64,000 bases of DNA from Mobula hypostoma (Eukaryota). Positions 1 to 64,000 of the stretch are shown one piece after another. Position 1 is the first letter of the stretch, and each line of letters opens with the position of its first letter. The notes beneath the pieces were generated by a model. That model worked only from the letters and a program-made list of their open reading frames with translations, was not told the DNA's origin and searched no databases. The position numbers and the translations under genes are program-made. The stretch spans positions 9,238,001-9,302,000 of the forward strand of contig NC_086120.1 in assembly GCF_963921235.1 (NCBI RefSeq). The letters run 5' to 3'.

Positions 1-3000
1 GGCTGCGGGATCATCGAGGCTGGGGTACGGAGCTTGGCTGCGGGATCATCGAGGCTGGGGTACGGAGCTTGGCTGCGGGATCAACGAGGCTGGGGTACGG
101 AGCTTGGCTGCGGGATCATCGAGGCTAGGGTACGGAGCTTGGCTGCGGGATCATCGAGGCTGGGGTACTTAGCTTGGCTGCGGGATCATCGAGGATGGGG
201 TACGGAGCTTGGCTGCGGGATCATCGAGGCTGGGGTACGGAGCTTCGCTGCGGGATCATCGAGGCTGGGGTACGGAGCTTGGCTGCGGGATCATCGAGGC
301 TGTGGTACGGAGCTTGGCTGCGGGATCATCGAGGCTGGGGTACGGAGCTTGGCTGCGGGATCATCGAGGCTGGGGTACTTGGAGCTTGGCTGCGGGATCA
401 TCGAGGCTGGGGTACGGAGCTTGGCTGCGGGATCATCGAGGCTGGGGTACTTGGAGCTTCGCTGCGGGATCATCGAGGCTGGGGTACGGAGCTTGGCTGC
501 GGGATCATCGAGGCTGGGGTACTGAGCTTGGCTGCGGGATCATCGAGGCTAGGGTACGGAGCTTGGCTGCGGGATCATCGAGGCTGGGGTACGGAGCTTG
601 GCTGCGGGATCATCGAGGCTGGGGTACTTGGAGTTTGGCTGCGGGATCATCGAGGCTGGGGTACGGGGCTTGGCTGCGGGATCATCGAGGCTGGGGTACG
701 GAGCTTGGCTGCGGTATCATCGAGGCTGGGGTTCTCGGAGCTTGGCTGCGGAATCATCGAGGCTGGGGTACGGAACTTGGCTGCGGGATCATCGAGGCTG
801 GGGTTCTTGGAGCTTGGCTGCGGAATCATCGAGGCTGGGGTACTTGGAGCTCGGCTGCGGGGTTTTCGAGGCTTGGAGCTTGGCTGCGGGATCTTCAAGC
901 TTGGGTTCTTGGAGCTTGGCTGCGGGATCTTCAAGCTTGGGTTCTTGGAGCTCGGCTGCGGGGTCTTCGAGGCTTGGAGCTTGGCTGCGGGATCTTCAAG
1001 CTTGGGTTCTTGCAGCTTGGCTGCGGGATCTTCAAGCTTGGGTTCTTGGAGCTCGGCTGCGGCGTCTTCGAGGCTTGGAGCTTGGCTGCGGGATCATCGA
1101 GGCTGGGGTACGGAGCTTCGCTGCGGGATCATCGAGGCTGGGGTACGGAGCTTGGCTGCGGGATCATCGAGGCTGGGGTACGGAGCTTGGCTGCGGGATC
1201 ATCGAGGCTGGGGTACGGAGCTTGGCTGCGGGATCATCGAGGCTGGGGTACTTGGAGCTTCGCTGCGGGATCATCGAGGCTGGGGTACGGAGCTTGGCTG
1301 CGGGATCATCGAGGCTGGGGTACGGAGCTTGGCTGCGGAATCATCGAGGCTGGGGTACGGAGCTTGGCTGCGGGATCATCGAGGCTGGGGTACGGAGCGT
1401 GGCTGCGGGATCATCGAGGCTGGGGTACTTGGAGCTTGGCTGCGGGATCATCGAGGCTGGGGTACTTGGAGCTTGGCTACGGGATCATCGAGGCTGGGGT
1501 ACGGAGCTTGGCTGCGGGATCATCGAGGCTGGGGTACGGAGCTTGGCTGCGGGATCATCGAGGCTGGGGTACGGAGCTTGGCTGCGGGATCATCGAGGCT
1601 GGGGTACGGAGCTTGGCTGCGGGATCATCGAGGCTAGAGTACGGAGCTTGGCTGCGGGATCATCGAGGCTGGGGTACGGAGCATGGCTGCCGGATCATCG
1701 AGGCTGGGGTACGGAGCTTGGCTGCGGGATTATCGAGGCTGGGGTACGGAGCCTGGCTGCGGGATCATCGAGGCTGGGGTCCGGAGCTTGGCTGCGGGAT
1801 CATCGAGGCTGGGGTACGGAGCTTGGCTGCGGGATCATCGAGGCTGGGGTACGGAGCTTGGCTGCGGGATCACCGAGGCTGGGGTACGGAGCTTGGCTGC
1901 GGGATCATCTAGGCTGGGGTACGGAGCTTGGCTGCGGGATCATCGAGGCTGGGGTGCGGAGCTTGGCTGCGGGATCACCGAGGCTGGGGTACGGAGCTTG
2001 GCTGCGGGATCATCGAGGCTGGGGTACTTGGAGTTTGGCTGCGGGATCATCGAGGCTGGGGTACGGGGCTTGGCTGCGGGATGATCGAGGCTGGGGTACG
2101 GAGCTTGGCTGCGGGATCATCGAGGCTGGGGTTCTTGGAGCTTGGCTGCGGATTCATCGAGCCTGGGGTACGGAACTTGGCTGTGGGATCATCGAGGCTG
2201 GGGTTCTTGGAGCTTGGCTGCGGAATCATCGAAGCTGGGGTACTTGGAGCTCGGCTGCGGGGTTTTCGAGGCTTGGAGCTTGGCTGCGCGATCTTCAAGC
2301 TTGGGTTCTTGGAGCTTGGCTGCGGGATCTTCAAGCTTGGATTCTTGGAGCTCGGCTGCGGGGTCTTCGAGGCTTGGAGCTTGGCTGCGGGATCTTCAAG
2401 CTTGGGTTCTTGGAGCTTGGCTGCGGGATCATCGAGGCTGGGATACGGAGCTTGGCTGCGGGATCATCGAGGCTGGGGTACGGAGCTTGGCTGCGGGATC
2501 ATCGAGGCTGGGGTACGGAGCTTCGCTGCGGGATCATCGAGGCTGGTGTACGGAGCTTCGCTGCGGGATCATCGAGGCTGGGGTACGGAGCTTGGCTGCG
2601 GGATCATCGAGGCTGGGGTACGGAGCTTGGCTGCGGGATCATCGAGGCTGGGGTACGGAGCTTGGCTGCGGGATCATCGAGGCTGGGGTTCTTGGAGCTT
2701 GGCTGCCGGATCATCGAGGCTGGGGTACGGAGCTTGGCTGCGGGATCATCGAGGCTGGGGTGCGGAGCTTGGCTGCGGGATCACCGATGCTGGGGTACGG
2801 AGCTTGGCTGCGGGATCATCGAGGCTGGGGTACTTGGAGTTTGGCTGCGGGATCATCGAGGCTGGGGTACGGGGCTTGGCTGCGGGATCATCGAGGCTGG
2901 GGTACGGAGCTTGGCTGCGGGATCATCGAGGCTGGGGTTCTTGGAGCTTGGCTGCGGAATCATCGAGGCTGGGGTACGGAACTTGGCTGCGGGATCATCG

Positions 3001-6000
3001 AGGCTGGGGTTCTTGGAGCTTGGCTGCGGAATCATCGAGGCTGGGGTACTTGGAGCTCGGCTGCGGGGTTTTCGAGGCTTGGAGCTTGGCTGCGGGATCT
3101 TCAAGCTTGGGTTCTTGGAGCTTGGGTTCTTGGAGCATGGCTGCGGGATCTTCAAGCTTGGGTTCTTGGAGCTCGGCTGCGGGGTCTTCGAGGCTTGGAG
3201 CTTGGCTGCGGGATCTTCAAGCTTGGGTTCTTGCAACTTGGCTGCGGGATCTTCAAGCTTGGGTTCTTGGAGCTCGGCTGCGGCGTCTTCGAGGCTTGGA
3301 GCTTGGCTGCGGGATCATCGAGGCTGGGGTACGGAGCTTCGCTGCGGGATCATCGAGGCTGGGGTACGGAGCTTGGCTGCGGGATCATCGAGGCTCGGGT
3401 ACGGAGCTTGGCTGCGGGATCATCGAGGCTGGGGTACTTGGAGCTTGGCTGCGGGATCATCGAGGCTGGGGTACTTGGAGCTTGGCTACGGGATCATCGA
3501 GGCTGGGGTCGGAGCTTGGCTGCGGGATCATCGAGGCTGGGGTACGGAGCTTGGCTGCGGGTTCATCGAGGCTGGGGTACGGAGCTTGGCTGCGGGATCA
3601 TCGAGGCTGGGGTACGGAGCTTGGCTGCGGGATCATCGAGGCTAGAGTACGGAGCTTGGCTGCGGGATCATCGAGGCTGGGGTACGGAGCTTGGCTGCCG
3701 GATCATCGAGGCTGGGGTACGGAGCTTGGCTGCGGGATTATCGAGGCTGGGGTTCGGAGCCTGGCTGCGGGATCATCGAGGCTGGGGTCCGGAGCTTGGC
3801 TGCGGGATCATCGAGGCTGGGGTACGGAGCTTGGCTGCGGGATCATCGAGGCTGGGGTACGGAGCTTGGCTGCGGGATCACCGAGGCTGGGTACGGAGCT
3901 TGGCTGCGGGATCATCTAGGCTGGGGTACGGAGCTTGGCTGCGGGATCATCCAGGCTGGGGTGCGGAGCTTGGCTGCGGGATCACCGAGGCTGGGGTACG
4001 GAGCTTGGCTGCGGGATCATCGAGGCTGGGGTACTTGGATTTTGGCTGCGGGATCATCGAGGCTGGGGTACGGGGCTTGGCTGCGGGATCATCGAGGCTG
4101 GGGTAAAGAGCTTGGCTGCGGGATCATCGAGGCTGGGGTTCTTGGAGCTTGGCTGCGGATTCATCGAGGCTGGGGTACGGAACTTGGCTGCGGGATCATC
4201 GAGGCTGGGGTTCTTGGAGCTTGGCTGCGGAATCATCGAAGCTGGGGTACTTGGAGCTCGGCTGCGGGGTTTTCGAGGCTTGGAGCTTGGCTGCGGGATC
4301 TTCAAGCTTGGGTTCTTGGAGCTTGGCTGCGGGATCTTCAAGCTTGGATTCTTGGAGCTCGGCTGCGGGGTCTTCGAGGCTTGGAGCATGGCTGCGGGAT
4401 CTTCAAGCTTGGGTTCTTGGAGCTTGGCTGCGGGATCTTCAAGCTTGGATTCTTGGAGCTCGGCTGCGGGGTCTTCGAGGCATGGAGCATGGCTGCGGGA
4501 TCTTCAAGCTTGGGTTCTTGGAGCTTGGCTGCGGGATCATCGAGGCTGGGATACGGAGCTTGGCTGCGGGATCATCGAGGCTGGGGTACGGAGCTTGGCT
4601 GCGGGATCATCGAGGCTGGGGTACGGAGCTTGGCTGCGGGATCATCGAGGCTGGTGTACGGAGCTTCGCTGCGGGATCATCGAGGCTGGGGTACTCAGCT
4701 TGGCTGCGGGATCATCGAGGCTGGGGTACGGAGCTTGGCTGCGGGATCATCGAGGCTGGGGTACGGATCTTGGCTGCGGGATCAACGAGGCTGGGGTACG
4801 GAGCTTGGCTGCGGGATCATCGAGGCTGGGGTACGGAGCTTGGCTGCGGGATCATCGAGGCTGGGGTACTTGGAGCTTGGCTGCGGGATCATCGAGGCTG
4901 GGGTACTTGGATCTTGGCTACGGGATCATCGAGGCTGGGGTACTTGGAGCTTCGCTGCGGGATCATCGAGGCTGGGGTACTTGGAGCTTAGCTGCGGGAT
5001 CTTCAAGCTTGGGTTCTTGCAACTTGGCTGCGGGATCTTCAAGCTTGGGTTCTTGGAGCTCGGCTGCGGCGTCTTCGAGGCTTGGAGCTTGGCTGCGGGA
5101 TCATCGAGGCTGGGGTACGGAGCTTCGCTGCGGGATCATCGAGGCTGGGGTACGGAGCTTGGCTGCGGGATCATCGAGGCTGGGGTACGGAGCTTGGCTG
5201 CGGGATCATCGAGGCTGGGGTACGGAGCTTGGCTGCGGGATCATCGAGGCTGGGGTACGGAGCTTGGCTGCGGGATCACCGAGGCTGGGGTACGGAGCTT
5301 GGCTGCGGGATCATCTAGGCTGGGGTACGGAGCTTGGCTGCGGGATCATCGAGGCTGGGGTGCGGAGCTTGGCTGCGGGATCACCGAGGCTGGGGTACGG
5401 AGCTTGGCTGCGGGATCATCGAGGCTGGGGTACTTGGAGTTTGGCTGCGGGATCATCGAGGCTGGGGTACGGGGCTTGGCTGCGGGATCATCGAGGCTGG
5501 GGTACGGAGCTTGGCTGCGGGATCATCGAGGCTGGGGTTCTTGGAGCTTGGCTGCGGATTCATCGAGCCTGGGGTACGGAACTTGGCTGTGGGATCATCG
5601 AGGCTGGGGTTCTTGGAGCTTGGCTGCGGAATCATCGAAGCTGGGGTACTTGGAGCTCGGCTGCGGGGTTTTCGAGGCTTGGAGCTTGGCTGCGCGATCT
5701 TCAAGCTTGGGTTCTTGGAGCTTGGCTGCGGGATCTTCAAGCTTGGATTCTTGGAGCTCGGCTGCGGGGTCTTCGAGGCTTGGAGCTTGGCTGCGGGATC
5801 TTCAAGCTTGGGTTCTTGGAGCTTGGCTGCGGGATCATCGAGGCTGGGATACGGAGCTTGGCTGCGGGATCATCGAGGCTGGGGTACGGAGCTTGGCTGC
5901 GGGATCATCGAGGCTGGGGTACGGAGCTTCGCTGCGGGATCATCGAGGCTGGTGTACGGAGCTTGGCTGCGGGATCATCGAGGCTGGGGTACGGAGCTTG

Positions 6001-9000
6001 GCTGCGGGATCATCGAGGCTGGGGTACGGAGCTTGGCTGCGGGATCATCGAGGCTGGGGTACGGAGCTTGGCTGCGGGATCATCGAGGCTGGGGTTCGGA
6101 GCTTGGCTGCGGGATCATCGAGGCTGTGGTACGGAGCTTGGCTGCGGGATCATCGAGGCTGGGGTGCGGAGCTTGGCTGCGGGATCACCGATGCTGGGGT
6201 ACGGAGCTTGGCTGCGGGATCATCGAGGCTGGGGTACTTGGAGTTTGGCTGCGGGATCATCGAGGCTGGGGTACGGGGCTTGGCTGCGGGATCATCGAGG
6301 CTGGGGTACGGAGCTTGGCTGCGGGATCATCGAGGCTGGGGTTCTTGGAGCTTGGCTGCGGAATCATCGAGGCTGGGGTACGGAACTTGGCTGCGGGATC
6401 ATCGAGGCTGGGGTTCTTGGAGCTTGGCTGCGGAATCATCGAGGCTGGGGTACTTGGAGCTCGGCTGCGGGGTTTTCGAGGCTTGGAGCTTGGCTGCGGG
6501 ATCTTCAAGCTTGGGTTCTTGGAGCTTGGGTTCTTGGAGCATGGCTGCGGGATCTTCAAGCTTGGGTTCTTGGAGCTCGGCTGCGGGGTCTTCGAGGCTT
6601 GGAGCTTGGCTGCGGGATCTTCAAGCTTGGGTTCTTGCAACTTGGCTGCGGGATCTTCAAGGCTTGGGTTCTTGGAGCTCCGCTGCGGCGTCTTCGAGGC
6701 TTGGAGCTTGGCTGCGGGATCATCGAGGCTGGGGTACGGAGCTTCGCTGCGGGATCATCGAGGCTGGGGTACGGAGCTTGGCTGCGGGATCATCGAGGCT
6801 CGGGTACGGAGCTTGGCTGCGGGATCATCGAGGCTGGGGTACTTGGAGCTTGGCTGCGGGATCATCGAGGCTGGGGTACTTGGAGCTTGGCTACGGGATC
6901 ATCGAGGCTGGGGTACGGAGCTTGGCTGCGGGATCATCGAGGCTGGGGTACGGAGCTTGGCTGCGGGATCATCGAGGCTGGGGTACGGAGCTTGGCTGCG
7001 GGATCATCGAGGCTGGGGTACGGAGCTTGGCTGCGGGATCATCGAGGCTGGGGTACGGAGCTTGGCTGCGGGATCATCGAGGCTGGGGTACGGAGCTTGG
7101 CTGCGGGATCATCGAGGCTGGGGTACGGAGCTTGGCTGCGGGATCATCGAGGCTGGGGTCCGGAGCTTGGCTGCGGGATCATCGAGGCTGGGGTACGGAG
7201 CTTGGCTGCGGGATCATCGAGGCTGGGGTACGGAGCTTGGCTGCGGGATCACCGAGGCTGGGTACGGAGCTTGGCTGCGGGATCATCTAGGCTGGGGTAC
7301 GGAGCTTGGCTGCGGGATCATCCAGGCTGGGGTGCGGAGCTTGGCTGCGGGATCACCGAGGCTGGGGTACGGAGCTTGGCTGCGGGATCATCGAGGCTGG
7401 GGTACTTGGATTTTGGCTGCGGGATCATCGAGGCTGGGGTACGGGGCTTGGCTGCGGGATCATCGAGGCTGGGGTAAAGAGCTTGGCTGCGGGATCATCG
7501 AGGCTGGGGTTCTTGGAGCTTGGCTGCGGATTCATCGAGGCTGGGGTACGGAACTTGGCTGCGGGATCATCGAGGCTGGGGTTCTTGGAGCTTGGCTGCG
7601 GAATCATCGAAGCTGGGGTACTTGGAGCTCGGCTGCGGGGTTTTCGAGGCTTGGAGCTTGGCTGCGGGATCTTCAAGCTTGGGTTCTTGGAGCTTGGCTG
7701 CGGGATCTTCAAGCTTGGATTCTTGGAGCTCGGCTGCGGGGTCTTCGAGGCTTGGAGCATGGCTGCGGGATCTTCAAGCTTGGGTTCTTGGAGCTTGGCT
7801 GCGGGATCTTCAAGCTTGGATTCTTGGAGCTCGGCTGCGGGGTCTTCGAGGCTTGGAGCATGGCTGCGGGATCTTCAAGCTTGGGTTCTTGGAGCTTGGC
7901 TGCGGGATCATCGAGGCTGGGATACGGAGCTTGGCTGCGGGATCATCGAGGCTGGGGTACGGAGCTTGGCTGCGGGATCATCGAGGCTGGGGTACGGAGC
8001 TTGGCTGCGGGATCATCGAGGCTGGTGTACGGAGCTTCGCTGCGGGATCATCGAGGCTGGGGTACTCAGCTTGGCTGCGGGATCATCGAGGCTGGGGTAC
8101 GGAGCTTGGCTGCGGGATCATCGAGGCTGGGGTACGGATCTTGGCTGCGGGATCATCGAGGCTGGGGTACGGAGCTTGGCTGCGGGATCATCGAGGCTGG
8201 GGTACGGAGCTTGGCTGCGGGATCATCGAGGCTGGGGTACTTGGAGCTTGGCTGCGGGATCATCGAGGCTGGGGTACTTGGATCTTGGCTACGGGATCAT
8301 CGAGGCTGGGGTACTTGGAGCTTCGCTGCGGGATCATCGAGGCTGGGGTACTTGGAGCTTAGCTGCGGGATCTTCAAGCTTGGGTTCTTGCAACTTGGCT
8401 GCGGGATCTTCAAGCTTGGGTTCTTGGAGCTCGGCTGCGGCGTCTTCGAGGCTGGGGTACGGAGCTTGGCTGCGGGATCATCGAGGCTGGGGTACGGAGC
8501 TTCGCTGCGGGATCATCGAGGCTGGGGTACGGAGCTTGGCTGCGGGATCATCGAGGCTCGGTTACGGAGCTTGGCTGCGGGATCATCGAGGCTGGGGTAC
8601 TTGGAGCTTGGCTGCGGGATCATCGAGGCTGGGGTACTTGGAGCTTGGCTACGGGATCATCGAGGCTGGGGTACGGAGCTTGGCTGCGGGATCATCGAGG
8701 CTGGGGTACGGAGCTTGGCTGCGGGATCATCGAGGCTGGGGTACGGAGCTTGGCTGCGGGATCATCGAGGCTGGGGTACGGAGCTTGGCTGCGGGATCAT
8801 CGAGGCTAGAGTACGGAGCTTGGCTGCGGGATCATCGAGGCTGGGGTACGGAGCTTGGCTGCCGGATCATCGAGGCTGGGGTACGGAGCTTGGCTGCGGG
8901 ATCATCGAGGCTGGGGTTCGGAGCCTGGCTGCGGGATCATCGAGGCTGGGGTCCGGAGCTTGGCTGCGGGATCATCGAGGCTGGGGTACGGAGCTTGGCT

Positions 9001-12000
9001 GCGGGATCATCGAGGCTGGGGTACGGAGCTTGGCTGAGGGATCACCGAGGCTGGGGTACGGAGCTTGGCTGCGGGATCATCTAGGCTGGGGTACGGAGCT
9101 TGGCTGCGGGATCATCGAGGCTGGGGTGCGGAGCTTGGCTGCGGGATCACCGAGGCTGGGGTACGGAGCTTGGCTGCGGGATCATCGAGGCTGGGGTACT
9201 TGGATTTTGGCTGCGGGATCATCGAGGCTGGGGTACGGGGCTTGGCTGCGGGATCATCGAGGCTGGGGTACGGAGCTTGGCTGCGGGATCATCGAGGCTG
9301 GGGTTCTTGGAGCTTGGCTGCGGATTCATCGAGGCTGGGGTACGGAACTTGGCTGCGGGATCATCGAGGCTGGGGTTCTTGGAGCTTGGCTGCGGAATCA
9401 TCGAAGCTGGGGTACTTGGAGCTCGGCTGCGGGGTTTTCGAGGCTTGGAGCTTGGCTGCGGGATCTTCAAGCTTGGGTTCTTGGAGCTTGGCTGCGGGAT
9501 CTTCAAGCTTGGATTCTTGGAGCTCGGCTGCGGGGTCTTCGAGGCTTGGAGCATGGCTGCGGGATCTTCAAGCTTGGGTTCTTGGAGCTTGGCTGCGGGA
9601 TCTTCAAGCTTGGATTCTTGGAGCTCGGCTGCGGGGTCTTCGAGGCTTGGAGCATGGCTGCGGGATCTTCAAGCTTGGGTTCTTGGAGCTTGGCTGCGGG
9701 ATCATCGAGGCTGGGATACGGAGCTTGGCTGCGGGATCATCGAGGCTGGGGTACGGAGCTTGGCTGCGGGATCATCGAGGCTGGGGTACGGAGCTTGGCT
9801 GCGGGATGATCGAGGCTGGTGTACGGAGCTTCGCTGCGGGATCATCGAGGCTGGGGTACTCAGCTTGGCTGCGGGACCATCGAGGCTGGGGTACGGAGCT
9901 TGGCTGCGGGATCATCGAGGCTGGGGTACGGATCTTGGCTACGGGATCAACGAGGCTGGGGTACGGAGCTTGGCTGCGGGATCATCGAGGCTGGGGTACG
10001 GAGCTTGGCTGCGGGATCATCGAGGCTGGGGTACTTGGAGCTTGGCTGCGGGATCATCGAGGCTGGGGTACTTGGAGCTTCGCTGCGGGATCATCGAGGC
10101 TGGGGTACTTGGAGCTTAGCTGCGGGATCATCGAGGCTGGGGTACGGAGCTTGGCTGCGGGATCATCGAGGCTGGGGTACTTGGAGCTTCGCTACGGGAT
10201 CATCGAGGCTGGGGTACGGAGCTTCGCTGAGGGATCATCGAGGCTGGGGTACGGAGCTTGGCTGCGGGATCATCGAGGCTGGGGTACTGAGCTTGGCTGC
10301 GGGATCATCGAGGCTGGGGTACGGAGCTTGGCTGCGGGATCATCGAGGCTGGGGTACGGAGCTTGGCTGCGGGATCATCGAGGCTGGGGTACGGAGCTTG
10401 GCTGCGGGATCATCGAGGCTGGGGTACGGAGCTTGGCTGCGGGATCATCGAGGCTGGGGTACGGAGCTTGGCTGCGGGATCATCGAGGCTGGGGTACGGA
10501 GCTTGGCTGCGGGATCATCGAGGCTGGGGTACGGAGCTTGGCTGCGGGATCATCGAGGCTGGGGTACGGTGCTTGGCTGCGGGATCATCGAGGCTGGGGT
10601 ACGGAGCTTGGCTGCGGGATCATCGAGGCTGGGGTACGGAGCTTGGCTGCGGGATCAACGAGGCTGGGGTACGGAGCTTGGCTGCGGGATCAACGAGGCT
10701 GGGGTACGGAGCTTGGCTGCGGGATCATCGAGGCTGGGGTACTTAGCTTGGCTGCGGGATCATCGAGGCTGGGGTACGGAGCTTGGCTGCGGGATCATCG
10801 AGTCTGGGGTACGGAGCTTTGCTGCGGGATCATCCAGGCTGGGGTACGGAGCTTGGCTGCGGGATCATCGAGGCTGTGGTACGGAGCTTGGCTGCGGGAT
10901 CATCGAGGCTGGGGTACGGAACTTGGCTGCGGGATCATCGAGGCTGGGGTACTTGGAGCTTGGCTGCGGGATCATCGAGGCTGGGGTACGGAGCTTTGCT
11001 GCGGGACCATCCAGGCTGGGGTACGGAGCTTGGCTGCGGGATCATCGAGGCTGTGGTACGGAGCTTGGCTGCGGGATCATCGAGGCTGGGATACGGAACT
11101 TGGCTGCGGGATCATCGAGGCTGGGGTACTTGGAGCTTGGCTGCGGGATCATCGAGGCTGGGGTACGGAGCTTGGCTGCGGGATCATCGAGGCTGGGGTA
11201 CTGAGCTTGGCTGCGGGATCATCGAGGCTAGGGTACGGAGCTTGGCTGCGGGATCATCCAGGCTGGGGTACGGAGCTTGGCTGCGGGATCATCGAGGCTG
11301 GGGTACGGAGTTTGGCTGCGGGATCATCGAGGCTCGGGTACGGGGCTTGGCTGCGGGATCATCGAGGCTGGGGTACGGAGCTTGGCTGCGGGATCATCGA
11401 GGCTGGGGTGCGGAGCTTGGCTGCGGGATCATCGAGGCTGGGGTACGGAGCTTGGCTGCGGGATCATCGAGGCTGGGGTACTGAGCTTGGCTGCGGGATC
11501 ATCGAGGCTGGTGTACGGAGCTTCGCTGCGGGATCATCGAGGCTGGGGTACTGAGCTTGGCTGCGGGATCATCGAGGCTGGGGTACGGAGCTTGGCTGCG
11601 GGATCATCGAGGCTGGGGTACGGAGCTTGGCTGCGGGATCATCGAGGCTGGGGTACGGAGTTTGGCTGCGGGATCATCGAGGCTCGGGTACGGGGCTTGG
11701 CTGCGGGATCATCGAGGCTGGGGTACGGAGCTTGGTGGCGGGATCATCGAGGAGGGGTACGGAGCTTGGCTGCGGGATCATCGAGGCTGGGGTACGGAGC
11801 TTGGCTGCGGGATCATCGAGGCTGGGGTACGGAGCTTGGCTGCGGGATCATCGAGGCTGGGGTACTGAGCTTGGCTGCGGGATCATCGAGGCTGGTGTAC
11901 GGAGCTTCGCTGCGGGATCATCGAGGCTGGGGTACTGAGCTTGGCTGCGGGATCATCGAGGCTGGGGTACGGAGCTTGGCTGCGGGATCAACGAGGCTGG

Positions 12001-15000
12001 GGTACGGAGCTTGGCTGCCGGATCATCGAGGCTGGGGTACGGAGCTTGGCTGCGGGATCATCGAGGATGGGGTACTTGGAGCTTGGCTGCGGGATCATCG
12101 AGGCTGGGGTACTTGGATCTTGGCTACGGGATCATCGAGGCTGGGGTACTTGGAGCTTCGCTGCGGGATCATCGAGGCTGGGGTACTTGGAGCTTGGCTG
12201 CGGGATCATCGAGGCTGGGGTACGGAGCTTGGCTGCGGGATCATCGAGGCTGGGGTACGGAGCTTGGCTGCGGGATCACCGAGGCTGGGGTACGGAGCTT
12301 GGCTGCGGGATCATCGAGGCTGGGGTACTTGGAGCTTGGCTGCGGGATCATCGAGGCTGGGGTACGGAGCTTTGCTGCGGGATCATCCAGGCTGGGGTAC
12401 GGAGCTTGGCTGCGGGATCATCGAGGCTGTGGTACGGAGCTTGGCTGCGGGATCATCGAGGCTGGGGTACGGAACTTGGCTGCGGGATCATCGAGGCTGG
12501 GGAAATTGGAGCTTGGCTGCGGGATCATCGATGCTGGGGTACGGAACTTGGCTGCGGGATCATCGAGGCTGGGGTACTTGGAGCTTGGCTGCGGGATCAT
12601 CGAGGCTGGGGTACGGAGCTTTGCTGCTGGATCATCCAGGCTGGGGTACGGAGCTTGGCTGCGGGATCATCGAGGCTGGGGTACGGAGCTTGGCTGCGGG
12701 ATCATCGAGGCTGGGGTACGGAGCTTGGCTGCGGGATCATCGAGGCTGGGGTACTTGGAGCTTGGCTGCGGGATCATCGAGGCTGGGGTACGGAGCTTGG
12801 CTGCGGGATCATCGAGGCTGGGGTACGGAGCTTGGCTGCGGGATCATCGAGGCTAGGGTACGGAGCTTGGCTGCGGGATCATCGAGGCTGGGGTACGGAG
12901 CTTGGCTGCGGGATCATCGAGGCTGGGGTACGGAGTTTGGCTGCGGGATCATCGAGGCTGGGGTACGGGGCTTGGCTGCGGGATCATCGAGGCTGGGGTA
13001 CGGAGCTTGGCTGCGGGATCATCGAGGCTGGGGTACGGAGCTTGGCTGCGGGATCATCGAGGCTGGGGTACGGAGCTTGGCTGCGGGATCATCGAGGCTG
13101 GGGTACGGAGCTTGGCTGCGGGATCATCGAGGCTGGGGTTCTTGGAGCTTGGCTGCGGAATCATCGAGGCTGGGGTACGGAACTTGGCTGCGGGATCATC
13201 GAGGCTGGGGTTCTTAGAGCTTGGCTGCGGAATCATCGAGGCTGGGGTACTTGGAGCTCGGCTGCGGGGTTTTCGAGGCTTGGAGCTTGGCTGCGGGATC
13301 TTCAAGCTTGGGTTCTTGGAGCTTGGGTTCTTGGAGCTTGGCTGCGGGATCTTCAAGCTTGGGGTCTTGGAGCTCGGCTGCGGGGTCTTCGAGGCTTGGA
13401 GCTTGGCTGCGGGATCTTCAAGCTTGGGTTCTTGCAGCTTGGCTGCGGGATCTTCAAGCTTGGGTTCTTGGAGCTCGGCTGCGGCGTCTTCGAGGCTTGG
13501 AGCTTGGCTGCGGGATCATCGAGGCTGGGGTACGGAGCTTCGCTGCGGGATCATCGAGGCTGGGGTACGGAGCTTGGCTGCGGGATCATCGAGGCTGGGG
13601 TACGGAGCTTGGCTGCGGGATCATCGAGGCTGGGGTACGGAGCTTGGCTGCGGGATCATCGAGGCTGGGGTACTTCGATCTTGGCTACGGGATCATCGAG
13701 GCTGGGGTACTTGGAGCTTCGCTGCGGGATCATCGAGGCTGGGGTACGGAGCTTGGCTGCGGGATCATCGAGGCTGGGGTACTTGGAGCTTCGCTACGGG
13801 ATCATCGAGGCTGGGGTACGGAGCTTCGCTGAGGGATCATCGAGGCTGGGGTACGGAGCTTGGCTGCGGGATCATCGAGGCTCGGGTACTGAACTTGGCT
13901 GCGGGATCATCGAGGCTGGGGTACGGAGCTTGGCTGCGGGATCATCGAGGCTGGTGTACGGAGCTTCGCTGCGGGATCATCGAGGCTGGGGTACTGAGCT
14001 TGGCTGCGGGATCATCGAGGCTAGGGTACGGAGCTTGCCTGCGGGATCAACGATGCTGGGGTACGGAGCTTGGCTGCCGGATCATCGAGGCTGGGGTACG
14101 GAGCTTGGCTGCGGGATCATCGAGGCTGGGGTACTTGGAGCTTGGCTGCGGGATCATCGAGGCTGGGGTACTTGGATCTTGGCTACGGGATCATCGAGGC
14201 TGGGGTACTTGGAGCTTCGCTGATTGATCATCGAGGCTGGGGTACTTGGAGCTTGGCTGCGGGATCATCGAGGCTGGGGTACGGAGCTTTGCTGCGGGAT
14301 CATCCAGGCTGGGGTACGGAGCTTGGCTGCGGGATCATCGAGGCTGTGGTACGGAGCTTGGCTGCGGGATCATCGAGGCTGGGGTACGGAACTTGGCTGC
14401 GGGATCATCGAGGCTGGGGTACTTGGAGCTTGGCTGCGGGATCATCGATGTTGGGGTACGGAACTTGGCTGCGGGATCATCGAGGCTGGGGTACTTGGAG
14501 CTTGGCTGCGGGATCATCGAGGCTGGGGTACGGAGCTTTGCTGCGGGATCATCCAGGCTGGGGTACGGAGCTTGGCTGCGGGATCATCGAGGCTGTGGTA
14601 CGGAGCTTGGCTGCGGGATCATCGAGGCTGGGGTACGGAACTTGGCTGCGGGATCATCGAGGCTGGGGTACTTGGAGCTTGGCTGCGGGATCATCGAGGC
14701 TGGGGTACGGAGCTTGGCTGCGGGATCATCGAGGCTGGGGTACTGAGCTTGGCTGCGGGATCATCGAGGCTTGGGTACGGAGCTTGGCTGCGGGATCATC
14801 GAGGCTGGGGTACGGAGCTTGGCTGCGGGATCATCGAGGCTGGGGTACGGAGTTTAGCTGCGGGATCATCGAGGCTGGGGTACGGGGCTTGGCTGCGGGA
14901 TCATCGAGGCTGGGGTACGGAGCTTGGCTGCGGGATCATCGAGGCTGGGGTACTTGGAGTTTGGCTGCGGGATCATCGAGGCTGGGGTACGGGGCTTGGC

Positions 15001-18000
15001 TGCGGGATCATCGAGGCTGGGGTACGGAGCTTGGCTGCGGGATCATCGAGGCTGGGGTTCTTGGAGCTTGGCTGCGGAATCATCGAGGCTGGGGTACGGA
15101 ACTTGGCTGCGGGATCATCGAGGCTGGGGTTCTTAGAGCTTGGCTGCGGAATCATCGAGGCTGGGGTACTTGGAGCTCGGCTGCGGGGTTTTCGAGGCTT
15201 GGAGCTTGGCTGCGGGATCTTCAAGCTTGGGTTCTTGGAGCTTGGGTTCTTGGAGCTTGGCTGCGGGATCTTCAAGCTTGGGTTCTTGGAGCTCGGCTGT
15301 GGGCTCTTCGAGGCTTGGAGCTTGGCTGCGGGATCTTCAAGCTTGGGTTCTTGCAGCTTGGCTGCGGGATCTTCAAGCTTGGGTTCTTGGAGCTCGGCTG
15401 CGGCGTCTTCGAGGCTTGGAGCTTGGCTGCGGGATCATCGAGGCTGGGGTACGGAGCTTCGCTGCGGGATCATCGAGGCTGGGGTACGGAGCTTGGCTGC
15501 GGGATCATCGAGGCTGGGGTACGGAGCTTGGCTGCGGGATCATCGAGGCTGGGGTACGGAGCTTGGCTGCGGGATCATCGAGGCTGGGGTACTTCGATCT
15601 TGGCTACGGGATCATCGAGGCTGGGGTACTTGGAGCTTCGCTGCGGGATCATCGAGGCTGGGGTACGGAGCTTGGCTGCGGGATCATCGAGGCTGGGGTA
15701 CTTGGAGCTTCGCTACGGGATCATCGAGGCTGGGGTACGGAGCTTCGCTGCGGGATCATCGAGGCTGGGGTACGGAGCTTGGCTGCGGGATCATCGAGGC
15801 TGGGGTACGGAGCTTGGCTTTGGGATCATCGTGGCTGGGGTACGGAGCTTGGCTGCGGGATCATCGAGGCTGGGGTACGGAGCTTGGCTGCGGTTTCATC
15901 GAGGCTGGGGTACGGAGCTTGGCTGCGGGATCATCGAGGCTGGGGTACGGAGCTTGGCTGCGGGATCATCGAGGCTGGGGTACGGAGCTTGGCTGCGGGA
16001 TTATAGAGGCTGGGGTACGGAGCTTGGCTGCGGGATCATCGAGGCTGGGGTACGGAGCTTGGCTGCGGGATCATCGAGGCTGGGGTACGGAGCTTGCTTG
16101 CGGGATCATCGAGGCTGGGGTACTTGGAGCTTCGCTGCGGGATCATCGAGGCTGGGGTACTTGGAGCTTGGCTGCAGGATCATCGATGCTGGGGTACGGA
16201 GCTTGGCTGCGGGATCATCGAGGCTGGGGTACTGAGCTTGGCTGCGGGCTCATCGAGGCTGGGGTACGGAGCTTGGCTGCTGGATCATCGAGGCTGGGGT
16301 ACGGAGCTTGGCTGCGGGATCATCGAGGCTGGGGTACGGAGCTTGGCTGCGGGATCATCGAGGCTGGGGTACGGAGCCTGGCTGCGGGATCATCGAGGCT
16401 GGGGTACGGAGCTTGGCTGCGGGATCATCGAAGCTGGGGTACGGAGCTTGGCTGCGGGATCATCGAGGCTGGGGTAAGGAGCTTGGCTGCGGGATCATCG
16501 AGGCTGGGGTACTGAGCTTGGCTGCGGGATCATCGAGGCTGGGGTACGGAGCTTGGCTGTGGGATCATCGAGGCTGGGGTACGGAGCTTGGCTGCGGGAT
16601 CAACGAGGCTGGGTTACGGAGCTTGGCTGCGGGATCATCGAGGCTGGGGTACGGAGCTTGGCTGCGGGATCATCGAGGCTGGGGTACTTAGCTTGGCTGC
16701 GGGATCATCGAGGCTGGGGTACGGAGCTTGGCTGCGGGATCATCGAGGCTGGGGTACGGAGCTTTGCTGCGGGATCATCCAGGCTGGGGTACGGAGCTTG
16801 GCTGCGGGATCATCGAGGCTGTGCTACGGAGCTTGGCTGCGGGATCATCGAGGCTGGGGTACGGAACTTGGCTGCGGGATCATCGATGCTGGGGTACTTG
16901 GAGCTTGGCTGCGGGATCATCGAGGCTGGGGTACGGAGCTTTGCTGCGGGATCATCCAGGCTGGGGTACAGAGCTTGGCTGCGGGATCATCGAGGCTGTG
17001 GTACGGAGCTTGGCTGCGGGATCATCGAGGCTGGGGTACGGAACTTGGCTGCGGGATCATCGAGGCTGGGGTACTTGGAGCTTGGCTGCGGGATCATCCA
17101 GGCTGGGGTACGGAGCTTGGCTGCGGGATCATCGAGGCTGGGGTACTGAGCTTGGCTGCGGGATCATCGAGGCTAGGGTACGGAGCTTGGCTGCGGGATC
17201 ATCGAGGCTGGGGTACGGAGCTTGGCTGCGGGATCATCGAGGCTGGGGTACGGAGTTTGGCTGCGGGATCATCGAGGCTGGGGTACGGGGCTTGGCTGCG
17301 GGATCATCGAGGCTGGGGTACGGAGCTTGGCTGCGGGATCATCGAGGCAGGGGTTCTTGGAGCTTGGCTGCGGAATCATCGAGGCTGGGGTACGGAACTT
17401 GGCTGCGGGATCATCGAGGCTGGGGTTCTTAGAGCTTGGCTGCGGAATCATCGAGGCTGGGGTACTTGGAGCTCGGCTGCGGGGTTTTCGAGGCTTGGAG
17501 CTTGGCTGCGGGATCTTCAAGCTTGGGTTCTTGGAGCTTGGGTTCTTGGAGCTTGGCTGCGGGATCTTCAAGCTTGGGGTCTTGGAGCTCGGCTGCGGGG
17601 TCTTCGAGGCTTGGAGCTTGGCTGCGGGATCTTCAAGCTTGGGTTCTTGCAGCTTGGCTGCGGGATCTTCAAGCTTGGGTTCTTGGAGCTCGGCTGCGGC
17701 GTCTTCGAGGCTTGGAGCTTGGCTGCGGGATCATCGAGGCTGGGGTACGGAGCTTGGCTGCGGGATCATCGAGGCTGGGGTACGGAGCTTGGCTGCGGGA
17801 TCATCGAGGCTGGGGTACGGAGCTTGGCTGCGGGATCATCGAGGCTGGGGTACGGAGCTTGGCTGCGGGATCATCGAGGCTGGGGTACGGAGCTTGGCTG
17901 CGGGATCATCGAGGCTGGGGTACGGAGCTTGGCTGCGGGATCATCGAGGCTGGGGTACTTGGAGCTTGGCTGCGGGATCATCGAGGCTGGGGTACTTGGA

Positions 18001-21000
18001 TCTTGGCTACGGGATCATCGAGGCTGGGGTACTTGGAGCTTCGCTGCGGGATCATCGAGGCTCGGGTACGGACCTTGGCTGCGGGATCATCGAGGCTGGG
18101 GTACTTGGAGCTTCGCTACGGGATCATCGAGGCTGGGGTACGGAGCTTCGCTGAGGGATCATCGAGGCTGGGGTACGGAGCTTGGCTGCGGGATCATCGA
18201 GGCTGGGGTACTGAGCTTGGCTGCGGGATCATCGAGGCTGGGGTACGGAGCTTGGCTGCGGGATCATCGAGGCTGGGGTACGGAGCTTGGCTGCGGGATC
18301 ATCGAGGCTGGGAAACGGAGCTTGGCTGCGGGATCATCGAGGCTGGGGTACGGAGCTTGGCTGCGGGATCATCGAGGCTGGGGTACGGAGCTTGGCTGCG
18401 GGATCATCGAGGCTGGGGTACGGAGCTTGGCTGCGGGATCATCGAGGCTGGGGTACGGAGCATGGCTGCGGGATCATCGAGGCTGGGGTACGGAGCTTGG
18501 CTGCGGGATCATCGAGGCTGGGGTACGGAGCTTGGCTGCGTTATCATCGAGGCTGGGGTACGGAGCTTGGCTGCGGGATCATCGAGGCTGGGGTACGGAG
18601 CTTGGCTGCGGGATCATCGAGGCTGGGGTACGGAGCTTGGCTGCGGGATCATCGAGGCTGGGGTACGGAGCTTGGCTGCGGGATCATCGAGGCTGGGGTA
18701 CGGAGCTTGGCTGCGGGATCATCGAGGCCGGGGTACTTAGCTTGGCTGCGGGATCATCGAGGCTGGGGTACGGAGCTTGGCTGCGGGATCATCGAGTCTG
18801 GGGTACGGAGCTTGGCTGCGGGATCATCGAGGCTGGGGTACGGAGCTTGGCTGCGGGATCATCGAGGCTGGGGTACGGAGCTTGGCTGCGGGATCATCGA
18901 GGCTGGGGTACGGAGCTTGGCTGCGGGATCATCGAGGCTGGGGTACTGAGCTTGGCTGCGGGATCATCGAGGCTGGGGTACGGAGCTTGGCTGCGGGATC
19001 ATCGAGGCTGGGGTACGGAGCTTGGCTGCGGGATCATCGAGGCTGGGGTACGGAGCTTGGCTGCGGGATCATCGAGGCTGGGGTACGGAGCTTGGCTGCG
19101 GGATCATCGAGGCTGGGGTACTTGGAGCTTGGCTGCGGGATCATCGAGGCTGGGGTACGGAGCTTGGCTGCGGGATCATCGAGGCTGGGGTAATTGGAGC
19201 TTCGCTGCGGGATCATCGAGGCTGGGGTACGGAGCTTGGCTGCGGGATCATCGAGGCTGGGGTACTGAGCTTGGCTGCGGGATCATCGAGGCTAGGGTAC
19301 GGAGCTTGGCTGCGGGATCATCGAGGCTGGGGTACGGAGCTTGGCTGCGGGATCATCGAGGCTGGGGTACGGAGCTTGGCTGCGGGATCATCGAGGCTGG
19401 GGTACGGAGCTTGGCTGCGGGATCATCGAGGCTGGGGTACGGAGCTTGGCTGCGGGATCATCGAGGCTGGGGTACGGAGCTTGGCTGCGGGATCATCTAG
19501 GCTGGGGTACGGAGCTTGGCTGCGGGATCATCGAGGCTGGGGTACGGAGCTTGGCTGCGGGATCACCGAGGCTGGGGTACGGAGCTTGGCTGCGGGATCA
19601 TCGAGGCTGGGGTACTTGGAGTTTGGCTGCGGAATCATCGAGGCTGGGGTACGGAGCTTGGCTGCGGGATCATCGAGGCTGGGGTTCTTGGAGCTTGGCT
19701 GCGGAATCATCGAGGCTGGGGTACTTGGAGCTCGGCTGCGGGGTCTTCGAGGCTTGGAGCTTGGCTGCGGGAGCTTCAAGCTTGGGTTCTTGGAGCTTGG
19801 CTGCGGGATCTTCAAGCTTGGGTTCTTGGAGCTCGGCTGCGGGGTCTTCGAGGCTTGGAGCTTGGCTGCGGGATCATCGAGGCTGGGGTACGGAGCTTGG
19901 CTGCGGGATCATCGAGGCTGGGGTACGGAGCTTGGCTGCGGGATCATCGAGGCTGGGGTACGGAGCTTCGCTGCGGGATCATCGAGGCTGGGGTACGGAG
20001 CTTGGCTGCGGGATCATCGAGGCTGGGGTACGGAGCTTGGCTGCGGGATCATCGAGGCTGGGGTACTGAGCTTGGCTGCGGGATCATCGAGGCTGTGGTA
20101 CTGAGCTTGGCTGCGGGATCATCGAGGCTGGGGTACGGAGCTTGGCTGCGGGATCATCGAGGCTGGGGTACGGAGCATGGCTGCGGGATCATCGAGGCTG
20201 GGGTACGGAGCTTGGCTGCGGGATCATCGAGGCTGGGGTACGGAGCTTCGCTGCGGGATCATCGAGGCTGGGGTACGGAGCTTGGCTGCGGGATCATCGA
20301 GGCTGAGGTACGGAGCTTGGCTGCGGGATCATCGAGACTGGGGTACGGAGCCTGGCTGCGGGATCATCGAGGCTGGGGTACGGAGCTTGGCTGCGGGATC
20401 ATCGAGGCTGGGGTACGGAGCTTGGCTGCGGGATCACCGAGGCTGGGGTACGGAGCTTGGCTGCGGGATCATCTAGGCTGGGGTACGGAGCTTGGCTGCG
20501 GGATCATCGAGGCTGGGGTACGGAGCTTGGCTGCGGGATCACCGAGGCTGGGGTACGGAGCTTGGCTGCGGGATCATCGAGGCTGGGGTACTTGGAGTTT
20601 GGCTGCGGGATCATCGAGGCTGGGGTACGGGGCTTGGCTGCGGGATCATCGAGGCTGGGGTACGGAGCTTGGCTGCGGGATCATCGAGGCTGGGTTTCTT
20701 GGAGCTTGGCTGCGGAATCATCGAGGCTGGGGTACGGAGATTGGCTGCGGGTTCATCGAGGCTGGGGTTCTTGGAGCTTGGCTGCGGAATCATCGAGGCT
20801 GGGGTACTTGGAGCTCGGCTGCGAGGTTTTCGAGACTTGGAGCTTGGCTGCGGGATCTTCAAGCTTGGGTTCTTGGAGCTTGGCTGCGGGATCTTCAAGC
20901 TTGGGTTCTTGGAGCTCGGCTGCGGAGTCTTCGAGGCTTGGAGCTTGGCTGCGGGATCTTCAAGCTTGGGTTCTTGGAGCTTGGCTGCGGGATCTTCAAG

Positions 21001-24000
21001 CTTGGGTTCTTGGAGCTCGGCTGCGGGGTCTTCGAGGCTTGGAGCTTGGCTGCGGGATCATCGAGGCTGGGGTACGGAGCTTGGCTGCGGGATCATCGAG
21101 GCTGGGGTACGGAGCTTGGCTGCGGGATCATCGAGGCTGGGGTACGGAGCTTGGCTGCGGGATCATCGAGGCTGGGGTCCGGAGCTTGGCTGCGGGATCA
21201 TCGAGGCTGGGGTACGGAGCTTGGCTGCGGGATCATCGAGGCTGGGGTACGGAGCTTGGCTGCGGGATCATCGAGGCTGGGGTACGGAGCTTGGCTGCGG
21301 GATCATCGAGGCTGGGGTACGGAGCTTGGCTGCGGGATCATCGAGGCTGGGGTACGGAGCTTGGCTGCGGGATCATCGAGGCTGGGGTACGGAGCTTGGC
21401 TGCGGGATCATCGAGGCTGGGGTCCGGAGCTTGGCTGCGGGATCATCGAGGCTGGGGTACGGAGCTTGGCTGCGGGATCATCGAGGCTGGGGTGCGGAGC
21501 TTGGCTGCGGGATCATCGAGGCTGGGGTACGGAGCTTGGCTGCGGGATCATCGAGGCTGGGGTACTGAGCTTGGCTGCGGGATCATCGAGGCTGGTGTAC
21601 GGAGCTTCGCTGCGGGATCATCGAGGCTGGGGTACTGAGCTTGGCTGCGGGATCATCGAGGCTGGGGTACGGAGCTTGCCTGCGGGATCAACGAGGCTGG
21701 GGTACGGAGCTTGGCTGCCGGATCATCGAGGCTGGGGTACGGAGCTTGGCTGCGGGATCATCGGGGCTGGGGTACTTGGAGCTTGGCTGCGGGATCATCG
21801 AGGCTGGGGTACTTGGATCTTGGCTACGGGATCATCGAGGCTGGGGTACTTGGAGCTTCGCTGCGGGATCATCGAGGCTGGGGTACTTGGAGCTTGGCTG
21901 CGGGATCATCGAGGCTGGGGTACGGAGCTTGGCTGCGGGATCATCGAGGCTGGGGTACGGAGCTTGGCTGCGAGATCACCGAGGCTGGGGTACGGAGCTT
22001 GGCTGCGGGATCATCGAGGCTGGGGTACCTGGAGCTTGGCTGCGGGATCATCGAGGCTGGGGTACGGAGCCTGGCTGCGGGATCATCGAGGCTGGGGTAC
22101 GGAGCTTGGCTGCGGGATCATCGAGGCTGGGGTACGGAGCTTGGCTGCGGGATCACCGAGGCTGGGGTACGGAGCTTGGCTGCCGGATCATCTAGGCTGG
22201 GGTACGGAGCTTGGCTGCGGGATCACCGAGGCTGGGGTACGGAGCTTGGCTGCGGGATCATCGAGGCTGGGGTACTTGGAGTTTGGCTGCGGGATCATCG
22301 AGGCTGGGGTACGGGGCTTGGCTGCGGGATCATCGAGGCTGGGGTACGGAGCTTGGCTGCGGGATCATCGAGGCTGGGGTTCTTGGAGCTTGGCTGCGGA
22401 ATCATCGAGGCTGGGGTACGGATCTTGGCTGCGGGATCATAGAGGCTGGGGTTCTTGGAGCTTGGCTGCGGGATCATCGAGGCTGGGGTACTTGGAGCGT
22501 GGCTGCGGGATCATCGAGGCTGGGGTACGGAGCTTGGCTGCGGGATCATCGAGGCTGTGGTACTGAGCTTGGCTGCGGGATCATCGAGGCTGGGGTACGG
22601 AGCTTGGCTGCGGGATCATCGAGGCTGGGGTACGGAGCTTGGCTGCGGGATCATCGAGGCTGGGGTACGGAGCTTGGCTGCGGGATCATCGAGGCTGGGG
22701 TACGGAGCTTGGCTGCGGGATCATCGAGGCTGGGGTACGGAGCTTGGCTGCGGGATCATCGAGGCTGGGGTACGGAGCTTGGCTGCGGGATCATCGAGGC
22801 TGGGGTACGGAGCTTGGCTGCGGGATCATCGAGGCTGGGGTACGGAGCTTGGCTGCGGGATCATCGAGGCTGGGGTCCGGAGCTTGGCTGCGGGATCATC
22901 GAGGCTGGGGTACGGAGCTTGGCTGCGGGATCATCGAGGCTGGGGTGCGGAGCTTGGCTGCGGGATCATCGAGGCTGGGGTACGGAGCTTGGCTGCGGGA
23001 TCATCGAGGCTGGGGTACTGAGCTTGGCTGCGGGATCATCGAGGCTGGTGTACGGAGCTTCGCTGCGGGATCATCGAGGCTGGGGTACTGAGCTTGGCTG
23101 CGGGATCATCGAGGCTGGGGTACGGAGCTTGCCTGCGGGATCAACGAGGCTGGGGTACGGAGCTTGGCTGCCGGATCATCGAGGCTGGGGTACGGAGCTT
23201 GGCTGCGGGATCATCGCGGCTGGGGTACTTGGAGCTTGGCTGCGGGATCATCGAGGCTGGGGTACTTGGATCTTGGCTACGGGATCATCGAGGCTGGGGT
23301 ACTTGGAGCTTCGCTGCGGGATCATCGAGGCTGGGGTACTTGGAGCTTGGCTGCGGGATCATCGAGGCTGGGGTACGGAGCTTGGCTGCGGGATCATCGA
23401 GGCTGGGGTACGGAGCTTGGCTGCGAGATCACCGAGGCTGGGGTACGGAGCTTGGCTGCGGGATCATCGAGGCTGGGGTACTTGGAGCTTGGCTGCGGGA
23501 ACATCGAGGCTGGGGTACGGAGCCTGGCTGCGGGATCATCGAGGCTGGGGTACCGAGCTTGGCTGCGGGATCATCGAGGCTGGGGTACGGAGCTTGGCTG
23601 CGGGATCACCGAGGCTGGGGTACGGAGCTTGGCTGCCGGATCATCTAGGCTGGGGTACGGAGCTTGGCTGCGGGATCACCGAGGCTGGGGTACGGAGCTT
23701 GGCTGCGGGATCATCGAGGCTGGGGTACTTGGAGTTTGGCTGCGGGATCATCCAGGCTGGGGTACGGGGCTTGGCTGCGGGATCATCGAGGCTGGGGTAC
23801 GGAGCTTGGCTGCGGGATCATCGAGGCTGGGGTTCTTGGAGCTTGGCTGCGGAATCATCGAGGCTGGGGTACGGATCTTGGCTGCGGGATCATCGAGGCT
23901 GGGGTTCTTGGAGCTTGGCTGCGGAATCATCGAGGCTGGGGTACTTGGAGCTCGGCTGCGGGGTTTTCGAGGCTTGGAGCTTGGCTGCGGGATCTTCAAG

Positions 24001-27000
24001 CTTGGGTTCTTGGAGCTTGGCTGCGGGATCTTCAAGCTTGGGTTCTTGGAGCTCGGCTGCGGGGTCTTCGAGGATTGGAGCTTGGCTGCGGGATCTTCAA
24101 GCTTGGGTTCTTGGAGCTTGGCTGCGGGATCTTCAAGCTTGGGTTCTTGGAGCTCGGCTGCGGGGTCTTCGAGGCTTGGAGCTTGGCTGCGGGATCATCG
24201 AGGCTGGGGTACGGAGCTTGGCTGCGGGATCATCGAGGCTGGGGTACGCAGCTTGGCTGCGGTATTATCGAGGCTGGGGTACGGAGCTTGGCTGCGGGAT
24301 CATCGAGGCTGGGGTACGGAGCTTGGCTGCGGGATCATCGAGGCTGGGGTACGGAGCTGGGCTGCGGGATCATCGAGGCTGGGGTACGGAGCTTGGCTGC
24401 GGGATCATCGAGGCTGGGGTACTTGGAGCTTGGCTGCGGGATCATCGAGGCTGGGGTACTTGGAGCGTGGCTGCGGGATCATCGAGGCTGGGGTACGGAG
24501 CTTGGCTGCGGGATCATCGAGGCTGTGGTACTGAGCTTGGCTGCGGGATCATCGAGGCTGGGGTACGGAGCTTGGCTGCGGGATCATCGAGGCTGGGGTA
24601 CGGAGCTTGGCTGCGGGATCATCGAGGCTGGGGTACGGAGCTTGGCTGCGGGATCATCGAGGCTGGGGTACGGAGCTTGGCTGCGGGATCATCGAGGCTG
24701 GGGTACGGAGCTTGGCTGCGGGATCATCGAGGCTGGGTTACGGAGCTTGGCTGCGGGATCATCGAGGCTGGGGTACGGAGCTTGGCTGCGGGATCATCGA
24801 GGCTGGGGTACGGAGCTTGGCTGCGGGATCATCGAGGCTGGGGTCCGGAGCTTGGCTGCGGGATCATCGAGGCTGGGGTACGGAGCTTGGCTGCGGGATC
24901 ATCGAGGCTGGGGTGCGGAGCTTGGCTGCGGGATCACCGAGGCTGGGGTACGGAGCTTGGCTGCCGGATCATCTAGGCTGGGGTACGGGGCTTGGCTGCG
25001 GGATCATCGAGGCTGGGGTACGGAGCTTGGCTGCGGGATCATCGAGGCTGGGGTTCTTGGAGCTTGGCTGCGGAATCATCGAGGCTGGGGTACGGATCTT
25101 GGCTGCGGGATCATCGAGGCTGGGGTTCTTGGAGCTTGGCTGCGGAATCATCGAGGCTGGGGTACTTGGAACTCGGCTGCGGGGTTTTCGAGGCTTGGAG
25201 CTTGGCTGCGGGATCTTCAAGCTTGGGTTCTTGGAGCTTGGCTGCGGGATCTTCAAGCTTGGGTTCTTGGAGCTCGGCTGCGGGGTCTTCGAGGATTGGA
25301 GCTTGGCTGCGGGATCTTCAAGCTTGGGTTCTTGGAGCTTGGCTGCGGGATCTTCAAGCTTGGGTTCTTGGAGCTCGGCTGCGGGGTCTTCGAGGCTTGG
25401 AGCTTGGCTGCGGGATCATCGAGGCTGGGGTACGGAGCTTGGCTGCGGGATCATCGAGGCTGGGGTACGCAGCTTGGCTGCGGTATTATCGAGGCTGGGG
25501 TACGGAGCTTGGCTGCGGGATCATCGAGGCTGGGGTACGGAGCTTGGCTGCGGGATCATCGAGGCTGGGGTACGGAGCTTGGCTGCGGGATCATCGAGGC
25601 TGGGGTACGGAGCTTGGCTGCGGGATCATCGAGGCTGGGGTACTTGGAGCTTGGCTGCGGGATCATCGAGGCTGGGGTACTTGGAGCGTGGCTGCGGGAT
25701 CATCGAGGCTGGGGTACGGAGCTTGGCTGCGGGATCATCGAGGCTGTGGTACTGAGCTTGGCTGCGGGATCATCGAGGCTGGGGTACGGAGCTTGGCTGC
25801 GGGATCATCGAGGCTGGGGTACGGAGCTTGGCTGCGGGATCATCGAGGCTGGGGTACGGAGCTTGGCTGCGGGATCATCGAGGCTGGGGTACGGAGCTTG
25901 GCTGCGGGATCATCGAGGCTGGGGTACGGAGCTTGGCTGCGGGATCATCGAGGCTGGGGTACGGAGCTTGGCTGCGGGATCATCGAGGCTGGGGTACGGA
26001 GCTTGGCTGCGGGATCATCGAGGCTGGGGTACGGAGCTTGGCTGCGGGATCATCGAGGCTGGGGTCCGGAGCTTGGCTGCGGGATCATCGAGGCTGGGGT
26101 ACGGAGCTTGGCTGCGGGATCATCGAGGCTGGGGTGCGGAGCTTGGCTGCGGGATCATCGAGGCTGGGGTACGGAGCTTGGCTGCGGGATCATCGAGGCT
26201 GGGGTACTGAGCTTGGCTGCGGGATCATCGAGGCTGGTGTACGGAGCTTCGCTGCGGGATCATCGAGGCTGGGGTACTGAGCTTGGCTGCGGGATCATCG
26301 AGGCTGGGGTACGGAGCTTGCCTGCGGGATCAACGAGGCTGGGGTACGGAGCTTGGCTGCGGGATCATCGAGGCTGGGGTACGGAGCTTGGCTGCGGGAT
26401 CATCGAGGCTGGGGTACGGAGCTTGGCTGCGGGATCATCGAGGCTGGGGTTCTTGGAGCTTGGCTGCGGAATCATCGAGGCTGGGGTACGGATCTTGGCT
26501 GCGGGATCATCGAGGCTGGGGTTCTTGGAGCTTGGCTGCGGGATCATCGAGGCTGGGGTACTTGGAGCGTGGCTGCGGGATCATCGAGGCTGGGGTACGG
26601 AGCTTGGCTGCGGGATCATCGAGGCTGTGGTACTGAGCTTGGCTGCGGGATCATCGAGGCTGGGGTACGGAGCTTGGCTGCGGGATCATCGAGGCTGGGG
26701 TACGGAGCTTGGCTGCGGGGATCATCGAGGCTGGGGTACGGAGCTTGGCTGCGGGATCATCGAGGCTGGGGTACGGAGCTTGGCTGCGGGATCATCGAGG
26801 CTGGGGTACGGAGCTTGGCTGCGGGATCATCGAGGCTGGGGTACGGAGCTTGGCTGCGGGATCATCGAGGCTGGGGTACGGAGCTTGGCTGCGGGATCAT
26901 CGAGGCTGGGGTACTGAGCTTGGCTGCGGGATCATCGAGGCTGGTGTACGGAGCTTCGCTGCGGGATCATCGAGGCTGGGGTACTGAGCTTGGCTGCGGG

Positions 27001-30000
27001 ATCATCGAGGCTGGGGTACGGAGCTTGCCTGCGGGATCAACGAGGCTGGGGTACGGAGCTTGGCTGCCGGATCATCGAGGCTGGGGTACGGAGCTTGGCT
27101 GCGGGATCATCGGGGCTGGGGTACTTGGAGCTTGGCTGCGGGATCATCGAGGCTGGGGTACTTGGATCTTGGCTACGGGATCATCGAGGCTGGGGTACTT
27201 GGAGCTTCGCTGCGGGATCATCGAGGCTGGGGTACTTGGAGCTTGGCTGCGGGATCATCGAGGCTGGGGTACGGAGCTTGGCTGCGGGATCATCGAGGCT
27301 GGGGTACGGAGCTTGGCTGCGAGATCACCGAGGCTGGGGTACGGAGCTTGGCTGCGGGATCATCGAGGCTGGGGTACGGAGCTTGGCTGCGGGATCATCG
27401 AGGCTGGGGTACGGAGCTTGGCTGCGGGATCATCGAGGCTGGGGTACGGAGCTTGGCTGCGGGATCATCGAGGCTGGGGTACGGAGCTTGGCTGCGGGAT
27501 CATCGAGGCTGGGGTCCGGAGCTTGGCTGCGGGATCATCGAGGCTGGGGTACGGAGCTTGGCTGCGGGATCATCGAGGCTGGGGTGCGGAGCTTGGCTGC
27601 GGGATCATCGAGGCTGGGGTACGGAGCTTGGCTGCGGGATCATCGAGGCTGGGGTACTGAGCTTGGCTGCGGGATCATCGAGGCTGGTGTACGGAGCTTC
27701 GCTGCGGGATCATCGAGGCTGGGGTACTGAGCTTGGCTGCGGGATCATCGAGGCTGGGGTACGGAGCTTGCCTGCGGGATCAACGAGGCTGGGGTACGGA
27801 GCTTGGCTGCCGGATCATCGAGGCTGGGGTACGGAGCTTGGCTGCGGGATCATCGGGGCTGGGGTACTTGGAGCTTGGCTGCGGGATCATCGAGGCTGGG
27901 GTACTTGGATCTTGGCTACGGGATCATCGAGGCTGGGGTACTTGGAGCTTCGCTGCGGGATCATCGAGGCTGGGGTACTTGCAGCTTGGCTGCGGGATCA
28001 TCGAGGCTGGGGTACGGAGCTTGGCTGCGGGATCATCGAGGCTGGGGTACGGAGCTTGGCTGCGAGATCACCGAGGCTGGGGTACGGAGCTTGGCTGCGG
28101 GATCATCGAGGCTGGGGTACTTGGAGCTTGGCTGCGGGATCATCGAGGCTGGGGTACGGAGCCTGGCTGCGGGATCATCGAGGCTGGGGTACGGAGCTTG
28201 GCTGCGGGATCATCGAGGCTGGGGTACGGAGCTTGGCTGCGGGATCACCGAGGCTGGGGTACGGAGCTTGGCTGCCGGATCATCTAGGCTGGGGTACGGA
28301 GCTTGGCTGCGGGATCACCGAGGCTGGGGTACGGAGCTTGGCTGCGGGATCATCGAGGCTGGGGTACTTGGAGTTTGGCTGCGGGATCATCGAGGCTGGG
28401 GTACGGGGCTTGGCTGCGGGATCATCGAGGCTGGGGTACGGAGCTTGGCTGCGGGATCATCGAGGCTGGGGTTCTTGGAGCTTGGCTGCGGAATCATCGA
28501 GGCTGGGGTACGGATCTTGGCTGCGGGATCATCGAGGCTGGGGTTCTTGGAGCTTGGCTGCGGGATCATCGAGGCTGGGGAGCTTGGAGCGTGGCGGCGG
28601 GATCATCGAGGCTGGGGTACGGAGCTTGGCTGCGGGATCATCGAGGCTGTGGTACTGAGCTTGGCTGCGGGATCATCGAGGCTGGGGTACGGAGCTTGGC
28701 TGCGGGATCATCGAGGCTGGGGTACGGAGCTTGGCTGCGGAATCATCGAGGCTGGGGTACGGAGCTTGGCTGCGGGATCATCGAGGCTGGGGTACGGAGC
28801 TTGGCTGCGGGATCATCGAGGCTGGGGTACGGAGCTTGGCTGCGGGATCATCGAGGCTGGGGTACGGAGCTTGGCTGCGGGATCATCGAGGCTGGGGTAC
28901 GGAGCTTGGCTGCGGGATCATCGAGGCTGGGGTACTGAGCTTGGCTGCGGGATCATCGAGGCTGGTGTACGGAGCTTCGCTGCGGGATCATCGAGGCTGG
29001 GGTACTGAGCTTGGCTGCGGGATCATCGAGGCTGGGGTACGGAGCTTGCCTGCGGGATCAACGAGGCTGGGGTACGGAGCTTGGCTGCCGGATCATCGAG
29101 GCTGGGGTACGGAGCTTGGCTGCGGGATCATCGGGGCTGGGGTACTTGGAGCTTGGCTGCGGGATCATCGAGGCTGGGGTACTTGGATCTTGGCTACGGG
29201 ATCATCGAGGCTGGGGTACTTGGAGCTTCGCTGCGGGATCATCGAGGCTGGGGTACTTGGAGCTTGGCTGCGGGATCATCGAGGCTGGGGTACGGAGCTT
29301 GGCTGCGGGATCATCGAGGCTGGGGTACGGAGCTTGGCTGCGAGATCACCGAGGCTGGGGTACGGAGCTTGGCTGCGGGATCATCGAGGCTGGGGTACTT
29401 GGAGCTTGGCTGCGGGATCATCGAGGCTGGGGTACGGAGCATTGCTGCGGGATCATCCAGGCTGGGGTACGGAGCTTGGCTGCGGGATCATCGAGGCTGT
29501 GGTACGGAGCTTGGCTGCGGGATCATCGAGGCTGGGGTACGGAACTTGGCTGCGGGATCATCGAGGCTGGGGTACTTGGAGCTTAGCTCCGGGATCATCG
29601 AGGCTGGGGTACGGAGCTTGGCTGCGGGATCATCGAGGCTGGGGTACTGAGCTTGGCTGCGGGATCATCGAGGCTAGGGTACGGAGCTTGGCTGCGGGAT
29701 CATCGAGGCTGGGGTACGGAGCTTGGCTGCGGGATCATCGAGGCTGGGGTACGGAGTTTGGCTGCGGGATCATCGAGGCTGGGGTACGGGGCTTGGCTGC
29801 GGGATCATCGAGGCTGGGGTACGGAGCTTGGCTGCGGGATCATCGAGGCTGGGGTACGGAGTTTGGCTGCGGGATCATCGAGGCTGGGGTACGGGGCTTG
29901 GCTGCGGGATCATCGAGGCTGGGGTACGGAGCTTGGCTGCGGGATCATCGAGGCTGGCGTTCTTGGAGCTTGGCTGCGGAATCATCGAGGCTGGGGTACG

Positions 30001-33000
30001 GAACTTGGCTGCGGGATCATCGAGGCTGGGGTTCTTAGAGCTTGGCTGCGGAATCATCGAGGCTGGGGTACTTGGAGCTCGGCTGCGGGGTTTTCGAGGC
30101 TTGGAGCTTGGCTGCGGGATCTTCAAGCTTGGGTTCCTGGAGCTTGGGTTCTTGGAGCTTGGCTGCGGGATCTTCAAGCTTAGGTTCTTGGAGCTCGGCT
30201 GCGGGGTCTTCGAGGCTTGGAGCTTGGCTGCGGGATCTTCAAGCTTGGGTTCTTGCAGCTTGGCTGCGGGATCTTCAAGCTTGGCGTTCTTGGAGCTTGG
30301 CTGCGGCGTCTTCGAGGCTTGGAGCTTGGCTGCGGGATCATCGAGGCTGGGGTACGGAGCTTCGCTGCGGGATCATCGAGGCTGGGGTACGGAGCTTGGC
30401 TGCGGGATCATCGAGGCTGGGGTACGGAGCTTGGCTGCGGGATCATCGAGGCTGGGGTACGGAGCTTGGCTGCGGGATCATCGAGGCTGGGGTACTTCGA
30501 TCTTGGCTACGGGATCATCGAGGCTGGGGTACTTGGAGCTTCGCTGCGGGATCATCGAGGCTGGGGTACGGAGCTTGGCTGCGGGATCATCGAGGCTGGG
30601 GTACTTGGAGCTTCGCTACGGGATCATCGAGGCTGGGGTACGGAGCTTCGCTGAGGGATCATCGAGGCTGGGGTACGGAGCTTGGCTGCGGGATCATCGA
30701 GGCTGGGGTACTGAACTTGGCTGCGGGATCATCGAGGCTGGGGTACGGAGCTTGGCTGCGGGATCATCGAGGCTGGGGTACGGAGCTTGGCTGCGGGATC
30801 ATCGTGGCTGGGGTACGGAGCTTGGCTGCGGGATCATCGAGGCTGGGGTACGGAGCTTGGCTGCGGTTTCATCGAGGCTGGGGTACGGAGCTTGGCTGCG
30901 GGATCATCGAGGCTGGGGTACGGAGCTTGGCTGCGGGATTATCGAGGCTGGGGTGCGGAGCTTGGCTGCGGGATCATCGAGGCTGGGGTACGGAGCTTGG
31001 CTGCGGGATCATCGAGGCTGGGGTACGGAGCTTGGCTGCGGGATCATCGAGGCTGGGGTACTTGGAGCTTCGCTGCGGGATCATCGAGGCTGGGGTACTT
31101 GGAGCTTGGCTGCAGGATCATCGATGCTGGGGTACGGAGCTTGGCTGCGGGATCATCGAGGCTGGGGTACTGAGCTTGGCTGCGGGCTCATCGAGGCTGG
31201 GGTACGGAGCTTGGCTGCGGGATCATCGAGGCTGGGGTACGGAGCTTGGCTGCGGGATCATCGAGGCTGGGGTACGGAGCTTGGCTGCGGGATCATCGAG
31301 GCTGGGGTACGGAGCCTGGCTGCGGGATCATCGAGGCTGGGGTACGGAGCTTGGCTGCGGGATCATCGAGGCTGGGGTACGGAGCTTGGCTGCGGGATCA
31401 TCGAGGCTGGGGTACGGAGCTTGGCTGCGGGATCATCGAGGCTGGGGTACTGAGCTTGGCTGCGGGATCATCGAGGCTGGGGTACGGAGCTTGGCTGCGG
31501 GATCATCGAGGCTGGGGTACGGAGCTTGGCTGCGGGATCAACGAGGCTGGGTTACGGAGCTTGGCTGCGGGATCATCGAGGCTGGGGTACGGAGCTTGGC
31601 TGTGGGATCATCGAGGCTGGGGTACTTAGCTTGGCTGCGGGATCATCGAGGCTGGGGTACGGAGCTTGGCTGCGGGATCATCGAGGCTGGGGTACGGAGC
31701 TTTGCTGCGGGATCATCCAGGCTGGGGTACGGAGCTTGGCTGCGGGATCATCGAGGCTGTGCTACGGAGCTTGGCTGCGGGATCATCGAGGCTGGGGTAC
31801 GGAACTTGGCTGCGGGATCATCGAGGCTGGGGTACTTGGAGCTTGGCTGCGGGATCATCGAGGCTGGGGTACGGAGCTTTGCTGCGGGATCATCCAGGCT
31901 GGGGTACAGAGCTTGGCTGCGGGATCATCGAGGCTGTGGTACGGAGCTTGGCTGCGGGATCATCGAGGCTGGGGTACGGAACTTGGCTGCGGGATCATCG
32001 AGGCTGGGGTACTTGGAGCTTGGCTGCGGGATCATCGAGGCTGGGGTACGGAGCTTGGCTGCGGGATCATCGAGGCTGGGGTACTGAGCTTGGCTGCGGG
32101 ATCATCGAGGCTAGGGTACGGAGCTTGGCTGCGGGATCATCGAGGCTGGGGTACGGAGCTTGGCTGCGGGATCATCGAGGCTGGGGTACGGAGTTTGGCT
32201 GCGGGATCATCGAGGCTGGGGTACGGGGCTTGGCTGCGGGATCATCGAGGCTGGGGTACGGAGCTTGGCTGCGGGATCATCGAGGCTGGCGTTCTTGGAG
32301 CTTGGCTGCGGAATCATCGAGGCTGGGGTACGGAACTTGGCTGCGGGATCATCGAGGCTGGGGTTCTTAGAGCTTGGCTGCGGAATCATCGAGGCTGGGG
32401 TACTTGGAGCTCGGCTGCGGGGTTTTCGAGGCTTGGAGCTTGGCTGCGGGATCTTCAAGCTTGGGTTCTTGGAGCTTGGCTGCGGGATCTTCAAGCTTGG
32501 GTTCTTGGAGCTCGGCTGCGTCGTCTTCGAGGCTTGGAGCTTGGCTGCGGGATCATCGAGGCTGGGGTACGGAGCTTGGCTGCGGGATCATCGAGGCTGG
32601 GGTACTTGGAGCTTGGCTGCGGGATCATCGAGGCTGGGGTACGGAGCTTGGCTGCGGGATCATCGAGGCTGGGGTACGGAGCTTGGCTGCGGGATCATCG
32701 AGGCTGGGGTACTGAGCTTGGCTGCGGGATCATCATGGCTGGGGTACTGAGATTGGCTGCGGGATCATCGAGGCTGGGGTACGGAGCTTGGCTGCGGGAT
32801 CATCGAGGCTGGGGTACGGAGCTTGGCTGCGGGATCATCGAGGCTGGGGTACGGAGCTTGGCTGCGGGATCATCGAGGCTGGGGTACGGAGCTTGGCTGC
32901 GGGATCATCGAGGCTGGGGTACGGAGCTTGGCTGCGGGATCATCGAGGCTGGGGTACGGAGCTTGGCTGCGGGATCATCGAGGCTGGGGTACGGAGCTTG

Positions 33001-36000
33001 GCTGCGGGATCATCGAGGCTGGGGTACGGAGCTTGGCTGCGTGATCATCGAGGCTGGGGTACGGAGCTTGGCTGCGGGATCATCGAGGCTGGGGTACTGA
33101 GCTTGGCTGCGGGATCATCATGGCTGTGGTACTGAGCTTGGCTGCGGGATCATCGACGCTGGGGTACGGAGCTTGGCTGCGGGATCATCGAGGCTGGGGT
33201 ACGGAGCTTGGCTGCGGGATCATCGAGGCTGGGGTACGGAGCTTGGCTGCGGGATCATCGAGGCTGGGGTACTGAGCTTGGCTGCGGGATCATCGAGGCT
33301 GGGGTACGGAGCTTGGCTGCGGGATCATCGAGGCTGGGGTACGGAGCTTGGCTGCGGGATCATCGAGGCTGGGGTACGGAGCCTGGCTGCGGGATCATCG
33401 AGGCTGGGGTACGGAGCTTGGCTGCGGGATCATCGAGGCTGGGGTACGGAGCTTGGCTGCGGGATCACCGAGGCTGGGGTACGGAGCTTGGCTGCGGGAT
33501 CATCGAGGCTGGGGTACGGAGCTTGGCTGCGGGATCACCGAGGCTGGGGTACGGAGCTTGGCTGCGGGATCATCGAGGCTGGGGTACTTGGAGTTTGGCT
33601 GCGGGATCATCGAGGCTGGGGTACGGGGCTTGGCTGCGGGATCATCGAGGCTGGGGTACGGAGCTTGGCTGCGGGATCATCGAGGCTGGGGTTCTTGGAG
33701 CTTGGCTGCGGAATCATCGAGGCTGGGGTACGGATCTTGGCTGCGGGATCATCGAGGCTGGGGTTCTTGGAGCTTGGCTGCGGAATCATCGAGGCTGGGG
33801 TACTTGGAGCTCGGCTGCGGGGTTTTCGAGGCTTGGAGCTTGGCTGCGGGATCTTCAAGCTTGGGTTCTTGGAGCTTGGCTGCGGGATCTTCAAGCTTGG
33901 GTTCTTGGAGCTCGGCTGCGGGGTCTTCGAGGCTTGGAGCTTGGCTGCGGGATCTTCAAGCTTGGGTTCTTGGAGCTTGGCTGCGGGATCTTCAAGCTTG
34001 GGTTCTTGGAGCTCGGCTGCGGGGTCTTCGAGGCTGGGGTACGGAGCTTGGCTGCGGGATCATCGAGGCTGGGGTACGGAGCTTGGCTGCGGGATCATCG
34101 AGGCTGGGGTACGCAGCTTGGCTGCGGTATCATCGAGGCTGGGGTACGGAGCTTGGCTGCGGGATCATCGAGGCTGGGGTACGGAGCTTGGCTGCGGGAT
34201 CATCGAGGCTGGGGTACGGAGCTTGGCTGCGGGATCATCGAGGCTGGGGTACGGAGCTTGGCTGCGGGATCATCGAGGCTGGGGTACTTGGAGCTTGGCT
34301 GCGGGATCATCGAGGCTGGGGTACTTGGAGCGTGGCTGCGGGATCATCGAGGCTGGGGTACGGAGCTTGGCTGCGGGATCATCGAGGCTGTGGTACTGAG
34401 CTTGGCTGCGGGATCATCGAGGCTGGGGTACGGAGCTTGGCTGCGGGATCATCGAGGCTGGGGTACGGAGCTTGGCTGCGGGATCATCGAGGCTCGGGTA
34501 CGGAGCTTGGCTGCGGGATCATCGAGGCTGGGGTACGGAGCTTGGCTGCGGGATCATCGAGGCTGGGGTACGGAGCTTGGCTGCGGGATCATCGAGGCTG
34601 GGGTACTGAGCTTGGCTGCGGGATCATCGAGGCTGGGGTACGGAGCTTGGCTGCGGGATCATCGAGGCTGGGGTACGGAGCTTGGCTGCGGGATCATCGA
34701 GGCTGGGGTACGGAGCTTGGCTGCGGGATCATCGAGGCTGGGGTACGGAGCTTGGCTGCGGGATCATCGAGGCTGGGGTACGGAGCTTGGCTGCGGGATC
34801 ATCGAGGCTGGGGTACGGAGCTTGGCTGCGGGATCATCGAGGCTGGGGTACGGAGCTTGGCTGCGGGATCATCGAGGCTGGGGTGCGGAGCTTGGCTGCG
34901 GGATCATCGAGGCTGGGGTACGGAGCTTGGCTGCGGGATCATCGAGGCTGGGGTACTGAGCTTGGCTGCGGGATCATCGAGGCTGGGGTACGGAGCTTGG
35001 CTGCGGGATCATCGAGGCTGGGGTACTGAGCTTGGCTGCGGGATCATCGAGGCTGGGGTACGGAGCTTGGCTGCGGGATCAACGAGGCTGGGGTACGGAG
35101 CTTGGCTGCGGGATCATCGAGGCTGGGGTACGGAGCTTGGCTGCGGGATCATCGAGGCTGGGGTACTTGGAGCTTGGCTGCGGGATCATCGAGGCTGGGG
35201 TACTTGGATCTTGGCTACGGGATCATCGAGGCTGGGGTACTTGGAGCTTCGCTGCGGGATCATCGAGGCTGGGGTACTTGGAGCTTGGCTGCGGGATCAT
35301 CGAGGCTGGGGTACGGAGCTTGGCTGCGGGATCATCGAGGCTGGGGTACGGAGCTTGGCTGCGGGATCATCGAGGCTGGGGTACTTGGAGCTTGGCTGCG
35401 GGATCATCGAGGCTGGGGTACGGAGCTTGGCTGCGGGATCATCAGGCTGGGGTACGGAGCTTGGCTGCGGGATCATCGAGGCTGGGGTACGGAGCTTGGC
35501 TGCGGGATCATCGAGGCTGGGGTACGGAGCTTGGCTGCGGGATCATCGAGGCTGGGGTACTTGGAGCTTGGCTGCGGGATCATCGAGGCTGGGGTACGGA
35601 GCTTGGCTGCGGGATCATCGAGGCTGGGGTACTGAGCTTGGCTGCGGGATCATCGAGGCTGGGGTACGGAGCTTGGCTGCGGGATCATCGAGGCTGGGGT
35701 ACGGAGCTTGGCTGCGGGATCATCGAGGCTGGGGTACGGAGCTTGGCTGCGGGATAATCGAGGCTGGGGTACGGAGCTTGGCTGCGGGATCATCGAGGCT
35801 GGGGTACGGAGCTTGGCTGCGGGATCATCGAGGCTGGGGTACGGAGCTTGGCTGCGGGATCATCGAGGCTGGGGTACGGGGCTTGGCTGCGGGATCATCG
35901 AGGCTGGGGTACGGAGCTTGGCTGCGGGATCATCGAGGCTGGGGTTCTTGGAGCTTGGCTGCGGAATCATCGAGGCTGGGGTACGGAGCTTGGCTGCGGG

Positions 36001-39000
36001 ATCATCGAGGCTGGGGTTCTTAGAGCTTGGCTGCGGAATCATCGAGGCTGGGGTACTTGGAGCTCGGCTGCGGGGTTTTCGAGGCTTGGAGCTTGGCTGC
36101 GGGATCTTCAAGCTTGGGTTCTTGGAGTGGGTTCTTGGAGCTTGGCTGCGGGATCTTCAAGCTTAGGTTCTTGGAGCTCGGCTGCGGGGTCTTCGAGGCT
36201 TGGAGCTTGGCTGCGGGATCTTCAAGCTTGGGTTCTTGCAGCTTGGCTGCGGGATCTTCAAGCTTGGGTTCTTGGAGCTAGGCTGCGGCGTCTCGAGGCT
36301 TGGAGCTTGGCTGCGGGATCATCGAGGCTGGGGTACGGAGCTTGGCTGCGGGATCATCGAGGCTGGGGTACGGAGCTTGGCTGCGGGATCATCGAGGCTG
36401 GGGTACGGAGCTTGGCTGCGGGATCATCGAGGCTGGGGTACGGAGCTTGGCTGCGGGATCATCGAGGCTGGGGTACGGAGCTTGGCTGCGGATCATCGAG
36501 GCTGGGGTACGAGCTGGCTGCGGATCATCGAGGCTGGGGTACGGAGCTTGGCTGCGGGATCATCGAGGCTGGGGTACGGAGCTTGGCTGCGGGATCATCG
36601 AGGCTGGGGTACGGAGCTTGGCTGCGGGATCATCGAGGCTGGGGTACTTGGAGCTTCGCTACGGGATCATCGAGGCTGGGGTACGGAGCTTCGCTGAGGG
36701 ATCATCGAGGCTGGGGTACGGAGCTTGGCTGCGGGATCATCGAGGCTGGGGTACTGAGCTTGGCTGCGGGATCATCGAGGCTGGGGTACGGAGCTTGGCT
36801 GCGGGATCATCGAGGCTGGGGTACGGAGCTTGGCTGCGGGATCATCGAGGCTGGGGTACGGAGCTTGGCTGCGGGATCATCGAGGCTGGGGTACGGAGCT
36901 TGGCTGCGGGATCATCGAGGCTGGGGTACGGAGCTTGGCTGCGGGATCATCGAGGCTGGGGTACGGAGCTTGGCTGCGGGATCATCGAGGCTGGGGTACG
37001 GAGCTTGGCTGCGGGATCATCGAGGCTGGGGTACGGAGCTTGGCTGCGGGATCATCGAGGCTGGGGTACGGAGCTTGGCTGCGGGATCATCGAGGCTGGG
37101 GTACTTGGAGCTTGGCTGCGGGATCATCGAGGCTGGGGTACTTGGAGCTTGGCTGCGGGATCATCGAGGCTGGGGTACGGAGCTTGGCTGCGGGATCATC
37201 GAGGCTGGGGTACTGAGCTTGGCTGCGGGATCATCGAGGCTGGGGTACGGAGCTTGGCTGCGGGATCATCGAGGCTGGGGTACGGAGCTTGGCTGCGGGA
37301 TCATCGAGGCTGGGGTACGGAGCTTGGCTGCGGGATCATCGAGGCTGGGGTACGGAGCCTGGCTGCGGGATCATCGAGGCTGGGGTACGGAGCTTGGCTG
37401 CGGGATCATCGAGGCTGGGGTACGGAGCTTGGCTGCGGGATCATCGAGGCTGGGGTACGGAGCTTGGCTGCGGGATCATCGAGGCTGGGGTACTGAGCTT
37501 GGCTGCGGGATCATCGAGGCTGGGGTACGGAGCTTGGCTGCGGGATCATCGAGGCTGGGGTACGGAGCTTGGCTGCGGGATCATCGAGGCTGGGGTACGG
37601 AGCTTGGCTGCGGGATCATCGAGGCTGGGGTACGGAGCTTGGCTGCGGGATCATCGAGGCTGGGGTACTTAGCTTGGCTGCGGGATCATCGAGGCTGGGG
37701 TACGGAGCTTGGCTGCGGGATCATCGAGGCTGGGGTACGGAGCTTGGCTGCGGGATCATCGAGGCTGGGGTACTTGGAGCTTGGCTGCGGGATCATCGAG
37801 GCTGGGGTACGGAGCTTGGCTGCGGGATCATCGAGGCTGGGGTACGGAGCTTGGCTGCGAGATCACCGAGGCTGGGGTACGGAGCTTGGCTGCGGGATCA
37901 TCGAGGCTGGGGTACTTGGAGCTTGGCTGCGGGATCATCGAGGCTGGGGTACGGAGCTTTGCTGCGGGATCATCGAGGCTGGGGTACGGAGCTTGGCTGC
38001 GGGATCATCGAGGCTGTGGTACGGAGCTTGGCTGCGGGATCATCGAGGCTGGGGTACGGAGCTTGGCTGCGGGATCATCGAGGCTGGGGTACTTGGAGCT
38101 TGGCTCCGGGATCATCGAGGCTGGGGTACGGAGCTTGGCTGCGGGATCATCGAGGCTGGGGTACTGAGCTTGGCTGCGGGATCATCGAGGCTAGGGTACG
38201 GAGCTTGGCTGCGGGATCATCGAGGCTGGGGTACGGAGCTTGGCTGCGGGATCATCGAGGCTGGGGTACGGAGTTTGGCTGCGGGATCATCGAGGCTGGG
38301 GTACGGAGCTTGGCTGCGGGATCATCGAGGCTGGGGTACGGAGCTTGGCTGCGGGATCATCGAGGCTGGGGTACGGAGTTTGGCTGCGGGATCATCGAGG
38401 CTGGGGTACGGGGCTTGGCTGCGGGATCATCGAGGCTGGGGTACGGAGCTTGGCTGCGGGATCATCGAGGCTGGCGTTCTTGGAGCTTGGCTGCGGAATC
38501 ATCGAGGCTGGGGTACGGAACTTGGCTGCGGGATCATCGAGGCTGGGGTTCTTAGAGCTTGGCTGCGGAATCATCGAGGCTGGGGTACTTGGAGCTCGGC
38601 TGCGGGGTTTTCGAGGCTTGGAGCTTGGCTGCGGGATCTTCAAGCTTGGGTTCTTGGAGCTTGGGTTCTTGGAGCTTGGCTGCGGGATCTTCAAGCTTAG
38701 GTTCTTGGAGCTCGGCTGCGGGGTCTTCGAGGCTTGGAGCTTGGCTGCGGGATCTTCAAGCTTGGGTTCTTGCAGCTTGGCTGCGGGATCTTCAAGCTTG
38801 GGTTCTTGGAGCTAGGCTGCGGCGTCTTCGAGGCTTGGAGCTTGGCTGCGGGATCATCGAGGCTGGGGTACGGAGCTTCGCTGCGGGATCATCGAGGCTG
38901 GGGTACGGAGCTTGGCTGCGGGATCATCGAGGCTGGGGTACGGAGCTTGGCTGCGGGATCATCGAGGCTGGGGTACGGAGCTTGGCTGCGGGATCATCGA

Positions 39001-42000
39001 GGCTGGGGTACGGAGCTTGGCTGCGGGATCATCGAGGCTGGGGTACGGAGCTTCGCTGCGGGATCATCGAGGCTGGGGTACGGAGCTTGGCTGCGGGATC
39101 ATCGAGGCTGGGGTACTTGGAGCTTCGCTACGGGATCATCGAGGCTGGGGTACGGAGCTTCGCTGAGGGATCATCGAGGCTGGGGTACGGAGCTTTCCTG
39201 CGGGATCATCGAGGCTGGGGTACTGAACTTGGCTGCGGGATCATCGAGGCTGGGGTACGGAGCTTGGCTGCGGGATCATCGAGGCTGGGGTACGGAGCTT
39301 GGCTGCGGGATCATCGTGGCTGGGGTACGGAGCTTGGCTGCGGGATCATCGAGGCTGGGGTACGGAGCTTGGCTGCGGTTTCATCGAGGCTGGGGTACGG
39401 AGCTTGGCTGCGGGATCATCGAGGCTGGGGTACGGAGCTTGGCTGCGGGATCATCGAGGCTGGGGTACGGAGCTTGGCTGCGGGATCATCGAGGCTGGGG
39501 TACGGAGCTTGGCTGCGGGATCATCGAGGCTGGGGTACGGAGCTTGGCTGCGGGATCATCGAGGCTGGGGTACTTGGAGCTTCGATGCGGGATCATCGAG
39601 GCTGGGGTACTTGGAGCTTGGCTGCAGGATCATCGATGCTGGGGTACGGAGCTTGGCTGCGGGATCATCGAGGCTGGGGTACTGAGCTTGGCTGCGGGAT
39701 CATCGAGGCTGGGGTACGGAGCTTGGCTGCGGGATCATCGAGGCTGGGGTACGGAGCTTGGCTGCGGGATCATCGAGGCTGGGGTACGGAGCTTGGCTGC
39801 GGGATCATCGAGGCTGGGGTACGGAGCCTGGCTGCGAGATCATCGAGGCTGGGGTACGGAGCTTGGCTGCGGGATCATCGAGGCTGGGGTACGGAGCTTG
39901 GCTGCGGGATCATCGAGGCTGGGGTACGGAGCTTGGCTGCGGGATCATCGAGGCTGGGGTACTGAGCTTGGCTGCGGGATCATCGAGGCTGGGGTACGGA
40001 GCTTGGCTGCGGGATCATCGAGGCTGGGGTACGGAGCTTGGCTGCGGGATCAACGAGGCTGGGTTACGGAGCTTGGCTGCGGGATCATCGAGGCTGGGGT
40101 ACGGAGCTTGGCTGTGGGATCATCGAGGCTGGGGTACTTAGCTTGGCTGCGGGATCATCGAGGCTGGGGTACGGAGCTTGGCTGCGGGATCATCGAGGCT
40201 GGGGTACGGAGCTTTGCTGCGGGATCATCCAGGCTGGGGTACGGAGCTTGGCTGCGGGATCATCGAGGCTGTGCTACGGAGCTTGGCTGCGGGATCATCG
40301 AGGCTGGGGTACGGAACTTGGCTGCGGGATCATCGAGGCTGGGGTACTTGGAGCTTGGCTGCGGGATCATCGAGGCTGGGGTACGGAGCTTTGCTGCGGG
40401 ATCATCCAGGCTGGGGTACAGAGCTTGGCTGCGGGATCATCGAGGCTGTGGTACGGAGCTTGGCTGCGGGATCATCGAGGCTGGGGTACGGAACTTGGCT
40501 GCGGGATCATCGAGGCTGGGGTACTTGGAGCTTGGCTGCGGGATCATCGAGGCTGGGGTACGGAGCTTGGCTGCGGGATCATCGAGGCTGGGGTACTGAG
40601 CTTGGCTGCGGGATCATCGAGGCTAGGGTACGGAGCTTGGCTGCGGGATCATCGAGGCTGGGGTACGGAGCTTGGCTGCGGGATCATCGAGGCTGGGGTA
40701 CGGAGTTTGGCTGCGGGATCATCGAGGCTGGGGTACGGTGCTTGGCTGCGGGATCATCGAGGCTGGGGTACGGAGCTTGGCTGCGGGATCATCGAGGCAG
40801 GGGTTCTTGGAGCTTGGCTGCGGAATCATCGAGGCTGGGGTACGGAACTTGGCTGCGGGATCATCGAGGCTGGGGTTCTTACAGCTTGGCTGCGGAATCA
40901 TCGAGGCTGGGGTACTTGGAGCTCGGCTGCGGGGTTTTCGAGGCTTGGAGCTTGGCTGCGGGATCTTCAAGCTTGGGTTCTTGGAGCTTGGGTTCTTGGA
41001 GCTTGGCTGCGGGATCTACAAGCTTGGGTTCTTGGAGCTCGGCTGCGGGGTCTTCGAGGCTTGGAGCTTGGCTGCGGGATCTTCAAGCTTGGGTTTTTGC
41101 AGCTTGGCTGCGGGATCTTCAAGCTTGGGTTCTTGGAGCTCGGCTGCGGCGTCTTCGAGGCTTGGAGCTTGGCTGCGGGATCATCGAGGCTGGGGTACGG
41201 AGCTTCGCTGCGGGATCATCGAGGCTGGGGTACGGAGCTTGGCTGCGGGATCATCGAGGCTGGGGTACGGAGCTTGGCTGCGGGATCATCGAGGCTGGGG
41301 TACGGAGCTTGGCTGCGGGATCATCGAGGCTGGGGTACTTCGATCTTGGCTACGGGATCATCGAGGCTGGGGTACTTGGAGCTTCGCTGCGGGATCATCG
41401 AGGCTGGGGTACGGAGCTTGGCTGCGGGATCATCGAGGCTGGGGTACTTGGAGCTTCGCTACGGGATCATCGAGGCTGGGGTACGGAGCTTCGCTGAGGG
41501 ATCATCGAGGCTGGGGTACGGAGCTTGGCTGCGGGATCATCGAGGCTGGGGTACTTGGAGCTTGGCTGCGGGATCATCAATGCTGGGGTACGGAGCTTGG
41601 CTGCGGGATCATCGAGGCTGGGGTACTGAGCTTGGCTGCGGGATCATCGAGGCTGGGGTACGGAGCTTGGCTGCCGGATCATCGAGGCTGGGGTACGGAG
41701 CTTGGCTGCGGGATCATCGAGGCTGGGGTACGGAGCCTGGCTGCGGGATCATCGAGGCTGGGGTCCGGAGCTTGGCTGCGGGATCATCGAGGCTGGGGTA
41801 CGGAGCTTGGCTGCGGGATCATCGAGGCTGGGGTACGGAGCTTGGCTGCGGGATCACCGAGGCTGGGGTACGGAGCTTGGCTGCGGGATCATCTAGGCTG
41901 GGGTACGGAGCTTGGCTGCGGGATCATCGAGGCTGGGGTGCGGAGCTTGGCTGCGGGATCACCGAGGCTGGGGTACGGAGCTTGGCTGCGGGATCATCGA

Positions 42001-45000
42001 GGCTGGGGTACTTGGAGTTTGGCTGCGGGATCATCGAGGCTGGGGTACGGGGCTTGGCTGCGGGATCATCGAGGCTGGGGTACGGAGCTTGGCTGCGGGA
42101 TCATCGAGGCTGGGGTTCTTGGAGCTTGGCTGCGGAATCATCGAGGCTGGGGTACGGAACTTGGCTGCGGGATCATCGAGGCTGGGGTTCTTGGAGCTTG
42201 GCTGCGGAATCATCGAAGCTGGGGTACTTGGAGCTCGGCTGCGGGGTTTTCGAGGCTTGGAGCTTGGCTGCGGGATCTTCAAGCTTGGGTTCTTGGAGCT
42301 TGGCTGCGGGATCTTCAAGCTTGGATTCTTGGAGCTCGGCTGCGGAGTCTTCGAGGCTTGGAGCTTGGCTGCGGGATCTTCAAGCTTGGGTTCTTGGAGC
42401 TTGGCTGCGGGATCATCGAGGCTGGGATACGGAGCTTGGCTGCGGGATCATCGAGGCTGGGGTACGGAGCTTGGCTGCTGGATCAACGAGGCTGGGGTAC
42501 GGAGCTTGGCTGCGGGATCATCGAGGCTGGGGTACGGAGCTTGGCTGCGGGATCATCGAGGCTGGTGTACGGAGCTTCGCTGCGGGATCATCGAGGCTGG
42601 GGTACTGAGCTTGGCTGCGGGATCATCGAGGCTGGGGTACGGAGCTTGGCTGCGGGATCATCGAGGCTGGGGTACGGAGCTTGGCTGCGGGATCAACGAG
42701 GCTGGGGTACGGAGCTTGGCTGCGGGATCATCGAGGCTGGGGTACTTGGAGCTTGGCTGCGGGATCATCGAGGCTGGGGTACTTGGATCTTGGCTACGGG
42801 ATCATCGAGGCTGGGGTACTTGGAGCTTCGCTGCGGGATCATCGAGGCTCGGGTACGGAGCTTGGCTGCGGGATCATCGAGGCTGGGGTACTGAGCTTGG
42901 CTGCGGGATCATCGAGGCTGGGGTACGGAGCTTGGCTGCGGGATCATCAAGGCTGGGGTACGGAGCTTGGCTGCGGGATCATCGAGGCTGGGAAACGGAG
43001 CTTGGCTGCGGGATCATCGAGGCTGGGGTACGGAGCTTGGCTGCGGGATCATCGAGGCTGGGGTACGGAGCTTGGCTGCGGGATCATCGAGGCTGGGGTA
43101 CGGAGCTTGGCTGCGGGATCATCGAGGCTGGGGTACGGAGCATGGCTGCGGGATCATCGAGGCTGGGGTACGGAGCTTGGCTGCGGGATCATCGAGGCTG
43201 GGGTACGGAGCTTGGCTGCGTTATCATCGAGGCTGGGGTACGGAGCTTGGCTGCGGGATCATCGAGGCTGGGGTACGGAGCTTGGCTGCGGGATCATCGA
43301 GGCTGGGGTACGGAGCTTGGCTGCGGGATCAACGAGGCTGGGGTACGGAGCTTGGCTGCGGGATCATCGAGGCTGGGGTACGGAGCTTGGCTGCGGGATC
43401 ATCGAGGCTGGGGTACTGAGCTTGGCTGCGGGATCATCGAGGCTGGGGTACGGAGCTTGGCTGCGGAATCATCGAGGCTGGGGTACGGAGCTTGGCTGCG
43501 GGATCATCGAGGCTGGGGTACGGAGCTTGGCTGCGGGATCATCGAGGCTGGGGTACTTGGAGCTTGGCTGCGGGATCATCGAGGCTGGGGTACGGAGCTT
43601 GGCTGCGGGATCATCGAGGCTGGGGTACTTGGAGCTTCGCTGCGAGATCATTGAGGCTGGGGTACGGAGCTTGGCTGCGGTATCATCGAGGCTGGGGTAC
43701 TGAGCTTGGCTGCGGGATCATCGAGGCTAGGGTACGGAGCTTGGCTGCGGGATCATCGAGGCTGGGGTACGGAGCTTGGCTGCGGGATCATCGAGGCTGG
43801 GGTACGGAGCTTGGCTGCGGGATCATCGAGTCTGGGGTACGGAGCTTGGCTGCGGGATCATCGAGGCTGGGGTACGGAGCTTGGCTGCGGGATCACCGAG
43901 GCTGGGGTACGGAGCTTGGCTGCGGGATCATCTAGGCTGGGGTACGGAGCTTGGCTGCGGGATCATCGAGGCTGGGGTACGGAGCTTGGCTGCGGGATCA
44001 TCGAGGCTGGGGTACGGAGCTTGGCTGCGGGATCACAGAGGCTGGGGTACTTGGAGTTTGGCTGCGGAATCATCGAGGCTGGGGTACGGAGCTTGGCTGC
44101 GGGATCATCGAGGCTGGGGTTCTTGGAGCTTGGCTGCGGAATCATCGAGGCTGGGGTACTTGGAGCTCGTCTGCGGGGTTTTCGAGGCTTGGAGCTTGGC
44201 TGCGGGATCTTCAAGCTTGGGTTCTTAGAGCTTGGCTGCGGGATCTTCAAGCTTGGGTTCTTGGAGCTCGGCTGCGGGGTCTTCGAGGCTTGGAGCTTGG
44301 CTGCGGGAGCTTCAAGCTTGGGTTCTTGGAGCTTGGCTGCGGGATCTTCAAGCTTGGGTTCTTGGAGCTCGGCTGCGGGGTCTTCGAGGCTTGGAGCTTG
44401 GCTGCGGGATCATCGAGGCTGGGGTACGGAGCTTGGCTGCGGGATCATCGAGGCTGGGGTACGGAGCTTGGCTGCGGGATCATCGAGGCTGGGGTACGGA
44501 GCTTCGCTGCGGGATCATCGAGGCTGGGGTACGGAGCTTGGCTGCGGGATCATCGAGGCTGGGGTACGGAGCTTGGCTGCGGGATCATCGAGGCTGGGGT
44601 ACTGAGCTTGGCTGCGGGATCATCGAGGCTGTGGTACTGAGCTTGGCTGCGGGATCATCGAGGCTGGGGTACGGAGCTTGGCTGCGGGATCATCGAGGCT
44701 GGGGTACGGAGCATGGCTGCGGGATCATCGAGGCTGGGGTACGGAGCTTGGCTGCGGGATCATCGAGGCTGGGGTACGGAGCTTGGCTGCGGGATCATCG
44801 AGGCTGGGTTACGGAGCTTGGCTGCGGGATCATCGAGGCTGGGGTACGGAGCTTGGCTGCGGGATCATCGAGGCTGGGGTACGGAGCCTGGCTGCGGGAT
44901 CATCGAGGCTGGGGTACGGAGCTTGGCTGCGGGATCATCGAGGCTGGGGTACGGAGCTTGGCTGCGGGATCACCGAGGCTGGGGTACGGAGCTTGGCTGC

Positions 45001-48000
45001 GGGATCATCTAGGCTGGGGTACGGAGCTTGGCTGCGGGATCATCGAGGCTGGGGTACGGAGCTTGGCTGCGGGATCACCGATGCTGGGGTACGGAGCTTG
45101 GCTGCGGGATCATCGAGGCTGGGGTACTTGGAGTTTGGCTGCGGGATCATCGAGGCTGGGGTACGGGGCTTGGCTACGGGATCATCGAGGCTGGGGTACG
45201 GAGCTTGGCTGCGGGATCATCGAGGCTGGGTTTCTTGGAGCTTGGCTGCGGAATCATCGAGGCTGGGGTACGGAGCTTGGCTGCGGGATCATCGAGGCTG
45301 GGGTTCTTGGAGCTTGGCTGCGGAATCATCGAGGCTGGGGTACTTGGAGCTCGGCTGCGGGGTTTTCGAGACTTGGAGCTTGGCTGCGGGATCTTCAAGC
45401 TTGGGTTCTTGGAGCTTGGCTGCGGGATCTTCAAGCTTGGGTTCTTGGAGCTCGGCTGCGGGGTCTTCGAGGCTTGGAGCTTGGCTGCGGGATCTTCAAG
45501 CTTGGGTTCTTGGAGCTTGGCTGCGGGATCTTCAAGCTTGGGTTCTTGGAGCTCGGCTGCGGGGTCTTCGAGGCTTGGAGCTTGGCTGCGGGATCATCGA
45601 GGCTGGGGTACGGAGCTTGGCTGCGGGATCATCGAGGCTGGGGTACGGAGCTTGGCTGCGGGATCATCGAGGCTGGGGTACTTGGAGCTTGGCTGCGGGA
45701 TCATCGAGGCTGGGGTACGGAGCTTGGCTGCGGGATCATCGAGGCTGGGGTACTGAGCTTGGCTGCGGGATCATCGAGGCTAGGGTACGGAGCTTGGCTG
45801 CGGGATCATCGAGGCTGGGGTACGGAGCTTGGCTGCGGGATCATCGAGGCTGGGGTACGGAGTTTGGCTGCGGGATCATCGAGGCTGGGGTACGGGGCTT
45901 GGCTGCGGGATCATCGAGGCTGGGGTACGGAGCTTGGCTGCGGGATCATCGAGGCTGGGGTTCTTGGAGCTTGGCTGCGGAATCATCGAGGCTGGGGTAC
46001 GGAACTTGGCTGCGGGATCATCGAGGCTGGGGTTCTTAGAGCTTGGCTGCGGAATCATCGAGGCTGGGGTACTTGGAGCTCGGCTGCGGGGTTTTCGAGG
46101 CTTGGAGCTTGGCTGCGGGATCTTCAAGCTTGGGTTCTTGGAGCTTGGGTTCTTGGAGCTTGGCTGCGGGATCTACAAGCTTGGGTTCTTGGAGCTCGGC
46201 TGCGGGGTCTTCGAGGCTTGGAGCTTGGCTGCGGGATCTTCAAGCTTGGGTTTTTGCAGCTTGGCTGCGGGATCTTCAAGCTTGGGTTCTTGGAGCTCGG
46301 CTGCGGCGTCTTCGAGGCTTGGAGCTTGGCTGCGGGATCATCGAGGCTGGGGTACGGAGCTTCGCTGCGGGATCATCGAGGCTGGGGTACGGAGCTTGGC
46401 TGCGGGATCATCGAGGCTGGGGTACGGAGCTTGGCTGCGGGATCATCGAGGCTGGGGTACGGAGCTTGGCTGCGGGATCATCGAGGCTGGGGTACTTCGA
46501 TCTTGGCTACGGGATCATCGAGGCTGGGGTACTTGGAGCTTCGCTGCGGGATCATCGAGGCTGGGGTACGGAGCTTGGCTGCGGGATCATCGAGGCTGGG
46601 GTACTTGGAGCTTCGCTACGGGATCATCGAGGCTGGGGTACGGAGCTTCGCTGAGGGATCATCGAGGCTGGGGTACGGAGCTTGGCTGCGGGATCATCGA
46701 GGCTGGGGTACTTGGAGCTTGGCTGCGGGATCATCGATGCTGGGGTACGGAGCTTGGCTGCGGGATCATCGAGGCTGGGGTACTGAGCTTGGCTGCGGGA
46801 TCATCGAGGCTGGGGTACGGAGCTTGGCTGCCGGATCATCGAGGCTGGGGTACGGAGCTTGGCTGCGGGATCATCGAGGCTGGGGTACGGAGCCTGGCTG
46901 CGGGATCATCGAGGCTGGGGTCCGGAGCTTGGCTGCGGGATCATCGAGGCTGGGGTACGGAGCTTGGCTGCGGGATCATCGAGGCTGGGGTACGGAGCTT
47001 GGCTGCGGGATCACCGAGGCTGGGGTACGGAGCTTGGCTGCGGGATCATCTAGGCTGGGGTACGGAGCTTGGCTGCGGGATCATCGAGGCTGGGGTGCGG
47101 AGCTTGGCTGCGGGATCACCGAGGCTGGGGTACGGAGCTTGGCTGCGGGATCATCGAGGCTGGGGTACTTGGAGTTTGGCTGCGGGATCATCGAGGCTGG
47201 GGTACGGGGCTTGGCTGCGGGATCATCGAGGCTGGGGTACGGAGCTTGGCTGCGGGATCATCGAGGCTGGGGTTCTTGGAGCTTGGCTGCGGAATCATCG
47301 AGGCTGGGGTACGGAACTTGGCTGCGGGATCATCGAGGCTGGGGTTCTTGGAGCTTGGCTGCGGAATCATCGAAGCTGGGGTACTTGGAGCTCGGCTGCG
47401 GGGTTTTCGAGGCTTGGAGCTTGGCTGCGGGATCTTCAAGCTTGGGTTCTTGGAGCTTGGCTGCGGGATCTTCAAGCTTGGATTCTTGGAGCTCGGCTGC
47501 GGGGTCTTCGAGGCTTGGAGCTTGGCTGCGGGATCTTCAAGCTTGGGTTCTTGGAGCTTGGCTGCGGGATCATCGAGGCTGGGATACGGAGCTTGGCTGC
47601 GGGATCATCGAGGCTGGGGTACGGAGCTTGGCTGCTGGATCAACGAGGCTGGGGTACGGAGCTTGGCTGCGGGATCATCGAGGCTGGGGTACGGAGCTTG
47701 GCTGCGGGATCATCGAGGCTGGTGTACGGAGCTTCGCTGCGGGATCATCGAGGCTGGGGTACTGAGCTTGGCTGCGGGATCATCGAGGCTGGGGTACGGA
47801 GCTTGGCTGCGGGATCATCGAGGCTGGGGTACGGAGCTTGGCTGCGGGATCAACGAGGCTGGGGTACGGAGCTTGGCTGCGGGATCATCGAGGCTGGGGT
47901 ACGGAGCTTGGCTGCGGGATCATCGAGGCTGGGGTACTTGGAGCTTGGCTGCGGGATCATCGAGGCTGGGGTACTTGGATCTTGGCTACGGGATCATCGA

Positions 48001-51000
48001 GGCTGGGGTACTTGGAGCTTCGCTGCGGGATCATCGAGGCTCGGGTACGGAGCTTGGCTGCGGGATCATCGAGGCTGGGGTACTTGGAGCTTGGCTGCGG
48101 GATCATCGAGGCTGGGAAACGGAGCTTGGCTGCGGGATCATCGAGGCTGGGGTACGGAGCTTGGCTGCGGGATCATCGAGGCTGGGGTACGGAGCTTGGC
48201 TGCGGGATCATCGAGGCTGGGGTACGGAGCTTGGCTGCGGGATCATCGAGGCTGGGGTACGGAGCATGGCTGCGGGATCATCGAGGCTGGGGTACGGAGC
48301 TTGGCTGCGGGATCATCGAGGCTGGGGTACGGAGCTTGGCTGCGTTATCATCGAGGCTGGGGTACGGAGCTTGGCTGCGGGATCATCGAGGCTGGGGTAC
48401 GGAGCTTGGCTGCGGGATCATCGAGGCTGGGGTACGGAGCTTGGCTGCGGGATCAACGAGGCTGGGGTACGGAGCTTGGCTGCGGGATCATCGAGGCTGG
48501 GGTACGGAGCTTGGCTGCGGGATCATCGAGACCGGGGTACTTAGCTTGGCTGCGGGATCATCGAGGCTGGGGTACGGAGCTTGGCTGCGGGATCATCGAG
48601 TCTGGGGTACGGAGCTTTGCTGCGGGATCATCGAGGCTGGGGTACGGAGCTTGGCTGCGGGATCATCGAGGCTGGGGTACGGAGCTTGGCTGCGGGATCA
48701 TCGAGGCTGGGGTACGGAGCTTGGCTGCGGGATCATCGAGGCTGGGGTACTGAGCTTGGCTGCGGGATCATCGAGGCTGGGGTACGGAGCTTGGCTGCGG
48801 GATCATCGAGGCTGGGGTACGGAGCTTGGCTGCGGAATCATCGAGGCTGGGGTACGGAGCTTGGCTGCGGGATCATCGAGGCTGGGGTACGGAGCTTGGC
48901 TGCGGGATCATCGAGGCTGGGGTACTTGGAGCTTGGCTGCGGGATCATCGAGGCTGGGGTACGGAGCTTGGCTGCGGGATCATCGAGGCTGGGGTACTTG
49001 GAGCTTCGCTGCGGGATCATTGAGGCTGGGGTACGGAGCTTGGCTGCGGTATCATCGAGGCTGGGGTACTGAGCTTGGCTGCGGGATCATCGAGGCTAGG
49101 GTACGGAGCTTGGCTGCGGGATCATCGAGGCTGGGGTACGGAGCTTGGCTGCGGGATCATCGAGGCTGGGGTACGGAGCTTGGCTGCGGGATCATCGAGT
49201 CTGGGGTACGGAGCTTGGCTGCGGGATCATCGACGCTGGGGTACGGAGCTTGGCTGCGGGATCACCGAGGCTGGGGTACGGAGCTTGGCTGCGGGATCAT
49301 CTAGGCTGGGGTACGGAGCTTGGCTGCGGGATCATCGAGGCTGGGGTACGGAGCTTGGCTGCGGGATCACCGAGGCTGGGGTACGGAGCTTGGCTGCGGG
49401 ATCACAGAGGCTGGGGTACTTGGAGTTTGGCTGCGGAATCATCGAGGCTGGGGTACGGAGCTTGGCTGCGGGATCATCGAGGCTGGGGTTCTTGGAGCTT
49501 GGCTGCGGAATCATCGAGGCTGGGGTACTTGGAGCTCGTCTGCGGGGTTTTCGAGGCTTGGAGCTTGGCTGCGGGATCTTCAAGCTTGGGTTCTTAGAGC
49601 TTGGCTGCGGGATCTTCAAGCTTGGGTTCTTGGAGCTCGGCTGCGGGGTCTTCGAGGCTTGGAGCTTGGCTGCGGGAGCTTCAAGCTTGGGTTCTTGGAG
49701 CTTGGCTGCGGGATCTTCAAGCTTGGGTTCTTGGAGCTCGGCTGCGGGGTCTTCGAGGCTTGGAGCTTGGCTGCGGGATCATCGAGGCTGGGGTACGGAG
49801 CTTGGCTGCGGGATCATCGAGGCTGGGGTACGGAGCTTGGCTGCGGGATCATCGAGGCTGGGGTACGGAGCTTCGCTGCGGGATCATCGAGGCTGGGGTA
49901 CGGAGCTTGGCTGCGGGATCATCGAGGCTGGGGTACGGAGCTTGGCTGCGGGATCATCGAGGCTGGGGTACTGAGCTTGGTGCGGGATCATCGAGGCTGT
50001 GGTACTGAGCTTGGCTGCGGGATCATCGAGGCTGGGGTACGGAGCTTGGCTGCGGGATCATCGAGGCTGGGGTACGGAGCATGGCTGCGGGATCATCGAG
50101 GCTGGGGTACGGAGCTTGGCTGCGGGATCATCGAGGCTGGGGTACGGAGCTTGGCTGCGGGATCATCGAGGCTGGGTTACGGAGCTTGGCTGCGGGATCA
50201 TCGGGCTGGGGTACGGAGCTTGGCTGCGGGATCATCGAGGCTGGGGTACGGAGCCTGGCTGCGGGATCATCGAGGCTGGGGTACGGAGCTTGGCTGCGGG
50301 ATCATCGAGGCTGGGGTACGGAGCTTGGCTGCGGGATCACCGAGGCTGGGGTACGGAGCTTGGCTGCGGGATCATCTAGGCTGGGGTACGGAGCTTGGCT
50401 GCGGGATCATCGAGGCTGGGGTACGGAGCTTGGCTGCGGGATCACCGAGGCTGGGGTACGGAGCTTGGCTGCGGGATCATCGAGGCTGGGGTACTTGGAG
50501 TTTGGCTGCGGGATCATCGAGGCTGGGGTACGGGGCTTGGCTACGGGATCATCGAGGCTGGGGTACGGAGCTTGGCTGCGGGATCATCGAAGCTGGGTTT
50601 CTTGGAGCTTGGCTGCGGAATCATCGAGGCTGGGGTACGGAGCTTGGCTGCGGGATCATCGAGGCTGGGGTTCTTGGAGCTTGGCTGCGGAATCATCGAG
50701 GCTGGGGTACTTGGAGCTCGGCTGCGCGGTTTTCGAGACTTGGAGCTTGGCTGCGGGATCTTCAAGCTTGGGTTCTTGGAGCTTGGCTGCGGGATCTTCA
50801 AGCTTGGGTTCTTGGAGCTCGGCTGCGGGGTCTTCGAGGCTTGGAGCTTGGCTGCGGGATCTTCAAGCTTGGGTTCTTGGAGCTTGGCTGCGGGATCTTC
50901 AAGCTTGGGTTCTTGGAGCTCGGCTGCGGGGTCTTCGAGGCTTGGAGCTTGGCTGCGGGATCATCGAGGCTGGGGTACGGAGCTTCGCTGCGGGATCATC

Positions 51001-54000
51001 GAGGCTGGGGTACGGAGCTTGGCTGCGGGATCTTCGAGGCTGGGGTACGGAGCTTGGCTGCGGGATCATCGAGGCTGGGGTACGGAGCTTGGCTGCGGGA
51101 TCATCGAGGCTGGGGTACTGAGCTTGGCTGCGGGATCATCATGGCTGTGGTACTGAGCTTGGCTGCGGGATCATCGAGGCTGGGGTACGGAGCTTGGCTG
51201 CGGGATCATCGAGGCTGGGGTACGGAGCATGGCTGCGGGATCATCGAGGCTGGGGTACGGGGCTTGGCTGCGGTATCATCGAGGCTGGGGTACGGAGCTT
51301 GACTGCGGGATCATCGAGGCTGGGGTACGGAGCTTGGCTGCGGGATCATCGAGGCTGGGGTACGGAGCTTGGCTGCGGGATCATCGAGGCTGGGGTACGG
51401 AGCCTGGCTGCGGGATCATCGAGGCTGGGGTACGGAGCTTGGCTGCGGGATCATCGAGGCTGGGGTACGGAGCTTGGCTGCGGGATCACCGAGGCTGGGG
51501 TACGGAGCTTGGCTGCCGGATCATCTAGGCTGGGGTACGGAGCTTGGCTGCGGGATCACCGAGGCTGGGGTACGGAGCTTGGCTGCCGGATCATCGAGGC
51601 TGGGGTACTTGGAGTTTGGCTGCGGGATCATCGAGGCTGGGGTACGGGGCTTGGCTGCGGGATCATCGAGGCTGGGGTACGGAGCTTGGCTGCGGGATCA
51701 TCGAGGCTGGGGTTCTTGGAGCTTGGCTGCGGAATCATAGAGGCTGGGGTACGGATCTTGGCTGCGGGATCATCGAGGCTGGGGTTCTTGGAGCTTGGCT
51801 GCGGAATCATCGAGGCTGGGGTACTTGGAGCTCGGCTGCGGGGTTTTCGAGGCTTGGAGCTTGGCTGCGGGATCTTCAAGCTTGGGTTCTTGGAGCTTGG
51901 CTGCGGGATCTTCAAGCTTGGGTTCTTGGAGCTCGGCTGCGGGGTCTTCGAGGATTGGAGCTTGGCTGCGGGATCTTCAAGCTTGGGTTCTTGGAGCTTG
52001 GCTGCGGGATCTTCAAGCTTGGGTTCTTGGAGCTCGGCTGCGGGGTCTTCGAGGCTTGGAGCTTGGCTGCGGGATCATCGAGGCTGGGGTACGGAGCTTG
52101 GCTGCGGGATCATCGAGGCTGGGGTACGGAGCTTGGCTGCGGGATCATCGAGGCTGGGGTACGGAGCTTGGCTGCGGGATCATCGAGGCTGGGGTACGGA
52201 GCTTGGCTGCGGGATCATCGAGGCTGGGGTACGGAGCTTGGCTGCGGGATCATCGAGGCTGGGGTACTTGGAGCTTGGCTGCGGGATCATCGAGGCTGGG
52301 GTACTTGGAGCTTGGCTGCGGGATCATCGAGGCTGGGGTACGGAGCTTGGCTTCGGGATCATCGAGGCTGTGGTACTGAGCTTGGCTGCGGGATCATCGA
52401 GGCTGGGGTACGGAGCTTGGCTGCGGGATCATCGAGGCTGGGGTACGGAGCTTGGCTGCGGGATCATCGAGGCTGGGGTACGGAGCCTGGCTGCGGGATC
52501 ATCGAGGCTGGGGTACGGAGCTTGGCTGCGGGATCATCGAGGCTGGGGTACGGAGCTTGGCTGCGGGATCACCGAGGCTGGGGTACGGAGCTTGGCTGCG
52601 GGATCATCGAGGCTGGGGTACGGAGCTTGGCTGCGGGATCACCGAGGCTGGGGTACGGAGCTTGGCTGCGGGATCATCGAGGCTGGGGTACTTGGAGTTT
52701 GGCTGCGGGATCATCGAGGCTGGGGTACGGGGCTTGGCTGCGGGATCATCGAGGCTGGGGTACGGAGCTTGGCTGCGGGATCATCGAGGCTGGGGTTCTT
52801 GGAGCTTGGCTGCGGAATCATCGAGGCTGGGGTACGGATCTTGGCTGCGGGATCATCGAGGCTGGGGTTCTTGGAGCTTGGCTGCGGAATCATCGAGGCT
52901 GGGGTACTTGGAGCTCGGCTGCGGGGTTTTCGAGGCTTGGAGCTTGGCTGCGGGATCTTCAAGCTTGGGTTCTTGGAGCTTGGCTGCGGGATCTTCAAGC
53001 TTGGGTTCTTGGAGCTCGGCTGCGGGGTCTTCGAGGATTGGAGCTTGGCTGCGGGATCTTCAAGCTTGGGTTCTTGGAGCTTGGCTGCGGGATCTTCAAG
53101 CTTGGGTTCTTGGAGCTCGGCTGCGGGGTCTTCGAGGCTTGGAGCTTGGCTGCGGGATCATCGAGGCTGGGGTACGGAGCTTGGCTGCGGGATCATCGAG
53201 GCTGGGGTACGCAGCTTGGCTGCGGTATTATCGAGGCTGGGGTACGGAGCTTGGCTGCGGGATCATCGAGGCTGGGGTACGGAGCTTGGCTGCGGGATCA
53301 TCGAGGCTGGGGTACGGAGCTTGGCTGCGGGATCATCGAGGCTGGGGTACGGAGCTTGGCTGCGGGATCATCGAGGCTGGGGTACTTGGAGCTTGGCTGC
53401 GGGATCATCGAGGCTGGGGTACTTGGAGCTTGGCTGCGGGATCATCGAGGCTGGGGTACGGAGCTTGGCTGCGGGATCATCGAGGCTGTGGTACTGAGCT
53501 TGGCTGCGGGATCATCGAGGCTGGGGTACGGAGCTTGGCTGCGGGATCATCGAGGCTGGGGTACGGAGCTTGGCTGCGGGATCATCGAGGCTGGGGTACG
53601 GAGCTTGGCTGCGGGATCATCGAGGCTGGGGTACGGAGCTTGGCTGCGGGATCATCGAGGCTGGGGTACGGAGCTTGGCTGCGGGATCATCGAGGCTGGG
53701 GTACTGAGCTTGGCTGCGGGATCATCGAGGCTGGGGTACGGAGCTTGGCTGCGGGATCATCGAGGCTGGGGTACGTAGCTTGGCTGCGGGATCATCGAGG
53801 CTGGGGTACGGAGCTTGGCTGCGGGATCATCGAGGCTGGGGTACGGAGCTTGGCTGCGGGATCATCGAGGCTGGGGTACGGAGCTTGGCTGCGGGATCAT
53901 CGAGGCTGGGGTACGGAGCTTGGCTGCGGGATCATCGGGGCTTGGGTACGGAGCTTGGCTGCGGGACCATCGAGGCTGGGGTACTTGGAGCTTGGCTCCG

Positions 54001-54965
54001 GGATCATCGAGGCTGGGGTACGGAGCTTGGCTGCGGGATCATCGAGGCTGGGGTACTGAGCTTTGCTGCGGGATCATCGAGGCGAGGGTACGGAGCTTGG
54101 CTGCGGGATCATCGAGGCTGGGGTACGGAGCTTGGCTGCGGGATCATCGAGGCTGGGGTACGGAGCTTGGCTGCGGGATCATCGAGGCTGGGGTACGGAG
54201 CTTGGCTGCGGGATCATCGAGGCTGGGGTACGGAGCTTGGCTGCGAGATCATCGAGGCTGTGGGTACGGAGCTTGGCTGCGGGATCACCGAGGCTGGGGT
54301 ACGGAGCTTGGCTGCGGGATCATCTAGGCTGGGGTACGGAGCTTGGCTGCGGGATCATCGAGGCTGGGGTACGGAGCTTGGCTGCGGGATCACCGAGGCT
54401 GGGGTACGGAGCTTGGCTGCGTGATCATCGACGCTGGGGTACTTGGAGTTTGGCTGCGGGATCATCGAGGCTGGGGTACGGAGCTTTGCTGCGGGATCAT
54501 CGAGGCTGGGGTACGGAGCTTGGCTGCGGGATCATCGAGGCTGGGGTTCTTGGAGCTTGGCTGCGGAATCATCGAGGCTGGGGTACGGAGCTTGGCTGCG
54601 GGATCATCGAAGCTGGGGTTCTTGGAGCTTGGCTGCGGAATCATCGAGGCTGGGGTACTTGGAGCTCGGCTGCGGGGTTTTCGAGGCTTGGAACTTGGCT
54701 GCGGGATCTTCAAGCTTGGGTTCTTGGAGCTTGGGTTCTTGGAGCTTGGCTGCGGGATCTTCAAGCTTGGGTTCTTGGAGCTCGGCTGCGGGGTCTTCGA
54801 GGCTTGGAGCTTGGCTGCGGGATCTTCAAGCTTGGGTTCTTGGAGCTTGGCTGCGGGATCTTCAAGCTTGGGTTCTTGGAGCTCGGCTGCGGGGTCTTCG
54901 AGGCTTGGAGCTTGGCTGCGGGATCTTCGAGGCTTGGAGCTTGGCTGCGGGATCTTCGAGGCTTG
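1..54965. repeat. Large GC-rich tandem satellite array, 35-bp main monomer (about 1,570 monomers), truncated by the left window edge
   Basis: GGCTGCGGGATCATCGAGGCTGGGGTACGGAGCTT repeats head-to-tail from position 1. Composition is 16 G, 7 C, 5 A, 7 T (66% GC, 3 CpG per unit). Related 37-, 36- and 29-bp variants are interspersed. Similarity ends abruptly after GAGGCTTG at 54965. Confidence 0.99.
54535..54965. repeat. Terminal copy of the 37/29/36-bp variant module that recurs throughout the satellite
   Basis: 37-bp units ending GGGGTTCTTGGAGCTT are followed by the 29-bp GGTTTTCGAG unit (54676), 36-bp TCTTCAAGCTTGGGTTCTTGGAGCTT units and 29-bp TCTTCGAGGCTTGGAGCTT units, directly abutting unique sequence. 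Confidence 0.9.
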
Positions 54966-55040
54966 ATTTCTTCGTCTTGAAATGCGCAGGCTGATCACTC
55001 CGAGGCTGGAGCTCAGAGTTCGACTGGGAACTGAACATCA

Positions 55041-55196
55041 ACATAGAGCCGGGACTAATCCTTCGACAAGCTGGGACTCATCTTTCACACGACAATAACA
55101 TGGGACAGGGCAGAACAGAAAATAGACATAGAGCCTTGACTTACCCTAAGACAAGCCGGGACTCAACTTCATTTCTACACCAAGATGGGACAGGTC
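55041..55196. repeat. Degenerate two-copy tandem repeat, period about 85 bp
   Basis: ACATAGAGCC...GACAAG(C/T)GGGACTCA...ATGGGACAGG occurs starting at 55041 and again at 55126. Confidence 0.75.
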
Positions 55197-55203
55197 CCTC
55201 CGT

Positions 55204-55470
55204 CAGGTAACGGCAGAACGGCCAGACTTACCCAACAGAGGCGAGGACAAGACAAGACAGACCCACCCTATCCCACAGGGCAACGGTAAAACGGCCTGAC
55301 CTACCCCACAGAGGCGAGGACAAGACAAGACAAGACAGGACCCTCCGCAGGACAATGGCAGAACGGCCTGACTTACCCCACGGAGGCGAGGGCAAGACAA
55401 GACAGAACCCCCCGCAGGGCAACGGCAAAACAGCCTGGCTTTCCCCACAGAGGCGAGAACAAGAAGAGAC
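55204..55470. repeat. Minisatellite, about 4 copies of 67-72 bp with internal (GACAA)n
   Basis: Units CAGG(G/T/A)CAACGGCAGAACGGCC...CCCACAGAGGCGAGGACAAGACAAGACAG start at 55204, 55276, 55348 and 55415. Confidence 0.9.
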
Positions 55471-55818
55471 AAACACGAAAGAACAGCAGACAGTTCCATC
55501 TCTGCTTCGGGGAAGCTCCGATTCTCAGTTTGACCAGCAACCTCAACTGGCTACGGAAACAGCTGGATCCCTACCTAGCTCGGAGTGACTGGCAGCCACT
55601 CAGCTGGCCCAGGAAACAGCAGAATCCATACCGCAAAGACAGCTCCGACTACTGACAGCGAGGCTCCATGAAGCGATGGTTCTCCAACACGGCCTAAAGA
55701 TGACAAGTGGCCAGTCTAGCCTTCCACCGGCAGGTTGCTCCCAGGGGAACTGACAAGACAAACCAGTAGCTCACACTCAACCCCAAGGCTACTTATATTC
55801 CAAGCCTCAAGATGGGAA

Positions 55819-55968
55819 TCAGGTGCCTGTGATTATCTCGAACAAGGGACCGCTGGAAGACCCGGAATCCTGGGTCCACGGACCGGACCATGACATCCAT
55901 TGCCTGTAGCTTATCTCCTCCTTGAATCTCATGGTCAAGGTCAGCTGCTGTCTCTCTGTTGGGTCCAT
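55819..55968 (-). pseudogene. Short MDP-initiated ORF (49 aa), possible decayed gag 5' end
   Basis: Translates as MDPTERQQLTLTMRFKEEISYRQWMSWSGPWTQDSGSSSGPLFEIITGT*, just inside the putative LTR. No recognisable gag motif beyond the MDP start. Confidence 0.25.
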
Positions 55969-55990
55969 CTTTATGCACGTCGAGACATGC

Positions 55991-56274
55991 CGTTACCAGG
56001 TTCAGATATGGCCCAAGTGCGGAGTGAGAGCCACTGAAGCAGGTCAATAGTTCGCAAACTTTATTGCAAACAATGTTTAAGGGAAAATATCAGTAAACGC
56101 TAGGCCACATAGGGCCGTTAATGAAGACTAAACTGCGGATGAAAAGAAAATCTAAACATTGAACGAATACGGCTAGTCTTCGAAGTCAGTTGACTCAAAA
56201 GTCCAATTTCTCAGGGAAAGGCTGAAAGCAAAACAGACAGCCAAGCGTTGCTGTTCTCTGTCCAAGTCTCAACA
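55991..56274 (-). mobile_element. Putative LTR (284 bp) of a Ty3/Gypsy-type element oriented toward the satellite
   Basis: On the minus strand it begins TGTTGAG (56274) and ends GTAACG (55991). AATAAA lies at 56065-56060, about 70 bp from the end, followed by CACTTGGGCC. An ATGGACCCA start (55968) sits 23 bp inside. This resembles fish Gypsy LTR/gag junctions as I recall them; there is no second LTR or TSD in the window. Confidence 0.4.
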
Positions 56275-56379
56275 AGCACTACGTCGACAAGTATGGAGTT
56301 AAATACTATCACGATTAAATAATTGGCTGACACGTGCAAATTCACAAACACAATTGCCGTATCTATCTTGCTGCCGAAT

Positions 56380-56596
56380 CCATGGTTGTGACAGTACTGG
56401 TTACACTGAAGTCAATAGGGTATCATGAGTAAAGCACACTAGTGACTGGAATCATATCTCACTTGAAAGAAGATGTTGTGGTTGTTGTACTTCAAACGCT
56501 CCAGTCCCATGATATCACTACAGTAGTTCCTCATGGAATACATTCAACTCAAGCATGTTCTGCTGCTTCATCAGGAATCATCTTTCCTCTGTAAGA
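56380..56596 (+). mobile_element. Highly decayed LINE reverse-transcriptase fragment
   Basis: TGGAATCATATCTC...GAAGATGTTGTGGTTGTTG...GATATCACTACAGTAGTTCCTCATGG...GCTGCTTCATCA follows the LINE RT stretch ESYL..RKMVVVV....DIT.GVPQG......FSCFIN, with indels. Confidence 0.55.
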
Positions 56597-56600
56597 GCTC

Positions 56601-57105
56601 CATAAGACCATAAGACATAGGAGTACAATTAGGCCATTTGACCCATCGAGTCTGCTCCGCCATATTTGAGTTAATATCCTATTCAACCCCATTCATTCAT
56701 GATTGATTCATTATCCTTCTGAACCCCATTCACCTGCTTTCTCCCCGTACACTTTGACATTCTTACAAATCAAGAACATATCAATCTCGGTTTTAAATAT
56801 AATCATTGAGATGGTCTCCACAAACTTCAACAGATTCATCACCCTCTGGCTAAAGAACTTCCTTTTCAAGTCTGTTCTAAAGGGACACCCTCGTATTCTG
56901 AGGCTCTGCTACCTCCTCCTATTTTCTCCAAATATTAGAAACATCCTCTCCACATCCAGTCTAATTCGGCTTTCGATATTCAATTAGGTTCTCTCTTCAT
57001 TCTTCTGAACTCCAGTGAGTACAGGTCCAGAGCCATCAAACGGTCATCCTCTCTTAAACTTTACATTCCAGTGATCACCCTCGTGAACCTCTTCTACAAT
57101 TCCAG
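56601..57105 (-). mobile_element. Old CR1 LINE 3' fragment with 8-bp microsatellite tail
   Basis: The plus strand begins CATAAGACCATAAGACATAGGAG...AGGCCATT.G.CCCATCGAGTCTGCTCCGCCA, the reverse complement of a CR1 3' end. Degenerate sequence follows that parallels the young CR1 at 58670 (CACCCTCTGG..AAGAA.TTCCT, CGTATTCTG, GAACTCCAGTGAGTACAG.CC). Confidence 0.8.
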
Positions 57106-57624
57106 ATTTATCAATGAACAATGACTGAAAAAAAAGAAGCAATCTTTCAAAAGACCCACACAAAAACCGCCTTTACAGCAAAATATTGTGAATTCACTCA
57201 TCAGAAAACTCTGTTTAGAAATCAGTTCCCATTGTGTAGATATGTCCACCATAACTATATCATTTCAAATGGCCAGTCTGATATGGTAGTTACAATTCCA
57301 ACTGACCAATGAAATATAAAACAAGATATCATTGTCTTTGATGGAAGTCAGATATTTAAACCCTGATTCGCTCTCCAATGGATACCATCAGAATTGTTGA
57401 GTGTCTCTACTTTAACTTCAGTTTTACGGCTGCTGCAGTATTTGACTTCCTACTTTAAAAGTGGAAAGTTTGAAAGTAAAATCTTCTAGCAGTTAGGCTG
57501 TAGAGTTCTGGGTGTATCTTATTCACCTTGGCCCCAGAAGAACGCTGTCTTGTTGGACTGTCTCCGCGAATTGTTTGACTGTTAATTAAACTTGATTCTA
57601 TTCGATTTGACTTGACTTGAAAAA

Positions 57625-57816
57625 GTCCTTCAGAGCTGAGTACTGTAAGCCACAAATTATGGGAATTATGTTCGATTTGAAGGAATGGATGGAGTCAGTC
57701 AGCTCCTCCAGCGTCATTGTATGGTCCTGACTCTCCCGCTTGCAGCTGTCTAACACACCCGTGATGGAGGACGGCAAGTTCTGGGAGGTTGTGCTTGTGG
57801 CCTTTCTGTCGCATAG
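57625..57816 (-). mobile_element. Decayed L1/Tx1-like ORF2 fragment (region before the RT domain)
   Basis: LCDRKATSTTSQNLPSSITGVLDSCKRESQDHTMTLEELTDSIHSFKSNIIPIICGLQYSALKD follows the L1/Tx1 pattern Y..LY......F...I..........LD..LTL.EL...I......K.PG.DGLP.E.Y..LW. Confidence 0.6.
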
Positions 57817-58251
57817 TGTCACAACCACGGACTCTGCCGCTGGACGGGGTCTGCGTGTTCTCGCAGGCAGGTCCGGACCAGGTTCGGCAATCATGCTCGC
57901 GAAATTGCAGGTTCCAGCTAAATCGTGTTTCGTTGTGGTGTTTTCCACCCTTCCTCTCGTTCCAGTCTTCCGAGACTTGACCAATAGCAGAGCAACACCG
58001 ATGTTCCCTACTTACCGATGTTCAGGTTCCGGGGAAGAAGATAACCGAGTAGCCTGACGCTGCTCAGAAGCGGTATTTAATTAGTATTAAGTTAGTGCGG
58101 CCAAGCCGCTGTATCGACATGAGCTTTAGTTAGACAGTTCCAGTTAATGGCCCTCTGGCCAAGCGTTATTTTTTTTTTGTTTCGCCACAGTTTCCATTAA
58201 AGTCAAAGAACTGTTCATCTGTTTCAGTCGTTCCCTCCCCGCAATTGGGCC

Positions 58252-58363
58252 TGTGAGGGGATCCAGGTGTGCCCTATTAACTGTTTGGAGAGAGACATTT
58301 ATCATTAATGGTTTGTTTGGAAAGGAGAGAGAGAGTTATTTACTACCGATATGTTGCTTTTGG
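58252..58363 (+). repeat. Truncated 5' LTR
   Basis: TGTGAGGGGATCCAGG.GTGCCCTATTAACTGTTTGGAGAG...CCGATATGTTGCTTTTGG is nearly identical to 61143-61264. Confidence 0.85.
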
Positions 58364-58669
58364 CTTACGGTATGCCTTTAGGTGGACATCATTGTGTGAG
58401 AAATGAGGAAAAGGAACAAGGGGTTCCCCTCCTTTTATTTATTGTTGGAGATTCGATTCAGAAGGCATTGGAGGGTAGTTTGTTGAAACCTGTATTCAGC
58501 TACAGGCCAAAAGGACCTTTGACCCTACTCAGAGAACTATGGTCTGATTTAGGAAAATGTGTCAGTGTGTTTAAGTATGTTTTAAAATTCTGGAAGGGAT
58601 TTCGTAAGCTTTGTGACTTTGCTCAGGAAAGTTTGCAAAATGGTCGAGTCAAAATAAGACACTTGTTTA
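58364..58669 (+). pseudogene. Gypsy integrase C-terminal remnant
   Basis: CVRNEEKEQGVPLLLFIVGDSIQKALEGSLLKPVFSYRPKGPLTLLRELW matches the Gypsy IN pattern C...E.DWD.GVPLLLFA.R...QESLGFSPFELVFG..VRGPL.LLKE.W. Confidence 0.8.
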
Positions 58670-60416
58670 CATAGAAACATAGAAACATAGAAAATAGGTG
58701 CAGGAGTAGGCCATTCGGCCCTTCGAGCTTGCACCGCCATTTATTATGATCATGGCTGATCATCCAACTCAGAACCCCGCCCCAGCCTTCCCTCCATACC
58801 CCCTGATCCCCGTAGCCACAAGGGCCATATCTAACTCCCTCTTAAACATAGCCAATGAACTGGCCTCAACAGTTTGCTGTGGCAGAGAATTCCACAGATT
58901 CAACACTCTCTGTGTGAAGAAGCTTTTCCTAATCTCGGTCCTAAAAGGCTTCCCCTCTATCCTCAAACTGTGACCCCTCGTTCTGGACTTCCCCAACATC
59001 GGGAACAATATTCCTGCATCTAGCCTGTCCAATCCCTTTAGGATCTTATACGTTTCAATCAGATCCCCCCTCAATCTTCTAAATTCCAACGAGTACAAGC
59101 CCAGTTCATCCAGTCTTTCTTCATATGAACGTCCTGCCATCCCAGGAATCAATCTGGTGAACCTTCTTTGTACTCCCTCTATGGCAAAGATGTCTTTCCT
59201 CAGATTAGGGGACCAAAACTGCACACAATACTCCAGGTGTGGTCTCACCAAGGCCTTGTACAACTGCAGTAGTACCTCCCTGCTCCTGTACTCGAATCCT
59301 CTCTCTATAAATGCCAGCATACCATTCGCCTTTTTCACCGCCTGCTGTACCTGCATGCCCACTTTCAATGACTGGTGTATAATGACACCCAGGTCTCGTT
59401 GCACCTCCCCTTTTCCTAATCGGCCACCATTCAGATAATAATCTGTTTTCCTATTTTTGCCACCAAAGTGGATAACTTCACATTTATCCACATTAAATTG
59501 CATCTGCCATGAGTTTGCCCACTCACCCAACCTATCCAAGTCACCCTGCATCCTCTTAGCATCCTCCTCACTGCTAACACTGCCACCCAGCTTCGTGTCA
59601 TCCGCAAACTTGGAGATGCTGCATTTAATTCCCTCATCCAAGTCATTAATATATATTGTAAACAACTGGGGTCCCAGCACTGAGCCTTGCGGTACCCCAC
59701 TAGTCACCGCCTGCCATTCTGAAAAGGTCCCGTTTATTCCCACTCTTTGCTTCCTGTCTGCTAACCAATTCTCCACCCACACCAATACCTTACCCCCAAT
59801 ACCGTGTGCTTTAAGTTTGCACACTAATCTCCTGTGTGGGACCTTGTCAAAAGCCTTTTGAAAATCCAAATATACCACATCCACTGGTTCTCCCCTATCC
59901 ACTCTACTAGTTACATCCTCAAAAAATTCTATGAGATTCGTCAGACATGATTTTCCTTTCACAAATCCATGCTGACTTTGTCCGATCATTTCTCCGCTTT
60001 CCAAATGTGCTGTTATCACATCCTTGATAACTGACTCCAGCAGTTTCCCCACCACCGACGTTAGGCTAACCGGTCTATAATCCCCGGTTTCTCTCTCCCT
60101 CCTTTTTTAAAAATTGGGGTTACATTAGCCACCCTCCAATCCTCAGGAACTAGTCCAGAATCTAACGAGTTTTGAAAAATTATCACTAATGCATCCACTA
60201 TTTCTTGGGCTACTTCCTTAAGCACTCTAGGATGCAGACCATCTGGCCCTGGGGATTTATCTGCCTTCAATCCCTTCAATTTACCTAACACCACTTCCCT
60301 ACTAACATGTATTTCACTCAGTTCCTCCATCTCTCTGGACCCTCTGTCCCTTACTATTTCTGGAAGATTATTTATGTCCTCCTTAGTGAAGACAGAACCA
60401 AAGTAATTATTCAATT
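58670..60416 (-). mobile_element. Young 5'-truncated CR1 LINE (about 1.75 kb) nested in the Gypsy element
   Basis: (CATAGAAA)x3 at 58670-58693 is the reverse complement of the CR1 8-bp tail. A short 3' UTR and a near-intact ORF2 follow. TTTAC at 58666-58670 and 60415-60419 is a possible TSD. Confidence 0.95.
58769..60416 (-). pseudogene. CR1 ORF2 reverse transcriptase (5'-truncated, one frameshift)
   Basis: The 428-aa open frame has QHGF, YLDFQKAFDKVPH, GVPQGSVLGP, YINDL and FADDTK. The upstream frame has KSPGPDG..PRVLKE and DWRVANVTPIFKKG. A 1-nt deletion near 60081 breaks PGNYRPVSLTS. Confidence 0.93.
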
Positions 60417-60419
60417 TAC

Positions 60420-61010
60420 TAGAATTGCAGCTGGGAGAATTGTTGAAGTACAAAATGGAGTCGTGAAATCTGATAATGGAATGGAAAGGCATGTTTACTC
60501 ACTGAATCTAGACTCACCAAAATGTCAGAATTCCATTGTTTTGAAAAATATTACTGATAAGGTCCACCAGTTGGATCCAAAGCCGAAAAAACAAGTAAAA
60601 GGACTAATTGGTGTTTTGAAATGGTGCACAGGTGCAGTGCATGACATCATTATGAATTTAGCCCAGCCTACGAAATGGTATCTTCACAGAGTGAACACAC
60701 AGTAGCTTATTTCTCAAAGAAATTTAATGTACACCAGAAAAATTATTCAACTGTTGAAAAGGAATTCCTAGCACTTACTCTGGCTTTACAACATTTTGAG
60801 GCCTATGATCAGAGACCTCAAAACCTTTCTGTTGCTCAGAGACCACTTGTGGTTTACATGGGTTATAATCCGCTGGTGTTTTTAAATAAGATGAAGGATA
60901 AGAATAGAAGGGTGTTAAATTAGAGTCCGATATTGCAGGAAGGTGACTTTAAAATCAAACATGTAAAAGGTACTGACAATGTTATAGCTGATTAGTTATC
61001 CAGATGTTAA
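60420..61010 (+). pseudogene. Gypsy pol remnant: IN-RT linker and RT start fused to the RNase H domain
   Basis: NSIVLKNITDKVHQL...AVHDIIMNLAQPTKWYLHRVN (similar to QPIKQHPYRVN) runs into EHTVAYFSKKFNVHQKNYSTVEKEFLAL.LALQHF...NPLVFL...KNRRVLN*..LQE....KHVKGTDNVIAD*LSRC*. Premature stops at 60921-60923 and 60993-60995. Confidence 0.85.
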
Positions 61011-61130
61011 GTTGGAAATTGTACACATTTTTTTTTTGCTTTGTCATCTGATGTTTTTTCCACTGTATTGTTTAAAACCCTGTGATGGACATTTTTTTTA
61101 AAAAATCGTCTTCGACAATTTTTTTTCCCT

Positions 61131-61142
61131 GAGGAAGGGGAG
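61131..61142 (+). other. Polypurine tract
   Basis: GAGGAAGGGGAG lies immediately before the TG that opens the 3' LTR. Confidence 0.8.
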
Positions 61143-61814
61143 TGTGAGGGGATCCAGGAGTGCCCTATTAACTGTTTGGAGAGCGACAGTTATCATTGAT
61201 GGTTTGCTTGGAAAGCCGAGAGAGAGAGAGACAGAGTTATTTACCACCGATATGTTGCTTTTGGAAAAGAGAAGAGAGAGACGAAGATTGACAGTTGGAC
61301 TGTCGCTTTAAGGCATTGGAAGTAACTTTGGACTTCCACTGAATTTGGAGTTGGAGACAGCACCCAGCAGCTCGAAGGTTGCTATGGTGACCAAAGGCAG
61401 ATTGTTCATTGTTACGTTCAAGGACTTGTTGCCTGCTTGTGCATTTCTTTGCAGACAAAGGAGGGAGGGACTCTTTGAATGACAGGTAATGCTCAGCCTG
61501 GTGAAATAAATGGGAGGTCAGATGATACAGACCTCAGACACATGATCTGGACACTGAATGAGCATTGTTGTGCCCGCAGAGAAAGTGGGTTTTGGAGGAT
61601 CAATCAGGTGGATTGATCCAAAATTGTATTCCAGTGGTGAAGAAGGGGTTGACTGGTGGGGAGTCGTCTATGTGTCCACCCTTGCCGGGATGATAGCTCC
61701 ACCACAGGAAAATCGGTCCCCCCTGGTTAAAATCACAGTCGGTGACTTGTAAAGGATTTCGGAGGACGACGAGAAGATCGACGGCATCAGCTCACCTGAA
61801 GACTCAACTCACTC

Positions 61815-61863
<49 letters not shown>

Positions 61864-62169
61864 ATCACTACTCGACTAAATACCACGAACTGAACTGAAC
61901 TGAACTTTACTCAACATCATAAGACTGTATCTTTTTACCCCAAACTTAAAGAAGCTTGTTTTTTTTTATACATATATATTCCACACTTAATTTTATATAT
62001 AATCATTGCTAACCTGTGTGAATTATTTACTTCGATATTACTGTATTGCGTAGTTACTAATAAATATTATTAGTTGTTAGCAATATGAGACTCCAAAATG
62101 GTTTCCATCTCTCTGCAATAACCACGGGATAAATACGGTCACCCAGCAATTCATAAGTTATACGTTATA
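61143..62169 (+). repeat. 3' LTR (about 1.03 kb)
   Basis: Starts TGTGAG after the PPT. Contains (GA)n, (CT)21, (CTGAA)n and AATAAA at 62059-62064, and ends near TACGTTATA (taken as a decayed GTTACA). The right end is approximate. Confidence 0.7.
61818..61859. repeat. (CT)21 microsatellite
   Basis: Perfect dinucleotide run inside the LTR. Confidence 0.97.
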
Positions 62170-63229
62170 ATTTTTCAGCTAATTTTACAGCGGAAATGTT
62201 GATTTACAATCTAATCGTGTTCGTGTCCAGCATCAGTTTTACTCGACAGAGTTGTGTTTGGTGAAATGTTTCCGTCTTTTAATAAAGCATTTCTCTTTTC
62301 GGTTGTGTTTTCGGACGAACCATAATTTAACATGTTCTGTTCATTGGTGTTATTTCTGCTCTCGTGTTAGTCTGTCAGTTTTTATGGTGGTTTCACAGTA
62401 AGGAACGTGAAGGGATCCAGTGAAGGGACATAGTGGGATGTGAGGTCTCAGTGGGGTCAGGACATTCCACTGTGGTTGTCAAGACTGCAGAATGACAAGT
62501 TTCAAGTTACTGTTTAGGACTCTCCAATGAAACAACCCTCGGACTTTCACTGGACTTCCAGTGAGGGTGGAACTCTCGTCCTTCACCATCGGATAACAGA
62601 CCCTCTCCCACTGCCCAGTCCTTGCCTCCTCTCTCCTGCCATCTGTTACCTTTAGCGATACTCCTTCCCGGGACTGTTCTGCGAACCCGGTCATTACACC
62701 GACTGTGGCCAGAGCTCCGATTCTGAGGATAATCCAACCTCCCGTCCCTCACGGTGAGTGGGAGCCGAATCACTCCACATCACAAATCAGAGAGCGACCT
62801 ACCCCGCCCCGCTCCATGGAGCTCAGGACCGTGCAATCGGAGCCCTCGCCCACTGGGGCAGAGCAGATTGTGAGATGTTTAACCTCCCAACAGCAGCGGG
62901 ATCATTAGTGATGGGTGATTGGGGCGGAGGCAAGAGGAGGAACGTGTCACTGATGGCCCAGAGAGTGGACACTTTAAACTACTCTGGGGGTGGGGGCGCT
63001 TTGATGCCAGTGTGTCTCTCAATTCAGTGAATGACTGACTCCGCGCCAAACAACCTCACCGATTGGAGTAGATTTCTAGTTTTTCCAGGCTGACCAATAT
63101 GTACTGTCCTCCATGGGCACTGCACGGTCTCTCAGTGAAACTCCGGGCCCCTGGCAATGAAGCTGAAACCTTTTACTCGCGATTCTGTCAAACTGTGAAA
63201 TGACGAGAGTTATGGCGCGACTTGAAACA

Positions 63230-63253
63230 CGTTTTCTCTCGTTTATGTTCCAG
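63230..63253 (+). promoter_or_regulatory. Splice acceptor of the IgL C exon
   Basis: Pyrimidine tract CGTTTTCTCTCGTTTATGTTCCAG. The AG at 63252-63253 opens a phase-1 exon, as expected for a J-C splice. Confidence 0.85.
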
Positions 63254-63576
63254 CTCAGCAGCTCCCGGACCCTTCAGTGAAACTACTTGGGTCGTCAGCC
63301 GAGGAGATCTCCGCTAAAGGATCGGGCACCTTAGTTTGCCTGGTCAGTAAGCTGTCGATCGGCTTCCCTGTCGTCAGCTGGACAGTGAACGACAGTCCGA
63401 CGAGCAGTGAGGTGCAAACCAGCGGGGTGACTCAGAACGCGGACAAAACCTTCAGTCTCAGCAGCTACCTGACGGTGCCCGGCGCAGACTGGAGCAGTGG
63501 GAAGAGGTACTCCTGCTCAGTTCAACAAGGAGCAGCCTCGACAATATCCGCAACTGTCACACAGTCCAGCTGTTAA
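63254..63576 (+). CDS. IGLC: Immunoglobulin light-chain constant exon (C1-set), most similar to the sigma isotype
   Basis: xQQLPDPSVKLLGSSAEEISAKGSGTLVCLVSKLSIGFPVVSWTVNDSPTSSEVQTSGVTQNADKTFSLSSYLTVPGADWSSGKRYSCSVQQGAASTISATVTQSSC*. It has the B- and F-strand Cys (58 residues between them), the C-strand Trp, TFSLSSYLT and a C-terminal inter-chain Cys. SKLS in place of FYP and QQ in place of xH resemble sigma chains as I recall them (isotype confidence about 0.65). Confidence 0.95.
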
Positions 63577-63868
63577 ACAGAGCGCGGCTTCGGCCTTGTT
63601 TGTTCCCGATTAACGGGAGATCATGGCCTTGTATCTTTCACCTCTACCTCTCTCACTCGCTCTTCACTGTACTTCCCTTCTGTTCCGCTCTCTGTAGTTT
63701 CCACTGTGGTGTTGGAATATTTGTACCCGAGGCTGATTTGAGGCGGATTTGGTTCTTTTTCCTACTGAGAGGCTACACGGTGGTAACGCGGACAGTTATT
63801 TGGCTTCTTGAAATTTCAGGCTGTGAATGGTTTTCTTTGAAATTGGGTTTGGTTTAATTAGAATAATT

Positions 63869-63874
63869 AATAAA
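63869..63874 (+). terminator. PolyA signal candidate 1 for IgL C
   Basis: AATAAA about 290 bp after the stop codon, followed by a GT/T-rich stretch. Confidence 0.6.
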
Positions 63875-63931
63875 CGTTTTGTGATTCATTATCAGTATCA
63901 GACTGACAAACGGTAATGGTGACTAACTACC

Positions 63932-63937
63932 AATAAA
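63932..63937 (+). terminator. PolyA signal candidate 2 for IgL C
   Basis: Second AATAAA 63 bp downstream of the first, followed by a T-rich stretch at the window end. Confidence 0.45.
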
Positions 63938-64000
63938 GATGATCAGTGCAGGAATGATTTCCGAGCGCGCCTTTCGTCTTCTTTCGTGTTTTTCCTATTC

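What the first reader, a model, noticed from the sequence alone, without database searches (positions are those of the whole stretch)
54860..56274. The 55-kb satellite may have grown from an internal repeat of an LTR retroelement
Seen: on the minus strand the order is putative LTR (56274-55991), MDP ORF, 67-72-bp repeats, 85-bp repeats, then unique sequence that runs without any junction scar into the satellite. The frame NSELQPRSDQPAHFKTKKSSLEDPAAKLQASK continues straight into the repeat units. The array edge consists of the shortest (29/36-bp) monomers. Known: retroelement internal regions can seed satellites. Inference: the satellite is one internal repeat of this element expanded more than 1,500-fold, so the rest of the element would lie at the far end of the array.
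Basis: partly seen in the sequence, partly recalled or inferred. Interest (0 to 1): 0.75.

Follow-up and report, generated by a model that had tools for sequence, protein, structure and literature searches.

The report
Satellite grown beside a repeat-rich mobile element
A devil-ray satellite of at least 55 kb ends by fading into a copy of a very common, non-coding, repeat-filled mobile element and probably grew from that element's own short repeats, a well-known way satellites arise; the proposed LTR-ORF-repeat retroelement layout does not hold up.

Summary
The described features are present, but several are misread. The 35-bp satellite fills 1-54965 and runs off the window start.

- **Edge monomers.** The short 29/36/51-bp monomers at the edge are not edge-specific. 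The same block recurs 32 times inside the array at about 98% identity.
- **ORFs.** The MDP ORF has 49 codons and no relatives. The frame that runs into the array closes after about 35 codons.
- **Flank.** Public ray contigs show that 54966-56393 is high-copy dispersed DNA, but it is two separate units. U2 (minus strand, 55895 to 54966) carries the 67-73-bp and 85-bp repeats and touches the array. U1 (56393-56396 to about 55990) is LTR-like and about 400 bp long. A diverged inverted copy of U1 lies at 57817-58251.
- **LTR start.** Position 56274 lies inside U1 and is not a terminus. I found no direct LTR pair, no gag or pol, no clear PBS and no TSD.
- **Junction.** The first 60 bp of flank resemble 1.5-2 decayed monomers (empirical p about 0.004).

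The most likely reading is expansion of U2's own short repeat, followed by kb-scale segmental duplication. I could not test dispersed copies or the far end of the array. The scan has reported the same kind of event elsewhere in this genome (s1-141961, s1-142412). The process is known, so interest is low.

The parts
1..54965 (.). Satellite array, main unit 35 bp (974 exact-anchor 35-mers, plus 37-, 36-, 29- and 51-bp variants), cut by the window start. It is built of kb-scale higher-order segments.
   Evidence: TRF gives period 35, 1,554.6 copies and 90% matches. Rare-k-mer offsets of 3.4, 5.2-5.4, 8.5, 14.9 and 24.5 kb mark segmental duplications.
54669..54965 (.). Terminal short-monomer block (types C D B C B B C, then two and a fraction 29-bp C' monomers). 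Only the last roughly 80 bp (54886-54965, C' variant) is edge-specific.
   Evidence: The same block occurs 32 times in the array. The terminal copy is 97.8% identical on average, and at most 98.7%, to internal copies.
54966..55026 (.). About 1.5-2 decayed monomers, where the array fades into the flank.
   Evidence: local alignment to tandem monomers scores 14, and 0.4% of 1,782 control windows reach that; z of 3.6-4.7 against shuffles.
54966..55895 (-). U2, the visible part of a high-copy, non-coding dispersed repeat that carries the tandem repeats and touches the array. On the minus strand it starts about 55895 with (T)GTCATGG.
   Evidence: summed contig depth is 1e4-6e4 in X1, against 5-7 for the exact single-copy contigs and about 90 for low-copy bins. 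Consensus-variant contigs in three runs and two organisms all end at 55894; no ORF over 125 codons, no Pfam match, no relatives.
55028..55194 (.). Two 85-bp repeats (74% identity).
   Evidence: Depth falls to about 110 at the unit junction 55103, so this duplication is rare among family copies.
55181..55480 (.). Four 67-73-bp repeats (64-82% identity). Their copy number varies among family copies.
   Evidence: joints skip 68, 83, 146-155 bp or go back 34 or 128 bp within this stretch.
55819..55968 (-). The 'MDP' ORF, 49 codons, which straddles the spacer and the start of U2. Most likely a chance ORF.
   Evidence: no Pfam family; family boundary at about 55894 inside it.
55896..55991 (.). Poorly represented spacer between U2 and U1.
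   Evidence: the bin 55892-56015 drops to 4.9e3 (X1) and 64 (X9), largely explained by spill-over from its two neighbours. No high-depth joint bridges it.
55988..56396 (-). U1, an LTR-like dispersed unit of about 400 bp. On the minus strand it starts at 56393-56396 (…TGTCACAACC), has AATAAA about 75 nt before a possible …GGCA end at 55988, and homology to the second copy stops at about 56010.
   Evidence: (depth 6.5e3-1.3e4; contigs end at or before 56396; one organism-B contig joins other DNA at 55992).
56215..56292 (.). A 78-bp segment of U1 that a subfamily of copies lacks.
   Evidence: joints 56214/5 to 56293/4 in X1, X2 and X5. The segment is present in the second copy.
57817..58251 (+). 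Second, diverged copy of U1 (about 73% identity) in inverted orientation. It shares the same 5' terminus but has different flanks, and is followed by another repeat.
   Evidence: three collinear matches, best E 1.4e-6; alignment A1.

Best explanation
The array is a satellite derived from a mobile element.

**Origin.** A copy of a very common, protein-less, minisatellite-rich dispersed repeat (U2) sits here on the minus strand, running from about 55895 down to 54966. It natively carried a few 29-37-bp repeats next to its 85-bp and 67-73-bp repeats. Replication slippage or unequal exchange first multiplied these short units. A derived 35-bp variant then took over.

**Growth.** The array grew mainly by repeated duplication of multi-kb segments. 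Each segment holds a run of 35-mers plus one 'aaeaee-CBBCBBC' block. That is why the edge-type block recurs 32 times.

**The neighbouring unit.** The roughly 400-bp unit U1 (56393-56396 to about 55990) is a separate LTR-like repeat that happens to lie 97 bp away. It has not been shown to be the LTR of the element that seeded the array.

**Shown versus inferred.** Shown: the array structure, the high-copy nature and boundaries of U1 and U2, the lack of coding capacity, and the decayed monomers at the junction. Inferred: that family copies natively carry the short repeat, and that expansion happened in place in this copy.
For: - Array and monomer types.
- 32 recurrent blocks, with the terminal one 97.8% identical to internal ones.
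- kb-scale duplications.
- The flank 54966-55895 is represented by tens to over a hundred distinct contigs per site. Its summed depth is 100-1000 times the single-copy level in three organisms.
- The 67-73-bp repeat number varies among family copies (joints).
- No spacer separates array and element, and 54966-55026 resembles 1.5-2 monomers (empirical p 0.004; z up to 4.7).
- The process is documented: short arrays inside LTR retrotransposons expand into satellites (PMC7004042), and this is reviewed in PMC12628747.
- Unchecked leads from this scan say that a common LTR-like element in this genome carries a 36-37-bp repeat that gave rise to a 35-bp satellite (s1-142412, s1-141961).
Against: - I could not fetch any dispersed copy, so it is not shown here that U2 copies carry 29-37-bp units at this position.
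- BLAST finds no significant similarity between the monomers and U2 beyond the first 60 bp. A 15-nt match of similar z occurs by chance elsewhere in the element.
- The far end of the array is outside the window.
- The terminal block is as homogenised as the internal ones, so it is not a visibly older seed.
- Contig depth from Logan data is not a true copy number.
- For the sister array 78 kb upstream, an earlier follow-up concluded that it did not grow from its neighbouring element copy.
Confidence: 0.55

Rival explanations
1. One non-autonomous LTR retroelement lies on the minus strand, with U1 as its 5' LTR, then a leader or ORF, then internal tandem repeats. One of those repeats expanded, and the rest of the element plus a second LTR lies beyond the array.
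For: - U1 is a real dispersed unit about 400 bp long. It has a TG-type start, an AATAAA about 75 nt before a possible CA end, and a conserved 3' region.
- One organism-B contig places a boundary at 55992.
- U1 and U2 have the same orientation and lie only 97 bp apart.
- Protein-less LTR elements filled with minisatellites are reported in this genome by unchecked notes (s1-142055, s1-143054).
Against: - Family contigs of U2 stop at 55894 in three runs, and no high-depth joint links U2 to U1.
- U1 is 2-5 times less represented than U2, the opposite of what is expected for an LTR and its interior (rough measure).
- The proposed LTR start at 56274 is internal.
- No TGG-type primer site directly follows the possible end at 55988.
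- No TSD was found and no gag or pol.
- The only other U1 copy in the window is inverted and is not followed by U2.
Confidence: 0.12
2. This is an unrelated juxtaposition. The satellite arose elsewhere or from non-element DNA, and simply expanded up to, or was joined by rearrangement to, a truncated U2 copy.
For: - There is no significant BLAST similarity between monomers and U2.
- The terminal block is a normal higher-order block, not an older seed.
- No flank k-mers occur inside the array.
- No dispersed copy with monomers could be shown here.
Against: - The flank's first 60 bp resemble monomers in phase.
- There is no spacer or foreign DNA at the joint.
- The adjacent 500 bp of U2 is itself made of two other tandem-repeat families with variable copy number.
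- Unchecked notes link this 35-bp satellite family to a common element's 36-37-bp repeat (s1-142412).
Confidence: 0.2
3. The array descends from the U2 family's repeat but was not born in this copy. It was imported or extended by segmental duplication or gene conversion from another array of the same satellite, for example the 35-bp array reported about 78 kb upstream.
For: - The array is built of multi-kb duplicated segments with offsets up to 24.5 kb.
- The terminal block has no near-identical twin but is 98.7% identical to a block 1.7 kb away.
- A sister 35-bp array nearby was judged not to have grown from its own neighbour (s1-142412, unchecked).
Against: - Decayed monomers and edge-specific C' monomers at the joint fit a native boundary.
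- I could not compare this array with the upstream one.
Confidence: 0.13

Closest known systems
Satellites expanded from short tandem arrays inside LTR retrotransposons (Ogre/Retand-type elements of legumes; Vondrak et al. 2020, PMC7004042)
   Same: A dispersed element with a short internal tandem array occasionally expands it into a long satellite. The array stays attached to element sequence. The array shows higher-order periodicities.
   Different: Here the host is a vertebrate (a ray). The element has no detectable coding region, and its LTR nature is unproven. The short native arrays in dispersed copies were not seen directly.
Expansion of internal arrays of non-autonomous elements (Helitron/Helentron and MITE-borne satellite-like repeats; PMC7492417, reviewed in PMC12628747)
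   Same: A non-coding mobile unit has conserved ends and a central or terminal stretch of variable tandem repeats that can seed satellites.
   Different: Only one terminus is visible here, and it begins with TGTCA rather than Helitron-type ends. No TIR, hairpin or TSD could be checked.
Other element-borne satellites noted by this scan in the same genome (s1-141961, s1-142412, s1-142742; unchecked notes)
   Same: The genome is the same, the satellite is again 35-bp-class, and the idea of a common LTR-like element with a short repeat is the same.
   Different: This array is much larger, at least 55 kb. I could not compare the sequences, so membership of the same element family is not verified.

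Membership tests
LTR retrotransposon (autonomous or non-autonomous LARD/TRIM) | Two long terminal repeats in direct orientation flanking the interior | tested here: inconclusive
   There is no second direct copy of 55988-56396 in the window. The only other copy is inverted and diverged. The far end of the array is outside the window.
LTR retrotransposon (autonomous or non-autonomous LARD/TRIM) | LTR termini TG...CA at the stated boundaries | tested here: not met
   The stated start at 56274 is internal. The true outer end is 56393-56396. A TG start and a possible GGCA end exist at the corrected boundaries, but the inner end is ambiguous (55988, 55992 or 56010).
LTR retrotransposon (autonomous or non-autonomous LARD/TRIM) | Primer-binding site next to the 5' LTR and polypurine tract before the 3' LTR | tested here: inconclusive
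   No TGG follows the possible CA end at 55988. A TGGTAACGG lies just before it. The window has no tRNA genes to compare with. The PPT region is not in the window.
LTR retrotransposon (autonomous or non-autonomous LARD/TRIM) | gag/pol coding capacity (autonomous elements) | tested here: not met
   The longest stop-free stretches are 57-125 codons. None has a Pfam family at E up to 0.1, and no protein relatives were found.
LTR retrotransposon (autonomous or non-autonomous LARD/TRIM) | Target-site duplication of 4-6 bp | tested here: not met
   For U1, no match was found between the upstream 10 nt and the downstream 10 nt at four candidate ends. This cannot be tested for the whole proposed element.
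LTR retrotransposon (autonomous or non-autonomous LARD/TRIM) | LTR and interior contiguous in family copies, with the LTR at least as abundant as the interior | tested here: not met
   U2 contigs end at 55894, no high-depth joint reaches U1, and U1 depth is 2-5 times lower than U2. Depth from contigs is only a rough measure.
Mobile-element-derived satellite (expanded internal tandem repeat) | The array flank is a dispersed repeat | tested here: met
   54966-55895 is covered by 60-120 distinct contigs per site. Its summed depth is 100-1000 times the single-copy level in organisms A, B and C.
Mobile-element-derived satellite (expanded internal tandem repeat) | The array is continuous with the element, with decayed units at the joint | tested here: met
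   There is no spacer. 54966-55026 aligns to 1.5-2 monomers with empirical p 0.004. The strength of this evidence is moderate.
Mobile-element-derived satellite (expanded internal tandem repeat) | Dispersed copies carry a short array of the same unit at the same position | not testable with these tools
No genome search was available. The protein route and the metagenome scans were blank.
Mobile-element-derived satellite (expanded internal tandem repeat) | The remainder of the element lies at the far end of the array | not testable with these tools
   The array runs off the window start.

The most novel reading that the evidence does not exclude
The U2 family would be a vertebrate 'satellite library on wheels'. 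In this reading, a protein-less element with thousands of copies has a short repeat that has independently blown up into large arrays at several loci in devil rays. Those loci would include this array of at least 55 kb and the 11-kb array 78 kb away, both beside an immunoglobulin light-chain cluster. Element mobility, rather than array-to-array exchange, would then decide where satellites arise in this genome.
Probability: 0.25. Interest if true: 0.45.

Novelty: new member of a known kind. Interest (0 to 1): 0.25.

Why it matters
If confirmed, this is a clean vertebrate example of a satellite still attached to the mobile element that seeded it. It is large (at least 55 kb) and has a legible growth history: short native units, then a derived 35-mer, then kb-scale segment duplication. 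This helps explain the high repeat load of ray genomes and where long arrays arise. It does not change what is known, because the process is well described in plants, insects and molluscs and has been noted several times in this same genome. The practical value lies in annotation. The element boundaries are corrected, and there is a warning that the plus strand of the array is stop-free and can yield false genes.

Tried and rejected
1. **Protein route to dispersed copies.** A stop-free translation of U2 and of the array-flank junction ORF found no relatives, so the look-up of encoding contigs could not be used.
2. **Metagenome contigs.** Two exact-pattern scans with U2 motifs were both blank.
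3. **Scan notes.** A look-up by sequence was blank, which means nothing according to the operators. A look-up by place upstream of the window was not possible.
4. **RNA genes.** The Rfam and tRNA scans of the flank found nothing.
5. **Flank sequence inside the array.** A search for flank k-mers within the array found none beyond monomer sequence.
6. **Coding reading of the frame that runs into the array.** Rejected. The period of 35 is not a multiple of 3, and on the minus strand each a, e and B monomer carries a stop triplet.
7. **'Edge monomers are the ancestral seed'.** Rejected as stated, because the block recurs 32 times and is homogenised.
8. **One long LTR spanning 54966-56393.** Rejected because of the family boundary at about 55894 and the independent U1 copy.

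Full report
**What is there.** The window is from a devil ray. The species name comes from earlier notes of this scan. The shark/ray-type SINE, the CR1-like LINE and the immunoglobulin light-chain exon in the flank fit that. A tandem array with a 35-bp main unit fills 1-54965 and is cut by the window start. TRF gives 1,554.6 copies with 90% matches. GC is 0.63 and GC skew is strong up to 54 kb, then both drop.

**Array anatomy.** I split the array at the conserved GCTGCGG anchor. This gives 35-bp 'a' monomers (the majority), 37-bp 'e', 36-bp 'B', 29-bp 'C' and a 51-bp 'D'. The e type is central. B, C and a each differ from it by small indels.

The last monomers before the flank are indeed the short ones (C D B C B B C C C). 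However, the string 'aaeaee C(B/D)BCBBC' occurs 32 times along the array, every 1-3.4 kb. In an alignment of 21 such blocks, each with 220 bp of upstream context, the terminal block is 97.8% identical on average to the others. The range for internal blocks is 96.8-98.4%. The one difference is that the terminal block has no near-identical twin, with a best match of 98.7% against 98.9-99.8% for the others. Only the last roughly 80 bp, a C' variant, is edge-specific.

Rare 45-mers recur at offsets of 3.4, 5.2-5.4, 8.5, 14.9 and 24.5 kb. The array therefore grew largely by duplication of multi-kb segments, each carrying one short-monomer block. The edge is not a gradient of old, short seed units.

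**The ORF claims.** The MDP ORF (55968-55819, minus strand) has 49 codons. On the minus strand every a, e and B monomer holds one stop triplet and only C has none. The median open stretch there is 34 codons. The frame continuity is therefore a by-product of the edge being made of C monomers. None of the stop-free stretches of 54900-56420 (57-125 codons) matches a Pfam family. Two of them, searched against the large protein collection, found nothing.

**Is the flank repetitive elsewhere?** Yes. I laid Logan contigs of four public runs from three organisms on 54900-58600 at a minimum of 80% likeness.

| Stretch | Summed contig depth in run X1 |
|---|---|
| 54966-56387 | 4.9e3 to 6.5e4 |
| Exact single-copy contigs | 5-7 |
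| Low-copy bins (56388-56511, 57132-57500) | about 90 |

Each variable site in 54966-56387 is covered by 60-120 distinct contigs. The same holds in organism B and in a 110-Mb run of organism C. The tool warns that this depth is not a copy number, so I use it only as 'high-copy versus not'.

**The flank is two units, not one element.**

1. *The outer boundary is not 56274.* Contigs carrying the consensus variant at 56348 end at or before 56396. A second, diverged copy of the unit lies in the window at 57817-58251 on the other strand. It gives three collinear BLAST matches, the best with E 1.4e-6, and 73% column identity (alignment A1). It shares the same start (…TGTCACAACC) but has different upstream DNA. 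The segment around 56274 aligns to this second copy, so it is internal. A subfamily of copies lacks 56215-56292 (joints). I call this unit U1 (about 55988 to 56396, minus strand). It is LTR-like: a TG-type start, AATAAA about 75 nt before a possible GGCA end, and a better-conserved 3' part. Its inner end is ambiguous (56010, 55992 or 55988), and I found no TSD.

2. *The satellite-bearing part has its own terminus.* At three sites (55836, 55840, 55851) the contigs carrying the family-consensus letter end 58, 54 and 43 letters away in X1, X2 and X5. All of these point to 55894 (table 3). Depth falls from 3.4e4 to 4.9e3 in the next bin. Most of that remainder is explained by spill-over from both neighbours, and in X9 the remainder is near single-copy level. 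Among the listed joints, some of which have depths as low as 8-500, none links 55894 to 5599x. The common form of the family therefore does not join the two units. I call this unit U2 (55895 to 54966, minus strand, starting (T)GTCATGG).

3. *Relative abundance.* U1 is 2-5 times less represented than U2, the opposite of an LTR and its interior. This is a rough measure.

The MDP start codon lies in the 97-bp spacer between the two units.

**U2 is a repeat-prone element.** More than half of its visible 930 bp is tandem repeat: about 2 decayed monomers, two 85-bp units and four 67-73-bp units. Contigs from organisms A and B skip 68, 83 or 146-155 bp, or go back 34 or 128 bp, within the 67-73-bp stretch. 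Depth collapses at this copy's particular unit junctions (55103, 55269). Unit numbers therefore differ between family copies.

**The joint.** No unique DNA separates the last monomer (truncated at 54965) from U2. Aligned to tandem monomers, 54966-55030 scores 14, and only 0.4% of 1,782 control windows from the rest of the window reach this. The aligned part (54992-55026) matches an a-type monomer at 26 of 34 positions, in phase with the next GGCTG. Shuffle z-scores are 3.6-4.7. This is moderate evidence that the array fades into the element. A 15-nt chance match of similar z occurs elsewhere, and BLAST at E up to 1 sees nothing.

**Most likely mechanism.** A U2 copy with a few native 29-37-bp units underwent slippage or unequal exchange. 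A 2-bp-shorter 35-mer variant became dominant. Repeated unequal exchange of kb-scale segments then built at least 55 kb. The blocks are 97-99.8% identical, whereas most family contigs are only 80-95% like this copy (table 1). The expansion is therefore much younger than the family's spread.

This matches the documented route from short arrays inside retrotransposons to satellites (PMC7004042; review PMC12628747). Earlier unchecked notes of this scan describe the same kind of event in this genome, including a 35-bp satellite 78 kb upstream traced to a 36-37-bp repeat of a common LTR-like element (s1-142412, s1-141961). I treated these as leads only. I could not verify that U2 is that element.

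**What remains open.** I could not obtain dispersed copies. No genome search was available, and the protein and metagenome routes were blank. Two decisive facts are therefore missing: whether U2 copies carry short arrays of these units at this position, and what lies at the far end of the array. My odds are as follows.

| Reading | Probability |
|---|---|
| Expansion of U2's own repeat, in place | 0.55 |
| Unrelated juxtaposition | 0.20 |
| Family-derived array imported from another array | 0.13 |

**Verdict.** This is an ordinary instance of a known process that has already been seen in this genome, so interest is low.

Noticed in passing
window 1-54965, + strand: No monomer type has a stop triplet on the + strand, so all three + frames stay open for up to 1,496 codons (median about 200). 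Gene callers could report long false proteins here.
   Followed up: partly
window 56512-57131: A very high-copy SINE-like repeat, the deepest stretch in all four runs. Hundreds of contigs have loose ends at 56600-56602, 56663, 56997 and 57040, which suggests a composite or rearranged copy.
   Followed up: no
window 58669-60492, - strand: A CR1/L2-type LINE fragment. It has an intact-looking 428-codon RT ORF (RVT_1, E 2.5e-28), an upstream 143-codon ORF, and an (ACATAGAA)n tail at 58669-58697.
   Followed up: partly
window 63277-63576, + strand: An immunoglobulin C1-set exon (Pfam E 2e-16), light-chain-constant-like. It lies 8 kb from the satellite, so the array borders an Ig light-chain cluster, as earlier notes also say.
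   Followed up: partly
window 58247-58482 and 61138-61330: Direct duplicates about 2.9 kb apart, 86-95% identical, flanking the LINE fragment. The first copy starts exactly where the second U1 copy loses homology, and it is itself multi-copy in the public runs.
   Followed up: no
window 854-9692, 40869-47560, 49539-53148: Clear higher-order periodicities of 3.4 kb, 5.2 kb and 1.1-1.2 kb inside the array. This points to different duplication episodes in different parts of the array.
   Followed up: partly
window 61808-61859: A (CT)26 microsatellite.
   Followed up: no
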